Source: Deltaproteobacteria bacterium (GTDB taxonomy: Bacteria > Myxococcota_A > UBA796 > SXON01). Taken from it: a stretch of 64,000 nt of DNA. The position numbers and the translations under genes are program-made. The stretch is from the NCBI GenBank assembly GCA_947484175.1, contig CANKOI010000004.1:3407-67406 (forward strand). The letters are read 5' to 3'. The notes beneath the pieces were generated by a model. The model saw only the letters and a list, made by a program, of their open reading frames with translations, was not told the origin of the DNA and did not search any database. Below are positions 1 through 64,000 of the stretch, one piece after another. The stretch's first letter is position 1. Every line of letters starts with the position of its first letter.

Positions 1-1066
1 GGCCCTCCCAGTCGGCCTGAACGTCCTTCAGCCACGCGTCGACCGCGCCCTTGTTGGCCACCGGGGCGGGTGTGTGCACCACGGGCCAGGGGTCTTCCAT
101 CGTGCAGCCCTTGAGCTTGGCTTTCGAGCCCCGGAGCTTCGGTTCGAGATCGCGGAGGATCGTCCAGCGGGTGCCCGGCTCCTCGACCGAGGCCACGTGG
201 AGGATCGCCTGCTTCTTGCCGGCGCAGTCGCCCGCTTCGACGGCAGCCGCGCCGTACGTGTACACGCCGCCCTTCGCCACGTCGCCATAGAGCACCGGCA
301 GCAGCTGGGCCGCCGCCGCCTCGGAACCACTGTTCGCGAGCTGGCTGGCCACGGACATCGCCAACTCCTTGTCGACCTTGCTGGCGACGTCGACCATGGT
401 GGCCTCGAAGCGGGCTTGGATTTCCGGGGTGTTGGTGGCGCCCATCTCGGGCTGCGCGGCCTCCCCGATCTTGAAGAGGATGGCGTCGAAGGGGCCGGCC
501 TCGGCGGCGGCCACGGCCCCCTCGCTGAGCACGGGGAGCGAGTCGAGACCGAGCTTCTTCACGTAGATGGACATGAGGTTCACGAACTTCTCGTCGAACT
601 TCTTCTTCGGCGGGCGGCGGATCTCCTTCTCGATCCACGCGGTGATCGCCGGGTCCTCACAGGCCACGAAGGCATCGTCCCACTGCTGGAACTCGATGTC
701 GCGCAGCCCGCTGTAGGCTCCCTTGAGGAAGGTGACCACCAGCGGGCGTTCGGTGCAAGCGAGGCCGACGGCTTGCGCCACCTCGTCGCGCGCCTCATAG
801 TTGCTGATCTTGCCGAGCGCGCCCCACATGGGCTTCCACATCTCGCCCTCGATCGCCACGAATGCGAGGCTGGTGAGGCCGTCCACGTCGGACGCTCGGG
901 CCAACGCGTCGTTGAAGCTCGCTTCGGCGGTGGCCTTGTCGCACCGGGCAAGGTGGCCCCACGCCTCGGCGACGCTCTCGGAACTGGCCGCCTTCACCGC
1001 AGTGATCTGCTTGTCGCACGAAGCGGCGTGGGCGGTGGAGAGGGGCAGGAGCAGCGAGAGGAACAT
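1..1066 (-). CDS. Secreted hypothetical alpha-helical protein (3' end runs off window)
   Basis: Read by hand, absent from the ORF track because it has no stop in the window. ATG at 1066 gives MFLSLLLPLSTAHAASCDKQITAVKAA... with an AHA-A signal peptide; the frame stays open to base 1 with GC3-rich codons. Confidence 0.8.
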   Translation of the reverse strand, partial: MFLSLLLPLSTAHAASCDKQITAVKAASSESVAEAWGHLARCDKATAEASFNDALARASDVDGLTSLAFVAIEGEMWKPMWGALGKISNYEARDEVAQAVGLACTERPLVVTFLKGAYSGLRDIEFQQWDDAFVACEDPAITAWIEKEIRRPPKKKFDEKFVNLMSIYVKKLGLDSLPVLSEGAVAAAEAGPFDAILFKIGEAAQPEMGATNTPEIQARFEATMVDVASKVDKELAMSVASQLANSGSEAAAAQLLPVLYGDVAKGGVYTYGAAAVEAGDCAGKKQAILHVASVEEPGTRWTILRDLEPKLRGSKAKLKGCTMEDPWPVVHTPAPVANKGAVDAWLKDVQADWEG

Positions 1067-1233
1067 CGGGCGGGTCTCCGTTGGGCGCGTGGCTAACACC
1101 GGCGCAAGTCCCGCGCTGGTCTACCGCTTTCAACGGCTCCCGACGGAGGGGCGTTCCGGCGGCGCCGTCCTTTTTGGTCACCCCGCGGTTGAAGCCAACG
1201 CGGGGTTACCGTTCACGCTCCCGGAGCGCCCCG

Positions 1234-1509
1234 ATGTTCGTTGCCCTCGTCCTCGCCGCCTTCGCGGGGAACCCGCCCGCGCCGGTGTCACCCCCTGCCG
1301 CCGGGGCACCCGCGGCGCCTCCCGCGCCCGTCGTTGCCGAGCCGCCCGCCCCCTGCGGTTCCGTGGTGGTCGTCGCCCCCGCCGTGGTCACGGCGCCCAC
1401 CGCGGTCGCTGCGTTCCCCGTCGCGGTGGTTCCCCTCCTCGAGTTACCAGGCGCTTCCAGCGAGAAGTGCTCCGTGCCGCCCCCTTCCCCCGCCACGATC
1501 AAGCAGTAG
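1234..1509 (+). CDS. Small secreted Pro/Ala-rich protein
   Basis: MFVALVLAAFAGNPPAP... signal peptide then low-complexity Pro/Ala/Val with two Cys; divergent from the upstream gene. Confidence 0.45.
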   Translation: MFVALVLAAFAGNPPAPVSPPAAGAPAAPPAPVVAEPPAPCGSVVVVAPAVVTAPTAVAAFPVAVVPLLELPGASSEKCSVPPPSPATIKQ

Positions 1510-1636
1510 CCTCCGAGCCGGCCAGAGCCCCCTACTCGGCGCACAGCTTTCCGTTGAGGTAGATGCTCGAACTGCCGGCCGACAGGGTCGGCACGCCGGC
1601 AACGGCCGATGCCGCCTGCCGCTGCACCCGCTTTCT

Positions 1637-3457
1637 TTACTCGAACAGCCCCTCTTCGAGGCAGCTCTCGTCGCCCGCCTGAATGCTTTTGGCGAGGGCG
1701 GTGGCCCCCGGCAGGATGTTCTTCATGTAGAAGCGAGCGTTGGCCAGCTTGCCCTTGTAGAACTTCAGGTCGTCGCCGCTGGCGCCGTTTTGGATGGCCT
1801 CGTGGGCGATGCGCGCCTGCCATAGGCTGTGCAGGCCGATCACGACGGTGCCGAACAGTTCGAGGAAGGGGCTTGCTTGGAGCATGGCGCCGCGCAGGTT
1901 GCCCTGCTGCCCCACCATGCCGAGGTGCATCGCGGTCTGGCCGAGCTGATCGCGCGCGCGTTCCAACAACGCCACCTCATCGCCGAGGGCGGCCACGGTG
2001 CGGCAGCGCTCCAGTTCGGTGTTGGCTTCGTTGAGCCACGCCATGAACAACATGCCGCTGCCCTTCCGCATCTTTCGCCCGAGCAGGTCCATCGCCTGGA
2101 TGCCGTTGGTGCCTTCGTAGATCGAGGTGATCTTGGCGTCGCGAACGTACTGCTCCGCGGGGTACTCGCCGATGTAGCCGTAGCCGCCGAAGCATTGCAG
2201 GGCGGTCACGCACACGTCGAAGCCGCGGTCGGAGATGTGGGACTTCACGATGGGCGTCATCAACTCCACGAGGCCGAGGAGGTACTCCTTGTCTGCGTCG
2301 TCGCCGTGGTGGGTGCGGTCGAAGCGGTTGGCCACGCTGTAGATGAGCGAGCGCATGCCCTCGACCTGGCACTTCATTTTGAGCAGCATCCGGCGCACGT
2401 CGGGGTGCTGGTTGATGGGGATGCGCGGGGGATCGGCCTCGCGGTAGGACTCCACCGCGGAGCCCTGGACACGATCGCGCGTGTAGGCGAGCGCATTCTG
2501 GTAGGCGCCGCTCGCGAGCCCGAGGCTCTGCACGCCCACGCCGATGCGCGCTTCGTTCATCATCCGGAACATGATCTCCATGCCCTGGCCGGCGGCGCCC
2601 AAGAGGTAGCCGACGCAGGTGGACGAGGCGCCCAGCGCGAGGGTGCAGGTGGCGCTGCCGTTGATCCCCATCTTGTGCTCGATGCCCACCACCTTCGCGT
2701 CGTTACGGCCGAGCAGGGCGCCCGACGTGTCGAAGAGGAACTTCGGCACCACGAAGATGCTGAGGCCCTTGGTGCCGGGAGGCGCGTCGGGCAGGCGGGC
2801 GAGCACCAGGTGGAGGATGTTCGCTACGAGGTCCTGATCGCCGCCGGAGATGAACACCTTCTCGCCGGTGAGGTGGAACACGTTGGGGTCGGCCGTGGGT
2901 TCGGCGCGGGCGCGGTTGTCGCCCACCGCCGTGCCGGCGCCGGCCTCGGTGAGGCACATCGTGCCGCCCCATTGCCCGCCCAGCATCCGGTGTACGGCGG
3001 TGTCACGAATCCACGCGGGCGTACCCTCCCAGGTGAGCAGGTTCGCCGCCGCGCGGGTGAGGCCCGGGTACATGTTGAAGGCGGTGGCCGCGCCCGAGAT
3101 CATCTCGTGGGTGGCCACATCGATCACGTGCGGGATGCCCTGCCCACCGAACTCGGGATCCGTGGAGGCGGCGATGAGGCCGGCCTCGGCCACGGCCTTG
3201 TACACCGGCTTGAAGCAGTCTGGCGTGGTGACGTTGCCGTCCCCATCCAGCTTCACGCCCTCCCGGTCCCCCACCTTGTTGACGGGCGCCACGGTGTTCA
3301 CCGCGAGGTCGGCCGCCATGTCGAGGATGGCCTCGTACATGTCCTTGTCGAAGGCCTCGTACCGCGGGATGTTGCCGAGCTCTTCGTGGACCTTCAGCTG
3401 CTCAAAGAGCACGAACTTGATGTCACGAAGGTCTACACGGTAGTCGGTGGCGCTCAA
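1637..3457 (-). CDS. Acyl-CoA dehydrogenase (long ~600-aa type with C-terminal domain)
   Basis: Motifs GTMCLTEAGAG, GEKVFISGG, HKMGINGSAT, GGYGY, IYEGTNGIQAMDL. Confidence 0.95.
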   Translation of the reverse strand: MSATDYRVDLRDIKFVLFEQLKVHEELGNIPRYEAFDKDMYEAILDMAADLAVNTVAPVNKVGDREGVKLDGDGNVTTPDCFKPVYKAVAEAGLIAASTDPEFGGQGIPHVIDVATHEMISGAATAFNMYPGLTRAAANLLTWEGTPAWIRDTAVHRMLGGQWGGTMCLTEAGAGTAVGDNRARAEPTADPNVFHLTGEKVFISGGDQDLVANILHLVLARLPDAPPGTKGLSIFVVPKFLFDTSGALLGRNDAKVVGIEHKMGINGSATCTLALGASSTCVGYLLGAAGQGMEIMFRMMNEARIGVGVQSLGLASGAYQNALAYTRDRVQGSAVESYREADPPRIPINQHPDVRRMLLKMKCQVEGMRSLIYSVANRFDRTHHGDDADKEYLLGLVELMTPIVKSHISDRGFDVCVTALQCFGGYGYIGEYPAEQYVRDAKITSIYEGTNGIQAMDLLGRKMRKGSGMLFMAWLNEANTELERCRTVAALGDEVALLERARDQLGQTAMHLGMVGQQGNLRGAMLQASPFLELFGTVVIGLHSLWQARIAHEAIQNGASGDDLKFYKGKLANARFYMKNILPGATALAKSIQAGDESCLEEGLFE

Positions 3458-3499
3458 GGGAACCTCGGAATGAATGAAGCCTCATTCACATAACCAAGG

Positions 3500-4507
<1,008 letters not shown>

Positions 4508-4547
4508 GGCGGGAGTATGCCACGGCGGCGGGCGCCTCGCGCGGCCC

Positions 4548-6332
4548 TCAACGGTCGAGGTGCCCCACGTCGGAGTCGCCCATCTCCACCCCGCCGCTCG
4601 GGAAATACTCGCCCCAGCGCCGGCCTACGAGCGCGGCGGTGTCGGGGTCGCAGAACAGTTCGCGGGGGTAGGTGGGCTTCACCCGCGCGTCGAGGAGCAC
4701 GGAGCCCTCGAAGACCACGTGGTTCCGCTGGATGCGTCGGCTGCCGTGCAGGTCGGCGGCCGGCTCCATGCGCGTGAACGCCGTCCACAGGAAGCGGCTG
4801 TCGGTGCGCGTGGCCTCGGCCGCCTTGTCCACCAGCACGACGAGTGGCCAACCGGGGAACGCGCCGGCGAGACGATCCGCGGCGCCCGCCTCCTGCGAGT
4901 AGCTCGGACCCTCCACCACGAGGCAACCCCCGCAGTACACCGAAACCGCCCGCACCCCCGACGGCAGCTCACCACGGTAGGCGCGCGGCAGCTCGCGCAC
5001 CGGTTCGCCCACCCCCATCATCACGCCCTTGCTGCCTTCGTTGATGGCGGGGCCGGCGTAGTCGAGGGTGTCCATCGACAGGTTGCTGAACACGTAGAGG
5101 TCGGTTTCGGGGCGGAATCGGGCGAGGATGTGCTCGAGCACCGGCTTGAAGTCGCGGAGGTCCATCGGCTGATCCAGCAGCAGCAGGAACTTGGTGAGTG
5201 AGAGCTGTCCTTCTCCGAGGATGCGGAAGGCACTTGCCATCGCCTCCCGCCGGTAGCGCTCCTGCACCACTGCGGCAGACAGCGCGTGGTACCCGGTTTC
5301 GCCGTAGCTCCACAGGTCGCGCACCGCGGGCATCACCACCGGAAAGAGCGGGCTGAGCAGCTCTTGCAGCCAGTCGCCGAGGAAGAAATCTTCCTGGCGG
5401 GGCTTGCCCACGACGGTGGCCGGCCAGATGGCGCCCTTCCGGTGGCAGACCTTGGCCACGCGGAACACCGGGAAGTCGTGCTCCAGCGAGTAGTAGCCGT
5501 AGTGATCCCCGAACGGTCCCTCGGGTTCGCGCACGCCCGGCGGCACCTCGCCGACAATGGCGAACTCGCAGTCGGCGACCAGCGGGAGAGGTCCCGCGGG
5601 GTTGTCGCAGCGGCGGAGGCGCTCCCCGACGAGGAGCGAGGCGAGGAGCAACTCGGGCACGTTCTCCGGCAAAGGCGCGATGGCGCTGGCGATGAGCCCC
5701 GGCGGGCCGCCCACAAACAAGTTCACGGGCAGGGCGCGGCCAGCCTGCTCGGCCACATGGTGGTGAAAGCCGCCGCCCTTGCCGATCTGCCAGTGCATGC
5801 CGGTGCGATCGTCGGCTTTGCGGTGAATCCGGTACATGCCCAGATTGTGCGCCCCGGTGGTCGGATGCTCGGTGTACACCAGCGGCAGGGTGACAAACGC
5901 TCCGCCATCCTCCGGCCAGCTCGTGAGCATGGGGAGCTGAGTGAGCATGGGGGGGGAGACAACTTCGGTGACGGGGCCCGAGGCGGAGTGGCTCAGGCCG
6001 AGGTCGAGGGCCTGCCAGCCGAAGTCGCGGAGCCCCCAGATTTTGCCCAACGACGGGGGCATCAGCTCGTGAGGCAGGCCCGCAGCGCGCTTCACGAAGT
6101 CGTTGGCGCGCCGACCGAACGCCAGATCGACCCGACGCTTGCTGCCGAACAGGTTGGTCACCACCGGAAAGCGGCTGCCGGTGGGATTCTTGAACAGGAG
6201 GGCCGGGCCGCCCGCCGCGATCACCCGACGATGCACCTCGGCGATCTCAAGGTGGGGGTTCACCTCGGCCTCGACCTCCACCAGCTCGCCCTCGCGCCGC
6301 AAAACGTCGAGAAGGGCTCGCAGATCACGCAT
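4548..6332 (-). CDS. ubiD: UbiD-family (prFMN) decarboxylase, long menaquinone-pathway type
   Basis: GGPALLF, NLGMYR, EGPFGDHYGYY, VVGKPRQED, DTLDY motifs. Confidence 0.9.
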   Translation of the reverse strand: MRDLRALLDVLRREGELVEVEAEVNPHLEIAEVHRRVIAAGGPALLFKNPTGSRFPVVTNLFGSKRRVDLAFGRRANDFVKRAAGLPHELMPPSLGKIWGLRDFGWQALDLGLSHSASGPVTEVVSPPMLTQLPMLTSWPEDGGAFVTLPLVYTEHPTTGAHNLGMYRIHRKADDRTGMHWQIGKGGGFHHHVAEQAGRALPVNLFVGGPPGLIASAIAPLPENVPELLLASLLVGERLRRCDNPAGPLPLVADCEFAIVGEVPPGVREPEGPFGDHYGYYSLEHDFPVFRVAKVCHRKGAIWPATVVGKPRQEDFFLGDWLQELLSPLFPVVMPAVRDLWSYGETGYHALSAAVVQERYRREAMASAFRILGEGQLSLTKFLLLLDQPMDLRDFKPVLEHILARFRPETDLYVFSNLSMDTLDYAGPAINEGSKGVMMGVGEPVRELPRAYRGELPSGVRAVSVYCGGCLVVEGPSYSQEAGAADRLAGAFPGWPLVVLVDKAAEATRTDSRFLWTAFTRMEPAADLHGSRRIQRNHVVFEGSVLLDARVKPTYPRELFCDPDTAALVGRRWGEYFPSGGVEMGDSDVGHLDR

Positions 6333-6390
6333 CGAGGTGCCAGAAGAAGGCGCGGGCTTAGCACGCCGGGCGCGCGCTTGGCGGGCAAGG

Positions 6391-6467
6391 TGGCGCTCTC
6401 GGCTGGGATCGAACCAGCAACCACGCGATTAGAAATCGCGTGCTCTGTCCAGTTGAGCTACGAGAGC
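6391..6467 (-). tRNA. tRNA-Arg(TCT)
   Basis: Reverse complement GCTCTCG TAGCTCAACTGGACAGAGCA CGCGA TT-TCT-AA TCGCG TGGTT GCTGG TTCGATC CCAGC CGAGAGC G CCA. Full cloverleaf with encoded CCA. Confidence 0.97.
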
Positions 6468-6520
6468 GTTTCGGCGACGTCGACGGCGCCGAGCACGGGT
6501 AGACTAATCGCGGAGGCAGC

Positions 6521-7561
6521 ATGGGGCGAGTACACGGCTGGTTGGTGGTTCTGGCGGCGGGCGGGTGTGCGAGCGACATCGGCGTCACCCAGACGGCGAA
6601 GTGCAACGGGCAGCTCGAAGCGGCCGAGGGCAAGGACGTCGACGCCCCCTTCGACGCCGACGAGGACGGTTTTTTCGCGGGTGACAACGCGGGCTGCGTA
6701 GCCACCTACCCGGCCGATCGCCTCGACTGCGACGATCGGAACGCCGACGTGAACCCCAACGGCGTGGAGGAGATCTGCAACGGGTCGGACGACGACTGCA
6801 ATCCCGACACCATCGACGACAGCGACGACGACGACGACGGCTACCCCGCGTGCGGCGACGACTGCGACGACCAGAACGCCGACGTGCACCCCAACGCGGC
6901 CGAAACCGAGTGCGACCTCCTCGACAACGACTGCGACGCCGGCACGCCCGACGGCCTCGATCAGGACGCCGACGGCTACACCGAGTGCGACGACTGCGCC
7001 GACCTCGCACCCGCCATCAACCCGGGCACCGCCGAGCTGGCCTGCAACAGCCTCGACGACGACTGCGACGCGGCGACCCTCGACGCCCTCGACGCGGACG
7101 GCGACGGCGTGAGCGTGTGCAGCGACGACTGCGATGACAGCGACCCCACGCGGTTTCCGGGCAACGAAGAGGTCTGCGACAACGGCATCGACGACGACTG
7201 CAGCGGGAAGGCCGACGACGGCTGCGACTACGGCGGCACCTGGGACCTCGATGTCTCCGTGTCGTACAGCTGCGCGTGGGGCCTCGTGAGCTTCAACTTT
7301 GATCAGCTCGTGGTGACCGACCTCAATCCCACGATCAAGTTCGCGGCCGGCGGCACCCAGCCGGGCACGATGGTGGGGAGCGTCACGTCGTCAGCGGAGT
7401 TCGACGCCGACAACCAGCTCCCTGGCTCCTGCACGGAGACCTACGCCATCGAGGGCCAGTTCACGGACTACAACAACTTCGATGCCGTGTTCACCGCCAG
7501 CTACGCGGGTAGTTGCTACGACTGCAACAATCAGAGCTACGACATCCACGGCGTGCGCTGA
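6521..7561 (+). CDS. Lipoprotein with tandem putative metal-binding (MopE-like) Cys/Asp motifs
   Basis: LAAGGC lipobox; four DC-x-D...NP-x-x-x-E-x-C...DDDC repeats; GGAGG SD upstream. Confidence 0.85.
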   Translation: MGRVHGWLVVLAAGGCASDIGVTQTAKCNGQLEAAEGKDVDAPFDADEDGFFAGDNAGCVATYPADRLDCDDRNADVNPNGVEEICNGSDDDCNPDTIDDSDDDDDGYPACGDDCDDQNADVHPNAAETECDLLDNDCDAGTPDGLDQDADGYTECDDCADLAPAINPGTAELACNSLDDDCDAATLDALDADGDGVSVCSDDCDDSDPTRFPGNEEVCDNGIDDDCSGKADDGCDYGGTWDLDVSVSYSCAWGLVSFNFDQLVVTDLNPTIKFAAGGTQPGTMVGSVTSSAEFDADNQLPGSCTETYAIEGQFTDYNNFDAVFTASYAGSCYDCNNQSYDIHGVR

Positions 7562-7586
7562 GCGCCGCCTGCGATACTCGTAAAGA

Positions 7587-9527
7587 GTGACCGTCGCTCT
7601 CCTCCCGTTGTTGCTGGGTTTGCTGGCCTGTGTGCCGGCGGAGTCGGGAGACGAGACGGCCGGGGCGGACACGGCCGCGGACACGGCGTCGCCGCCGCTC
7701 GAACCCCCGGAGCTGATCTTCGTGGTGATGGGCGACGACCTCGCGGCGAACGTGCTCTGGGCCATGCCCACCGTACAAGCGCGCTTGGTGCCCGAGTGTG
7801 TTCGGTTTCTCCGGGCGTACACGACGGTGCCGCTCTGCTGCCCGGTGCGCGCCAGCCTTTTCGCCGGCGGGGAGTATCCCCGGAATACCGGCGTGCAGTC
7901 GAACGAGCTGCCGAACGGGGGCTTCGAGAGCTTTCACGACACGGACACCCTTCCCACGCGCCTGCAGGCGGCCGGGTTTCGTACTGCGCTCATGGGCAAG
8001 TACTTGAACGGCTACGAGCTCAACCCGCTGCTCTACATCCCGCCCGGCTGGGACCTCTTCGTGGGCTCGAGCGGGGCCGGCAACGGCTACGACACCATCC
8101 TCGTGCAGGGATCATCCAGCCCCACGGCCCCAGGGGTTGGCGCACGCGCAGACACCGACGGTGCCTACAGCACCGACTGGTTCTTCGAGCGGGCACGCGA
8201 CTTCGTGGACGAGTCTGCGGGCGCGCCCACGGTCGTTTTCCTGACCCTCACCGCCCCGCACTACGACATGCCGCCCGCCACCGAGGACGTGGGCACATGG
8301 GCCGACTACTCGTCGCGCCCGCCGTCGTTTCAAGAGGCTGACGTCAGCGACAAGCCGGGCTGGCTGCAGGACGTGGCCGCTGAGAGCGAAGCCGCGGCCA
8401 CGGACTTCGACGCGACCGCTCGGTCGATGTTGGAGTCGCTGGCAGCGATCGACCGCGGAATCGGCGGCCTGCTCGACCACCTCGACGAGCGCGGGCTTCG
8501 CGAGCGCACGGCACTGGTGCTTGTGGGCGACAACGGCGTGCTGCACGGAGAGCACTGGCTCATGGGAAAGGGGGTGCCGTACGAGGAGTCGGTGACGGTA
8601 CCGCTGCTCGTGGCCCTGCCCGGCGTGGCCGCACGGGACGACCGCCGCCTCGTGGCGATGAACCTCGACCTACCGGCGACGATCGCCGATTTCGCGGGGC
8701 TGGAGGCATGGGGAGAGGGCGAGAGTCTCCGCTCCGCCCTCGCGGACCCCGAGGCGCAGGCGGGCCGCGATCACGTGTTCATCGAGTCGGCGGTCGGCAA
8801 CCATCCGGTCTGGGCCGGTGTCGTGACGGAGCGGTGGAAGTACGTGGAGTGGGGCGACGGCGCGACGGAGTTGTACGACCTTGAGGCCGATCCCTACGAG
8901 ATGGAAAGCCTGCACGATGCGGTGCCGGCGGCCGTCGACTTGGACTCGTTCGGCGCGTGGGTCGATGAACATCGTTCGCTGGCGGTCACCACGCTCGTGA
9001 CCGCGCCGGCCCTCGTGGAGGTGCCTTTCTCCGAAACGCTCACCGCGTGGGGAGGCACCCCGCCGCTCCGGTGGATCCTCGAGACCGGGAGCCTGCCCGA
9101 CGGGATCGTGCTCGGCGAGGAGGGGGTGCTGTCGGGGGTGGCCACGACGGCTGGAAGCGCGTGGGTGCGGGTGCGGGTGACGGATTCGGTGCTCTCGCCG
9201 CTCACGGGTGAGCCGGCTCACTTCACCGGAACGATCGAGATTCCGGTAGTGGCGGCGCAGGCCGTGGCCGCGGCCGAACCGCTGGTGCGGCGCCTGCCCG
9301 CGGCCGTGCCGACCTTCCGCGTGGTCGCACGCCCGGGCTTGCCCGTTCAGCTCCGTGCGAGCCGCGATGACACCGGCGATTCGCCCAGCGTGTGGTCGGC
9401 AGCAGGGCGCACGGACGCGCGGGGGCGGGCTGTCCTCGCCCTTCCCGGGCTCGCGGCGCCCGGCGGGTGGCACCTCTACGCGGTCGTAGACGGCGTGGAG
9501 GTGGCCGCAGGCAACGTGGCTCCCTGA
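7587..9527 (+). CDS. Sulfatase-family lipoprotein with C-terminal putative Ig (He_PIG-like) domain
   Basis: FGly motif CCPVRA, GKYLNGY, GDNG..HGEH, ELYDL..DPYE; later GGTPPLRW...GSLPDGI Ig motif. Confidence 0.9.
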   Translation: MTVALLPLLLGLLACVPAESGDETAGADTAADTASPPLEPPELIFVVMGDDLAANVLWAMPTVQARLVPECVRFLRAYTTVPLCCPVRASLFAGGEYPRNTGVQSNELPNGGFESFHDTDTLPTRLQAAGFRTALMGKYLNGYELNPLLYIPPGWDLFVGSSGAGNGYDTILVQGSSSPTAPGVGARADTDGAYSTDWFFERARDFVDESAGAPTVVFLTLTAPHYDMPPATEDVGTWADYSSRPPSFQEADVSDKPGWLQDVAAESEAAATDFDATARSMLESLAAIDRGIGGLLDHLDERGLRERTALVLVGDNGVLHGEHWLMGKGVPYEESVTVPLLVALPGVAARDDRRLVAMNLDLPATIADFAGLEAWGEGESLRSALADPEAQAGRDHVFIESAVGNHPVWAGVVTERWKYVEWGDGATELYDLEADPYEMESLHDAVPAAVDLDSFGAWVDEHRSLAVTTLVTAPALVEVPFSETLTAWGGTPPLRWILETGSLPDGIVLGEEGVLSGVATTAGSAWVRVRVTDSVLSPLTGEPAHFTGTIEIPVVAAQAVAAAEPLVRRLPAAVPTFRVVARPGLPVQLRASRDDTGDSPSVWSAAGRTDARGRAVLALPGLAAPGGWHLYAVVDGVEVAAGNVAP

Positions 9528-9538
9528 GCGGCGGGGCC

Positions 9539-10150
9539 TCAGCCGACGATGCGGAGCACGTCGGCGGGGGCGAGCCGCGGCTTCCGCGGCGAGTTGCCAG
9601 CGGCGGCGCGGCCCACGACGATGACCATGAGCGGTGGGTGGTCTGCGTCGAGCCAGAGGATCTCGGAGAAGGCGGTGGGGTCGAACCCGATCATCGGGCA
9701 GGAAGCGAGCCCCCGCTCCTGCGCGGCCAGCATCAGGCTCATGCCCGAGAGCCCCACGGAGCGCAGCGACTCCTCGCGCGCCCGGACGGGGTTGCTGTAG
9801 GCTTGGGTGGCCATGCCGACCATGCGCTCCATCACATCGGCGGGCACCTCGCCTGCGGCGGCGGCGGCCCGCATCCGGACGGCGTAGGCTTCGTGCGCCT
9901 TGAGGCTGCCGGTGAGCACAAACACCGCCGCCGCGGCACCGATCTTCGGCTGGTTCCACGCCGCCGCCATGAGCCGCTGCTTGGTGGCCGTGTCGGTAAC
10001 GGCGACAAAGCGGGTGAACTGGATGTTGAAGCTGCTGGGGGCCTCTTGCGCGAGGGCGACGAGGGCGGTGATCTCGTCCCCGGACAGCGTGGCCTCCGCG
10101 TCGAAATTGTTGCTGGACACGCGGGTCTGGAGGGCTTCGGAAACGTTCAC
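9539..10150 (-). CDS. Nitroreductase family protein
   Basis: GTG start at 10150; RVSSNNF, APSSFNIQ, LMLAAQERGLASCPMIGFD. Confidence 0.9.
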   Translation of the reverse strand: MNVSEALQTRVSSNNFDAEATLSGDEITALVALAQEAPSSFNIQFTRFVAVTDTATKQRLMAAAWNQPKIGAAAAVFVLTGSLKAHEAYAVRMRAAAAAGEVPADVMERMVGMATQAYSNPVRAREESLRSVGLSGMSLMLAAQERGLASCPMIGFDPTAFSEILWLDADHPPLMVIVVGRAAAGNSPRKPRLAPADVLRIVG

Positions 10151-10246
10151 GGCGGCACCAGGGGATGAGCGCGCGTGGCTATCCGCGTACCGCCCGAGCC
10201 GAGGGGCCATTCCCAATCGGCGACCGGTGCGGTAGGCTGCGCCACC

Positions 10247-10600
10247 ATGTTCCTTGTGCTGCTTGCCCTCGCCTCCGCCGAACCTGAAGCCGACGACGAC
10301 GTGACCGACCTCGATGCCGAAGAGGGACACCTTCCCGACGGCGCGGTGGCTGGGGTGATGGCCAAGAACGAGTCCTCGGTAATGGACTGCTCGCGCCGCT
10401 TCGGCACGCGTGCCACCCACGGTCGCATCGAGTTTTCCTGGCAGATTGAGCTCGATGGCACCGTGAGCCACTTGAAGCTGGTGGAGTCCGCGCTCAAGAA
10501 TCCGCTGCTCGAAGAGTGCCTCACCGGTGCCGTGCAGAAGCTGCAGTTCCCGAAGCCGCGTGGCGGCACCGTGCACGCCTCCCACGCCTTCAGTTTCTGA
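10247..10600 (+). CDS. AgmX/PglI C-terminal (TonB-C-like) domain secreted protein
   Basis: Signal peptide; C...GRIEFSWQIELDGTV...ECL...LQFPKPRGGTVHASHAFSF pattern. Confidence 0.75.
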   Translation: MFLVLLALASAEPEADDDVTDLDAEEGHLPDGAVAGVMAKNESSVMDCSRRFGTRATHGRIEFSWQIELDGTVSHLKLVESALKNPLLEECLTGAVQKLQFPKPRGGTVHASHAFSF

Positions 10601-10602
10601 AG

Positions 10603-11313
10603 GTGGACGGTGCGGCGCTCGCCGTGGTGTGGGCGAGTGTCTCGGGCGGGGTAGGGGCACACTCGGTGCTTCCGCCCGCTCCGCCGTCTTCCGCTGTGCT
10701 GGCGGAGGCGGCGGCCGGCAAGGTGGGGCGCGTGGCGCTTGACGAGGCGGGGGTGGCCGCATGGGGCGTTCTGCCCGTCTCCCAGCCCCTGCTCTGGCTC
10801 ACGCTCACCGACGACCACCTCTCGGATTCGGTGGACGCGCTCGCCGAAACCGCGCTTGAGGGCCGCTGGTCCTCGCCGAAGTTGCTCTACCAGCGGATCG
10901 ACCTGCCGTGGCCGTTCGCGGACCGCCACTGGGTGCTCCGGCTCGCGAACAACACGCCGTTGGCCCGCGCCTCGGGCGTGTGGGAGCGGTCGTGGTCGGT
11001 GGACGAAGGCTCCCTTTCGGGCGCCCGAGCCCGGACCGACGCGGAGCTCTTCGACTCAAGTACCGCCGTTGCCGTGAACCGCGGCGCGTGGCTGCTCGTG
11101 CCGGTCGACGGGGCGCACACCCTTGCCGTGTACCAGGCGTGGACGGACCTCGGCGGCAACATCCCCGCGGAGGCGGCGGAGTCGTGGGCTCGGTCGTCGC
11201 TGACGGGCCTGTACGCAGGGCTCACGAAGCATTCCCGAGTGGTGAGAGCGCGCTACGGGTCCGGATGTGAGGGCCAACTCGGCGGCGACGGCGTGCCGAT
11301 CCCCTGCTTCTAA
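10603..11313 (+). CDS. START/SRPBCC-like lipid-binding protein
   Basis: YQRIDLPWPFADRHWV, NRGAWLL, DLGGNIP typical of START domains; start codon uncertain. Confidence 0.7.
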   Translation: MDGAALAVVWASVSGGVGAHSVLPPAPPSSAVLAEAAAGKVGRVALDEAGVAAWGVLPVSQPLLWLTLTDDHLSDSVDALAETALEGRWSSPKLLYQRIDLPWPFADRHWVLRLANNTPLARASGVWERSWSVDEGSLSGARARTDAELFDSSTAVAVNRGAWLLVPVDGAHTLAVYQAWTDLGGNIPAEAAESWARSSLTGLYAGLTKHSRVVRARYGSGCEGQLGGDGVPIPCF

Positions 11314-11873
11314 CCTGCCTTACCTTCGGTGCGTTTCCGGAGTTTCTCCACGACGTTCACCATGCTGTCGTTGGCCAGCCAGCGCCTCACCCAGCCCGGC
11401 GACCACACTTCGCTGATGAACTGACTGTGAAACACGATCGCCGAGCCGCGGCCTTCCGGTCGAACGATGAGGTGGCCGACCTCTTCGCGTACATCGCTCA
11501 CTTTGGTGGGGTCCTGCACCCAGGTGCACGTGAACGCCTCAGGGAAGCAGGTCCAATGGTCGTGGATCACGACACGGATGCCGAAGATGCTGAGCTCGAA
11601 ACGAACGAACCAGTCGTCCGGCGAGTTGCGGGCGTACTCGTCGAGCTTTTTGAGGGTGGGGTTCTCGGGTTTTTTGGCTTCGAAGTCGAGGGCCTCGCGC
11701 CACAGGAGCTCGGGGGGCGCCGCGACCTTCACGATGCCGGTGCTCACCGTCAGGTCGGTGGAGGTGTCGGAGCGAAGCACCAGCTCTCCCTTCTCGAACA
11801 CGGCGAGCTCGGCCGTGGTCATGCTCGGCCAGGTGGGGAGCGCGAAGGCGAGGGAGAGGGCGAGGATCAGCAC
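11310..11873 (-). CDS. SRPBCC/START-like secreted protein
   Basis: Signal peptide; VAAPPELLW..ALDFE and C-terminal PGWVRRWLA helix. Confidence 0.6.
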   Translation of the reverse strand: MLILALSLAFALPTWPSMTTAELAVFEKGELVLRSDTSTDLTVSTGIVKVAAPPELLWREALDFEAKKPENPTLKKLDEYARNSPDDWFVRFELSIFGIRVVIHDHWTCFPEAFTCTWVQDPTKVSDVREEVGHLIVRPEGRGSAIVFHSQFISEVWSPGWVRRWLANDSMVNVVEKLRKRTEGKAG

Positions 11874-11882
11874 GGTACCGCG

Positions 11883-12461
11883 CTAACCCGCGACTCGTCG
11901 ATTTGGTCCCGCGGCGCCGCTGGGCACCACCGTGACGAGCCGGACATCGTGCGGCTCGGTGGGTAACGACGCCACAAGCTGATCGGCGAACCCGACGCCC
12001 ACCGTGATCACTCCGCTCGGAACGCAGGCGAGGAGCCGATCGTAGAAGCCTCCTCCTCGCCCTAGTCGCTCCCCGTTCGGGGTGAACGCCAGGCCGGGTA
12101 CGAGCACCACGGAGAGCTCGTCGGGACGGACCAGAGGGAAGTCTGCCGCAGGCTCTCGGAGTCCGAACGGTCCAGGGAGCAGCGCGTCGAGAGAATGGAC
12201 GCGGTGCAGCACGAGGTCGGCGTCGACCACGCGGGGGAGAACGAGGCGCCCTTCGGCTGCGAGCGCGGCGAGCAGCGGGACGAGATCGACCTCTCCGGGC
12301 AGCGGGAAGAACGCCGCCACCGTGCCCGCGGCGACATGGGGGCGCAGCCACTCCCGGATCCCCAACGAAGCTTCCGCCGCCTCGGGCGCGGGTCGCAACC
12401 GCAGGCGCTCCCGCATCTCCCGCCGCAGGATCGCCTTCTCCGCTGCCCGCCCCCCGGTCAT
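11883..12461 (-). CDS. 5-formyltetrahydrofolate cyclo-ligase
   Basis: ATG at 12461; KAILRREMR, VLVPGLAF...RLGRGGGFYDR, EPHDV. Confidence 0.93.
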   Translation of the reverse strand: MTGGRAAEKAILRREMRERLRLRPAPEAAEASLGIREWLRPHVAAGTVAAFFPLPGEVDLVPLLAALAAEGRLVLPRVVDADLVLHRVHSLDALLPGPFGLREPAADFPLVRPDELSVVLVPGLAFTPNGERLGRGGGFYDRLLACVPSGVITVGVGFADQLVASLPTEPHDVRLVTVVPSGAAGPNRRVAG

Positions 12462-12500
12462 CGTTCCTCTGCGCCTGGGTACCCGGTAACGTCTGCGCGC

Positions 12501-13724
12501 GTGATAGCTGCGGGCGTGCGTCAGGTGACCTTCCAGCGCGTGATCGGTTCGGGAGCGTTCGGAACCGTATACCTGGCCGAGCTCGCCGGGCCCCGCGACT
12601 TCCGCCGCACCGTGGCCGTGAAGGTGCTGCTTCCCGGGCACAACGACAACGACTTGTTCGTGTCGAGGGTGCGTGACGAGGCGCGGCTCCTCGGTCTCCT
12701 GCACGACGAACACATCCTGAAGGTGCTGGAGCTGGTGCGGGTTGGGGAACGCGACGCTGTGGTGATGGAGTTCGTGGAGGGGGTGGACCTTGCAGGCTTG
12801 CTGGCTCCCGGGCAGCGCCCCCCCCCTCGCGCTCTCGCGGAGCTCGGTGCCGCCGTCGCAGGCGCGCTCCACGCCGCCCACACGGCAGTGCATCCCACCA
12901 CCGGCGAGCCGCTCAACGTCGTGCACCGCGACGTGAAGCCGTCCAACGTGATGGTGAGCGATCGCGGCGGCATCAAGCTGCTCGACTTCGGCGTGGCACA
13001 GGCCCGTTTCGACGCCCGCGAGAGCCGCACGGGGCAATTTGTGCTCGGCACGCTCAACTACATGGCCCCGGAGTACGTGATCACGGGTGAGGTGAGTCCA
13101 GCTGCCGACGTGTACGGGCTGGCTCTCACGCTCTGGGAAGCGGCCGTGGGCGAAGTCTTCGGGCAGCCGAAGCTGAAGGAGGACTCTCACGCGAAGCGGC
13201 TGGTGCAGCGCTTGGAGCAACTCCCGCCGGCTCACGCCGAGCTGGCCGCGGTGCTGCGCCCGATGCTCGCTTGGGAGCCGGTGGCCCGCCCGGCCGCCAA
13301 GGTGGTCGAGCAGCAGCTGCTGGCGGCCGCAGACCGGCTCGCGGGCATTGGCCTGCGCAGCTGGGCCGACGCCCACGTGCCCCCGGCCATGCAGAAGCAG
13401 CAGCGCGAGGCCAAGGACCTCGTGGGCCTCGCGGGCCAAACCGTGCCGGTGGCCGACCCCTCGGCTGGCGTTGAGGCGCCGGCGGAGGAGTTCACGATGC
13501 TGAACGCGTCCCCGCCTCCTTTCCTGAGCGGCGGGCGCAGCGTGCTCCCCGACGCGCCCCCTCGCGCTGCCGCCGCCCCGCGCCCCCCCCGTCCAGCGCG
13601 CCGTTCGGGCAACGCGGCGCTGGTCACCGTCGTCGTCCAGGGCCTCGTGGTGGGCGGCCTGTTCGGGCTGGCGCTGGTCGTTCTGCTGGGCGTGTACCTC
13701 TTCGTGACCCGAGCAGGAGGGTGA
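12501..13724 (+). CDS. Ser/Thr protein kinase with C-terminal TM helix
   Basis: IGSGAFGTVY, VAVK, HRDVKPSN, DFG, YMAPE; start approximate (GTG at 12501 or 12516). Confidence 0.92.
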   Translation: MIAAGVRQVTFQRVIGSGAFGTVYLAELAGPRDFRRTVAVKVLLPGHNDNDLFVSRVRDEARLLGLLHDEHILKVLELVRVGERDAVVMEFVEGVDLAGLLAPGQRPPPRALAELGAAVAGALHAAHTAVHPTTGEPLNVVHRDVKPSNVMVSDRGGIKLLDFGVAQARFDARESRTGQFVLGTLNYMAPEYVITGEVSPAADVYGLALTLWEAAVGEVFGQPKLKEDSHAKRLVQRLEQLPPAHAELAAVLRPMLAWEPVARPAAKVVEQQLLAAADRLAGIGLRSWADAHVPPAMQKQQREAKDLVGLAGQTVPVADPSAGVEAPAEEFTMLNASPPPFLSGGRSVLPDAPPRAAAAPRPPRPARRSGNAALVTVVVQGLVVGGLFGLALVVLLGVYLFVTRAGG

Positions 13725-14962
13725 GGGCCGCCCGGTGGCTCTCGGCTCTGGCGCTCCTGACCGTGGCGGGTGGGTCCGCAGCGGTGGTCGCTCGCCCCGA
13801 GCCGATCCTGCAGCCGGCCCCTGCCGCCGCAGACGCCGTCGTCGTCGCGCCTCCGCTCCGCTACGTCACGGAGTCTCGCGACGTGCGGGCGGGGGACACC
13901 GCGGGGAGCGTGCTGCGCTCCATGAACGGCCCGGTTGAGCTGCTCCTCTCCGGTGCCGGCAGCGCCTTGAACCGCGTTCGACCGGGTGACCGGTTCCATC
14001 TCGATTGGCGCCGCGGCGAGGCCCAGCCCTTTCGCCTCCGCCTCGATGCGGCCGCGGCGTACACGGCCGAGTTGGTGTGGGACGAGAGCCGCTACGTGGC
14101 CCGACAGGTGCCGATTCCCTACGTCGTAGAAGAGCGTGCGCTGGCGCTGACTGTACGCTCGTCGTTGTGGGCGGCCGCCACGGCCGCGGGTTTTGCGCCG
14201 GCGCAGATCATGGGGCTCGCTACCATCTTCGAGTACGACGTGGACTTCAACACGGAGCTCTACGCCGGCGCCAGCTTCCGCCTCGTGCTCGACCAGCTCA
14301 TCGCCGACGACGGTTCCCGGCGTGTGGGCGACATCCGCGCCGCTGTTCTCGAAAATGGCGGCAAGGAGTACGTGGCCATCCGGCACCGCTCTGCCGATGG
14401 CACAGCGAACTGGTACGACGCGAAGGGCGCCGCCCGGAAGAAGGCCTTCCTGCGCTCCCCGCTGGAGTTCTCTAGGGTGACGTCGGGGTTCACCACCGGC
14501 CGGTACCACCCAATCCTCCACCGAATGCGAGCCCACAAGGGGGTGGACCTCGCGGCGCCCAGCGGTACGCCGATCCGCTCGGTAGCGGACGGCGTGGTGA
14601 CGAAGGCCGGCTGGTCGGGCGGGCATGGCAATCACATCGAAGTGAAACACGAAGGCGGCTACTCCACGGGATTTTCGCACCTCAGCAAGATGCTGGTGAA
14701 GGGTGGCGACCGGGTGCGGCAGGGCCAAGTCATTGGGAAGGTGGGCAGTACCGGGATGTCTACGGGGCCGCACCTCCACTACGAGTTCATGGTGAAGGGA
14801 GTCCATCGCGACCCCATGAAGGCCATCGTTCCCGTCGCACGCCCGCTTGCCGACTCCGAGCGCCCCGCCTTCTTCGCCACCCGCGATTCCGTCCTGCCGC
14901 TTCTCGCTTCGGCGGAGGATGTGACCGCCGTCAAGGGAGAGCCCACGAAAGGCCAGCAATGA
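13721..14962 (+). CDS. M23 peptidoglycan DD-endopeptidase (MepM-like)
   Basis: HKGVD, STGPHLHYE, FLRSPL, YDVDF. Confidence 0.92.
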   Translation: MRAARWLSALALLTVAGGSAAVVARPEPILQPAPAAADAVVVAPPLRYVTESRDVRAGDTAGSVLRSMNGPVELLLSGAGSALNRVRPGDRFHLDWRRGEAQPFRLRLDAAAAYTAELVWDESRYVARQVPIPYVVEERALALTVRSSLWAAATAAGFAPAQIMGLATIFEYDVDFNTELYAGASFRLVLDQLIADDGSRRVGDIRAAVLENGGKEYVAIRHRSADGTANWYDAKGAARKKAFLRSPLEFSRVTSGFTTGRYHPILHRMRAHKGVDLAAPSGTPIRSVADGVVTKAGWSGGHGNHIEVKHEGGYSTGFSHLSKMLVKGGDRVRQGQVIGKVGSTGMSTGPHLHYEFMVKGVHRDPMKAIVPVARPLADSERPAFFATRDSVLPLLASAEDVTAVKGEPTKGQQ

Positions 14963-15135
14963 GGCCCCAGAGAAATTGTTTCAAGAAAGTATCTCAACTT
15001 TTCAGGGGCCTAACCGATGGCCAAAAAGTAGGAACAATCAGACGTATTTTCATGTGCCCCCCCTAAAGTTGGGCTCTGGGTGTTCGAAGGAGGGGGAGCG
15101 GCTGTTCCCCCAGACGCATCCACCCAAGGCGACCG

Positions 15136-15918
15136 ATGCTCTCCCCGAACTCCCCAGTCCTTGAGCTCCTCTCCACCACCCCTTCGGCCGAGGTCGATGC
15201 TCCCAGCCGGGCTCGCCTCCTTGATCCGGCGGCGCGGCAGGCGATGCTGGCGGAGCACGTGCCCATGGTGCGGCGGATTGCCCTGCGCATGGCGAGTCGC
15301 TACCCGGCTTGCGTAGACGTGGGCGACTTGGTGAACATGGGCATGTTCGGCCTGATCGACGCGGTCGATCGCTTCGAGTCCGACCGCAGCCTGAGCTTTA
15401 CGGCCTTCGCCCGCATCCGTGTGAAGGGTGCCATCGTCGACGAAATGCGCCGCACCGACTGGGTTCCGCGCTCGGTCCGGGACCGCGGCGATCGCATCCG
15501 CGAATCGCAGGAGAAGCTGCTGAAGGCCCTTGGCCGCGACGCCACGGAACGCGAGCTCGCCAAGGAGCTCGGTGTGAGCGAGGCCCGCCTCCAGGAACTC
15601 CAGTCGGGCAGCCGCATCCACAACGTGGTCTCGATGGAAGAGACCATCGGCGAAGACAACACCATCGGCGAGGCCATCGCCGGCGAGTGGGATGCTCCCG
15701 ACGCGGCCACCGAGGCAGCCGACTTCCGGAACCTCGTCCGTGGCGCCATCGGAACGCTCCCCGAGCGCGACCGCATGATCGTCGAGCTGCACTACTTCCG
15801 CGAGAAGGGCTTCAAGGAGATCGGCAGCATCCTCGGCGTGACCGAGAGCCGGGTGAGCCAGCTGCACACCCGCATCATGGAGCGCCTCCGCCCCAAGCTG
15901 GTCGAGCTCGACGCCTGA
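15136..15918 (+). CDS. fliA: FliA/WhiG-family RNA polymerase sigma factor
   Basis: RVKGAIVDEMRRTDWVPRSVR, KEIGSILGVTESRVSQLH. Confidence 0.93.
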   Translation: MLSPNSPVLELLSTTPSAEVDAPSRARLLDPAARQAMLAEHVPMVRRIALRMASRYPACVDVGDLVNMGMFGLIDAVDRFESDRSLSFTAFARIRVKGAIVDEMRRTDWVPRSVRDRGDRIRESQEKLLKALGRDATERELAKELGVSEARLQELQSGSRIHNVVSMEETIGEDNTIGEAIAGEWDAPDAATEAADFRNLVRGAIGTLPERDRMIVELHYFREKGFKEIGSILGVTESRVSQLHTRIMERLRPKLVELDA

Positions 15919-15922
15919 GCGC

Positions 15923-16441
15923 TTAGCTGAGGCCGTGCTTCTTGCGCACTTCGCGCAAGGCCCGGTTCAGCGCTTCCTGCCGCTCGACGGAGCCCTCCTT
16001 CACGTTCTTGATGCGCTCCTCGGCCTCGGCCCGGAGCGCTCGCTCGTCGACGTCGAAGGACTTGACGAGTTCGAGGAGCTTCTTGTAGAGGTCGTGGTCG
16101 TCGGTGTACACCTCGCCGACGAAGTTCGAGATCATGAAGTTCTCGATGAACTGCCGCGACAAGAAACGGTCGACTTCGTCGCCGGTGGGGTGGCCCCAGC
16201 CGTCGGCGATGCCTCCCCTGACCTTCCCGTACTGGTCGAAGGGGATGTTCTTGCGGTCCATCTCATCACGAACGGCCTCACGAAGGTCGTTGTCGCGGCG
16301 AAGGTAGGACTCCATGATCGCCACCAGATCGCTCGCGGCCTCGTCGCGGTCGCTGCCAGCCACCTCGATGTCGCCGTCGGCGCAGAGCCGTTCGATCACC
16401 GCCGTTGCGATCTGGGGAATACGGGTGCGGTACAGTTTCAC
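15923..16441 (-). CDS. DUF507-like protein
   Basis: MKLYRTRIPQIA...GDIEV, EVYTDDHDL, C-terminal KKHGL resemble DUF507 (recalled); GGAGG SD before the GTG. Confidence 0.7.
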   Translation of the reverse strand: MKLYRTRIPQIATAVIERLCADGDIEVAGSDRDEAASDLVAIMESYLRRDNDLREAVRDEMDRKNIPFDQYGKVRGGIADGWGHPTGDEVDRFLSRQFIENFMISNFVGEVYTDDHDLYKKLLELVKSFDVDERALRAEAEERIKNVKEGSVERQEALNRALREVRKKHGLS

Positions 16442-16502
16442 GGTCCTCCCTCCGGGGGCCGAGCGTATACCCCAGCCGGTCGGCCGTGGCGAGCGCGGCG
16501 CT

Positions 16503-19118
16503 TCAAGTGAGGGCGCGCCACGCTTGGGCGAGTCGGTCGTGGTCGAGCGGCATCACCGTTACGGTCCGGGGAAGTTCGCCGGCGAGCTCGGTCTGGGGGA
16601 TGAAGCCTTCCCGGATTTTCGCATCCACGAAGCTCTGGTAGGCCGCGTCGAGGTCTCCTTCCGTCTCGTAGGCGTGCAGATCGACGATCCGCGTGCCGTA
16701 GGGACGGCCGAAGGTGACGCGACCCCCATCGACGTAGCAAGCGTAGCTTCTCAGGAGTTGGGTGAAGTCCACCATCGGGGCCTTCTTGGCCTTTCGCGGC
16801 GCCGGGCCTGGAGCGCTCAAGGCGGGGCCCTCCCCACCGGTACCGCTGGCATAGACCGGCAAGGAGAACCCGTCGTTCGGAACTTCGTCCTGAGGCGGAG
16901 GCGATTGGGCCGCATCTTCCACGATCAGACCGAACGCGCCGATCGCAGGGGGCGGGGCTTTCGGCGGGGGTGCCGCCGTGTCGCCGACGGGCACCCCGAA
17001 GATGTCGCCGAGGTCGCCGGAGGGGGCGCCGGGGGGCTCCGAGGCGGGGGCCGAGGTGGGATGGGCGGTAGCAAAGGGGTCGCCGAGGAGGGGCGCGAAA
17101 CCGCCGCCGGCGGGGGCGCCGGCGGCGGCACCGGCGAAGGGATCCGACGCGGCAAAGGGATCGGATACTGCCACGACAGGAGTGGACCCCGCGAACGGGT
17201 TCTCCTGCGCAGGGGCGGGCTCCTCTGGCAGCGCGGCCCGCACGGGCGGGTCGGGCACGTGCGTCGGGTCCGGGGGGGCGGCCACCGTCGGCGCGGGCTC
17301 GCGGCGCGGGCGGCGGACCTCATGGCTGGCAGGGTTGGGGACCTTGCCGGCGGACTCGGGCATCACCACTGCGGGAGGCGGCGCCGCCGCCGGCTTCGCG
17401 GCCAGTTGCGGGTTGCCTCCCGCGCACACGGCCTCCCAGTCGGCCGCTGTGCAGCGGGCGAGCTCGCAGGCGTCGGCTAAGCCGTTCACGGGAATCAGCG
17501 CGAGCACACCGAGTTCGTCGTCCCAGGCCTCTTGGGCCCAGGCGGGCCTCTCGCCGGGGAGCTGCTTCGGCCGGCGGGCGCGAAGCGCCTCAAGGGCCGA
17601 GGAGTGCGCCACCACCCCGTCTCCTCGCAGCGTTCCCTCGATCAGAGACACCTGAGAGAGCGCCGGGGCGCCGGAGGGGCGCATGTCCAGCGGCGCGTGG
17701 CACAAGAGACGAAGCGCATCCTGCACGGCGGGGCCGCTGAGGCGCACCGTGGCCCCATCTGTACCGCCGCCGACAGGGCCCGTGGCCATGGACACTGCCG
17801 GAACCGGCAGCCCCACCGCCGGCCGTTCGCGCAACGAGAGCGCGAAGGCCAGGCCACGGGCCGCATCGGAGAACGCGAACAGCGCGACCGAACCGTCGTC
17901 GGACACCACCGCGCTCGAGCCAAGGGAGTCTCGCCAGTTCGAAACGGCCTCCCCCACCTCGCGCGAGAGCGCGACGGGCTCCGCCGCCGCAGTCCGCAGC
18001 ATCCCCGTGGAAACGGCGACGATCGTGGCGACCGTTTCGCTCCCTCGCGGCACGAGCAGCTGCCGTTCGATGCTGTCCTCGCCCGTGGGCGCCAAGCAGG
18101 CTGTGACCCCGGCGAGCACGTCCCACACCTGGAGGGCACGCAGGCTGCCACGCAAGGTCGCCGCCACGGCAACGGCAACGTCGGGCCGGCACAGCTCGGC
18201 CGCGCGCGCGCGGTCGGCGCCGGCCTTGGCGAGGGAGCCGGTCGCGACAACGCTCGCGAGCTGCGGCAGGAGGTGAGCCCACGCATCGGGCTCGGCGCGC
18301 AGCACTGCGGCGGGGTTTCCCCCGCCGGCCCGAAGCTCCGCGAGGTTGAACCGAAGGGCGAAGCTGTGGTCGGCCGGCGTACCCTTGCGGGCCTGCAGCC
18401 GGTCCAGCGTTTCGCGCACGGCCGTGTCGAAACAAATTCCCGCATCCTGCGCCATGGCTTCGGGGATGGGAGCGCCCGTGACGCCAGCGAGGAACGACAC
18501 GTCCATCCCTTGGGGGAAGCCGCCATGAACGAACAAGAACACCAACGGGTTCGCCGCGATCGTGCTGAGCAGCGCTGGCGGTCGCAAGCCATCGGAAGCC
18601 AACTCGGTGATCGCCAGCGCCAGCCTTGCCTGCATCGCCGCCGCTACCCCCCCCAGAGCCGCACCTCGCTGCCCGACGGGCAGCGTGTTCACCGCGTTCA
18701 CGCCTTCGCGCAGTAGCGGTCCCGGTGCGCTCAGAGCCGCCGCGCACAGGCGGGCGTAGTCCAGCGCAACCAAGCATGCCGCGCCGGCAGACAACGAAGC
18801 CCCCTCCAAGAGGAGCCGCTGCAGCCCGCGCGCCAGCGGGTCGTCCCGGAGGGCCGCCGTGAGCTCGGTCACGGTAGGCACCCGCGCCCCGGAGCGCACG
18901 TCGTCGAGGGCCGTGCGAAGGGCCCGGTCTACGGGGTCGGAGAGCAGATCGGAGCATGCGACGGGGAACGTGGGGGTACGGCCGTCGGCGGGGAGTCGCA
19001 CCCCGGGCAAGGCATCCACGAGGGCCGGAACGAGCGCGAGCGCCCGACCCGCGAGGTGAGGGCCGGGCGGCAGGTGACGCGCGTCGCGCACCAAGCGGGC
19101 AACGAGGTCGAGGTTCAC
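16503..19118 (-). CDS. Large hypothetical protein with degenerate class III cyclase-like segment and Pro-rich linker
   Basis: 871-aa ORF; segment DDGSVALFAFSDAARGLAFAL...SMATGPV...LSGPAVQDALRL follows cyclase topology without the catalytic residues. Confidence 0.6.
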   Translation of the reverse strand: MNLDLVARLVRDARHLPPGPHLAGRALALVPALVDALPGVRLPADGRTPTFPVACSDLLSDPVDRALRTALDDVRSGARVPTVTELTAALRDDPLARGLQRLLLEGASLSAGAACLVALDYARLCAAALSAPGPLLREGVNAVNTLPVGQRGAALGGVAAAMQARLALAITELASDGLRPPALLSTIAANPLVFLFVHGGFPQGMDVSFLAGVTGAPIPEAMAQDAGICFDTAVRETLDRLQARKGTPADHSFALRFNLAELRAGGGNPAAVLRAEPDAWAHLLPQLASVVATGSLAKAGADRARAAELCRPDVAVAVAATLRGSLRALQVWDVLAGVTACLAPTGEDSIERQLLVPRGSETVATIVAVSTGMLRTAAAEPVALSREVGEAVSNWRDSLGSSAVVSDDGSVALFAFSDAARGLAFALSLRERPAVGLPVPAVSMATGPVGGGTDGATVRLSGPAVQDALRLLCHAPLDMRPSGAPALSQVSLIEGTLRGDGVVAHSSALEALRARRPKQLPGERPAWAQEAWDDELGVLALIPVNGLADACELARCTAADWEAVCAGGNPQLAAKPAAAPPPAVVMPESAGKVPNPASHEVRRPRREPAPTVAAPPDPTHVPDPPVRAALPEEPAPAQENPFAGSTPVVAVSDPFAASDPFAGAAAGAPAGGGFAPLLGDPFATAHPTSAPASEPPGAPSGDLGDIFGVPVGDTAAPPPKAPPPAIGAFGLIVEDAAQSPPPQDEVPNDGFSLPVYASGTGGEGPALSAPGPAPRKAKKAPMVDFTQLLRSYACYVDGGRVTFGRPYGTRIVDLHAYETEGDLDAAYQSFVDAKIREGFIPQTELAGELPRTVTVMPLDHDRLAQAWRALT

Positions 19119-19119
19119 G

Positions 19120-19872
19120 TCACGGCTCCGGGGGTAGGCTATCCGATAAGCCGAAGGTGAGTGCCCCGGCAGCGGCAGGGTGGTCGGCGATCGGAGTTCC
19201 GTCCATGAGGCAAAGCGGCGCCCGGGCGGGGTCCGGTGCGTTGGGGCAGGGGGCTACCGGTAGGGGAGCGGCGGTCTCGGAGAGCCGCGCGAGGCGACCG
19301 GAACGGTGGATCGACGTGCAACGCCCCCCCGCTGCGCAGCGCTCGTACCGCAATTCCCACGACGCCGCTTTCGTGCCGCCGCTGTCGATCTCCACGCTGG
19401 CATCGAGCTCGCCCGCGTCGTAGCTCCCGCCCTCCCCGAGCGCCGCCCGCCACCGGAGCGCGCCGCCCTCCTGCCGCCATCCACCCTTCGCGCCGATCCG
19501 CACCTCCAGCCGACCGTCGTGCCCCAGCGGCCAGCTGCTCAGCAAGTCCACCGCCTCGCTCACCCGCGGAGACACTATCGGCCACACCGCGATCAGGTCG
19601 GCGCGAGCGGTCTCATCGAAGCGGTCGAGCCCCTCCAGCGTGAGCACGGTGCCATCCGCGAAGGCCCGGAGTTCGGCGCAGGACGCCGTGCCTTGGAGGC
19701 AGAAGAGCCACCCGTTGCTCCCATCACGAAAGCCGCGCACGAACTGCCGGCTGAGTACATGACGCCGCCCCTCCGTTTCGATGCTCCAGAGCGACGGCGT
19801 CAGCGCATCCGAGCTCCCGAGGGCGCCGTGGGGCAGGCAGCCCATTCCGAGCATGGCCAAGAGGCCGACCAT
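19120..19872 (-). CDS. Hypothetical lipoprotein
   Basis: ATG at 19872 overlaps the Crp stop (TGATG); MVGLLAMLGMGC lipobox. Confidence 0.65.
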   Translation of the reverse strand: MVGLLAMLGMGCLPHGALGSSDALTPSLWSIETEGRRHVLSRQFVRGFRDGSNGWLFCLQGTASCAELRAFADGTVLTLEGLDRFDETARADLIAVWPIVSPRVSEAVDLLSSWPLGHDGRLEVRIGAKGGWRQEGGALRWRAALGEGGSYDAGELDASVEIDSGGTKAASWELRYERCAAGGRCTSIHRSGRLARLSETAAPLPVAPCPNAPDPARAPLCLMDGTPIADHPAAAGALTFGLSDSLPPEP

Positions 19873-20564
19873 CAGCCGTCGCGCAGCGCCCGCAGCCGCT
19901 CTTCGTCGAGGAGGATTACGCGCTTGCCCTCGGTCAGGATGAGGCCTTCCTTCCGAAGGTCGAGGATCGCAAAACTCACGGTTTCGCGGGTGGCCCCGAT
20001 GAGGCTGGCGATCTCCTTGTGCGTGAGCTTGAGATTCACGATGCGACCGCGACTGTCGCGCACGCCGAAGGTGTCGCCGAGGTCGAGGAACAGCGCGGCG
20101 AGCCGCGAGTGGGCGCTCTTGAAGAGCAGGCTCTCCACCCGGTTCTCGAGGCGTTGACGGCGCTCGCCCACCAGCCGAATCATGCGCATGGCCAACGGCG
20201 GGTGCCGCATCATCACCCGCACGAAGTCGTCTTTGGGAATGGCGAGGAGCTGCGAGTCTTCGTAGGCCTCGCAGGTGGTGTCGTGCGGGGCTTCGTTCAC
20301 GACTCCGAGTTCGCCTACCAGCGCGTCGCGGGTGTAGAACCCGAGGGTGAGCTCCCGCCCCTCGTCGTTCGTCTTGCTCAGCTTTACGATCCCTGCCCGA
20401 AGGATGTACATGGTGTTCGCTGCGTCTCGGGGCTCCCACACGAGCGCTCGGCGGCGGAGGTCGATCGACTCGCTCACCTGGTCGAGCAGTTCCAACTCAC
20501 GCTCGGGCAGGTCTGCCAGCATGGGCGTCTGTCGAAGGAACCAGGCCTTGGTCTTGGAGATCAC
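19872..20564 (-). CDS. Crp/Fnr-family transcriptional regulator
   Basis: cNMP domain (YILRAGIVKL, GELG) and HTH LTHKEIASLIGATRETVS; GTG at 20564. Confidence 0.93.
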   Translation of the reverse strand: MISKTKAWFLRQTPMLADLPERELELLDQVSESIDLRRRALVWEPRDAANTMYILRAGIVKLSKTNDEGRELTLGFYTRDALVGELGVVNEAPHDTTCEAYEDSQLLAIPKDDFVRVMMRHPPLAMRMIRLVGERRQRLENRVESLLFKSAHSRLAALFLDLGDTFGVRDSRGRIVNLKLTHKEIASLIGATRETVSFAILDLRKEGLILTEGKRVILLDEERLRALRDG

Positions 20565-20630
20565 GGACGCCCTCGTGCGCGCCGGGCTGGCGCAGGTACC
20601 ATGTAACCGAAGCGTGCAGGGGAGGCGGAC

Positions 20631-21182
20631 GTGGAGAGCGCGGGACCAAAGCGGATAGAAGAAGCGGTGATCCTCGCGGCGGGGGCCAGCCGCCGCATGG
20701 GCGAGCCGAAGGCGCTCCTGTCTCTCGATGGCGAGCCGTTGGTGGTGGCCCATGTGCGGGCGTTTGAAGCGGTCGGTCTGCGGGTGACGGTGGTGGTCGG
20801 CGCCTGCGGAAACGACGTTGTGGCCGTGCTCCCCGCGAGTGTGCGGGTGGTGTGGAACGAGGCGTGGGCCAGCACCGGTCCGGCGGAGTCGGCCGCGCTG
20901 GGGCTGGCCGGGATGGGGCCCGCGCTCCTCACCCCGGTGGACGTTCCGCCGGCCTGTCGAGCCGACCTTCAGGCCCTGATCGCCGCGCGCGGCCCGGCCG
21001 TGCTCCAATTCGAGGGCGTCGACGGTCACCCCGTGCGCCTCGACCCGCCCCACGAGCCGATCCGCCTGGACGTCCGATTGCGGTCTGCTGGGCGGCTCGT
21101 GTCGGCCGACCCCGACCGGGTCCTGAACCTGAACTCCCCGCCGGAGTGGTCCGCGTGGCTCGGCGGTCGTGGTCGCGGATAG
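20631..21182 (+). CDS. MocA/MobA-like NTP transferase
   Basis: AVILAAGASRRMGEPKALL, TPVDVP, GHPV, NLNSP. Confidence 0.85.
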   Translation: MESAGPKRIEEAVILAAGASRRMGEPKALLSLDGEPLVVAHVRAFEAVGLRVTVVVGACGNDVVAVLPASVRVVWNEAWASTGPAESAALGLAGMGPALLTPVDVPPACRADLQALIAARGPAVLQFEGVDGHPVRLDPPHEPIRLDVRLRSAGRLVSADPDRVLNLNSPPEWSAWLGGRGRG

Positions 21183-21191
21183 CGGGGCACG

Positions 21192-23186
21192 ATGGAGCTG
21201 CGGGAGTTCGCTGAGCAGGTGTTGCACGGGGGCACGCTCGGGGAGAAGCTTGTCGCGCCGGGAACGCTGTTCGATGACGCCCGCGGGGCCGCGGCGCCGC
21301 TGCGCGAGCCCTCCCGGCCTCCCGCCCTGCGGTTCTCCACCGGCGACCGCGATCCTCTCCCCGCGCCGGCGGCCGTCGCCGATCCGCACGCGGCCGGTCG
21401 GCTCCTGCACCGGTTCGCCAACCACGAGCTCTTGGCCTTGGAGATCATGGCCAGCACGCTCCTGCGCTTCCCCGACGCGCCGGCCGGATTCCGCTTGGGC
21501 CTCGGCCGCACGATGATCGAGGAGCAGCGGCATCTCGCGGCCTACTTGCGGCGCATGGGGGAGTTGGGGGTGGAGCTCGGCGAAGTGCCGGTGAACGACT
21601 TCTTTTGGCGCGCCACGGCTTCGAACGCAGGCCCGATGGACTACGTCCTCCGCGTGGCGCTCACGTTTGAGCAGGCCAACTTGGACTTCACGCGCACCTG
21701 GGGCGGGCACTTCGCCGCCGTGGGCGACGACGCCACCGCCGCGCTCCTCGACGAGGTGTACGCCGACGAGATCGGCCATGTGCGGGGGGGGCTCGCCCTG
21801 TTCCGCCGCTGGAAAGACCCGGCGCTCGGCGAGTGGGAGGCCTTCGAGCGCGGCCTCGAGATGCCGCTCAGCCCCGCGCGCGCTCGGGGGCAGGAGGTGG
21901 ACCGGGCGGGACGCCTCGCGGCCGGCTTCACACTCGAGTGGATCGACCGCATCGAGTTGTTCACGCGCTCCCGCGGGCGCCCGCCGCGGGTTTTTCTGTT
22001 CAACCCCGACTCGGAGGCCGAGGCCGCTCGCGGCCGGCCGGGGCATCGCCCCGACCCGGCGACTGCGCTCCTCGCCGACGACCTGGCCCCGACGATGGCG
22101 CTGCTGGCGGCCCGCGAGGACGTCGTGATCACCCCCGTGATGCCCTCGCCCGCGTGGCAACGCAGCCTCGCGGCGGCCGGCTTCGCGCTGCCGGAGTTCG
22201 TGCGCGACGTAGGCGCGCTCGCCGACCGGCAGGTCGGCGAGCTCCGCCCCTGGGCCCCCACCCCCGACGCCGCGGCGCGGCTCGCTCCGCTCGCGGGCGC
22301 CGCCTCGCTCTGGACGCCCCCGCGGCGCGCCGCCAGCAGCAAGCTGGTGGCGCTCGCGTGGCGCGCGGAGCTGCTCGGCCAGCTCGGCGACGCCGAGCTG
22401 GCGCCGCCCGAGGGCGAAGCCTGCGCAACGCTGGCTGCCTCAGAGGCCTGCGCCGGCCGTGGCTGGCTCCTGAAGGCTCCGTTCTCCACGGCGGGCCGCG
22501 CTCGCCGCCGCGGCCCCCTCGACGACGCCGGCCGCGCCTGGGCTGCCCGCGTGCTCCGCGAGCAGGGAGGCCTGCGGGCCGAGCCTTGGCGCGAGCGGGT
22601 GCTCGACTTCTCCTTTCACTTCGACGTCCTCCCCGGCGGAACGGCCCGCTTCGCTGGTCTGTGCCGGTTCTTCACCACGGCGGCCGGTCAGTTCACCGGC
22701 ACGAGGCCGGGGCGGTGGTTCGGAGACCTCGACTCGAGTCTGGCCAGGTTTCTCTCGCAAGACGGGCGCGCGCCGCGCCGCCTTCGTGAGTTGGGCGAGA
22801 GGGTGGCTGCGTTTCTTGCGCCCCGTCTGACCGCGCTCGATGTGCTTGGGCCGGTGGGGGTGGACGCCTTCGTGTACCGCGACGAGGGCGGATTCCGCCT
22901 CGACCCGCTGGTGGAGGTGAACCCGCGTGCCACGATGGGCCGAGTGTCGCTGGCCTTCGATCCGCGCATCCACCCGCTCACTCGGGCGCGGTGGGAGCTG
23001 CTGCCCGTGAAGAAGCTGGGCGCTTCGGCGGCGGAGTGGTTCGCGGCGCGGTCCGCGGAGGCGCCGCTGGAGCTGGAGCGCGGCCTCTTGCGGCGAGGAG
23101 TGCTCGCCACCAATGACCCCGGCACGGCCCGCGCGGTGCTGGGCGTGCTCACCCTCGAAGCGGAGCCGGCCCATGCCTCGAGCTGA
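21192..23186 (+). CDS. Ferritin-like (DUF455) domain fused to ATP-grasp-like domain
   Basis: HRFANHELLALE, EEQRH, FEQANLD, DEIGHV diiron motifs; C-terminal LLKAPFSTAGR, EPW, GPVGVDAF, VEVNPRATMG. Confidence 0.8.
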   Translation: MELREFAEQVLHGGTLGEKLVAPGTLFDDARGAAAPLREPSRPPALRFSTGDRDPLPAPAAVADPHAAGRLLHRFANHELLALEIMASTLLRFPDAPAGFRLGLGRTMIEEQRHLAAYLRRMGELGVELGEVPVNDFFWRATASNAGPMDYVLRVALTFEQANLDFTRTWGGHFAAVGDDATAALLDEVYADEIGHVRGGLALFRRWKDPALGEWEAFERGLEMPLSPARARGQEVDRAGRLAAGFTLEWIDRIELFTRSRGRPPRVFLFNPDSEAEAARGRPGHRPDPATALLADDLAPTMALLAAREDVVITPVMPSPAWQRSLAAAGFALPEFVRDVGALADRQVGELRPWAPTPDAAARLAPLAGAASLWTPPRRAASSKLVALAWRAELLGQLGDAELAPPEGEACATLAASEACAGRGWLLKAPFSTAGRARRRGPLDDAGRAWAARVLREQGGLRAEPWRERVLDFSFHFDVLPGGTARFAGLCRFFTTAAGQFTGTRPGRWFGDLDSSLARFLSQDGRAPRRLRELGERVAAFLAPRLTALDVLGPVGVDAFVYRDEGGFRLDPLVEVNPRATMGRVSLAFDPRIHPLTRARWELLPVKKLGASAAEWFAARSAEAPLELERGLLRRGVLATNDPGTARAVLGVLTLEAEPAHASS

Positions 23187-23649
23187 AGAGTTGCTGACGA
23201 TTCTGACGTCGAGCGGGCGCCCGTTTCGGGTGCTGGAGCACGTGGAGGCGCGTACCGCTGTGGAGGCGGCGGAGGCACGCGGCACGCCCTTGGCGCACGG
23301 CGCCAAGTCGCTGCTCCTTCGCGCCGAGCGGGTGGGGAACGTGGTGATCGTGGTCGGGAGCGACCGGCGCATCGAGGGGCGGCTCTTGCGCCGGGCGCTG
23401 CGCATCCAGCGGTACCGCTTCCTCTCTGCCGAGGAGCTCTACGAGGTGGCAGGGCTGCACCACGGAGAGCTGCCCGCGTTCGCCCGGCCGCTCTTCGATG
23501 CGGAGCTGGTGGTGGGCGAAGACTTCCTCGAACGAGGGGAGGTGGTGTTCGCGGCGGCGAGCGCCGCTCGCTCGGTCGGGATGGCGGTAGCGGACTGGCT
23601 GGCGGTGGCGCAGCCGCGGGTGGTGCCCACCTTTACGGTGGCGGGCTGA
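23173..23649 (+). CDS. YbaK/EbsC (aminoacyl-tRNA deacylase) family protein
   Basis: LEHVEART, GAKSLLL, GELPAF; overlaps the upstream stop. Confidence 0.8.
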   Translation: MPRAEELLTILTSSGRPFRVLEHVEARTAVEAAEARGTPLAHGAKSLLLRAERVGNVVIVVGSDRRIEGRLLRRALRIQRYRFLSAEELYEVAGLHHGELPAFARPLFDAELVVGEDFLERGEVVFAAASAARSVGMAVADWLAVAQPRVVPTFTVAG

Positions 23650-23650
23650 A

Positions 23651-23844
23651 CCTGCGTGGCCTCGATAAGGCTCGCCGCGCAGGACGCGGCGCCGGTGGCG
23701 CGCAGGTCCTTGCCAGCCTGCGGAGGCCGGGCTGGGCGCGTGAGGAAAGACAGGGTTGGCGCGGGGTCCTGCCGCAGCCGACCGTCCCTCCGCTCGCCCC
23801 GCAACGGGGCTCGGTCGGGACGGTCGACCGCGTCACCCAGCCCG
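23651..23844. other. Highly structured intergenic region (nested hairpins)
   Basis: CCTGCGTGGC/GCCGCGCAGG; CGGGCTGGG (23728) / CCCAGCCCG (23836); CGACCGTCCC (23779) / GGGACGGTCG (23817); GCCCCG-CAA-CGGGGC. Confidence 0.5.
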
Positions 23845-23949
23845 TCACCGCCCGGTCGAACCGCGGTGCCCAACGAGTAGGGGCCGGGCTGTCAAGAGAC
23901 TCCGCTGGGCTTGCTGCTGCGGCTCGGACGGCGCCGCTACGAGCGAACC

Positions 23950-25734
23950 CTACTGCGGTGCCCGGCTAGGCGGAGCCGGCATGGAGAACGCCAGCGACGG
24001 CGGGAGCTGCGACTGGCTGGGGAGGGTGGGGCCACCGCGCCGGATCCCGGCCGGCCATTCGTAGGGCTCGAGGGCCACCTCGGTGGCTCCCGTCCAGTGG
24101 TCGAGGTTCCAGGCCATCGCGCGGTTGCCCTCCACGGCCGGAGGGCCGAACAGCGTGGTGAAGACGGCCTGGTAGGCGTTGGTGACCACGAAGAGTTTGG
24201 CGGGGAACAGCTCGCGGTTGAGGGTGGCGGTGCGGAGGCCGGCGGTGCGCAGGGCTTCGAGGTCGGCGGCGTCGAAGCGGAAGCCGTCGGTGAGGCGGGC
24301 GCGCTCCAGATCGCGGCAGGCGGCGAGGAAGCTGTTGCTGTCCATGGCGGCGTCCCAGCCCGGGGGGCGCACCCGTTCCACCCAGAGGGCGTGGCCGCCC
24401 AGGAGGGTCTTCTGGTGGTCGAGTTGGTAGAGCAGCGGTGCCTGCGAGACCGCGACGTCGGGCGTGAGCGGCGGCTCGAGCAGGAGCGTTCCGGGAAGCT
24501 CCCGCACGGCTTCGTAGAAGGGCGTCGGCACCGACGCGTTGGAGAACAGGGCGTGGTAGGGCGCACGGAGCAGCTCCAGTTGGAGCGGCACGGAGAGCGC
24601 GAGCACGACGCCCGCTGCGGTGCGCCGACGGCCGGCAAGAACGTGGTCGAGCGCGAGGCTGGCCAGCGTGATCCACACGAAGTTCAGCACCACTACGTGC
24701 CGGTAGGGCCACCAGAAGCGGCGCAACGGGCCGGCGAGCCCGTACAGCCACTCGTAGGGGCCGTGCGGGAGGAGCGGACCGGCCATGAGCGCGGCAAAAC
24801 CGACGCCGACGGCCAAGAGGCCGAGCGTGACCCGATCGCGGCGGTAGTAGAGCGTGACGAGGGCCAGCAGAACGGTGGTGAAGGGCAGGGCGCGCCCCGC
24901 GTGGCGGCCACTCTGGGCGAGGAAGGGCACGGTGGGCCAGCAACTGTCGCCAAAGGCTTCGGGGTGGGGGAACTGGGTGACCTCCGCGGTGCCGGGGATG
25001 GCGCTCCAGTTGAGCAGGAACACGGCGAGCAGTGGAGCGATCAGTGCGAGAAATGCGGGCGCGAACACGGCGAGCGCGCGAAGAACGGGAGCGCTGAAGG
25101 CGGCGCGGCCCCGGAAGGCGAGGAGGATCGCGCCCGCGACCACGGCGAAGAGGCCGTAGTACCAGTACAGCGCGCTGGTGGCGGCGAGGAGCGCAGCGGA
25201 GACCAAGGCGCGACGCACCGAAGGGGCGTCGAGGAGCCGGAGCCAGCTCGCGAGGAAAAAGGCGAGAAAGCCCATGTCGGCCTGCGAGAAGCGCCCGGCA
25301 CCCAGCTCGAAGCCGGCGTAGACCGACATCGCAGCGGTGGGGGCCGCCGCGAGCGCCGCGGCGGGCGAGGCGCCCGCGGCCCGCGCCAGCGACCACGCGC
25401 CCAGCCCGTTGAGCGTGAGGATCGTGAGGGTGTGCGCCGTGCTGGCCATCGGCCAGCCCAAAAGTACGTGCCAAGGGAGGTACAAAAAGCCGTCGCTGCC
25501 GTTGCCCGCCAGCCAGGGCGCATCGCCGATCGGCCAGTAGTACCGATCGTTGTGAACGAGGCTTTGCCCGTGGAGCACCTGCTCGGCCACCCACGTGAGG
25601 AGCCAGTGATTGCCGAGGCAGTCCGGGTGCACCCAGCCGCACACGATGGTGTCGCCGGGGGAGAGCACCACGGGCGCGATCACGAGCGCGGCGCCCACGA
25701 GCGAGAGGGCGAAGGCGGCGAAGGACCAGCGCAC
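23950..25734 (-). CDS. Polytopic membrane protein, GT-C/YfhO-like
   Basis: About 11 hydrophobic segments, DCLGNHW, RFWWPYR, C-terminal soluble domain YQLDHQKTLLGG; GTG at 25734. Confidence 0.65.
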   Translation of the reverse strand: MRWSFAAFALSLVGAALVIAPVVLSPGDTIVCGWVHPDCLGNHWLLTWVAEQVLHGQSLVHNDRYYWPIGDAPWLAGNGSDGFLYLPWHVLLGWPMASTAHTLTILTLNGLGAWSLARAAGASPAAALAAAPTAAMSVYAGFELGAGRFSQADMGFLAFFLASWLRLLDAPSVRRALVSAALLAATSALYWYYGLFAVVAGAILLAFRGRAAFSAPVLRALAVFAPAFLALIAPLLAVFLLNWSAIPGTAEVTQFPHPEAFGDSCWPTVPFLAQSGRHAGRALPFTTVLLALVTLYYRRDRVTLGLLAVGVGFAALMAGPLLPHGPYEWLYGLAGPLRRFWWPYRHVVVLNFVWITLASLALDHVLAGRRRTAAGVVLALSVPLQLELLRAPYHALFSNASVPTPFYEAVRELPGTLLLEPPLTPDVAVSQAPLLYQLDHQKTLLGGHALWVERVRPPGWDAAMDSNSFLAACRDLERARLTDGFRFDAADLEALRTAGLRTATLNRELFPAKLFVVTNAYQAVFTTLFGPPAVEGNRAMAWNLDHWTGATEVALEPYEWPAGIRRGGPTLPSQSQLPPSLAFSMPAPPSRAPQ

Positions 25735-25742
25735 CGGGGAGC

Positions 25743-27122
25743 CTATACCGGCGGCTCCCCCGTGAGCGCCGCCACGAATCGACTGCCCAGCTCCTTGTAG
25801 CCCTCGGCGCTGAAGTGGATGAGGTCGCCCGCCGCGAGCTTCGGTTCGGCGTTGAAGTACCACTGAAGCATCGAGCCTTCGCCTCCGGAGGCGGCTTGCA
25901 GGTCCCAGGTGGCGCAGCCGAAGGCCGGTCCCACCTCGCGCTGTACGCGAGCGACCCAGGCGGTGGGCGCCCAGATCGCGTAACGGTTGCGCTTCACCTT
26001 CTTGCCGCGGTCGCTCGGACCCACGAGTACGCAGGCCGCATCGGGCAACAGCGAGCGCATCCGTTCGAGGGTCAGCCGGAGGGAGGTGGCATATTTTTCG
26101 GGGTCGAGGGATTTTTCGTTCGCTTCGTTCGTGCCGTAGGCCAGCACCACGAGGTCGGGCCGGCGGCGCTCGAGGTAGGGGCGCATCAGGGACGCGTCCC
26201 AGCTCTGCCAGCTCGATGCGGTGCGGCCCGACACCCCCTGCGCGTCCACAACCACCCCCGGCTCGTCACGCTCCAGCCACGTTCCGTAGATGCGCACCGG
26301 GCCCTCGGCGCTGACCGTGAGGCGGTGCGGGCCGTCCTCGACCTTGAGCACCGCCAAGGCCGGGCCGGTCTGGCTGGCCTCGCCGGCCGCGGACACCTCG
26401 ACGGGATCGGTGTCGTCGACCTGAAGGCGGAGCACGCCGGCACCGGGCTCCCGGAGGTAAGCCACCTCAAAGCGGCTCACGCTGCGGCCTTGCGGATTGG
26501 TTTTCGTGGTCTGCACCCACCCCACCGCCCCCTCCGTGGGAGACAGGTCGAAGCCCGCGGGGCCGTACCGCCCGTCGCTGCGCCCGCCGCGCCGATCGAT
26601 GTAGTCGCCCATCCAGGTGCCATTGGCGCAGAGGTTTACGTCGCTGGCGCGGTAGCCCTTCCATGGTGGGCCGGGCATCACGAAGCCGTGCCCGCCATCG
26701 CCCCAGCGCTCTTGGAGGAGGCGGCGCACTTGGCCGGTGAAGAACTCGCCCGCCACATGCGAGGCCCCCCAGAAGGAGATGCGTGTGGTCGTGCGGCGCG
26801 CCGCGGCGTGCATGAACACTTCGCGGACGCGGGCGATGTCGGCGTCGTTGCCGCGTAGCGGTTCCAGCGGGAGCGCGGCGAGGTCGACAGGTGGCCCGAG
26901 CGTGGACATGTCCACCTCCGGCATCGGCTCGGTCACGGGCGTTTCTGGCTTGGCGGAGGTGGAGGTGCTCGGGGGGGTGTCGTCGGGAACGGGGTCGCGC
27001 GGGGCGACCACCTTCGCCCGGCCTTCGCACTCGTCGGTGGGCGGTCCGCCGGTGCTCGGGATGGTGAAGGTCTGCACCCAAGCGGGTTCAGCGGCGAGGG
27101 CGGCGGCGACGAGGAGCATCAT
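25743..27122 (-). CDS. SGNH/GDSL hydrolase (PatB/Ape-like)
   Basis: Blocks GASH, GVSG, YGTNE, DLIH; signal peptide. Confidence 0.85.
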   Translation of the reverse strand: MMLLVAAALAAEPAWVQTFTIPSTGGPPTDECEGRAKVVAPRDPVPDDTPPSTSTSAKPETPVTEPMPEVDMSTLGPPVDLAALPLEPLRGNDADIARVREVFMHAAARRTTTRISFWGASHVAGEFFTGQVRRLLQERWGDGGHGFVMPGPPWKGYRASDVNLCANGTWMGDYIDRRGGRSDGRYGPAGFDLSPTEGAVGWVQTTKTNPQGRSVSRFEVAYLREPGAGVLRLQVDDTDPVEVSAAGEASQTGPALAVLKVEDGPHRLTVSAEGPVRIYGTWLERDEPGVVVDAQGVSGRTASSWQSWDASLMRPYLERRRPDLVVLAYGTNEANEKSLDPEKYATSLRLTLERMRSLLPDAACVLVGPSDRGKKVKRNRYAIWAPTAWVARVQREVGPAFGCATWDLQAASGGEGSMLQWYFNAEPKLAAGDLIHFSAEGYKELGSRFVAALTGEPPV

Positions 27123-28696
27123 GGGGGGGGCTCCGACGGCGGGACAGTCGCCGGTGCGGGTTCGGCGGGTAGCACCGGCGCACTCCGGTCGGGGCCACCG
27201 TTGGCCACCCAGTCATCGAAGCCGAGCTCGATCGCGTCGGCGAGGGTTTGGCCGATGAGGTCTTGGCCGGCGGTGCTCAGGTGCAAGAGGTCGGTCCAGG
27301 CGAGGGGGGGCTTGCGGCGTGTCCACGCTACGATCGAGCCCTCGCCTCCCATGGCGGCGTAGCCGCTCCAGAAGGCGCAGCCCTCCGCCTCCGCTACCCG
27401 CGAGAGCGACGTGACCAGCCGCTTGAGCGAAGGTTTGGTGCCTGGCGAGCCGCCCTCGCGGGTGCCCTGGTCGAGCGGGGTGACGACGAGGCAGCCCGCG
27501 GTGGGAGCGCCCTTCCGGAGCCTACGCAGCGTTTCGGCGTAGAGCGGGTCGTAGGCGCTTGCGCTTCCGTGTTGGAGCACGGGCAGGCCCAGCTCGTTGC
27601 CGCCCAGCATCAACACCACGAGGTCGGGATTTCGTTGGGCCACCTGCGCTGCGAGGTGGTTCTCGCCGAAGTAGTTGAACGAGCGGTTGCCGACGCCCAC
27701 CACCCCGAGGGCGTCGAGCACCACGCCCGGGCCGGTGGTCTCCATCACCACGCCGTAGAAGGGGACCGGTCCGCCGCGGGCGCCGATGGTGAGCCGATCG
27801 TAGCCGGTAGGGACCTCGAGAATGGCGCGGTGGTCCGTGCGCCCGGCGCCGGCGGCGCTGCCCCCGCGCTCGTTCCCGCCGCCCGTAGACATCCACCACG
27901 CGCCGGCGCCTTCGTGGGCCTGGTACCACAGCTCGGCGTGGTGGAGCGGCCGCGCGGCGCCTCCGGGCCCGAGGGGCGCTCGCAGGGAGAGGCTGCCGCC
28001 GTCGGGCGAGGCGCTCACCACCCCGCCGAACCCGTAGAGGCCGCGGGCGCCGCCGAGGAGGAGCGACTGGGTGTCCCATTCGCCCTTCCGGTGGGGCTTG
28101 AGGTCGGGGCGGGCGCTCCACTGGGGGTCGAGGCCGGCCACCACGAAGCCCGGCCCACCGTAGCCGAAGCGGGCCTGAAGGCGGGCGCGCACCGTGCCGG
28201 TGATGCCGTCGGCGGCGATGGTGGAATCGCCCCACCAGGAGGCGCGCGCGAGGCCGGTGCCGCGGTGGAGCGCGCGGTAGAAGGGCGCCATGCCCTGATC
28301 GTCGGGGTCGTCGAGAGGGGTGGGGACGGCGGGCGCACGGACCGGAAGGCGGGCCGCGGCCGGCTGGGTGGGGGCGGCGCTCGGGGCCCCCCCGGGGCCG
28401 GGGACCGCGACCTCAAGCACGGCCGCGGGCTCGGGGAGTGAGGCGGCGACGGGCTCCTCGACGGCGGCCACCACGAGGCCCGTGCGTTCGTCCTCGACCA
28501 CGCGAGGGCCGGCGCGCGGCTGAAGGGTCCGCGCCAGCGGCAGGGGTTCGCCGGGGGCCCAGGGTGCGGCGTCGGCGATGGGCTTTGTCCACGCCGGCGC
28601 GGTCGACACCTTCACCCCGATCGCGCCGAGCGCGAACAGGCCCGCCGTGCCGAAGGCGGCGAGGAGGTGGCGGAGGCCGGGGAGGTCAGAACGCAT
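27119..28696 (-). CDS. SGNH/GDSL hydrolase (PatB/Ape-like), membrane anchored
   Basis: GDST, GVVG, GGNE, DLLH blocks; ATG at 28696 overlaps the MBOAT end. Confidence 0.85.
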   Translation of the reverse strand: MRSDLPGLRHLLAAFGTAGLFALGAIGVKVSTAPAWTKPIADAAPWAPGEPLPLARTLQPRAGPRVVEDERTGLVVAAVEEPVAASLPEPAAVLEVAVPGPGGAPSAAPTQPAAARLPVRAPAVPTPLDDPDDQGMAPFYRALHRGTGLARASWWGDSTIAADGITGTVRARLQARFGYGGPGFVVAGLDPQWSARPDLKPHRKGEWDTQSLLLGGARGLYGFGGVVSASPDGGSLSLRAPLGPGGAARPLHHAELWYQAHEGAGAWWMSTGGGNERGGSAAGAGRTDHRAILEVPTGYDRLTIGARGGPVPFYGVVMETTGPGVVLDALGVVGVGNRSFNYFGENHLAAQVAQRNPDLVVLMLGGNELGLPVLQHGSASAYDPLYAETLRRLRKGAPTAGCLVVTPLDQGTREGGSPGTKPSLKRLVTSLSRVAEAEGCAFWSGYAAMGGEGSIVAWTRRKPPLAWTDLLHLSTAGQDLIGQTLADAIELGFDDWVANGGPDRSAPVLPAEPAPATVPPSEPPP

Positions 28697-30089
28697 AGTA
28701 GATGAACGCGAGGCTGTCGCCGACGCCGAAGCGCACGCAGAGGAGCCCGACGGCGGCGAGGAAGACGCCCCAAATCGGGGACGGCAGGGCCACGAAGCGG
28801 TCACGCACGCGCGCGGCCCAGCTTCGGGGGGTGAAGTGCACCGCGTAGCCGACGACGAGGACGATCCACGCGTGCAGCGACCACCTCGGGAGCGAAACGC
28901 TCTCCCAGCGCTCGGTGAGCGCCACGGCCACGGTTGCGGCGTGGTCGAGGTCTTCGGCCCGGAAGAGGATGCGGGCGAGCACGACGAACTGCAGGGTGAG
29001 GAACCAACGCCAGCCGAGCGCGGGGAGGCCCACCGGAGCGCGCCAGGCGGGTCGTTTTCGCCACCATCGGTTGAGCGACACGGCGAGGCCGTGGAGGATT
29101 CCGTACACCACGAAGGTCCAGTTTGCGCCGTGCCACACGCCGAGGATCAGGAGCGTGAGCAGGGTGTTGCGGTAGGGCGCAAACCCGCTGCCACGGCTGC
29201 CGCCGAGGGGGTAGTACACGTAGTCGCGCACCCAGTTTGAGAGCGTCTGGTGCCAGCGCCGCCAATAGTCGCCCACCGAGGTGGCTTGGTAGGGGCGGTC
29301 GAAGTTCTCGGGAATCTGGAACCCGAGCAGGCGCGAGCTGCCCACGGCGAAGTCGGTGTAGCCGGAGAAGTCGGCGTACATCTGGAGGGAGTAGGCGTAG
29401 AGGGCGGTGAGCACCTCGATGCCGGTGAACGCCGTGGGGTCGGTGAACACACTCTCGACCACGCCTTGCACCAGCACGTCGGCCACGAGGAGCTTTTTGG
29501 CGAGGCCCACTCCCAATCGCCAGAGGGCGTGCCCCACGTCTTCGCGGGTGAGTGTGCGGTCGCGGGAGAGCTGGTCGAGCAGGGTGTGGGAGCGCAGGAT
29601 CGGGCCGGCCACGAGGTGCGGGAAGAAACAGAGGAAGGTGGCGTACCGCACGGCGTTTCGTTCGGGCGCTTGGCCACGATGCACGTCGATCAGGTAGGCC
29701 AGCGCCTGAAAGCTGTAGAAGCTGATGCCGATGGGGAGATGGCCCTTGGGCTTCACCCACGGGGTGAACGCCGGCACCACCGCCGCCACGTTTTCGCCCA
29801 GGAAGTGGGCGTACTTGTAGAAGATCAGCGGCCCCAGCATCAACACGGCGGCGGCCCAGAGCGCGGGCACCCGACCCCCCGGCTTCAGGCGGCCGAGGAG
29901 GTGGGACACGCCGAAGCCCACGGCCCCCACCCACACGAGGATCAGGGCGTCGACCGGGTTCCACGCGAGGTAGAAACACGCGCTCGCCACGAGGAGCAGC
30001 GTGGCCCGCGCCCCCTTGCCGCCAAGCAGCCAGTGGGCGAGCGCCACTACCGGCAGGAACACGAAGTAGTCGAAGGTGGAGAACAGCAT
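28686..30089 (-). CDS. MBOAT O-acyltransferase (PatA/AlgI/DltB family)
   Basis: LPIGISFYSFQ, FFPHLVAGPI, DFSGYTD, NFDRPY, YWRRWHQTLS, GVWHGANW. Confidence 0.95.
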   Translation of the reverse strand: MLFSTFDYFVFLPVVALAHWLLGGKGARATLLLVASACFYLAWNPVDALILVWVGAVGFGVSHLLGRLKPGGRVPALWAAAVLMLGPLIFYKYAHFLGENVAAVVPAFTPWVKPKGHLPIGISFYSFQALAYLIDVHRGQAPERNAVRYATFLCFFPHLVAGPILRSHTLLDQLSRDRTLTREDVGHALWRLGVGLAKKLLVADVLVQGVVESVFTDPTAFTGIEVLTALYAYSLQMYADFSGYTDFAVGSSRLLGFQIPENFDRPYQATSVGDYWRRWHQTLSNWVRDYVYYPLGGSRGSGFAPYRNTLLTLLILGVWHGANWTFVVYGILHGLAVSLNRWWRKRPAWRAPVGLPALGWRWFLTLQFVVLARILFRAEDLDHAATVAVALTERWESVSLPRWSLHAWIVLVVGYAVHFTPRSWAARVRDRFVALPSPIWGVFLAAVGLLCVRFGVGDSLAFIYYAF

Positions 30090-30146
30090 CCGGCCTCAGC
30101 GTCTTTCCCTGCCATGCTTGACGTGTCAAGCGCGATACGGGCGCGT

Positions 30147-30698
30147 GTGCCCTCGCCGATCGCTCACTTCGCTGTTGCGGCGTTGCCGCCGATCTTGGCG
30201 AGTGCGGGGAGCGCGTTGCGGTCGCCGCGCACACTCGCCCTTCTCGCGCTGGCCAGCGTGCTTCCGGACGCGGACCTGCTCCTGGTGATGCTGCTCCCGG
30301 GTGGCATCGCCTGGCACCACGGGCCCACGCACTCTCTGCTCGGCTCGCTGGGGCTGGGCGTGGCGCTGGGACTGGCGGGCGGGCTGCGGGGACGTGCGTT
30401 GCTGGCCGTGGGGTTCGCCGGCGTGACGCACCCGCTCCTCGACGCGCTCGTGGGGGAGCCCGGCGGCTCCGCGGAGTTCGGGGTGCCGCTGTTCTGGCCC
30501 GTGTCGTCGGAGAGGTTCGTGTCGCCGTGGCCGCTCTTTGTTCCCTACCGCATCGACGAGCCGGGATTTCTGCGGAACATGGTGAGCCCGGGCGCGATGG
30601 GGGCGTATGTGCGCGAGGTGGCGGTGGCGGTGGCGGTTTTGGGGGTGGGCGCGGGGGTGCGGCGGGGGTGGCACCGGGCCGCGACTGAGACTCGATGA
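30147..30698 (+). CDS. YdjM-like membrane metal-dependent hydrolase
   Basis: PSPIAH, LPDAD, HHGPTHS, HPLLD, GVPLFWP. Confidence 0.8.
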   Translation: MPSPIAHFAVAALPPILASAGSALRSPRTLALLALASVLPDADLLLVMLLPGGIAWHHGPTHSLLGSLGLGVALGLAGGLRGRALLAVGFAGVTHPLLDALVGEPGGSAEFGVPLFWPVSSERFVSPWPLFVPYRIDEPGFLRNMVSPGAMGAYVREVAVAVAVLGVGAGVRRGWHRAATETR

Positions 30699-30907
30699 CC
30701 CATCCCCCCTCCAGTGCGACAGCCCGGGCACCCATCCCCTCTCCAGTGCGACATCGAGGGCGCTGCCGGCCGATCGTCACTGTCCACACATCGAAATAGC
30801 CTGCCTTCGTCCGTGTTGAGCCGATGGCGGCGCCTCGCGACGGCCGCCCACTGTCGCATGCGAAGGGGGATGGGTCGGGGAGGTGTCGCATTCGGAGGGG
30901 GATGGGT
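30698..30907. repeat. Symmetric element: two direct plus two inverted 23-bp units (CCCATCCCC-n8-GCGACA)
   Basis: Copies at 30699-30721 and 30731-30753 (+), 30852-30874 and 30884-30906 (-); 32-bp period at both ends. Confidence 0.8.
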
Positions 30908-30943
30908 TTTGGATCGGAGCGGCGGTCGCGTTAGTTCCTGACC

Positions 30944-31408
30944 GTGGCGGCCTCGTTCGATCCCTACGCCGAGCTTCTGACGTTGGGCCGGGCCTTGGAT
31001 GCGGCCGGTCTTGAGTACGCGCTGTGCGGTGGGTTGGCGCTGGCCGTGTACGGCGCGCCGCGAGCCACGCGCGACATCGATCTGCTCGTCTCCCGCGAGC
31101 AGGTCGACGCCGTTCGGGCCCTTGCGCGCGAGCAGGGCTACACCTTCACCGCGCTGCCGATGACGCTGTCGAGCGGGATTCAGTTGTGGCGCGTGACCCG
31201 CCTTGTGGGTGCCCACCCGCTGATGCTGGACCTCCTCGTGCTTCCCGAGGGGCTTACCGAGGTGTTCGACCAGCGGGTGCGGCTGCCTGTGGAGGGCGGG
31301 AGCCTGCAGGTGGTCACGCTCGAGGGGTTGGTCGTGCTGAAGACCACGTCCGGTCGACCGCAGGACCTCGTCGATATTCAACGGTTGATGGAGTTGGAGC
31401 GTGGTTGA
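30944..31408 (+). CDS. Nucleotidyltransferase (AbiEii/DUF6036-like)
   Basis: YALCGGLALAVYGAPRATRDIDLLV, LK..SGRPQDLVDI. Confidence 0.85.
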   Translation: MAASFDPYAELLTLGRALDAAGLEYALCGGLALAVYGAPRATRDIDLLVSREQVDAVRALAREQGYTFTALPMTLSSGIQLWRVTRLVGAHPLMLDLLVLPEGLTEVFDQRVRLPVEGGSLQVVTLEGLVVLKTTSGRPQDLVDIQRLMELERG

Positions 31409-31589
31409 GCTGAGCGCCACGGCGGTAACGGCGCGCCTGCGGGAAGCCTGCGCTCTGTTGGCCGCGCCCGTGGTCCCGCCCGACCGGGGCGCCCCCACCG
31501 AGGCCGAGGTCACCGCGAGGCTGCGCGAAGCCTGTGGGTTGTGGGTTGCGTGCGCCGAGCTGGCCAAGCTGGGGCGCTCGGCGGGGTGA
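31401..31589 (+). CDS. Small partner protein with duplicated VTARLREAC motif
   Basis: Overlaps the NTase stop; GGAG SD; internal repeat. Confidence 0.6.
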   Translation: MVELSATAVTARLREACALLAAPVVPPDRGAPTEAEVTARLREACGLWVACAELAKLGRSAG

Positions 31590-31605
31590 GCGCGGGGCGG
31601 AGCCC

Positions 31606-33114
31606 CTACTTCACCTCCACAAACTCCTGCCCGAGCGCCTTCAAACCGGCCACGACGTCGACCGTCTTCTTGCCGCCCCCCTCCACGTCGACCTCGATCG
31701 TGCGCGGGCCGACGACGACCACGAGCAGCTTCCCCGAACCGAGCAGGGCGCGCGAGGCGTCCGCGACAGCCGCGGCGTCCACGCCCGCGACGTTGGCGCC
31801 GTAGCTGCGCCAGGCGTCGGCCGGCAGACCGAACCGCGGGACTTGGATGAACGCGCGGGCGGTCGACCCGCTGGTCTCGAAGTTGCCCGGCAGCGACTTC
31901 ACCAGCGAGTCGGCAGTGAGCTTCATTTCCGCCGCCGTGGGGGCACGCGCGGCCTGGGCGTTGAGCTCGTCGAAGATCACCTGCACGGACTCGGCGGTCT
32001 TGTCGGCCTGCACGCTGGTGCGGGCCTGAAACACGCCGTAGTCGCGGCTATCGCCGATGCCGGCGAAGGCGCCGTAGCTCCAGCCCTTCTCTTCGCGCAG
32101 CGCCATGTTCAGGCGCGAGCCGAACATGCCGCCGAAGAGCGTGGTGGCCAGTTGGGCCTTCCAGTAGTCGGGGGCGTTGCGGGCGGGCGCCAGCGAGCCG
32201 ACGCGGAGCACGCTCTGCACCGCGCCGGGCTGTTCTTGAAACACGATGCGGGTGTTGGGCGCGGGGGGCGGTGGCGCCACGGCGGCGCGCGTGCCCTTCC
32301 CGGCCTTCCACGTGCCGAAGCGAGCCTCGAGTTCGGCTTTCAGCGTGGCCTCGTCGATCTTGCCTGCCACCACGAACGTGGCGTTTCCAGCGTGGAACTG
32401 GTCGGCGTAGGCGCGTGTTGCGTCGGCCACCTTGAGCGACTCTACGCTCTTTTCGGTGCCGATCGACGCGAGACCGTACGGGTGGGAGGCGCCCCAGAGT
32501 TGTTCGCCGAAGAGGCGGCGGGCCACTTCGTTGGGCTCGGACTTTGCCGCGAGAATGCCGGCCACCACGTCGCTCTTCACGCGCGCAAACACCTTCTTGT
32601 CGAAGGCCGGGCGCAAGACCACGTCGGCGAGCAGGTCGAGGGAGGGGGCGAAGGTGGGGCCCGTGAGGGCATCCAGCGACACCACCACATTTTCGTCGCC
32701 CGCTTGGATGCCGAGCTCGGCGCCGAGCTTGGCGGCGTCGGCCGCGATGGTGGCGCCGTCGCGGGTCTTGGTGCCCTCATCCAGCATCGAGGCGGTGAGC
32801 GACAAGAGCCCCGCCTTGCCCACCGGGTTGGCTTCGCGCCCCACGCCGAGCACCAACTGCACGCTCACCAGGGGCAGGTCGCCCTGCTCCACGAGGTACA
32901 CGGGAATGCCGTTCTTCAGCTCAAAACGACTGGCGACGGGCGCGGACCAAGGCTTCTCCGCGCCGGGGGCGGGCTGGGTGGCACGCCAGGCTTCGGGGTC
33001 GGGCGGCGGCACCGGGGCCTCCACGACCACAGGCGCCTTCTTGGGGCCGCACGCCGCCAGCCCTGGCGCGAACAGCACGAGGGCCGCGAGGCCCGGCAGG
33101 AAACCCCGACTCAT
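31606..33114 (-). CDS. M16 peptidase, non-catalytic subunit (lipoprotein)
   Basis: LAAC lipobox, SRLNMALREEKGWSYG; no HxxEH. Confidence 0.9.
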   Translation of the reverse strand: MSRGFLPGLAALVLFAPGLAACGPKKAPVVVEAPVPPPDPEAWRATQPAPGAEKPWSAPVASRFELKNGIPVYLVEQGDLPLVSVQLVLGVGREANPVGKAGLLSLTASMLDEGTKTRDGATIAADAAKLGAELGIQAGDENVVVSLDALTGPTFAPSLDLLADVVLRPAFDKKVFARVKSDVVAGILAAKSEPNEVARRLFGEQLWGASHPYGLASIGTEKSVESLKVADATRAYADQFHAGNATFVVAGKIDEATLKAELEARFGTWKAGKGTRAAVAPPPPAPNTRIVFQEQPGAVQSVLRVGSLAPARNAPDYWKAQLATTLFGGMFGSRLNMALREEKGWSYGAFAGIGDSRDYGVFQARTSVQADKTAESVQVIFDELNAQAARAPTAAEMKLTADSLVKSLPGNFETSGSTARAFIQVPRFGLPADAWRSYGANVAGVDAAAVADASRALLGSGKLLVVVVGPRTIEVDVEGGGKKTVDVVAGLKALGQEFVEVK

Positions 33115-34445
33115 TTGGCACCCCCTTCCGACTTGGGGGCAGGTACGACAGCAACCACCACCCGATTGTCTTTGCGGACCGCATCGACGAAGGCCTTTTG
33201 GACGCCCTCGGGCGTGGCCGTTTCGTACCGTTCAAAGTCTTTGGCGAGGTAGCCCGGGTCGCCCACGTGGTGGTTGTAGTAGTCCAACGTGTCGGCCTTG
33301 CCGCCGAATCCGCCCAGCTCTTCGAGGCCGCGGAGCACCTTCGCTTTGGTGGACGTCCACGCCCGGTCGAGCTCGTCTTGCGCCGGGGGCGCCGCTCGGA
33401 GCCCCTCGATCACCTGCCATGCCTCGGCTTCGAGCTTGGCGGGCGCCTGGCCGGGCTTGCCGATGACTTCCACCGCGAACACCGAGCCGTAGGTGAGCGG
33501 GTACTGGTACGCGTTCACCGACTGCGCGATCTGCTTCTTCTCCACCAGCTCGCGGTACAGTCGGCTTGACTTCCCGTCGGCCAGAACCATCGCGGCCAGC
33601 TGGAGCTCGGCGTCGCCCTCCTTGAACACGGCGGGCGTCACCCAGCCCATGTACAGCTTGGGAAGCTCCACGTCGTCGGTGAGGTCGGCCCGCTTCTCCG
33701 CGGTGATCGGCGGGGCCATCTGGGTCGTCACCACGGGCTCGGCGCCCTTGGGGATGCTGGCGAAGTATTTGGCGACCGTGGCCTTCACCGTGCTCGTGTC
33801 GAAGTCGCCGCAGACCACCAGCGTGGCGTTGTTCGGCACGTACCAGGTGCGGAAGAAGGTCTTTACGTCGTCGAGGCTTGCGGCCTGCAGGTCTTCGTGC
33901 GTGCCGATCACGACCCCGTTGTAGGGGTGCGGTGCTGGAAAGAGAAGCTTAAAGAATTGTTCTTCGGCCACACCATAGGGCACGTTCTCGGTGCTCTGCT
34001 GGCGCTCCTTCCGCACCACGTCTTTCTGGTTGTCGAGCCGCTCCTGCGTGAGGGTGTCGAGCAGAAAGCCCATGCGGTCGCTCTCGAGCCACAGGGCGAG
34101 GTCGAGCTGGTTGCTGGGCACGGTTTCGAGGTAGTTCGTGCGGTCGAAGTCGGTGGTGCCGTTCACGAAGGTGGCGCCGGCCCCTTCGAGGATGGGGAAG
34201 AACTGGTCTTCGGGAACGTTGCGGCTGCCCTGGAACATGATGTGCTCGAAGAGGTGCGCAAACCCGCTGCGGCCGGGCAGCTCGTAGCCCCCGCCCACGT
34301 GGTACCAGATGTCGGTGGCCACCAGCGGCAGCCGCGGGTCGGGCGAGAGGATCACCTCCAGGCCGTTGTCGAGCGTGTACTTCTCGAAGGGGATCGAGGG
34401 CGGGGCTTCGGCTGCGAGCACCACGCCGAGGAGACTGAGGAACAA
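33111..34445 (-). CDS. M16 (pitrilysin-family) zinc peptidase, catalytic subunit
   Basis: GFAHLFEHIMF, NGTTDFDRTNY, ESDRM, YVPNNA. Confidence 0.95.
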   Translation of the reverse strand: MFLSLLGVVLAAEAPPSIPFEKYTLDNGLEVILSPDPRLPLVATDIWYHVGGGYELPGRSGFAHLFEHIMFQGSRNVPEDQFFPILEGAGATFVNGTTDFDRTNYLETVPSNQLDLALWLESDRMGFLLDTLTQERLDNQKDVVRKERQQSTENVPYGVAEEQFFKLLFPAPHPYNGVVIGTHEDLQAASLDDVKTFFRTWYVPNNATLVVCGDFDTSTVKATVAKYFASIPKGAEPVVTTQMAPPITAEKRADLTDDVELPKLYMGWVTPAVFKEGDAELQLAAMVLADGKSSRLYRELVEKKQIAQSVNAYQYPLTYGSVFAVEVIGKPGQAPAKLEAEAWQVIEGLRAAPPAQDELDRAWTSTKAKVLRGLEELGGFGGKADTLDYYNHHVGDPGYLAKDFERYETATPEGVQKAFVDAVRKDNRVVVAVVPAPKSEGGAK

Positions 34446-34525
34446 CGGACCTCCGGGGGAAGTTGGCAGGTATCGCCACGTTGCGGGCGCGTCGTGTTAA
34501 AACTGCTCCGCAGAGGGAACCTGCG

Positions 34526-35440
34526 ATGCTGCTCCTCGCCGTCGCTTTCGCCTTTGATACGGCCGACCCCTACGATCGGCTGCGCGGTTTCCCCAACGAA
34601 AACGACGACGGACCGGCCGACGTGGCACCGGTTGCGTATCGGCACGGCCAACCGGAGTCGGGCCGCGCGGCCCCGCGTCTGCAGATCGAGCGCGACACCG
34701 GCTGGACCGATCTCGCTGAGCCCGCCGAGGTCATCGACGCGGGCAGCTTCGGCGTCGTACGATTCGACCCGGTGTGCGCGGACGAGCCCACGGCCCGCTA
34801 CCGCATCACCTGGGGGTCGAGCGGGGATGAGCGCGACCGGGTCGAGTTCGGCGTGGACGAGCGGGTGGACGCTCTGGAGCCGCCGGCCCTCGTCGCGGCG
34901 GCGGCGTTCACCTGGACAGCGGCTTCGGACACCGGCGGGGTGTCGCCGCTGTGCGGGATCGACTTCCAGTTCGCGGGCGAGGCCGAGGCCGACTCCTATT
35001 GGGAGTGGACCAACGCCGAGCTGAGCGCTGCCGGCTGGGTGTTGTTCGCCCTCGATGCCGCGGGCGGCACCGTGTTCATGGAGGCCGACCGCACCTACAT
35101 CGCCAACTACAACGGCATGGTCGAGCCGAACCAGTCCTACGCTTTCGACGTGTACTGGGTCAGCCCGCAGGGTGCGTGGCTTGCCGCCGGGCATGTGGAG
35201 GGCGAGTCTGGCGACTGCGACGCGGTGGAGTTGCCGGTTGAGGAGATCGTCGACTCGGGCGAGCCCGCGCTCGACGAGTCCGGCACGGAAGCCACCGACG
35301 GCGAGGGCTGCGCCGCGGCAGCGGGCTGCGGGGGCGCAGGGGCTGCGGCGCTGGGCATGTTGCTCGCGGTGGGTGCGCGAATCGGGGGGAGCCGCGTGCG
35401 ACGAGGAGCCGGTCGCGTCGATTCGCCCTACGTCCCCTGA
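34526..35440 (+). CDS. Secreted acidic protein with MYXO-CTERM-like tail
   Basis: Signal peptide; ends EGCAAAAGCGGAGAAALGMLLAVGAR...RVRR. Confidence 0.6.
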   Translation: MLLLAVAFAFDTADPYDRLRGFPNENDDGPADVAPVAYRHGQPESGRAAPRLQIERDTGWTDLAEPAEVIDAGSFGVVRFDPVCADEPTARYRITWGSSGDERDRVEFGVDERVDALEPPALVAAAAFTWTAASDTGGVSPLCGIDFQFAGEAEADSYWEWTNAELSAAGWVLFALDAAGGTVFMEADRTYIANYNGMVEPNQSYAFDVYWVSPQGAWLAAGHVEGESGDCDAVELPVEEIVDSGEPALDESGTEATDGEGCAAAAGCGGAGAAALGMLLAVGARIGGSRVRRGAGRVDSPYVP

Positions 35441-36072
35441 GGACGCTCCACCCACCGCGCCAGCGCAGGCAACCCAAAATAAATGAACAGGCCGAGGAGC
35501 GCGGTGACGGCGATGTCTGTCGGCTGGGGGCCGTAGTAGCCGGCGACGCACAGGACGCCGAGCACGCCCGCGAGTACCCCTCGGCGCGCGCGCGAGACGT
35601 TGACTCCACCGCCGCGCGACCACAGCCAACCGCCGAGGACGAGCAACCCTGCTTCGAGAAGGAACGAGAGTTCTCGGTACTGCCAGAGTCCGAAGCCGAA
35701 CTTTGGGCTGAAGTTGTTGGAGTAGGGGAGGTCGGCCATGTGCATCGGGAGGTCGAGGAACCAATGGGAAGCCACGGCCAGGCCGGTGGCGACCGAAACC
35801 GCCGGACGCTGCAACAGGAGTTGCACGAGGAGACCCAAACCCACGCTCCAGGCGAGTGACGCGAGGAGCGAATGGCTGAAGACCACTTGTTCGAGGACGA
35901 GGCCGTTGCTGGCGGTGAAGCCCGGTTCGATGTGCGCGCTTTCGATGCCCGTGAGGACGAAGACTCCCCAGGCAATATCGATGGCCTGCACACCGGCGAA
36001 GAGGATCCACAGCGGGGTGCGTGGAAAGAGCGCCTTGATCGCGAGCGCGGGTGCGTAGTGACCGGCGAGCAT
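35428..36072 (-). CDS. Membrane protein, metal-dependent-hydrolase-like
   Basis: GHYAPAL, D.AW, FSHSL, SHWFLDLPMH..DLP, FGFGLW. Confidence 0.75.
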   Translation of the reverse strand: MLAGHYAPALAIKALFPRTPLWILFAGVQAIDIAWGVFVLTGIESAHIEPGFTASNGLVLEQVVFSHSLLASLAWSVGLGLLVQLLLQRPAVSVATGLAVASHWFLDLPMHMADLPYSNNFSPKFGFGLWQYRELSFLLEAGLLVLGGWLWSRGGGVNVSRARRGVLAGVLGVLCVAGYYGPQPTDIAVTALLGLFIYFGLPALARWVERPQGT

Positions 36073-36114
36073 GGCGGAACGGTACCACGATGCGGGCGCC
36101 GTCTCGCAGGTGGA

Positions 36115-37124
<1,010 letters not shown>

Positions 37125-37128
<4 letters not shown>

Positions 37129-37457
37129 ATCCCCGCCTTCTTGGCCGACTCACGCATCTGCATCCCGTGCACCAGCGAGGCTCCGCCCCGGATGGCCACG
37201 GCCACGTGCAACGCCTCCGTCATCTGCTCCAAGTCGGCCCCCTTGGCGAGCGACTCCGAGGTGTAGGCATCGATGCAGTAGGGGCATTGCACGGTGTGGG
37301 CCACGGCCAGGGCGATGAGGCACTTCTCGCGCTCGGTGAGCGCCCCTTCGGCGAACACCGCGTTGTAGTAGTCGAAGAACTTCTTGCCGAGCTCGGGGGA
37401 GGCGCTGCTCACCGAGCCAAAGCCTTCGAGGTGTTCGTGTTTGTAGTAGTCGGCCAT
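37125..37457 (-). CDS. AhpD/CMD peroxidase-like protein associated with ArsS
   Basis: FFDYYNAVFAEGALTEREK, QCPYCIDAY, AIRGGASLVHG. Confidence 0.88.
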
Positions 37458-37510
37458 GGGGGCGAGTGTAGGGCGGGGGGCGGGGGGCGGCAAGGGGGGA
37501 TTTCCCCGGC

Positions 37511-39178
37511 CTACTTCACCCGATACCCGCCCATCTCGTTATTAAAGATCCACGCCACCAGCTCGCCGATCTCGAAGTCGGTGGCCATGAAGCTCTTGAT
37601 GCTGGCGGCGGCGGAGCCTTCGTCTCGCAAGGTTGCACGGGCCGCGAGCATCTTCTCGCACCGTAGGCGCCAGCGTTCCATGTTCGGCGGACGCAGGTCG
37701 ATCCACCCCTTGTCGGCCCAGACATCCACCTTCACCGGATCGTCCAACCGTACGCTTTGTTTGTGTCCCTCCAACTCGGGGACATTGATCCGCGGCCCGC
37801 GGAGCAGGCGTTTTCCACCGGGGAGCAAAATCGGAATGCCGATCGAAGGCGCCGTACGCAGTGTCCCGGAGGGCTCGATGGCAGCTGCGCAGCGTGCGGA
37901 GAGCTCGGCCGCGTCGGCTGCCGCTACGGCCTCCAGCGAGCCGAACGCGGAGCGCAGCAGCTCGGCCTCGAACAACAACTTCGACAGCTCTGGCGGCCCA
38001 AGCCTCCCGAGCGCCACCGACGGGATGCCCGCCTCTTTCTCGGCGGCGGCGAGGTCGCGAATCGCCACGTTCCGCACGAGCCCGGCCTTGTACGATGGCG
38101 TCATCACCGCCCCGTCCATCGCGCTGATCGCGTCGTTGCCGGTGTTCGCGCCTCGGATTTCGAGCACCACCGTCATCGCGATCTCTTCGGGGGTGATGTA
38201 CTCCATCTGCCCGAGCGCGGTGATCGCCGCGAACTCGCCGCGGGTGAAGACGCCGTTCTCGCCTGTGTCCACCACCGGCACCCGCAACTTGCCCGCGCGC
38301 GTGTAGGCCTTGGTGTCCTCCCGCAGGCTCAGTTCGCCGGAGCAGTCCACCTCGTGCGCCTCGTAGAGATCGCTGTTGTCGTGTTTGTCGCGGGCCTCCA
38401 TCACTTGCACGGCGCGGTACCCGATCATCGCGGCCGGTTTGACCTCCTTCACGATGGGCGCATGGGGGGTGCGTGCCAGCAAGAACAGCAGTCCGGTGTG
38501 TCCGAACGCGGCTTCGTTCTTGGCGAGCAGCTTCTTGCTCGGGCGGTCTTCGCTGTGGGTGTAGGGGATGTTCAGCCCCATGCCACCGGTGCCGGTCGTG
38601 CCCACCTTGAGGTACACGCGGGTGGCGTACTCGGTGGTGGCCTGGTGCAGGAACCGCACGTGCCGGATGAGCTGCGGCACGCTCTGCGAGAGCAGGAACG
38701 TCTCGAGGTCCTCGATGCCCTTGCTGTCGAAGCCCCCCTCCTTGCCGATCCACGAACGAACTTTGGCCGCCCCGTCGAACACGTCCTGGTACGAGAAGCC
38801 GGTGGCGGTGTTCACGCAGTCAACGATCACCTCCGGGCGGTGGCGACGGATGAGGCTGACCAGATGGTTGTCCGCGTAGGCCACGTCGTAGTCGTCGTAG
38901 ACGGCGTTCAGGAGCGTGCGGCGGAGGTTCACGTCGCTGAGGATCGCGCCGCGCGTGAGCTGGGCCATGTCGCGCGGCACGAAAAGGTTGCCCCACGCCG
39001 GCACGAAGGCCACGCTGTCGCCAAATTCCCGCTCGAGGCGTTTGCAGGCGGCGACCGACTCGGTCTCCAAAAGCGAGGCCACCACGATTCGCCGGGGCGA
39101 GAGGTTCGCCACGATCTGCCGGCATACTTGGAGCCCGACCAGGCCCGCGCCGCCGAGGATGAGGAAGTCGTGGTACAC
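37511..39178 (-). CDS. Large NAD(P)-binding Rossmann-fold (SDR-like) protein of unknown function
   Basis: ILGGAGLVG; DCVNTAT, KVGTTGTGGMGLNIPYTHSE, IDTGENG-like blocks. Confidence 0.7.
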   Translation of the reverse strand: MYHDFLILGGAGLVGLQVCRQIVANLSPRRIVVASLLETESVAACKRLEREFGDSVAFVPAWGNLFVPRDMAQLTRGAILSDVNLRRTLLNAVYDDYDVAYADNHLVSLIRRHRPEVIVDCVNTATGFSYQDVFDGAAKVRSWIGKEGGFDSKGIEDLETFLLSQSVPQLIRHVRFLHQATTEYATRVYLKVGTTGTGGMGLNIPYTHSEDRPSKKLLAKNEAAFGHTGLLFLLARTPHAPIVKEVKPAAMIGYRAVQVMEARDKHDNSDLYEAHEVDCSGELSLREDTKAYTRAGKLRVPVVDTGENGVFTRGEFAAITALGQMEYITPEEIAMTVVLEIRGANTGNDAISAMDGAVMTPSYKAGLVRNVAIRDLAAAEKEAGIPSVALGRLGPPELSKLLFEAELLRSAFGSLEAVAAADAAELSARCAAAIEPSGTLRTAPSIGIPILLPGGKRLLRGPRINVPELEGHKQSVRLDDPVKVDVWADKGWIDLRPPNMERWRLRCEKMLAARATLRDEGSAAASIKSFMATDFEIGELVAWIFNNEMGGYRVK

Positions 39179-39309
39179 GGTCGCTCCGGGAGGGGGCGCC
39201 AGCCTATCCGGCAGCCGGGGTGTGGGCGATGCCCCGGGCCCGGCGACTCATCGAGCGTGGGCAGGTGGGCATCGCAGCGCCGTGGCGGGGCACCGGTTAG
39301 GACGGGCGA

Positions 39310-41223
39310 ATGAAGCTTACCGGGCGCGTCCTGTACCTCACCGACGAAGCTTCGCTTCTTGCGAGCCAGCTGGGGGGGGCCGACCTTCCGTGGTCGGGGC
39401 AGAGCCTTCACTACGGCGTGAACACCGACCTGATGATCAGCGGCGCGGCGTGCACGCTGGGCTACACCGGCGAGGTACTGGGCCCCTACTTCCTCGAAAA
39501 CTTTAAGGAACTGGTGCAGAAGGGCTCGGTTCAGTCGGGAGGGTTTCAGGTCATCGTGGGGGGCGATGCCTACGGGTCGGGCTCGTCGCGCGAGGTGGCG
39601 GTGGTGGCCCATCAGGGCGCGGGCATCGAGCTGGTCGTGGCGCGGAGCTTCCAGCGCATCTTCCAGGAGAACATGGTCTACGGCGGCATGCCCTTCACGA
39701 CCGACCTCGGCGTGGTGGAGCGGCTCCGCGGCGGCGAAGACGTAGACACCCGGCGCTTCTTCGAAGACTTGCCCCTGTTCTTCCGCTCGGTGGCCGAAGG
39801 CGGCGGGCTCTTGGAGTACGGCAAGCGGCTGCTATCGGGCGCGGTGCAGCCCACCTACGACGTGAACGTGCCGCCCCGCGCGCTCAACAGCGTGGAGAAG
39901 ATCATCGCCCGCCGCACATGGACGGGGGCTGGCGCCGACGGCATCGCCGACGTGAAGCCCGGCGACCAGGTGCTGTGTCGCACCGCGTTTCGCGGTGTGC
40001 ACGAGTACACGGCGGGCATGGTGGTGGCGCTCTACCGCGAGGCTTTTGGCGCCGCGCCGATGTACGCGCCGGAGCTCGTGGCTGCTTTCGAGGACCACTT
40101 CGTCCTCATCGACGAAGCCACGGTCCCGGAGAACGTGAAGAACGCCCGACTCGCGCCTGCCCGGCAGCTCACGATCGAGATGGTCGATGCCTGTGAGGAG
40201 TACGGCATCCGGCTGCACGGCCCCGGCCGCCCCTTCAAGGCCGGCGTGTGCCACCGCCTCGTCGTCGAGGACTACGCGAGCCCCGGCGACATCATCGTCC
40301 TCACCGACAGCCACACGCCCACCGCCGGAGTGCTCAACGCTTTTGCGTTCGGCGTGGGCAGCACCGCGATGGCCTTCGCCTTCCGCACCGGGCTCATCCC
40401 CGTCACCGTGCCCAAGGTGGTGCGCGTGGTGGTCGAAGGGGAGCCGCGCGGCGTGCTCTCGCCGAAGGACTTGATCCTCCACATCATCGGCGACCCCTAC
40501 TTCCGCGAAGAACACTGGCGCTCGGCGCCTACCGACACCTGCGTGATCCAGTTCGGCGGCCCCAGTCTTGAGCACTGGAACGTCGACGAGCTCTCGGTGC
40601 TCACCAACATGACGGTGGAGGGCGGCCTGATGACGGGCGTGGTGGAGCCTTGCCAGCCCATCGTCGACTTCTTGCGGTCGCGCCGCGGGGTGGACTGCAC
40701 GGCCGACCTCGTGCATGCCGATCCGGGCGCCCAGTACGAGCGCGTGATTCACGTGAACCTCGACGACGTCCCGCTCACCGTGGCCACCCCCGGCGACAGT
40801 CGCAACCGCGCCCGCCTCGACAGCGTGGAGAGCGTGGCCATCCACAACATCGTGATCGCCTCGTGTACGGGCGGCTCCCTCTCCGATCTGCGCGCCGCCG
40901 CCGACGTTCTGCGCGGCCAGCGCATGGCGCCGGGCGTTCGCATGACGGTCACCCCCTCGAGCGCCGACGTGGCCGCGTCGGCCGAGGCTGAAGGGCTGCT
41001 CGACCTGTTCCGAAGCGTGGGGGCGGTGGTGTCGCCGCCCGGCTGCGGCAGCTGCATCGGCAACGGTCCCGGGATTCCGCTCCCCGGCGAAACCACCGCC
41101 AGCACGACGAACCGCAACTTCGACCGGCGCATGGGCTCGGCGGGGCCGGTGTACCTCGTGAGCCCCGCGGTGGCTGCAGCCTCCGCCATCACCGGCAAGC
41201 TCACCGACCCGCGGCGGCTCTGA
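39310..41223 (+). CDS. Aconitase-family hydratase with N-terminal swivel (LeuD-like) fused to LeuC-like domain
   Basis: VNTD, GSGSSRE, FQRIF then EDH, GVCH, DSHT, SCTGG, PGCGSCIG, STTNRNF..RMG, YLVSP. Confidence 0.88.
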   Translation: MKLTGRVLYLTDEASLLASQLGGADLPWSGQSLHYGVNTDLMISGAACTLGYTGEVLGPYFLENFKELVQKGSVQSGGFQVIVGGDAYGSGSSREVAVVAHQGAGIELVVARSFQRIFQENMVYGGMPFTTDLGVVERLRGGEDVDTRRFFEDLPLFFRSVAEGGGLLEYGKRLLSGAVQPTYDVNVPPRALNSVEKIIARRTWTGAGADGIADVKPGDQVLCRTAFRGVHEYTAGMVVALYREAFGAAPMYAPELVAAFEDHFVLIDEATVPENVKNARLAPARQLTIEMVDACEEYGIRLHGPGRPFKAGVCHRLVVEDYASPGDIIVLTDSHTPTAGVLNAFAFGVGSTAMAFAFRTGLIPVTVPKVVRVVVEGEPRGVLSPKDLILHIIGDPYFREEHWRSAPTDTCVIQFGGPSLEHWNVDELSVLTNMTVEGGLMTGVVEPCQPIVDFLRSRRGVDCTADLVHADPGAQYERVIHVNLDDVPLTVATPGDSRNRARLDSVESVAIHNIVIASCTGGSLSDLRAAADVLRGQRMAPGVRMTVTPSSADVAASAEAEGLLDLFRSVGAVVSPPGCGSCIGNGPGIPLPGETTASTTNRNFDRRMGSAGPVYLVSPAVAAASAITGKLTDPRRL

Positions 41224-41239
41224 ACGATGCGCTGGCTCG

Positions 41240-41383
41240 GCCTACCGCCTGCGTGCGGATGTGCGCTACCGTTTCGGCGAGTTGGGCCTCGCCCGCGACG
41301 ACGCGGCGCGGGCCTGCGACCTCGGCGATGCTGATGGTTGCGTACTCAAAGCGAGAATGAAGGACGCGAAGCGGAAGAGGTAG
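41240..41383 (+). pseudogene. 3' remnant of a TPR/Sel1-like gene
   Basis: Frame reads AYRLRADVRYRFGELGLARDDAARACDLGDADGCVLKARMKDAKRKR-stop, with no convincing start. Confidence 0.45.
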
Positions 41384-41390
41384 GGCCGCC

Positions 41391-41732
41391 CTAAAACGCC
41401 TCCCTCAAGTAGTCCACGATCAGCTGCGCTTCCTCTTCGCTCACCGCGATGGCAGGCATCTCGTTGCGGCCCTGGCCGTTGAGGATGATGTCGATGAGCT
41501 GGTCATCGCTCTTCCGGTCGAGCTCGGCGGTGATGTCCGGGCCTTTGCCGGTCAGCCCCTTCCCGTCGTCGCCGTGGCAGCCGGAGCAGAACATGGTGTA
41601 GAGGCCAGCGCCGTCCGTGGGGCGGGCGGGGCCGGTGTCGGTGTCTTCGGCAGAGTCGATCTGCGCGCCGGTGACGGTATCGGCGGAGTCGGTGGAGGTG
41701 GCGCAGGCGAGGAGCAGGAGGAGGAGCGGCAA
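41391..41732 (-). CDS. Monoheme cytochrome c lipoprotein
   Basis: LLLLLAC lipobox, CSGCH, distal MP; start approximate. Confidence 0.85.
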   Translation of the reverse strand: MPLLLLLLACATSTDSADTVTGAQIDSAEDTDTGPARPTDGAGLYTMFCSGCHGDDGKGLTGKGPDITAELDRKSDDQLIDIILNGQGRNEMPAIAVSEEEAQLIVDYLREAF

Positions 41733-41796
41733 CGGGGTTCCGGGGAGCGCCCGCACCGTAGCCGCGGCGCCGCGCCTCCGCACCGCCAAAGGTCGG

Positions 41797-42837
41797 TCAG
41801 GTCGGTAGCACCTGCATGAGGCGCTCGGCGCGTGCCCGCCATGGGAGGTCGTTTCGCAGCTCGTGGAGCGCCAGCGGCAGGTCGAAGCGGGCGCCCAGCT
41901 CGCCTGCGAGGACGCGGGCGCGGCCGCGGGAAAGCGGCGTCTGGCGCGCGAGACGAACGGCGTCGAGGGCGTCGTCGGCGACCCGGAGGGTGGCCGCACG
42001 CAGGCAACGCATCTCGACGGACATGCCCGCGAGCCCCTGGCGATCGGCGTAGGCCAAGGCGGTGTCTACGGTGCCGGTCGGAGATGCACGCAGCCGGCCG
42101 CGCCACGCCTCGGCGCGCAGGAAGCCGCCCTTTCGACCCACGCTGGCCCAGGCGGCGGACGCTTGCGCAAAACACGCGTCCGCTTCCGCTACCTCCACGG
42201 CTTCGTCCTGCCCGTGGGGAAACCAAGGCACCCCTCGCAACGAGAGTTGGAGTACGTGGGTTTCGCCCAGCTCCATCCAGGTGGCGGCGAGGGCCCCCGC
42301 TGCGGCGGGGTGGGGGCGCAAGAGCGCCGCGAGGCTGCGCCACTGCGCGGTGGCTTGCCGAAGGTCGCCCTCGAGCCGCGCGAGCTGCCCCTGCCGGAAG
42401 CGAGCCGCCAGACGGGCCGAGTCGCTGTCCGTAGCGGCCAATTCCTCGAGGGGCTCCTTGGCCTCAACCACCAGGCCTGCCGCGAGCATGCAGCTCACCA
42501 GTACGTCGAGGGACAGAGCCCGCGGGGCGCCGTCCTCGGCGGCGTCGGCAGCGGACGCGGCCACTCCGAGCGCGGCGTGCACCTCGCCGCAGTCGAGCAG
42601 GGCGCCCGTGAGGAGGATGGCGTCGTGGACCGTGGCGGGGCGGTGGCGGAGCGCCAACCGGATCGCCTCGACAGCGTCTTTGGGTTCATCGGCTCGCCGA
42701 TGCGCGTCGCACGACCGCGAAGCGTACTCCGCTGCTCGTTCGCCGATCGCTTCGGCCTGTGCCAGCTGCATCCACGCGGCGCCGGCGGCTGACCAGTCGC
42801 CGGCCTGTTCGAGTGCCTCGACGGCGGCGGGTAGCAT
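41797..42837 (-). CDS. TPR-like helical hypothetical protein
   Basis: Ala/Leu-rich helical repeats (AGDWSAAGAAW, GDLRQATAQW). Confidence 0.65.
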   Translation of the reverse strand: MLPAAVEALEQAGDWSAAGAAWMQLAQAEAIGERAAEYASRSCDAHRRADEPKDAVEAIRLALRHRPATVHDAILLTGALLDCGEVHAALGVAASAADAAEDGAPRALSLDVLVSCMLAAGLVVEAKEPLEELAATDSDSARLAARFRQGQLARLEGDLRQATAQWRSLAALLRPHPAAAGALAATWMELGETHVLQLSLRGVPWFPHGQDEAVEVAEADACFAQASAAWASVGRKGGFLRAEAWRGRLRASPTGTVDTALAYADRQGLAGMSVEMRCLRAATLRVADDALDAVRLARQTPLSRGRARVLAGELGARFDLPLALHELRNDLPWRARAERLMQVLPT

Positions 42838-42861
42838 CCCGAGAGCGTAGCCCGTTACGGC

Positions 42862-43428
42862 GTGGGGATGGTGGTGGCGTTCTGCGCGGCGGTGCGGTCG
42901 GAGCTGGGGGCGCTCCCCGGCGAGGCCTTAGGGGTGGGGCCCGTGGCGGCTGGCGTGGCGGCAGGCGCGTGGCTGTCGCGGGCACGGCCCGAGGCCGTTT
43001 TGTTGTTGGGAACTTGCGGAGCGTACCCGGGGGGACCGGCCGTAGGCGCGGTCGTGGCCAGCGCGCGACTGGGGCTGGGCTCGGCCGCGTCCGCCCTCGG
43101 CGCCGGGTACGTGCCCATGCCGCCGCCGCCCCTTTCGGGCGACCCCCTCGTGCTCGGCGACCTTGACCTCCCGGCCGTGAGAGTGCTCACCGTCCAGGCC
43201 GTAAGCACCTCGCCTGCGCTGGTCGCCGCCTTCGGCGCCGACTGGGACGTGGAGCACATGGAGGCCTACGCAGTGGCCCGGGCTTGCGCCGATCACGGGG
43301 TTCCCTTCGTCGCTCTGCTCGGCGTCGCCAATGTCGTAGGACCGGATGCGCACGCAGAATGGCGGCGCAACCGCGCGGCGATGGAGGCCGCTGTGCAGGC
43401 GGTCGCGGCCCGCGTGCGGGTCGGTTAG
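42862..43428 (+). CDS. Nucleoside phosphorylase/futalosine hydrolase (MqnB-like)
   Basis: GVGPVAA, LGTCGAY, VEHMEAYAVA, GVANVVG. Confidence 0.75.
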   Translation: MGMVVAFCAAVRSELGALPGEALGVGPVAAGVAAGAWLSRARPEAVLLLGTCGAYPGGPAVGAVVASARLGLGSAASALGAGYVPMPPPPLSGDPLVLGDLDLPAVRVLTVQAVSTSPALVAAFGADWDVEHMEAYAVARACADHGVPFVALLGVANVVGPDAHAEWRRNRAAMEAAVQAVAARVRVG

Positions 43429-43439
43429 CCGGCGTGACC

Positions 43440-43961
43440 ATGAACCCCCAACTCCCTCGCGAAGCCGTGCACAAGTGGTCGGAAGATTGCGCTGCCGAAG
43501 GCCTCGCGTTTCAGTCCGTCGCCCGGCGAATCCTCGAAGATCAGGGCCGCTTGGCGCGCTTCTTCAAGTCCAACGTGCCCCAGATGCCGGGTCAGTCGGG
43601 GGAGGTTGCCCTCTACCTGCTTGCGGTGGTCGTGCGCATCTTCGAACGCGCCGGGGGCAAGCTCGGCCGGATCACGCACAAGGAGATCGGTGAGGCCACC
43701 CGCCGCATTCAGGCGCACGCCGCGCTGCTCCTTCCCGGCGACGCCGGCTTCCCCAACCGCGTTCGCGCAGTGGAGAGCCGCGCCCAGCCGCACATCCTCG
43801 ACGAAGCGCTGCACGCGCTCTTCGAACGCGAGGAGAAGAAGGACGAAGAGGTCGACATGCCGCCCGACCACGCGGCGCTGGTGTTCTTGATGCTCTGGGC
43901 CGCGACCGAGGCGTGCGAGCTGGCGTGGACCGCGCCTGAGAGCCCGGAGTGGTCGGCGTAG
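43440..43961 (+). CDS. Hypothetical protein
   Basis: ATG at 43440; typical codon usage; operon position. Confidence 0.7.
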   Translation: MNPQLPREAVHKWSEDCAAEGLAFQSVARRILEDQGRLARFFKSNVPQMPGQSGEVALYLLAVVVRIFERAGGKLGRITHKEIGEATRRIQAHAALLLPGDAGFPNRVRAVESRAQPHILDEALHALFEREEKKDEEVDMPPDHAALVFLMLWAATEACELAWTAPESPEWSA

Positions 43962-44489
43962 ATGGGGCTGCGGAGCGCGATCAAGGCGCGGGTCAAGGCG
44001 GCGCTCGGAGGGAGCGGCGGCGCGGCGGCTCCCGCGACGGTCGCGGCCCCTGCTCCTGCGCCCGCGGCGGCCCCCCCGGCGGCGCTGCCTGCCGCCCCCC
44101 CCTCTGCCGTGGCCAAGCCGGTCGAGCTATCCGCCGTGGCTCAGGCCGCTGCCGTGCGCGAGGGCAAGGCCGGCACCTTTGCGCACATCGGGTACAACGT
44201 GGCCGTGTTCCGGCATGCCGGGCGGCTCTACGCCATCGACAACGCCTGCGCCCACGAAGACGGCCCCATCGGCGAGGGCGAGATCGAGGGCACCTGCGTG
44301 CGCTGCCCGTACCACGATTGGCAGTACGATTTCACCACCGGCGCCTGCATCACCGACCCCGACCGCGGCCGTGCTACCTTCGAGGTGGTGGAGCGCGACG
44401 GGCAGATTTGGCTGGGCGCCCAGCTAACGGCCGGCAGCGAAGCACGCGGCGGCGACCACGACGACGGCTTGGAGGTCATCATCAAATGA
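43962..44489 (+). CDS. Rieske [2Fe-2S] ferredoxin with Ala/Pro N-terminal extension
   Basis: NACAHEDGP...VRCPYHDWQYD. Confidence 0.92.
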   Translation: MGLRSAIKARVKAALGGSGGAAAPATVAAPAPAPAAAPPAALPAAPPSAVAKPVELSAVAQAAAVREGKAGTFAHIGYNVAVFRHAGRLYAIDNACAHEDGPIGEGEIEGTCVRCPYHDWQYDFTTGACITDPDRGRATFEVVERDGQIWLGAQLTAGSEARGGDHDDGLEVIIK

Positions 44490-44836
44490 GTGAAGCACTC
44501 GGTTCCTTGCTCTGCAAGGGCGTCTCGTTCACGCAACTGCTGCCTCGGCTCGGCGCTGCCGCCGAAGCAGGCCGCACGCTCACCCTCACGGTCGAAGACC
44601 GCGCGCGGCCGTACGTGGATCACGTGGTCGAGGGCTGGACGGACGGCCCGCCTTCGAGCGCCGTGGCCTTCGTACTCTCCGGCAAGGACCCGGCCGGCGA
44701 CCACAAGTGGCGCCGGTTCACGCTCAGCCGCGTGGCTCCCTGGACTTACGAGCTCGGCGTTTTCCCGACGCCGTTCAACAACGGGCAGGACCCACTGGCG
44801 CCCGGCGTGCCGCCGTCGAGCTCGCGGAGGCGGTAG
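44486..44836 (+). CDS. Hypothetical protein
   Basis: ATGA overlap with the Rieske gene; GGAGG upstream. Confidence 0.65.
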   Translation: MSEALGSLLCKGVSFTQLLPRLGAAAEAGRTLTLTVEDRARPYVDHVVEGWTDGPPSSAVAFVLSGKDPAGDHKWRRFTLSRVAPWTYELGVFPTPFNNGQDPLAPGVPPSSSRRR

Positions 44837-44848
44837 TCGCCCCCTCGC

Positions 44849-46639
44849 TCAGCTCCCCAGCACGGCCGCTTCGTAGTCCGCCACGTCGCGGGCGATGCCC
44901 TGAATGGCTCGCCGCCACGTAGCCACGTCGCCGAGATCGAGGCCAAGCTCCTCGCGGGCGATGGTCTCGGCGTCGTCGTCGCCGGTGCGGGCGAGCAGGC
45001 GACGGTAGGCCGCTTCGGCCGCGGCGCCCTGCGGCCGAAAGGCTTCGTACACCAGGTTGGCGAAGAGGAAACCGAAGGTGTAGGGGTAGTTGTAGAACGC
45101 GATGCCGGGGATGAAGAAGTGAAGCTTCCTCGCCCAGAAGAGCTGGTCTACACTGGCAAGTTGCCCGCCGTACCACTCGGAGTAGATGCGCACGGTGGCG
45201 GCGTCGAGCGCGTCGGTGCTGAGCGGGCCATCTCGCCGCATTGCGTAGAAGGACCGTTCCAGCTCGAAGCGAGCCGGGATGTTGCAGAGGAAGGCGGCGG
45301 CGTCTTGCAGGGAGTTGTCGAGGAGGCGCAGGCGCGCTTCGGGGGTGGTGGACTGCGTGCGGGTCGCTTCCCGCACCAGAGCCTCGGCGAAGGTGCTGGC
45401 GGTCTCCGCGAGGGTCATCGGCAAACGGCGCTGGCTCACCGGCCGTTCAAAGAGCACCTCGGCGTGGAAGGCGTGGCCCAGCTCGTGGGCGAGGGTGGCG
45501 GGCGCCTTGTCGTTCTTTGACCACGTCATGAAGATGCGGGTCTCGTTCGTTGCGGCCACCTCCGTGCAGAAGCCGCCGCCGCGCTTTCCGGGCCGGTCTT
45601 CCACCTCGATCCAGCTCTCGCGCAGCGCCCGCTCCGCGAACGCCGCCATTCCGGGGGCGAACTCGCCGAACTGGCGAACGATGAGGTCCTGGGCGGCGGG
45701 GTAGCTCACGCCGGGGCCCGATTCGCCCACGGGGGCGCCGAGGTCGTACCACTCGAGCTTCTCCACGCCGAGCGCGTGCGCCTTCGCTTTGAAGTAACGA
45801 ACCATCAAGGGGCGCGCCTCGCGGCAGGCTTCGAGGATGGCGTCGAGGGTGGAGCGGGCGATGCGCGACTGCACGAGCGGCTCGTCGAGCTCGTCGAGGC
45901 CGCGCCGATCGTTCAGCGTGAGGCGCGTGCCCGTGATGTGCGTGAGCGCGGTGGCGCAGCGGCGGTCGATGCCGCGCCACGTGGCCTGCACGGCCTCGAA
46001 CGCGCGTGCGCGCACGGCCCGGTCCTCGTGGTACATCGTCATCTCCGCCTGACCGGCCGAGAGCGACTCCGGCCCGTTCCCGCGGTCGAGGGTGACGGTG
46101 AGGGCGCCGGCTTCTACGTCGTAGAGTTGGCCCCAGGCCACGATCCCGTCCTGCGAGAGCCCGGCGAGCAGGGATTCTTCGGCCTCAGAGAGGCGCAGGC
46201 GACCCTGGGCGCGGTCGGAGAGCAGCATGTTCCGCATGTGCGAGATCGCGGGCTCGGCGAGGAGCGCGTCGAAATCGGCTTGGGGCATCCGGGCCACGCG
46301 GTCGCGGGGCGCAACCCAGCTCTGGGCGCTGAGCGCGCCCAGGGCGGCCATGCGCGACTCGGCCCGAATCGCCCCCTCGTCGCGCGCGGCGGCCGCCGCG
46401 TGGCAGCAGGTGAAGGCGAACAGCGTGTCTACGCGCGGCGAGATGCGTTCGAGATCGAGCAACAGCCCCGCGAGCACGGCGGCAGCCGGGCGCTCGGGCA
46501 GCGCGGCTGCACGTCGGCCCAGCTCGCGCAGGCTCCCTTCCAGCGCGGCGTACTCCGCCTCGAAAGCATCGCCCGTGGGGCCGCCCGGCAGGATGGAGTC
46601 GAGGTTCCAGGTGTCGGAAGGGGCAATGGACATGGTCAT
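44849..46639 (-). CDS. M3B oligoendopeptidase F family
   Basis: WNLDSI, WYDL.AP, GKRGGGFC, TLAHELGHAFH, AETAS, FYNYPYTFG. Confidence 0.93.
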   Translation of the reverse strand: MTMSIAPSDTWNLDSILPGGPTGDAFEAEYAALEGSLRELGRRAAALPERPAAAVLAGLLLDLERISPRVDTLFAFTCCHAAAAARDEGAIRAESRMAALGALSAQSWVAPRDRVARMPQADFDALLAEPAISHMRNMLLSDRAQGRLRLSEAEESLLAGLSQDGIVAWGQLYDVEAGALTVTLDRGNGPESLSAGQAEMTMYHEDRAVRARAFEAVQATWRGIDRRCATALTHITGTRLTLNDRRGLDELDEPLVQSRIARSTLDAILEACREARPLMVRYFKAKAHALGVEKLEWYDLGAPVGESGPGVSYPAAQDLIVRQFGEFAPGMAAFAERALRESWIEVEDRPGKRGGGFCTEVAATNETRIFMTWSKNDKAPATLAHELGHAFHAEVLFERPVSQRRLPMTLAETASTFAEALVREATRTQSTTPEARLRLLDNSLQDAAAFLCNIPARFELERSFYAMRRDGPLSTDALDAATVRIYSEWYGGQLASVDQLFWARKLHFFIPGIAFYNYPYTFGFLFANLVYEAFRPQGAAAEAAYRRLLARTGDDDAETIAREELGLDLGDVATWRRAIQGIARDVADYEAAVLGS

Positions 46640-48534
46640 TCCTCGAGGTAGGTGTAGCCGTCGAGCCCCGACTGGAACGCGGCGACCATCTTGGCGGCTT
46701 CGGTCACGGTCATCCGACCTTCCTTCATCGCCTTCTCGGTGGCCCGCCGCACCCGCCGCACGAGGTCGGCGCGCCCGAACTGGACGTAGCTGAGCACCTC
46801 GGTGACGGTGTCGCCTTCGATCACGTGGTCGATGGCGTAGCCGCCGTCTTCGTCGAGCGACACATGCACCGCGTGGGTGTCGCCGAACAGGTTGTGCAGG
46901 TCGCCGAGGATTTCCTGGTAGGCGCCCACCATGAAGATCGCGAGGTAGTAGGGCTCCGCTTCGCGCAACGGATGCAGGTCGAGCACATCTTTTACGTCGC
47001 GCAGGTCGATGAAGCGGTCGATCTTGCCATCGCTGTCGCAGGTGATGTCGGCGAGGATGGCCTGACGGGTGGGCTGCTCTCCGAGCCGATGGATCGGCAT
47101 CACCGGAAAGAGCTGTTGGACGGCCCAACTGTCGGGCGCGCTCTGAAACACCGAGAAGTTGCAGAAGTACGTGTCGGCGAGCGATTTTTCGAGACCTTCG
47201 AGCTCGTCGGGAACGTACGACTGCTGCCGCGACACGTGAAGGATTCGCTGGCAGGCCTGCCAGAACAGTTTTTCGGCGCGGGCCCGCTGCTCCAACGAGA
47301 GGTTGCCCACGTTGAAGAGCGTGAGGGCCTCTTCTTTGGCCGCGAGGGCGTCGTGGTAGGCCTCCTGGAAGGTCTTGCGCCCGATGCCGTCGCACACCTG
47401 GTGCAGCTCCTGCAGGCACTCCGGGTCGTCTTCCGTGACCGGGTCGATCACCGCGGCGTCGGGGAATTCGGTGACCCCCAGCACGTTGAACACGAGCACG
47501 CTGTGATGCGCGGCCAGAGCGCGGCCCGACTCGGTCACGATGGTGGGGTGGGGCAGCTCGGCGTCGTCGCACGCGCCCTGCACGGCGGCCACGACGTCGG
47601 CCGCATACTCGTCGATCGTGTAGTTCATGCTCGACTCAAAGTTGGTGCGGCTGCCGTCGTAGTCGACCCCGAGCCCGCCACCGACGTCGAAGTAGCGCAT
47701 CGGCGCGCCCAACTGGCAGAGGCCCGTGTACACCCGCGAGGCCTCGCGCAGCGCGTTCTTCACGCTGCGGATCGCGCTCACCTGCGAGCCGATGTGGAAG
47801 TGGAGGAGCTGCATGGAATCGAGCCGGCCACGCGAGGTGAGGTAGCTCACGCCCTCGACCATCTCGCCCACGGTGAGCCCGAACTTCGCCCGATCGCCAG
47901 CGCTGCCCTCCCAGCGGCCGGCCCCCTTGGTGGCGAGTTTGGCCCTCATCCCAATTACCGGGGAGACCCCCACGCGGTCGGCCACGTCGCACACCAGCTT
48001 GAACTCGCTGAACTTCTCCACCACAATGATGGGGTTGCGCCCGAGCCGCTGCGCCATCAGCGCCGTCTCGATGAGCTCCACGTCCTTGTAGCCGTTGCAG
48101 ATGATGAGGGCCTCGGGGTCGTCCATCAGCGCGAGCACGATGAGCAACTCGGGCTTGGAGCCGCATTCGAGGCCCATGTGGTACTGCGCCGCCACCTTCA
48201 CGTAGTCCTCGACGAGGTGGCGCTGCTGGTTCACCTTGATCGGGAAAACGCCCCGGTACTTGCCGGTGTACTCGTACTCGCGCATCGCATGCTTGAAGGC
48301 GGTGGCCATCGTGCGAACGCGGTGCTCAAGGATGTCGGTGAAGCGGATCAGGAGGGGCGGCTGCAGGTCGCGGCCCACCAGATCGTCGACCAGCTGCTTG
48401 AGGTCGATCGAGTCGCCGCGGGGGCCGGCGGGGGTGACCTCGACGTTGCCCGCGTCGTTGATTCGGAAGTAGTCGCGCCCCCAATTGCGGACGTTGTAGC
48501 GCTCGACGCTGTCCTGGATCGACCAATTCCGCAT
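46636..48534 (-). CDS. speA: Biosynthetic arginine decarboxylase
   Basis: VFPIKVNQ, GSKPEL, CNGYKD, HFHIGSQ, DVGGGLGVDYDG, DITCDSDG, GAYQEILGDLHNLFG. Confidence 0.96.
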   Translation of the reverse strand: MRNWSIQDSVERYNVRNWGRDYFRINDAGNVEVTPAGPRGDSIDLKQLVDDLVGRDLQPPLLIRFTDILEHRVRTMATAFKHAMREYEYTGKYRGVFPIKVNQQRHLVEDYVKVAAQYHMGLECGSKPELLIVLALMDDPEALIICNGYKDVELIETALMAQRLGRNPIIVVEKFSEFKLVCDVADRVGVSPVIGMRAKLATKGAGRWEGSAGDRAKFGLTVGEMVEGVSYLTSRGRLDSMQLLHFHIGSQVSAIRSVKNALREASRVYTGLCQLGAPMRYFDVGGGLGVDYDGSRTNFESSMNYTIDEYAADVVAAVQGACDDAELPHPTIVTESGRALAAHHSVLVFNVLGVTEFPDAAVIDPVTEDDPECLQELHQVCDGIGRKTFQEAYHDALAAKEEALTLFNVGNLSLEQRARAEKLFWQACQRILHVSRQQSYVPDELEGLEKSLADTYFCNFSVFQSAPDSWAVQQLFPVMPIHRLGEQPTRQAILADITCDSDGKIDRFIDLRDVKDVLDLHPLREAEPYYLAIFMVGAYQEILGDLHNLFGDTHAVHVSLDEDGGYAIDHVIEGDTVTEVLSYVQFGRADLVRRVRRATEKAMKEGRMTVTEAAKMVAAFQSGLDGYTYLEE

Positions 48535-48628
48535 GGCGCCTTCCGGGGGGTGGCGCGCGGCTAACACGGTGGGGGGGGGGCGCTGGGGGTTGGGGCAGGG
48601 CGGTCGCAAAGTGCGCGGGCCCGCCGGT

Positions 48629-48756
48629 CGATGAACGATGCGCGATCACCGATGCTCGGTGGGCGAGATTCGACAACCGAGGGTCGACGGACGAAACTCG
48701 ATTTTTCGACTGCCGAAACTCGACCCGTCGATGATCAAGGTTCGATGAACGAACTC
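48629..48756. repeat. Degenerate heptamer array, 18 units of CGA-N4/5
   Basis: cgatgaa cgatgcg cgatcac cgatgct cggtggg cgagatt cgacaac cgagggt cgacgga cgaaact cgattttt cgactgc cgaaact cgacccgt cgatgat caaggtt cgatgaa cgaactc. Confidence 0.85.
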
Positions 48757-48796
48757 TCCGTGTGACTCCTTCAACCCGCGGCCCGCCGGAGTCAAT

Positions 48797-49051
48797 GTGG
48801 AATACGCCTTCGACAACGAGAATCTCGATGTCTACCGCCTCGCGTTGGAGGTCGCGCGCGCCTGTCCGTCGCTGAGAATCGCCACCGGGCGGTCCCGCGG
48901 CGGGGATGCCGGGCGCAACCACTACAGGATCGCGGCGGGCTCGGCCGCGGAAGCCTGCGCGGCTCTGGATCTGGTCGGTACGCCCGAGGGGATAGCGCTC
49001 CAGCCGAAGCTGCGGCGGGTTGGGGCGTTGCTGCGGGGCCTCGTTCGATAG
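48797..49051 (+). CDS. Four-helix-bundle (23S rRNA IVP-like) protein, apparently internally deleted
   Basis: FDNENLDVYRLALE and YRIAAGSAAEACAALDL ends; the usual central DQL-R helix is missing. Confidence 0.7.
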   Translation: MEYAFDNENLDVYRLALEVARACPSLRIATGRSRGGDAGRNHYRIAAGSAAEACAALDLVGTPEGIALQPKLRRVGALLRGLVR

Positions 49052-49157
49052 CCGCGTTCGCGGCCGGATCCGGTGGCGCCGACTTTGCGACCGCCCTGGG
49101 CCCTGCCGGGGCCCCTTCCGCGATTGCTGTTAGACTCCCCGTCCGACTCTGAGCTCG

Positions 49158-52100
49158 ATGCCGATCCGCCCGCCGAATCTGGACGACCGCCGCTACGAAG
49201 ACCTCCTTCGCGAAGCCCGCGCCCTGATCCCCCAATACACGCCGGAGTGGACCAACCTCTCCGATGCCGACCCCGGCATGACCCTCGTCCAGCTGTTCGC
49301 GTGGATGACCGAGATGGTCATCTTCCGGCTGAATCAGGTGCCGGACAAGACCTACATCCACTTCCTCAACTTCATCGGTGAGGAGCGGAAACCGGCCCGC
49401 CCGGCTGCGGCGCCGCTCACCCTGACCCTCCGGGGAGAAGGCGGCATCGATCTTCCTCCCTATGCCCGGTGCGCCACCCGCCAACGCGAAGACAGCACCG
49501 CAGTGGACTTCGTCACGGTCGACGGCTTGTCGGTGCACGGCGCCACGATCACCCGCGTGATGGCCGTGCGCGGGGGTCAACGTCCCGCCGTTCGCGAGAT
49601 CCCCTACACCTACCTGCGCGACAATCCGTCGGCGCTCCTCTTCGGCGGGGGCCGCGGTGTCGACGTCTTCGATCTCGATCCGGTGGATTACGGTCCCGAG
49701 GCGTACACTCCCGACCAGTTCCTGTACGTCAGTCACGAGGACCTGCGGCTCATGGACATTGAGGCCGACGGCGAGCGCCCGCTGGGTCGGCTCCGGCTGA
49801 GGCGCGGGGGCACTAGCGGCGACAACTTGAGCGTGGCCGCCTTCTTCCAGTGGGAGTACCCATCCGCCGAGGGCTGGTTGCCGGTGGCGATGGACTTGGA
49901 CCCGGAGGAGAGTCCCGGGTTGCCGGAAAACACGATCGTGACGGCGCTCCCGGGCATCCTCCCCCTAGACCACTTCGGCAACAACGCCGCCTTCGGGCTG
50001 CCCGAGCCCGTCGCGACCGCGAAGTGGTGGCTCCGCGGGCGGCTGGATTTTGAGCGTTGGCTGGCGGGCCGAATGCTTCAGGACCTCGAGATCACCTGGC
50101 GGGACGACCGCGGCGGCGAGGAGCGCTCGATCAACAACTGGGAAGTCCGAGCCACAGGCCGCACCTTGGAGTTCTTCCTCCAGGACGTGCCACCGATCCG
50201 GGGCGGCTGGGTGTTGCGATTCGCCCTCGTGGATCGCGGCGTACCTTCTGGGCGTACGAGCTACCTTCCTCGCTATCGCTGGTACTACCGAAGGGGCGAG
50301 GGCTGGGAGGAGGTTCCCAAGGAGAGGGTGCGTACGGACGGCACGGTGGTTCTCCTGACTGGCCCGCTCACCGACATGGCCACCGACGGCTACAACCTCC
50401 GCGCGGAGCGCATCGAGACGGTGTTCCTTCAGGGTTTCATCCCCGAACTGGAGCTAGATCTCACCTGGGTGCGTCCCATCGAGTTGGCCATGTTCTGCGG
50501 GGACGACCCCCGCCGACTCGAGCCGCTGTTGGTGGACGAAGGGCCGTGGAGCCCCTTCCAGCTCGCCACGATGATGCCGCCCACCATCGGGCGAAAGTGG
50601 TACGTGGGCAGCGACCTCTTCGAGAATCGGAAGCAGGAACCCGTGGTCGTCGAGCTGGACGTCGTGTTCGACATGAACGGTACGGCGATTCCCGAACCGA
50701 GTGAGCTCTACTTGCTGCAGCTCACCTACCGGGCCGAGGACAACTGGCGCGTGGTGTGGTCGGAGAACAAGATCTTCACCAGCTTCACCTTCGCAGACCT
50801 CGATGGCACCAAGGAGCTCGACAAGAAGGCCCGCCCCGTTGGGCCCCGCACCATCACCGTCCTGCTCGACCCAAAAACCCAGCTTAAGGGCCTGGCCCGG
50901 CACGACATCGACGGACGCGAGAGCACCTGGCTCCGCTTCGAGTTGGTGAAGTCCTCCCTCACCGGTCAGGACGAGAAGAAGGAGCAGCACCCAATCGTGC
51001 CGCGCATCCTCGCCGTCCGACTCGGAGTGCAGAACGGTGTGGGCGCCAAGAGCTACGACCAGCCGCTCCCGGGGCCCCGCATGGCCCAGGTCGACGATCG
51101 GGCCGAAAACCCCCGCCTGACCCGAGCGATCACCCGAGCCGTGGGGCGCCTCGGAGAGTTCTACCCCTTCTTCCCCTTTGTGGAGCTGAAGGACGAGAAC
51201 CAAGCCCTCTACCTCCAGTTCAGCAAGCCGCTCCCGGCTGGCCGGCGCCACGTGGTGCATGTTCGCACCCGAGGCGAGTCCTTCCTTCCTGAAGGGGTGG
51301 AGGTGCACTGGGAGATGTTGGAAGCTCAGGCCTTCGGTCGTCACGTGTGGCGCCGCCTGCACGGGCCCGGCGAGGGAGCGGCACGCCCCTACCAACTCAC
51401 GCGCACGGGAACCCTCGAGTTCCCCTTGCCCGACCCCCCCGAGGCGGGGCCGGACGGACTCTGGCTCCGTGCCCGCTTCGCCTTGCCGGTGGGCGCCACC
51501 CTCGACATCCTGCCGCAGATGGCGCCCATCACCCACGTGCTGCTGAACACGGTGGAGGTGGTCAACCTGATCACGGTGCGAACGGAACGTTTCTCGGGCT
51601 TGGGCGTGCCGAACCAGACCGTGCAGCTCCGAAACGCACCGGTGTTTCTCCACGACCTCGAGCACGAGCGCAGCCTCTTTGCCCGGCCCGAAACCTTTCC
51701 CGACATCGTGGTGTACGTGGAAGAGCCCGACGGCGCCGTGGAACCTTGGAGTCGGGTGCCCGACGGGGCGCTGTTGACCGCCAGCAAGGACGACCGCATC
51801 TTCGTGGTCGATGCCACGGAGGGCACGCTCACGTTCGGCAACGGCATCCGTGGAAGAATGCTGCCCGTGGGCTCCGCGAACGTGGTGGTGGACGTGTACC
51901 GAGCCGTTCCCGGTGCTCGCGGCAACGTGGCGGCGGGCGACATCAACGTGATGGAGGGGTACGCCGACTCGGTAAAGGCGGAGAACCTGCTGCCGGCCAG
52001 CGGGGGGCGCGATGCCGAATCGATCGACGAGATCATCCGCCGCGCGCCGAGCCTGCTCACCAGCCGCGACCGGGCCGTAACGCAGACCGACTTTGCGATC

Positions 52101-52673
52101 ATCGCTCAGGAGGCCAGCGGCGAAGTGGCGCGCGCAGCGTGCGACGGCCGGATGGGGCCCGACGGCAAGGTGGTGGTGGTGGTGCTGCCGCGCCGCCGGG
52201 ACGGGGAGTCGCTCCCCGACGCGCTGCTCGGCACCGGTCTACGGGACCACGTCCAAGGCTACCTGAAGCGGCGCTGTCTGATCAACGTCACGCCCGTGGT
52301 GCGACTGGCCAGCTTCATGCCGATCGACATCAGCGTGACGTTGCGGCTGCGCCCCAACGCAAACCTGCTGGCGGTGCGCGAGGCGGCCCAGCGGTGGGTA
52401 GAAGCGTTCCTCGACCCCTATGTGGGCGGCTTCGACGGCAGCGGGTGGCCCTTCAAAGGCACCGTGTACAGTCAGGACTTCGCCAGGATGGTAGCTGACA
52501 TCCCCGACGTTCGGCACGTCATCGAAGTCCAACTCTTCGACGTGTCGGGGGAGAAGCGGCAACGGGGCGCCCCGGGTTGGGAGGAAGGCGAAGGGGTGCG
52601 CGAGATCGTGCTCACCGAGGCCGACCTGCTCAACGTGCGCCGCGTCCGGGTGAGAACCGAGGACGCCGAATGA
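49158..52673 (+). CDS. Putative baseplate assembly protein (baseplate J-like, eCIS type)
   Basis: PPNLDDRRYEDL...PEWTN...DPG.TLVQLFAW, FGNGIRG..P, GGRDAES, RAVT..DF, G..G.GWPF. Confidence 0.92.
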   Translation: MPIRPPNLDDRRYEDLLREARALIPQYTPEWTNLSDADPGMTLVQLFAWMTEMVIFRLNQVPDKTYIHFLNFIGEERKPARPAAAPLTLTLRGEGGIDLPPYARCATRQREDSTAVDFVTVDGLSVHGATITRVMAVRGGQRPAVREIPYTYLRDNPSALLFGGGRGVDVFDLDPVDYGPEAYTPDQFLYVSHEDLRLMDIEADGERPLGRLRLRRGGTSGDNLSVAAFFQWEYPSAEGWLPVAMDLDPEESPGLPENTIVTALPGILPLDHFGNNAAFGLPEPVATAKWWLRGRLDFERWLAGRMLQDLEITWRDDRGGEERSINNWEVRATGRTLEFFLQDVPPIRGGWVLRFALVDRGVPSGRTSYLPRYRWYYRRGEGWEEVPKERVRTDGTVVLLTGPLTDMATDGYNLRAERIETVFLQGFIPELELDLTWVRPIELAMFCGDDPRRLEPLLVDEGPWSPFQLATMMPPTIGRKWYVGSDLFENRKQEPVVVELDVVFDMNGTAIPEPSELYLLQLTYRAEDNWRVVWSENKIFTSFTFADLDGTKELDKKARPVGPRTITVLLDPKTQLKGLARHDIDGRESTWLRFELVKSSLTGQDEKKEQHPIVPRILAVRLGVQNGVGAKSYDQPLPGPRMAQVDDRAENPRLTRAITRAVGRLGEFYPFFPFVELKDENQALYLQFSKPLPAGRRHVVHVRTRGESFLPEGVEVHWEMLEAQAFGRHVWRRLHGPGEGAARPYQLTRTGTLEFPLPDPPEAGPDGLWLRARFALPVGATLDILPQMAPITHVLLNTVEVVNLITVRTERFSGLGVPNQTVQLRNAPVFLHDLEHERSLFARPETFPDIVVYVEEPDGAVEPWSRVPDGALLTASKDDRIFVVDATEGTLTFGNGIRGRMLPVGSANVVVDVYRAVPGARGNVAAGDINVMEGYADSVKAENLLPASGGRDAESIDEIIRRAPSLLTSRDRAVTQTDFAIIAQEASGEVARAACDGRMGPDGKVVVVVLPRRRDGESLPDALLGTGLRDHVQGYLKRRCLINVTPVVRLASFMPIDISVTLRLRPNANLLAVREAAQRWVEAFLDPYVGGFDGSGWPFKGTVYSQDFARMVADIPDVRHVIEVQLFDVSGEKRQRGAPGWEEGEGVREIVLTEADLLNVRRVRVRTEDAE

Positions 52674-53758
52674 CCCTCGCGCTCGTGCGTCAGTCTGGCC
52701 CCCGCGGCAGCTCCGACTTCCGTTACCTCGAGGATGTCGTGCGGATCGGGTACCCCGTGCGCGAGGCCCAGACGTACCTGAACCGGCACCTCGGCAACCC
52801 GGTCGGGTATCGGCTCGTCGAAGCGTTGCGGGGCGAGCGGGTCGGCTGTGTGCGGTCCATCGAGGTGCAGACGGCAGCCGGCGGCGAGCCTCTCTTCGTG
52901 CGCTCCACACGGCGCCTTCCCGACGGTTCGCCCGCCAGCCACTACACGCCCGATGAGCTGGTGACGGTGAGCGCGGAGGTGGTGACGCCCGACGGTCGCC
53001 CGCCCGGCGGGCTGGGCGCGCGCGACCGGGTGGTGCTCCATGTGCCGGTGCGCGGGTACCTGCGCTTCCTGCCAGGGCTGTACCAAGGCGCCGTTCCTGC
53101 CCAACGCCGCGACATCGTGCGGGCGGACGAAGCCTCCGCGCGGAACTGGGGGGCCCCGGTGGCCGTGCACTCCACCGAGGTGCAGGCCTTCAACGCCGAG
53201 GCGCTCCGTCGGTTCCTCGCCATCTTCCAGCACGTGATGACGACCATCACCGACCGGATCGACGGCCTTCCGCAGCTCATCGACCCCATCGCCACCGATC
53301 CCCGCTTCTTGCCGTGGATCGCTAGCTGGGTGAGCTTTCCGCTCGACAGCTCCCTGCCGATCCACCAACAGCGGGAACTGGTACGGCGAGCGATCCGCCT
53401 GTACCGCACGCGCGGCACCGTGGCGGGCGTGGAGGAGATGATCCGGGTGCTCACGGCTGCGCCCGTCCGCGTGGCCGAGACCCGGCACCCCAATCCCTTC
53501 ACCCTTGGCCGCAGCACCCTCGCTGGGGGCCGAACCGTCGATGCCCGCTACCTGCGCGGGGAGCCCGCAGGGCACTTCGTAGCCGAACCCGGCCGGGCGG
53601 CCACGTCGTTCTTCGCCTTGGTGCTGGAGCCGGCCAACCAATTCAAGAAACGTTTCGGCGAGCGGGCGCCCGGCGTGCTCCGGCGCATCTCCCAGATCGT
53701 GTCCAGCGAAAAGCCCGGCCACGTGTCCTTCACCATCCTGTTTGACGAGGGTCGGTAG
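52670..53758 (+). CDS. Phage tail protein I-like (Tail_P2_I) baseplate wedge protein with N-terminal extension
   Basis: YLRFLPGLY, RFLAIF, DP...FLPWIASWV, LYRTRGTVAG, EKPGHV. Confidence 0.88.
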   Translation: MTLALVRQSGPRGSSDFRYLEDVVRIGYPVREAQTYLNRHLGNPVGYRLVEALRGERVGCVRSIEVQTAAGGEPLFVRSTRRLPDGSPASHYTPDELVTVSAEVVTPDGRPPGGLGARDRVVLHVPVRGYLRFLPGLYQGAVPAQRRDIVRADEASARNWGAPVAVHSTEVQAFNAEALRRFLAIFQHVMTTITDRIDGLPQLIDPIATDPRFLPWIASWVSFPLDSSLPIHQQRELVRRAIRLYRTRGTVAGVEEMIRVLTAAPVRVAETRHPNPFTLGRSTLAGGRTVDARYLRGEPAGHFVAEPGRAATSFFALVLEPANQFKKRFGERAPGVLRRISQIVSSEKPGHVSFTILFDEGR

Positions 53759-53760
53759 CC

Positions 53761-54702
53761 GTGCAGCCCAAGAACTTCTTCCAGCTCAGCCGCCTGCGCG
53801 CCTTCGAGGGCCTCTGCCTTACGGCCCGCGACCTCGAGGACGAACAATCCTACCACCGCCGCAACCTGCAGCGACACGTGCTCTACATGCACGGGCACGG
53901 CATCGTGCAGGGCCTCCAGGTGGAGATCGAACAGCGCAAGGACAAATACGTGGCCGTGATCCAGGGCGGCTACGGGGTGACCCGCATCGGTCAGGGCGTT
54001 CTGCTCGCGGACGCGGTGGCCGTTCCGCTGGAGGTGCCCCGTCAGGACGGCGAGTACATGCTGTGGCTCTTCCACGTTGAAGGCGCGGATGAGGCGGAGC
54101 TGCGGGCCATTTTCGACACGGCCGAGCAATCCGCGGCGAGGGTGAAAGAGTCCTGCGCGCCCCGCCTTCACGGAATCGACGAAGATCAGCCCGACGCGAT
54201 CGCGCTCACCCGCATCAACGTGCGCCTCGGTCGCATGGTGCAGGTCCTCTTGCCCGTGCCGCGCGCGGGGCGACAGGCCCGGGCGGCCGAGAGTTACCTC
54301 AAACCACGGGTTTCGGACTTCATCCGCCTGAACAAGAGCGTGGTGCAAAACCTCTTCCGTACCGCCCAGCTCTCAGAGCTCGACTTGGGCGCACTGGGGT
54401 TCTTCGGCTCCTTGGTGGCCAGCGAATTCCTGCTCATCGAAGAAGGTACCAGCGACCGCGTACTCTACCGCAGCGCGGGCTCCCTGATCGCCTACGCCCA
54501 CGACTTCTACAACCCGCTTCCCCGCTCGCTCGAACGGGTGGAAAAATTCAAGGAGTTCGTGCGCCGGGTGAACGCCGAGGTGCCCGGCGCCGATCAGGGC
54601 GACGAGATCTGGCTGCGCTGGTTCGACAAGTTTGAGCGCCTGCTGCAGCCGCTCACCAAGATCGCGGAAGAGCTCGAGAAGACGGTGGAAGCGCAACGAT
54701 AG
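53761..54702 (+). CDS. eCIS-associated protein (baseplate/tail-fibre attachment N-terminal domain)
   Basis: RAFEGLCLTARDLEDEQSYH...HGHGIVQGLQV...GYGVT..GQ motif, seen in genes following eCIS baseplates. Confidence 0.7.
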   Translation: MQPKNFFQLSRLRAFEGLCLTARDLEDEQSYHRRNLQRHVLYMHGHGIVQGLQVEIEQRKDKYVAVIQGGYGVTRIGQGVLLADAVAVPLEVPRQDGEYMLWLFHVEGADEAELRAIFDTAEQSAARVKESCAPRLHGIDEDQPDAIALTRINVRLGRMVQVLLPVPRAGRQARAAESYLKPRVSDFIRLNKSVVQNLFRTAQLSELDLGALGFFGSLVASEFLLIEEGTSDRVLYRSAGSLIAYAHDFYNPLPRSLERVEKFKEFVRRVNAEVPGADQGDEIWLRWFDKFERLLQPLTKIAEELEKTVEAQR

Positions 54703-54730
54703 GGGCGCAAACCGCATCCTGCACCCGGTG

Positions 54731-55582
54731 CTACCCGTACCTGGCGCAGAGAGCCCGCGCCGCCGCGCCATATTCGGGATGCCGCGTGCTGTAGTGGAGT
54801 TGGGCTTCGAGGAGCCCGACAGGGTTGCCCGTGTCGAAGTGCGCACCCGAAAAGACGTGACCGTGCGCGAGCGGAAGGCGAGCCAAGGCGTCGGTGAGCT
54901 GGATTTCTCCCCCTGCACCGGGCGGCGTGGTGCGGAGGAGCTCGAAGATCGTTGGCGGGAGCACATAGCGGCCCACGATCGACAAGGTGCTGGGCGCATC
55001 GGCGGGCGCCGGCTTCTCAACCATTCGTTCGATGCGCATGCGGTCGGGGCGCACCATCGGTCCCGCACAGATGCCGTACCGGTTGGTGCGCTCCCGGGGC
55101 ACGTTCTTCAGCGCCACCACCGCCCCGCCCTCTTCCGCGTGGACCCGCAGCAGCTGACCCACCACCGGCTCCTCCGCATCGACGATGTCGTCGGCGAGGA
55201 TCACCACGAAATCCTCGTCACCCACGGCGTGCTCCGCACACAGCACCGCATGCCCGAGACCCCGCATGTGGTCCTGCCGCACGCAGACCACCCTCGCGAG
55301 CGACGCGACCCTACGCACTTCGCCCAGCAACGCCAGCTTGCCGGCCGCTTCAAGCGTGGCCTCCAACGCTGGAGCACGATCGAAGTAGTCCTCCACGGCA
55401 CCCTTGCCGCGAGAGGTGACCAAGACAACGTCGGTGATGCCCGCCGCCACCGCCTCGGCGATCACGTACTCCAAGCAGGGCCGGTCCACGATCGGCAACA
55501 ACTCCTTCGGCACCGCCTTGGTGAGCGGCAGAAAGCGCGTGCCCAGACCTGCCACCGGCAGCACCGCCCGGGTGACAGGCAC
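54731..55582 (-). CDS. galU: UTP--glucose-1-phosphate uridylyltransferase
   Basis: AVLPVAGLGTRFLPLTKAVPKELLP, GLGHAV, VEKP, GGEIQLTDA. Confidence 0.95.
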   Translation of the reverse strand: MPVTRAVLPVAGLGTRFLPLTKAVPKELLPIVDRPCLEYVIAEAVAAGITDVVLVTSRGKGAVEDYFDRAPALEATLEAAGKLALLGEVRRVASLARVVCVRQDHMRGLGHAVLCAEHAVGDEDFVVILADDIVDAEEPVVGQLLRVHAEEGGAVVALKNVPRERTNRYGICAGPMVRPDRMRIERMVEKPAPADAPSTLSIVGRYVLPPTIFELLRTTPPGAGGEIQLTDALARLPLAHGHVFSGAHFDTGNPVGLLEAQLHYSTRHPEYGAAARALCARYG

Positions 55583-55585
55583 CGG

Positions 55586-55951
55586 CTACATGTCCCGAGT
55601 GGAACGCTCGAGCTGCTCGAGTTCGGTCTTGCAGTCGATGCAGTGCGTGGCCACCGGACGGGCCATCAGGCGTTTCTCAGCGATCTCGTTGCCACAGCTC
55701 AGACAGGTGCCGTAGTCGCCCACGTCGAGCCGCACGATGGCTTCTTTGATCTTGTGGATGAGCACCCGCTCCCGATCGCGGATGCGCAGCTGGAAGTCGC
55801 GATTCGACTCCATCGAGGCGAGATCGATCGCGTCGGCGAGGTTTTCCTTTTCGACGGTAAGGTCGCCCAGCGTGGCGCCGGCCTCACTCAGCAGCGCCCG
55901 CAGGCGCTCGTTGAGGAGATTGCGGAAGAACTCGAGACGATCCGGCTCCAT
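55586..55951 (-). CDS. dksA: RNA polymerase-binding protein DksA
   Basis: DAIDLASME coiled-coil tip, RDRER, C4 zinc finger CLSC...CIDC. Confidence 0.92.
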   Translation of the reverse strand: MEPDRLEFFRNLLNERLRALLSEAGATLGDLTVEKENLADAIDLASMESNRDFQLRIRDRERVLIHKIKEAIVRLDVGDYGTCLSCGNEIAEKRLMARPVATHCIDCKTELEQLERSTRDM

Positions 55952-56032
55952 GACGACTCCAGTGACACCGTGAACAACCGTTGCAGCCCGGGAGGTTGCC
56001 CGCGGATCACAAGTTCTTTACTACTGCCCGCC

Positions 56033-56926
56033 ATGCCACTCCGCAAGCTCCAGCCGCTCCTGATCGGTGCTTTGTTCGTCGCCGTCGTGTCGCCGGCCCA
56101 CGCCGACGAACGGAGTGGAGCGCGTTCGGCCGGTCGCGGAGGCGTGGGACTGGCGAACGGCAGCGACGTCGGGGACATCGCTCGCAATGTGGCTGCTGTC
56201 TCGCTGAGCGAACGCTACGATCTCGTGGCGGGGGGAGTTGCCGGGCCCGACGACACCTGGCTCGGGAGAATTTCGGCCGCCGACTCGCGCACCAGCGCCG
56301 TGACCCTCGGCGCTTCGTACAGCTACCGGGTGGACAACGTGGCGGCGCCTTTGAGCGCGCTGCCGGGTTGGGTGCTGGCCGACGACGAACTCACCAACAC
56401 CACCTCGCACCAGGGCGTGGCCGTCAGCATGGCCTACCCCTTCCTCGGCCGAAAGATGTCGGTGGCGGCCACCGGGCGCTACGACTGGCGCGACTCCGAG
56501 CAGGAGGGCGAGTCCGACGGATTCAATTTCGGGATCAGCGGCGCCGCCAAACCTTGGGAGCCCGTGACGGTGGCGGTGAGCGTGAACAATGCGCTCGACC
56601 TCGGCTACCCGGACACGGAGCGCACCGTGGACGTCGGCGCGAGGTGGGAGCCCGGCCCCTACCTCGGCCTCGAAGTCGAGCTCCGCACCGAGTGGATGGG
56701 CGACCCCTTCGAAGAGTCGCTGGCGGAGCACGCCGGCGCCGACGTGGGACTCACCGAGTGGCTCAGGCTGAGCGGGGGATGGCAACACGAGGACGGCCTG
56801 CATGTCGTGGGAGGCGGACTGAGCCTGATGAGCGATAAGGCCGACCTCGACTACTCGATCCAAGGGGAGCTCGACAGCGAGCCCACCCGGCTTTGGCACT
56901 CGTTGGATCTGCGGGTTCACTTCTAG
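56033..56926 (+). CDS. Outer-membrane beta-barrel-like protein
   Basis: Signal peptide AHA, RSAGRGG, amphipathic strands, C-terminal Phe (LRVHF). Confidence 0.7.
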   Translation: MPLRKLQPLLIGALFVAVVSPAHADERSGARSAGRGGVGLANGSDVGDIARNVAAVSLSERYDLVAGGVAGPDDTWLGRISAADSRTSAVTLGASYSYRVDNVAAPLSALPGWVLADDELTNTTSHQGVAVSMAYPFLGRKMSVAATGRYDWRDSEQEGESDGFNFGISGAAKPWEPVTVAVSVNNALDLGYPDTERTVDVGARWEPGPYLGLEVELRTEWMGDPFEESLAEHAGADVGLTEWLRLSGGWQHEDGLHVVGGGLSLMSDKADLDYSIQGELDSEPTRLWHSLDLRVHF

Positions 56927-56932
56927 GCCGCC

Positions 56933-57979
56933 TCACGAACGAAGAAAGAAGATCACCGCCGGCGCCAGCACCGTGAACACGCAGCCGAGCAGGTAGACCA
57001 GGTGAACGGGACGGACAGCTCCGGTCCGGAGCGCTGTCCACGTCGCAGCACGCGGGTGAGGGGTGCGGGTGAGGTCGCCCAGCGCGCGCGCGCCGTCATT
57101 GTCGAACAGGAAGGGCCACCCCGTGAACCAGGCCACGCCGATGCCAACGTGCACGAAGGCGCGGGGCAGGGCCACGCTCTCGGCGGACACCGCAGACGCT
57201 ACCACCGCCGCTACGGCCGCCACGAGCAGGCTCACGGCTGGGCCGGCGAGGGCCACGGCGGCGTGCTGGGCACGCGACCCCAAGTACATGTCGGTGGTGT
57301 CGACATACACCCCACGCAGCCCTACCGCCACGCCGCGCACCTTGCGGCCGAAACCGACGACCGCCACGGCATGCCCCAGCTCATGCAAGACGAGGTGGAC
57401 CACGAAGGCGAGGGCGAGGAGCGGCAGCCGGGTAGCGAGCGGCGTGGCATCCACGCGCTGGTCGGCCACTATCGCGTACGCCCCCATCCCCAAGATGCCG
57501 AGGGGCACCGGCGACTGGTACCAGCTCACAAAGGGGGACAACCCCTTCCAGACGAACGCGGCCACCGCATGCGCGCCCGTCCAAGTGAGCTCCCGCCTCA
57601 GCCACGCCACGTGCGCGAAACGGCGCCGCAGGAAGCCTGCAGGCTCCACCTCCACCAGCCCCGCCTCGCGGAGCGCCTGAATGAAGCCCGAAACCCGAGA
57701 AACCGGCAAGGAGCCAAAGGTGACGAAGTAGGAAGTGGCGATCTCCGCCACCGTCGCGCGCCCGTCGATCAGGCCCCAGAGGTGCATCTCCTCGGCCCCG
57801 AGCCGCAGGTACACCTTGCCATCGGCGCTGGTGAGCACCCAAGCGCCGTCCACCTCCGTCAGCGACGCGGGCGCCGGCCGAGGCCGCATCTGCAGCCACG
57901 TTTCGCCCGAGTCCAAGCGGCGGACCTCAAAACGGCCGTCCGCGCCGCGCACGACCAATTCGAGAGGTCCCGGCGGCAC
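56933..57979 (-). CDS. PqqD/RRE domain fused to M50 (site-2-like) membrane metallopeptidase
   Basis: N-terminal YLRLGAEEMHLWGLIDGRATVAEI...LREAGLV; HELGH, YVDTTD, ALAGP, PFLFDNDG. Confidence 0.85.
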   Translation of the reverse strand: MPPGPLELVVRGADGRFEVRRLDSGETWLQMRPRPAPASLTEVDGAWVLTSADGKVYLRLGAEEMHLWGLIDGRATVAEIATSYFVTFGSLPVSRVSGFIQALREAGLVEVEPAGFLRRRFAHVAWLRRELTWTGAHAVAAFVWKGLSPFVSWYQSPVPLGILGMGAYAIVADQRVDATPLATRLPLLALAFVVHLVLHELGHAVAVVGFGRKVRGVAVGLRGVYVDTTDMYLGSRAQHAAVALAGPAVSLLVAAVAAVVASAVSAESVALPRAFVHVGIGVAWFTGWPFLFDNDGARALGDLTRTPHPRAATWTALRTGAVRPVHLVYLLGCVFTVLAPAVIFFLRS

Positions 57980-57982
57980 GAA

Positions 57983-58216
57983 TCAGGCCAAGTACTCGCC
58001 GCGAGCAAGAAACTCCGCGTTGAACGCCGCCGAGAACGAGCGAACGCGCTCGGGATCGCCGGTGGCCGACTCGATCGCGGCAACAGTCTCCTCGTCGAGC
58101 TCGTAGCCCTCGGCGAGCAGCGTGCCGCGCACATCGGCCACAAGCGCCGAGCGGAATTCCGCGTCGATAAGCGCGCGGCCAACGATGGTCTGGAGAACAG
58201 AAGGGACAGCGGACAT
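57983..58216 (-). CDS. NHLP-clan (Os1348/Franean1_4349-like) RiPP precursor peptide, 77 aa
   Basis: MSAVPSVLQTIVGRALIDAEFRSALVADVRGTLLAEGYELDEE leader matches I.GRA..D.EFR..L..D......GY.L..E; GGAG SD; core ...FNAEFLARGEYLA. Confidence 0.8.
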   Translation of the reverse strand: MSAVPSVLQTIVGRALIDAEFRSALVADVRGTLLAEGYELDEETVAAIESATGDPERVRSFSAAFNAEFLARGEYLA

Positions 58217-58291
58217 CAGCACTCCGGGTTCACAAGGAAGGATCGGCACCCACTATCCCGAGCATAAGGGCTGCGGCCGTCAATTCGCGGA

Positions 58292-59197
58292 TCAGGACGC
58301 AGTGACCGCCGCCAGACGCACCAGCGACACCCGAATCGTCAGGGCTCGGAGTCGGGCCCCGCGCTCCTCAAGGAAGCGGTCGAACTCACGGAGGCGCAGC
58401 TCGGCTGCAGGTGCGCGACAGTCTTCGAGCGCGCGCTCCGCCTCCGCCAGCATGGTTTCGAGGAGTGGGGAAAAGAGCAGCGCCCGCCGCACCTCCCCCG
58501 CTAGGCCCGAAGGCCCGGCCAGAGCTCGCGCGGCAGAAAGCAGGTAGGTGTTGGCGCCGCTGGACAGGTCACGTTCCCACCCGAGTACGTCGTTGACGCA
58601 ACCGTAGGAGCGAGCCAGACCGTGCACCAGCGGCCGCACCGCGGCGGCTCCCGTCCAATCCCCGGAGGCCGACATCACCGCGTAGAGCGGGAGCTCCGCC
58701 AGCGCACACTTCCTCGCATGAGCTTCGAAGTCCGCCGCGCTGTATCCGTCCGTGCGAAGCAACTGCCGTCGTTCGGCCTCTGTCTGTTCCGAGAACTCCA
58801 CCCAAGCCCGGCGCGCCTCCTGCGCGAAGCGTCCTTCGGTGTGGCGGTGCCAGAGCGCCATGGCATCCCACAACAGGGCGTTGCCCACTAGGAGCATCGG
58901 CGGGTTTCCGCGTGTTCCGGGCTCGTCGATCACGTTGTCCTGAATGCGCACGTACGCGTACGCCAGCGCAGTGGCATCCAACACATCGGCCATCACCTCC
59001 GGGGCGACCGGCTGCGGCATCCACAACGGGAGGTGGAGGAGCGGCGCCGCGTCGGCCTGGGTGAAGTACCCGGGACCGGCCCAGGTGAGGAACGCCGCGC
59101 CCTGCTCGCGGAGATGCGGAGGCAGGGAGGCAACCCTCGTCTCTAGGCGACTGAACACCGCTTGCAACGCCGGCCCGTTCTCCTCGTACGTCTTCAC
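58292..59197 (-). CDS. Class I isoprenoid-synthase-fold enzyme (ComQ-like prenyltransferase candidate)
   Basis: First Asp-rich motif YVRIQDNVIDE, then ARK, and second motif CVNDVLGWERDL..G..TY. Confidence 0.75.
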   Translation of the reverse strand: MKTYEENGPALQAVFSRLETRVASLPPHLREQGAAFLTWAGPGYFTQADAAPLLHLPLWMPQPVAPEVMADVLDATALAYAYVRIQDNVIDEPGTRGNPPMLLVGNALLWDAMALWHRHTEGRFAQEARRAWVEFSEQTEAERRQLLRTDGYSAADFEAHARKCALAELPLYAVMSASGDWTGAAAVRPLVHGLARSYGCVNDVLGWERDLSSGANTYLLSAARALAGPSGLAGEVRRALLFSPLLETMLAEAERALEDCRAPAAELRLREFDRFLEERGARLRALTIRVSLVRLAAVTAS

Positions 59198-59206
59198 GGT
59201 GTCCCG

Positions 59207-60526
59207 CTAACGCGGGGCCCTGCCTTCGCCGGGCCGCACCACCGCCCAGATCGTGGGAGTGCCGCTCTTGCCCTTCACCTTGACCGGCGGCATGCGGGCG
59301 CAAGGGAACTCGGCCTCAACGGCCGCATGCACCTCGTCGCTGATCACCAAGGAACGGCCGAGGTCGCGGCAAAGGCCTTGCAACCTCGCGGCAAAGTTCA
59401 CGGTGTCGCCGATCACGGTGAACTCAATGCGCTCAGCGGTGCCGACGTTTCCGGCGATGACGTCGCCATAGGCGATGCCGATGCCGATACGCAGCCCCAG
59501 CTCCCCGCCCACACCGGCCGCATCCAACTCGCGGACCTTGTCAAGGATCGCCGCGGCAGATCGGACTGCGTCGCCACAGGCGTCAGGGAGCTGGCGAGGA
59601 ACACCAAACACGGCCATCAACCCATCGCCAAGGAACTTGTCGAGGGTGCCGCCGTGCGCGAAAACGAGCGGCACGATCGCGCCGAACACGGTGTTCAGAA
59701 AGTCCACCACCGCCTCGGGCCTCTCGGCCTCCGAGCGGCGTGTGAAGTCGCGGATGTCCACGAACATCACGGCGGCACGGCGGCGTCGGCCCCCCAGCCC
59801 CATCGCCTCCGGGTTGTCCGCCACGTACTGCGCCGTAGCGGCCGAGAGGTACTTCCGAAAGTGCTGCTGCTGGCGCTGGGCCTCCTGTTTCTGCAACGTT
59901 TCGGTGGCCGACTGCGTCCACTGCAGCCGAAGGAGTCGGCCGAGCCCGCCGTACACCAGCCCCAGCACGAACAAGAAGCCCACAATGGTGTACTGGTCAG
60001 GGAGCGACACCATCTCCTTCCCGTACACGGCGTCGTCGGACGGGACGACATCCCCGCGGTCGACGGCGAGCCGTAGGAGAAAGAGCCGTTGCGCGGCGGC
60101 AAGCGCCCCCGCGAGCACGCTCACGCCGAAGTTCCCACCGAGGGCCGCGAGGAACATCACCATCGGGTAGAGCGCCACGAGAAGCGGCGCCAACAGCATC
60201 TCGTAGGCGCCGCTATAGTTGAGGTAGCTGCCTGCCGCGAACGCAGTGACGAACGAAACGTCCACCACCGCGCTCACCCACTTCGACCAGCGTGGCGCCG
60301 CCCCGGCGCGAGTGCGAAAGAAGACAAACGCCGCCCACGCGGTGAAGACCGCAGTGGTCGCCGAGACGAACGTGAGATTCGCGCTGCTGTTGCTCTCCCA
60401 GTTGCCCGCGATCGTCAGCATGCCCAGCACGCAGAACACCAGCCGTAGCTGGGAGGCGATGTGTTCGAATCGGGCCGCGTCGGCCGCCACCAGCTCGACG
60501 ATACGCTCGGGGGCGGGGGGCTTCAT
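59207..60526 (-). CDS. Membrane-bound class III adenylate cyclase
   Basis: About 6 TM helices; FVDIRDFT, DKFLGDG, EFTVIGDTVNFAARLQ; all catalytic and ATP-specifying residues present. Confidence 0.93.
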   Translation of the reverse strand: MKPPAPERIVELVAADAARFEHIASQLRLVFCVLGMLTIAGNWESNSSANLTFVSATTAVFTAWAAFVFFRTRAGAAPRWSKWVSAVVDVSFVTAFAAGSYLNYSGAYEMLLAPLLVALYPMVMFLAALGGNFGVSVLAGALAAAQRLFLLRLAVDRGDVVPSDDAVYGKEMVSLPDQYTIVGFLFVLGLVYGGLGRLLRLQWTQSATETLQKQEAQRQQQHFRKYLSAATAQYVADNPEAMGLGGRRRRAAVMFVDIRDFTRRSEAERPEAVVDFLNTVFGAIVPLVFAHGGTLDKFLGDGLMAVFGVPRQLPDACGDAVRSAAAILDKVRELDAAGVGGELGLRIGIGIAYGDVIAGNVGTAERIEFTVIGDTVNFAARLQGLCRDLGRSLVISDEVHAAVEAEFPCARMPPVKVKGKSGTPTIWAVVRPGEGRAPR

Positions 60527-63500
60527 TCGGCCGATGGTACCGCACCGCGAATCTGGTTTGCCAGCGACGTGAATCCTGCCCCCTCGACCTCTGCGGCAAG
60601 GTCGAGCGCGCCGGGACCGTCCTGCTTCAGGCGGGTGAGGTGCCAACGGGCCACGTAGGCCGACTCCCGCTCGCCGAGGCGACTGGCGGTCGCCGCGGCC
60701 CGCTCCAAGTCGGCCACCGCATCGTCGCCCCGCAGGGCGCGCAGGTAGTGGAGGAACACCTCGTTCATCACGACGCCCCGCTCCCATCCGCAATCGCGCG
60801 CGAGGTCGCGGGACTGCTCGAAAGCCGCCCAAGCCCGCCCCACATCGTTGAGCCGCAGGAGCGCATCGCCAATGTTGTGGAGGTTGATGACCTCCCCGGG
60901 CCGGTAGCCCAGCCCGCGCCGCAGCTCCAGGGCCCGTCGGAATTCGGCAAGGGCCTCGGCGGGGCGCCCCTCCTCGAGCGATGCAATACCAAGGTTGTTG
61001 ATGATGCGCCCCATGAGCACGCGGTCGCCTACTCGCTCCGCGTGGGGGAGGGCGCGCTCCAAGAGCTCGCGGCCCGCGGCCGGGTCGCCCAGCCGAACCG
61101 CGTGGTTCGAGAGGCCAAGCAGCATCCTCGCCGCGAGGTCGCCTCGTTCGCCGGCAACGGCCAGCCCACGCTCGTAGGTGGCGCGGGCGTCGTCGACCTG
61201 ACCTTCGTCGAGGTCCAGAGCGCCGAGAACCTCCAAGCACTGAACGTGCAGCTCGAGGTCTCCGGTGCGCCGCGCGATCCCCGCGGCATCTTCCACGTTC
61301 GCACGGGCGAGTGCGAAGCGACCCTTGTTGGCGTACAGCTGGCCGAGGCCGAGCAGCGCCTGCGCCTCGGCAACGCGCGGCCCCGATTCTGCCGCGATGT
61401 CGAGCGCTATCGTGAGCATGCGCTCCGCCGTGGGGAGCCCGAGGAGGCGCGCCGTTTCGCCCGCGGCGACGTGAAGCTGCGCCTCGACCTGCGGGTCGCG
61501 ATCGGCTCGCGGGGCGGCATCGAGCCAGGCGATCCCGCGTAGGAAGCAGTCGAGACCGCGCTCGAAGAACTGGCTCGACCGGTGGTCTGCGCCGGCCCGG
61601 TAGATGCTGCGGATCGCCTCGCGGGGGCGCCCACCGTCGTGACAGTGGTGCGCAAACGACTCCACGACCGTGTCCAGGCGATCGCCGTACACGCGCTCCA
61701 TCCCACCGCTGACCATCCGGTGGTACTCGCGGCGCTGCACACCGAGGATTCCCCGGTTCACACACTCCCACACCAGCACCGATACGAAGCTGTAGGCGGT
61801 GTCAGGCGAGCGGCCGTCGGGCGCAACCAGCCCGGCCCGTACCAGCTCCCCGACGAGCGCGAGCGGCTCGTCGGCGCCGATGGCTTCCCCGAGGAGGACT
61901 GGCGAGAAGCCGAGCCCGATGATGGCGGCCACTTGGAGTGCCCCCTTGGCGAGGGGATCCAGGGCATCCACCCGCGACGCGATGAGCCCGACGAGCGTGT
62001 CGGGGAGCTGCGGACCGGCCTCGGGGTCCTTCAGCCGGGCCTGCTTGTCGTCGAACCAGACTCGGCCCGCCTGGCGAAGCGCCTTCAGCACCTCCTCGAG
62101 GTAGAGCGGGTTCCCCTCGGCCGTGCGCCGCACCAATCGGGCGAGGTCGGGGCCGATCGAATCCGCCCCGAGCACATCGGCCGCGAGCGCCTCCACCTGC
62201 TCGATGGTGAGCGTGCCGAGCTGCACCATTTCCATGCGCGCGGCCAGCAAGGGGTTGAATTCACCTCGCCAGCTGGCGATGAGCAACACGGGCTCGCCGT
62301 CGGAGGCGTCGAGGAGCTGAGAGAAGAGCTGGGCTTCGAAGGCGTCGAGGTATTGCACGTCCTCAAGCATCACGATCGTCGGACGGTCGCGCGCGAGCCC
62401 CCGCACCAGCTTCACCATCGCCGCGTCGATAGCATCTCGGGCCGGAACCGCCTTCTGGCCGAGCTCGAGCCTGAAGAGCGTTGCGATCACGGCGACGTCG
62501 GTTTCGTCGAGGTGGAGGGCCGTGAGACGTTTTAGTCGCTCGCGCACATCCGTGGCCGCGGTGTCCACTTCGATGCCGAGGACGTCGCTGACCAGATCCC
62601 GAAAGGGCGCCAGAGGCCGGTCGGACCCGAAGGGGAGCGCCCGCCCGTGGAAGATGGGGATGTTGCGACGCACGGCGAGCCCCCGAAGCTCGCGGAAAAA
62701 ACGACTCTTCCCAGCCCCCGCCTCGCCCACCACACCGATGCGCGCGCCCCGGCCTTCCCGAAGGTTGGCAAGTGCATCCCGGACCACCTCCAGTTCGTTT
62801 CCGCGCCGCAACCAGCGCCCCTGAAGCTCCCGCCCGCCACGGCGCCGACCTTCCCCAAGCAAGAACGTCGCGCGGGTGGCGCGGGTGCCCTTGCGGCGCA
62901 GCTCCGGTCCCCGGTCGAAGGGGAACCGGTCGCCGGCCAGAGCGGCCACCCGGTCGCTCACGAGGGTGGTGCCGGGGTCTGCGGCGTAGGCAAGGCGCAC
63001 GCAGGTCTTGAGGGTGTCGCCGCGAGCGGTGAATCGGTAGTGCCGACCCTGCCGGCGACCCACGTTGAGGTCGCCCGAATGGACACCAATGCTGAAGTCC
63101 GTGGGCAGACCGCGGCGGCGCAGCCGCCCTGCAAGTCGGTGGAACTCCCGAGCGCAGGCGAGCGCGCGGTCGAGGTCGTCGCCGTGGGCGCGCGGCAACC
63201 CGAAAAACACGAACAGCGTGTCGTCGTCGAAACGTTCCGCCACGCCGCCCATGTTGTCGACCAGCTTCCGCACCATACGGAGCATCTTGAAGTGCACACG
63301 ACCGACCTCTTCCGTCTCGGCGTGCGCCGAGAACTCCGTGAGTCCGTTCACCTCCACCACCATCACCACCACGCTCTTCCGTTCACCCTGATGCACGATG
63401 AGGTGCCGCGGCGCTCGCTCCTCAGGCCCTGTGAGCGACTCGTTGGTGGAGTGGCTCGACCCTTCGGGCTCCGGAGCGCCCCCCGTGTGCATGGCCTGCA

Positions 63501-64000
63501 GGTCTTCGGCCAAGAGGTCGATGGCGCTGGTCGCGGAGGCCGCGGACACCTCGTCGCCCCACGCACGACGCATCAGCTCTGCCAGCCGCCGTTCGTCGGC
63601 CCGCCAACCCTTGGCGAACGCGAGGGCACGCAGCTCTTCCTCGAAAGCGCCGGCGTCCTGGAACCGATCGGCCGGGTCGCGGGCGAGCGCTTTCGTTAGG
63701 ATCGCCCAGAGCTCGTCGGGCACACCTGCGTGGAGCGGCCGCACGTCGGGGATCACGCATTCGATCACCTGCCGGAGCTTTTCATCCGCGTCGTCGTTAG
63801 CAAAAAGTCGTTTTCCCGCCAACATCTCGTAGAGGACCACGGCGAGTGAGAACAGGTCGCTCCGCCTATCAACAGGCAGGCCGCGGGCCTGCTCCGGAGA
63901 CATGTACGCAAACTTACCCCCACCCGGGCGCCCGACCTGTGAGGGATCGGACTCGCTCAAGCTCTCGCCTACGAGTCGTGCGATGCCGAAGTCGACGAGC
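60523..64000 (-). CDS. Ser/Thr kinase + degenerate cyclase + STAND/AAA ATPase + TPR protein (5' end outside window)
   Basis: LVDFGIARL at the window edge, YMSPEQ, DLFSL; Walker A GEAGAGKS, Walker B MLEDVQ, GNPLYLEE; C-terminal TPRs. Confidence 0.92.
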   Translation of the reverse strand, partial: LVDFGIARLVGESLSESDPSQVGRPGGGKFAYMSPEQARGLPVDRRSDLFSLAVVLYEMLAGKRLFANDDADEKLRQVIECVIPDVRPLHAGVPDELWAILTKALARDPADRFQDAGAFEEELRALAFAKGWRADERRLAELMRRAWGDEVSAASATSAIDLLAEDLQAMHTGGAPEPEGSSHSTNESLTGPEERAPRHLIVHQGERKSVVVMVVEVNGLTEFSAHAETEEVGRVHFKMLRMVRKLVDNMGGVAERFDDDTLFVFFGLPRAHGDDLDRALACAREFHRLAGRLRRRGLPTDFSIGVHSGDLNVGRRQGRHYRFTARGDTLKTCVRLAYAADPGTTLVSDRVAALAGDRFPFDRGPELRRKGTRATRATFLLGEGRRRGGRELQGRWLRRGNELEVVRDALANLREGRGARIGVVGEAGAGKSRFFRELRGLAVRRNIPIFHGRALPFGSDRPLAPFRDLVSDVLGIEVDTAATDVRERLKRLTALHLDETDVAVIATLFRLELGQKAVPARDAIDAAMVKLVRGLARDRPTIVMLEDVQYLDAFEAQLFSQLLDASDGEPVLLIASWRGEFNPLLAARMEMVQLGTLTIEQVEALAADVLGADSIGPDLARLVRRTAEGNPLYLEEVLKALRQAGRVWFDDKQARLKDPEAGPQLPDTLVGLIASRVDALDPLAKGALQVAAIIGLGFSPVLLGEAIGADEPLALVGELVRAGLVAPDGRSPDTAYSFVSVLVWECVNRGILGVQRREYHRMVSGGMERVYGDRLDTVVESFAHHCHDGGRPREAIRSIYRAGADHRSSQFFERGLDCFLRGIAWLDAAPRADRDPQVEAQLHVAAGETARLLGLPTAERMLTIALDIAAESGPRVAEAQALLGLGQLYANKGRFALARANVEDAAGIARRTGDLELHVQCLEVLGALDLDEGQVDDARATYERGLAVAGERGDLAARMLLGLSNHAVRLGDPAAGRELLERALPHAERVGDRVLMGRIINNLGIASLEEGRPAEALAEFRRALELRRGLGYRPGEVINLHNIGDALLRLNDVGRAWAAFEQSRDLARDCGWERGVVMNEVFLHYLRALRGDDAVADLERAAATASRLGERESAYVARWHLTRLKQDGPGALDLAAEVEGAGFTSLANQIRGAVPSAE

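Follow-up and report, generated by a model that had tools for sequence, protein, structure and literature searches.

The gene described here encodes a 77-residue precursor peptide of the NHLP type that contains no tryptophan, and it stands beside the gene for an enzyme of the trans-IPPS fold which is ComQ-like in fold and motif logic. Both genes lie in a stretch of DNA of 64,000 nucleotides (hereafter, the window) from an uncultured freshwater member of the Myxococcota, and their linkage is kept at related loci across deep divergence. We lean, with little more than even confidence, towards a ComQ/PalQ-like system: the precursor would be prenylated on its tail by the IPPS-fold enzyme and freed of its leader by a putative RRE/M50 protease. 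Peptide prenylation on an acceptor other than tryptophan is likely. As judged from the alignments, Tyr75 is possibly that acceptor in the clade of the window and is a reasonable candidate there, whereas for the family in general tyrosine cannot have this role.

Operon Organization and Neighbouring Genes

The operon is read from the minus strand in the order kinase-cyclase-TPR giant, membrane cyclase, 301-residue enzyme, precursor and M50 protease (Table 1). The start of the giant falls outside the window and a divergent Lon-like gene, which comes next, bounds the operon upstream, while a convergent gene closes it downstream of the protease. A hydropathy scan found about 5-6 hydrophobic segments within the first 200 residues of the membrane cyclase and none in the 301-residue enzyme.

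Table 1. Features of the operon in the window and the evidence on which each rests.
Feature	Position	Strand	Evidence
Ser/Thr kinase - cyclase - NTPase/TPR giant	60523..64000, runs off window	minus	TIGR03903 TOMM_kin_cyc 199 bits, below cut-off 705
442-aa membrane class III adenylate/guanylate cyclase	59207..60535	minus	PF00211 E 9.3e-22
301-aa soluble trans-IPPS-fold enzyme, putative ComQ/PalQ-like peptide prenyltransferase	58292..59197	minus	AF2 model, fold searches, motifs
Shine-Dalgarno-like GGAG	58222..58225	minus	Sequence reading; 5 nt before precursor ATG
NHLP-clan (Os1348 / Frankia_peptide type) precursor gene, 77 aa	57983..58216	minus	ORF, family models, orthologues
Unstructured C-terminal tail ARGEYLA (residues 71-77), presumed modified part	57986..58006	minus	AF2 model
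Putative 348-aa intramembrane HExxH (M50-type) metalloprotease with N-terminal PqqD/RRE-like domain	56933..57979	minus	HELGH, profile matches

The protease gene starts 3 nt beyond the precursor stop, and its product, in which hydrophobic segments are present, carries the HELGH motif at residue 199 inside a hydrophobic stretch. Its match to PF02163 is weak and below the cut-off (E 1.1e-5, 25.3 bits, cut-off 27.2), and that to NF041824 (daptide_HExxH) is likewise below the cut-off (E 2.2e-14, 53.4 bits, cut-off 300). A PqqD-like N-terminal domain was matched in 12 of 13 homologues at E<=0.1, the best value being 8.4e-5. The original prediction had taken the lack of a double-glycine site as fitting cleavage by an M50 enzyme, and this agrees with what was found, that is, direct reading gave no Gly-Gly anywhere in the 77 residues of the precursor and the gene of a putative M50-type protease follows it. 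The C39 route of processing at a double-glycine site was also considered and rejected, as the peptide lacks Gly-Gly and no transporter or peptidase gene for it was seen in the stretch that separates the kinase from the convergent gene downstream.

Precursor Gene

The precursor ORF lies on the minus strand, with its ATG at 58216 and its stop codon, TGA, at 57985-57983, and its 77-residue product, MSAVPSVLQTIVGRALIDAEFRSALVADVRGTLLAEGYELDEETVAAIESATGDPERVRSFSAAFNAEFLARGEYLA, ends in ...SFSAAFNAEFLARGEYLA (...AEFLARGEYLA). A residue count gives two Tyr, namely Tyr38 and Tyr75, and not a single Trp, Cys or His, and Tyr75 (codon 57992-57994) is the third residue from the C-terminus (position -3), exactly as the original prediction had it. 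The absence of tryptophan from one peptide of this size is unremarkable in itself, and it matters solely because a ComQ/PalQ-like enzyme adjoins. A longer ORF of 88 residues with a GTG start (57983-58249) overlaps the gene, but the GTG is unlikely to be the true start, because all 13 distinct close orthologues start at the equivalent Met (MS in 12 of them, MP in L046) and the Shine-Dalgarno-like site precedes the ATG.

The product exceeds the cut-off of NCBIfam NF038399, the Os1348 family of the NHLP clan (49.6 bits, cut-off 40), the model covering residues 8-66, and it scores just below the cut-off of Pfam PF14407, Frankia_peptide (46.5 bits, cut-off 48). The peptide is a precursor of the NHLP type like PalX. 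According to the ECOD curators, ComX, Frankia_peptide, Nif11 and NHase-alpha leaders belong to one homologous group.

GC-rich genomes yield many false ORFs, and here 98 ORFs of at least 40 residues were found in 14 kb, so it has to be asked whether the precursor is a chance open frame and no gene. That reading is extremely improbable. A curated family model is matched above its cut-off, and 13 distinct close orthologues of equal length occupy the equal position. Codon usage is that of a coding sequence (GC3 0.79 vs GC2 0.48; GC3 0.86-0.97 in the orthologues), and the median pN/pS is 0.42 for pairs among ten orthologues. Furthermore, contigs from RNA libraries (metatranscriptomes) of four runs in three studies are 100% identical to the window over 57805-58195, where carried-over DNA is possible; lack of expression had been named in advance as a finding against the prediction, and these exact contigs speak for expression with the same reservation. 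Because of the orthologues, the codon bias, the Shine-Dalgarno site and the RNA-library contigs, the precursor ORF is a real, conserved gene, and the chance-ORF reading is effectively refuted by these together with the family match. In the same four runs no contig covered the gene of the enzyme (58279-59400), and none reached into the M50 gene at its 3' part, but contig data have no bearing on expression there. A promoter and terminator scan of 56700-59400 was uninformative, with 0 promoter-like sites and 2 terminator-like sites vs 1.6 expected.

Fold, Motifs and Superfamily of the Enzyme

The 301-residue enzyme has no match at E<=0.1 to Pfam, PF00348 included, or to NCBIfam. Its AF2 model, which is based on an alignment of 25 family sequences, is all-helical with a pLDDT of 92.8. 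Foldseek placed trans-IPPS enzymes at the top with a TM of about 0.7, and VIA-align, which is independent of Foldseek, gave as the best match the GGPPS 3n3d (Z 22.4, rmsd 2.7 A over 273 residues). Among the top matches in both searches are also two non-elongating prenyltransferases, Ord1 (Z 19.1 in VIA-align) and MoeN5 (Z 18.9). The ABBA fold of the cyanobactin enzymes was not found, since the model is all-helical and its best matches are IPPS enzymes.

Residues D87, D91, E92, K163, N202, D203 and D210 are invariant in all 25 family members, and most of them fall in two invariant motifs, RIQDNVIDEP (D87-N-V-I-D91-E92) and Y198-G199-x-x-N202-D203-V-x-G206-x-x-R-D210. The first contains the FARM, or first aspartate-rich motif, in the variant form DNxxDE, invariant in 25/25, that is, DNxxD and not DDxxD, whereas the relatives L045 and L047-L051 have DDxxDE. 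The second contains the pseudo-SARM N202-D203-V-x-G206 (NDxxG), again in 25/25. A comparison of the enzyme profile with PDB sequences reached only a hexaprenyl-PP synthase at E 1.1, in which NDVxG falls onto the SARM DDxxD of 3aqb_B and K163 onto the conserved Lys; this alignment was used for motif register only and not as evidence of homology.

In the StheQ preprint (10.64898/2026.08.29.745113) the ComQ family is characterized by a FARM and a pseudo-SARM NDxxx; the FARM of StheQ is D85-E86-x-x-D89, only the FARM binds metal in the structure, and the N215D replacement, an N-to-D change in the pseudo-SARM, removes 98% of the activity. Because it combines the trans-IPPS fold, a FARM and an NDxxG pseudo-SARM, the enzyme of the window is ComQ-like by fold and motif logic, as seen in the model and the alignment, though it is no sequence member of any curated family. 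The earlier claim that the neighbouring enzyme has the IPPS fold is borne out by the VIA-align matches, and the enzyme also carries the ComQ-family signature of FARM and ND-type pseudo-SARM.

A Gln one helical turn before the SARM has been tied to recognition of the acceptor, an indole, in a 2026 review (PMC13290415). This Gln is absent from the enzyme, Gly199 (three residues before N202) taking its place in 25/25 sequences beside the invariant Tyr198. It was considered whether the change from Gln to Gly by itself means a non-Trp acceptor, and this argument was given less weight because the remote relatives L048-L051 keep Gln at that position and their peptides are nonetheless without Trp.

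A full HMMER scan of 1.84 billion representatives gave 667 proteins that match the enzyme at E<=1e-3, a number that falls to 265 with a threshold of E<=1e-10 and to 33 with one of E<=1e-30. When 35 of the 150 listed superfamily matches were scanned with Pfam (E<=0.001), 27 belonged to no family, one touched PF00348, two matched Terpene_syn_C_2 and five matched other families. Among these five, two are fusions to a geranylgeranyl-reductase-like FAD domain (P0073 and P0082), one is a squalene-hopene-cyclase/prenyltransferase toroid fused to an IPPS-like domain (P0106) and one has a SnoaL domain. The fusions to GGR-like FAD and toroid domains argue that the superfamily handles prenyl chains. An Atlas look-alike search returned solely clusters named "class 1 isoprenoid biosynthesis enzyme" or hypothetical.

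Related Loci and Synteny

Related loci were taken from species-representative genomes (13 loci) and metagenome contigs (27 loci, with many duplicates among them), and these 40 loci were searched by tblastn with the proteins of the window; a 401-genome sample of the phylum gave 11 matching genomes. The cyclase gene lies upstream of the enzyme gene in 30 of the 40 loci, the remaining 10 having 230 nt or less of upstream sequence, and it is also present in L042, L045 and L046 of the 401-genome sample. No cyclase was found within the 1.5-kb flanks of the remote relatives L047-L052. The M50 gene is present in 17 of the 40 loci, all of them in the close clade.

An NHLP-like peptide gene is found near the enzyme gene at every locus with enough downstream sequence. 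It is mostly directly downstream, and in L003, L004 and L047 it lies 0.8-1.3 kb away (about 800 nt in L047). The linkage persists down to 27-35% enzyme identity (L048-L050). In the distant clade a convergent Ser/Thr kinase gene follows the peptide gene. In L013, L014 and L031 a gene for a protein of 308-327 residues comes after the peptide gene; this protein is weakly class-II-terpene-cyclase-like (SQHop_cyclase_C at E 1e-4 to 5e-4, below the cut-off; PDB 8j5z at E 3.9e-4). As an observation apart, this toroid-like gene recalls the cyclase domains of ChrPC and NctPC as they are described in the 2026 review (PMC13290415).

Conservation of the Precursor Tail and the Possible Prenyl Acceptor

The precursors were compared in two sets: a close set of 13 distinct precursors, all from operons which also have the M50 gene, and a distant set of 14 further distinct precursors beside more distant enzymes. 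Among the 27 distinct precursors none has Trp in the last 10 residues, L008 having a single one at -12, and because of this the family as a whole, as read from its tails, does not use Trp.

The original prediction had proposed that tyrosine is possibly prenylated by an IPPS-fold enzyme, and had named as a check the alignment of homologous precursors for a conserved C-terminal aromatic residue. The alignment gave a divided answer. In the close set 12 of 13 tails end in R-[GA]-[ED]-Y-x-x, and Tyr at -3 is invariant in those 12. The exception is L046, which belongs to the taxonomic family of the window genome and whose operon is complete for cyclase, enzyme, peptide and M50 protein (identities to the window 45% for the cyclase, 44% for the enzyme, 57% for the precursor and 36% for the M50 protein, which has HELAH). 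Its enzyme keeps 33 of 38 family-invariant residues, every motif residue included, and its peptide ends in ...ESFLARDAAA and has no Tyr, Trp, Cys or His anywhere. In the distant set, 13 of 14 precursors have no Tyr in the last 6 residues, and L024 has one at -4. The tails there read ...FADRKAAS (L048 and L049), ...VGDKRAAT (L050), ...GRPSVMAT (L011/L045), ...DDGDATPG (L047) and, in nine sequences, ...FG[LIVE][KHES][VPY][QE][MSA][GV]. Not one residue of the tail is kept by every member of the family, and the final residues are small in nearly all members. Tyr at -3 is, on these alignments, a feature of a clade, the loss of which can leave the other parts of the system in place, and not a rule of the family.

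That the enzyme prenylates Tyr75 on O or C, and would so be the first Tyr-directed IPPS-fold peptide prenyltransferase, is accordingly to be weighed on both sides. The residue is conserved in 12 of 13 close orthologues in the context R-G/A-E/D-Y-x-x, it lies within the tail that the model predicts to be disordered, its position is that of the Trp of ComX168, cyanobactins are known to use Tyr as a prenyl acceptor (PMC13290415), and the Gln of indole recognition is replaced by Gly199 next to the invariant Tyr198. However, the full operon of L046 keeps all enzyme motif residues beside a peptide without any Tyr, the pseudo-SARM regions of L022 (Tyr present) and L046 (Tyr absent) are nearly alike, and the distant precursors are nearly all Tyr-less in the tail. 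In addition, V-20, F-17, F-13, L-8 and R-6 are as invariant as Tyr in the 12 close tails, so that the last 22 residues hold six invariant positions and conservation gives Tyr no special standing among them. We regard the Tyr75 reading as unlikely. What stood of the proposal is the IPPS fold, the ComQ signature, the NHLP-type precursor, the absence of Trp and the presence of Tyr in 12 of 13 close tails; what did not stand is Tyr as a family-wide acceptor or as one marked out by conservation.

A more widely shared feature may serve instead, such as the guanidine of Arg72 (position -6) by N-prenylation, or the C-terminal carboxylate or terminus. An Arg follows F/L-L-x in 13/13 close orthologues, the Tyr-less L046 included, and alignments place a basic residue 4-7 positions from the end in L048 and L049 (DRKAAS), L050 (DKRAAT) and L011 (GRPSVMAT) and likewise, as K or H, in most of the distant clade. 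Moreover, N-prenylation of Arg is a known peptide chemistry and PalQ needs a free terminus, as stated in PMC13290415, and the small final residues of nearly all members count in its favour. Against this, no basic residue occurs there in L033 and L036 (FGEEVQMV), L041 (FGISVQMG) or L047, neither reaction is known from any IPPS-fold enzyme in the account of the same review (PMC13290415), and the suggestion is drawn from alignments only; we regard it as improbable.

Precursor Structure, Predicted Complex and Proposed Mechanism

In its AF2 model the precursor is helical over residues 7-70 and then coil, the mean pLDDT of residues 71-77 being 53. A helical leader up to residue 70 with a low-confidence tail of 7 residues is what one expects when a leader guides the modification of a short core at the C-terminus.

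The complex of enzyme and peptide, whose modelling had been proposed with the original prediction, was predicted from the enzyme alignment and the peptide alignment, and scored 0.45 vs 0.00 for the best control, which is weak support for binding. Of 157 solved complexes 116 attained this mark, and of 215 mismatched pairs 2 did so; at 0.60 or under, however, it was attained by both mismatches and by only 18 of the 157 solved complexes. The runs had 58% or more of their contacts in common and the partner pLDDT was at least 71. Because the predicted complex gave no interface contacts, it does not indicate which residue of the tail would enter the active site.

It may also be supposed that the enzyme makes or tailors a free isoprenoid, either a small-molecule signal or a lipid, and that the NHLP-like protein is a partner or regulator and not a substrate. 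The IPPS fold serves mostly small-molecule chemistry, the NF038399 match leaves a very short "core", no tail residue is universally conserved, and Os1348 itself is a dimeric small protein of which the modification is unproven according to PMC7726476. On the other hand, the SARM, by which chain-elongating enzymes hold IPP in position, has the degenerate form NDxxG in 25/25 sequences, as in the peptide-modifying ComQ family. The putative RiPP-type RRE/M50 protease is translationally coupled to the peptide gene, the synteny of peptide and enzyme is strict across deep divergence, and the predicted complex adds its weak support. We regard a free-isoprenoid product as unlikely.

The reading that we prefer, a ComQ/PalQ-like prenylation system, may be put as follows. 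Uncultured freshwater Myxococcota would have a ComQX/PalQX-like system for a lipopeptide, with the precursor as its "X" peptide. Its helical NHLP-type leader of about 70 residues probably docks on the adjacent soluble trans-IPPS-fold enzyme, which would bind a prenyl diphosphate via the FARM-like DNxxDE, Mg2+ and Lys163 and move the prenyl group onto the flexible tail of 7 residues, ARGEYLA. As the next step, the leader would be cut off at the membrane by the PqqD-like/M50 intramembrane protease. Since the module nearly always has a membrane adenylate cyclase upstream, its product probably serves as a lipidated peptide signal. What we infer here are the prenylation of the peptide, the sequence of these steps and the role in signalling.

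Several observations run against prenylation as such. The enzyme has no significant Pfam or NCBIfam match, its FARM is DNxxD and not DDxxD, and the Gln before the SARM is an invariant Gly. The characterised enzymes need Trp, no tail residue is shared by the whole family and the complex score is weak.

Comparison with Known Systems

The nearest known system is PalP-PalX-PalQ, and after it ComQXPA. As described in PMC10853753, PalQ of Paenibacillus alvei is a prenyltransferase of the isoprenoid synthase superfamily which acts on the NHLP-type PalX with its 8-residue core, and a sensor kinase gene adjoins. The system of the window has in common with it an NHLP-type precursor with a short C-terminal core, an all-alpha trans-IDS-like enzyme without a true SARM and a membrane sensor protein gene alongside. 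However, the core of PalX, DNVRRFFW, ends in a Trp that PalQ strictly needs, while the tail in the window is Trp-less; the sensor-like neighbour is an adenylate cyclase instead of a histidine kinase; the operon has a putative RRE/M50 protease dedicated to it; and the enzyme of the window has no sequence-level match to known families.

With ComQXPA of Bacillus subtilis and StheQ/StheX of Sphaerobacter the system shares the IPPS fold, the FARM and a pseudo-SARM of the NDxxx type (10.64898/2026.08.29.745113). In those systems the FARM binds Mg2+ and prenyl-PP, the acceptor lies a few residues from the C-terminus and the product is a signal, all of which would hold for the window by analogy. Their acceptor, in contrast, is always Trp as the preprint reports (10.64898/2026.08.29.745113), at -3 in ComX168, where the modified Trp occupies this position, and at -2 in StheX, while the window peptide is Trp-less. 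StheQ has Gln212 one turn before N215 where the enzyme of the window has Gly199, and the hosts are Firmicutes or Chloroflexi instead of Myxococcota. According to the April 2026 review (PMC13290415), Trp is the target of every trans-IDS-like peptide prenyltransferase characterised, and PalQ lost its activity when the Trp was replaced.

Some trans-IDS-like prenyltransferases that act on a ribosomal peptide are paired with a class II terpene-cyclase-like part, and a likeness to them is seen in the P0106 fusion and in the toroid-like gene of L013, L014 and L031; those cyclase-paired enzymes modify Trp, and the operon in the window has no cyclase-like toroid gene. The cyanobactin Tyr O-prenyltransferases of the PagF/PirF type, which have the ABBA fold, use a Tyr of a ribosomal peptide as acceptor, the very chemistry proposed for Tyr75, but they take short donors and have no NHLP leader, unlike the window system (both points after PMC13290415). 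The Os1348 cluster of Pseudomonas sp. Os17, as described in PMC7726476, has a small protein of the same NF038399 family and an HExxH peptidase nearby. Its partners, however, are a GNAT acetyltransferase and a SagB-type dehydrogenase instead of an IPPS-like enzyme, and it is linked to antibiotic activity.

In a partial search of the literature, by which an earlier description may have been missed, no report was found of a non-Trp trans-IDS-like peptide prenyltransferase or of this operon. We hold only tentatively, and with clearly less than even confidence, that this is the first ComQ/PalQ-type trans-IDS-like family that works on a non-Trp acceptor (Tyr in the clade, Arg or the C-terminus generally), with a lipidated peptide released by an intramembrane M50 protease and sensed by a multi-pass adenylate cyclase.

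Significance

A conserved substrate family free of Trp would widen the chemistry of trans-IDS-like peptide prenyltransferases, and because longer-chain donors are typical of this fold such enzymes would be useful for the biocatalysis of peptide lipidation. The Tyr-containing peptide of the window and the Tyr-less peptide of L046 make a defined pair for testing. Furthermore, the constant linkage to the membrane adenylate cyclase suggests that a class of membrane anchors of cyclases has here its ligand, and that the Myxococcota have a quorum-sensing-like circuit, which, if true, would be a Gram-negative, cAMP-wired counterpart of the ComQXP pheromone circuit of Bacillus.

Genes surrounding the operon

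In the window, a convergent gene closes the operon at its downstream end. Directly past it come two genes that have no relation to the operon, one for a nucleotidyl transferase and one for a zinc-finger protein of the DksA/TraR type. The window also carries a contractile-tail-like gene set, among whose products are one protein of 1171 aa that matches Baseplate_J (PF04865, E 9.5e-14) and another that matches Tail_P2_I (PF09684, E 1.8e-12); the set also contains an ORF of 313 aa without a family match. It probably belongs to a gene cluster for a phage-tail-like system or an extracellular contractile injection system.

Features in the window and in related loci
Feature	Location	Coordinates	Strand	Remark
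DksA/TraR-type zinc-finger protein	window	55586-55951	-	directly past the convergent gene
Nucleotidyl transferase	window	54731-55582	-	directly past the convergent gene
Contractile-tail-like gene set	window	49158-54702	+	Baseplate_J and Tail_P2_I matches
Class II terpene-cyclase / alpha-alpha-toroid-like gene	L013	6413-7396		3' of peptide gene; weak similarity
Same	L014	6349-7275		Same
Same	L031	4425-5408		Same
Long precursor variant, 136 aa	L011 (= L045)	5986-6396		NHLP-like domain preceded by extension

Variation among related loci

The operon is interrupted in three related loci, namely by a gap of about 3.6 kb between the cyclase and the enzyme in L002 and by one of about 1.3 kb between the enzyme and the peptide in L003 and L004, where the gap apparently holds an opposite-strand gene. 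In the long precursor variant, a histone-H1-like, Lys/Arg/Ala-rich N-terminal extension of about 65 residues lies ahead of the NHLP-like domain.

In three distant-clade loci, the toroid-like gene product is 308-327 aa long, and its weak similarity hints that a peptide-bound prenyl chain could be cyclised, by analogy with ChrPC and NctPC.

Fused IPPS-like proteins

In L051 (G242:C59) and L052 (G202:C25), the IPPS-like domain (RIQDDLVDEG ... QLTNDLLGGARD) constitutes the N-terminus of proteins of about 670-825 aa, and the C-terminal part looks like a candidate radical SAM domain because of a CxxxCxxC motif read by eye. Furthermore, four remote enzyme relatives (P0073, P0082, P0106 and P0174) are fusions, their partners being geranylgeranyl-reductase-like FAD domains, a squalene-hopene-cyclase-like toroid or a SnoaL domain. 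In a Rosetta-stone reading, these four fusions hint that the superfamily tailors prenyl chains.
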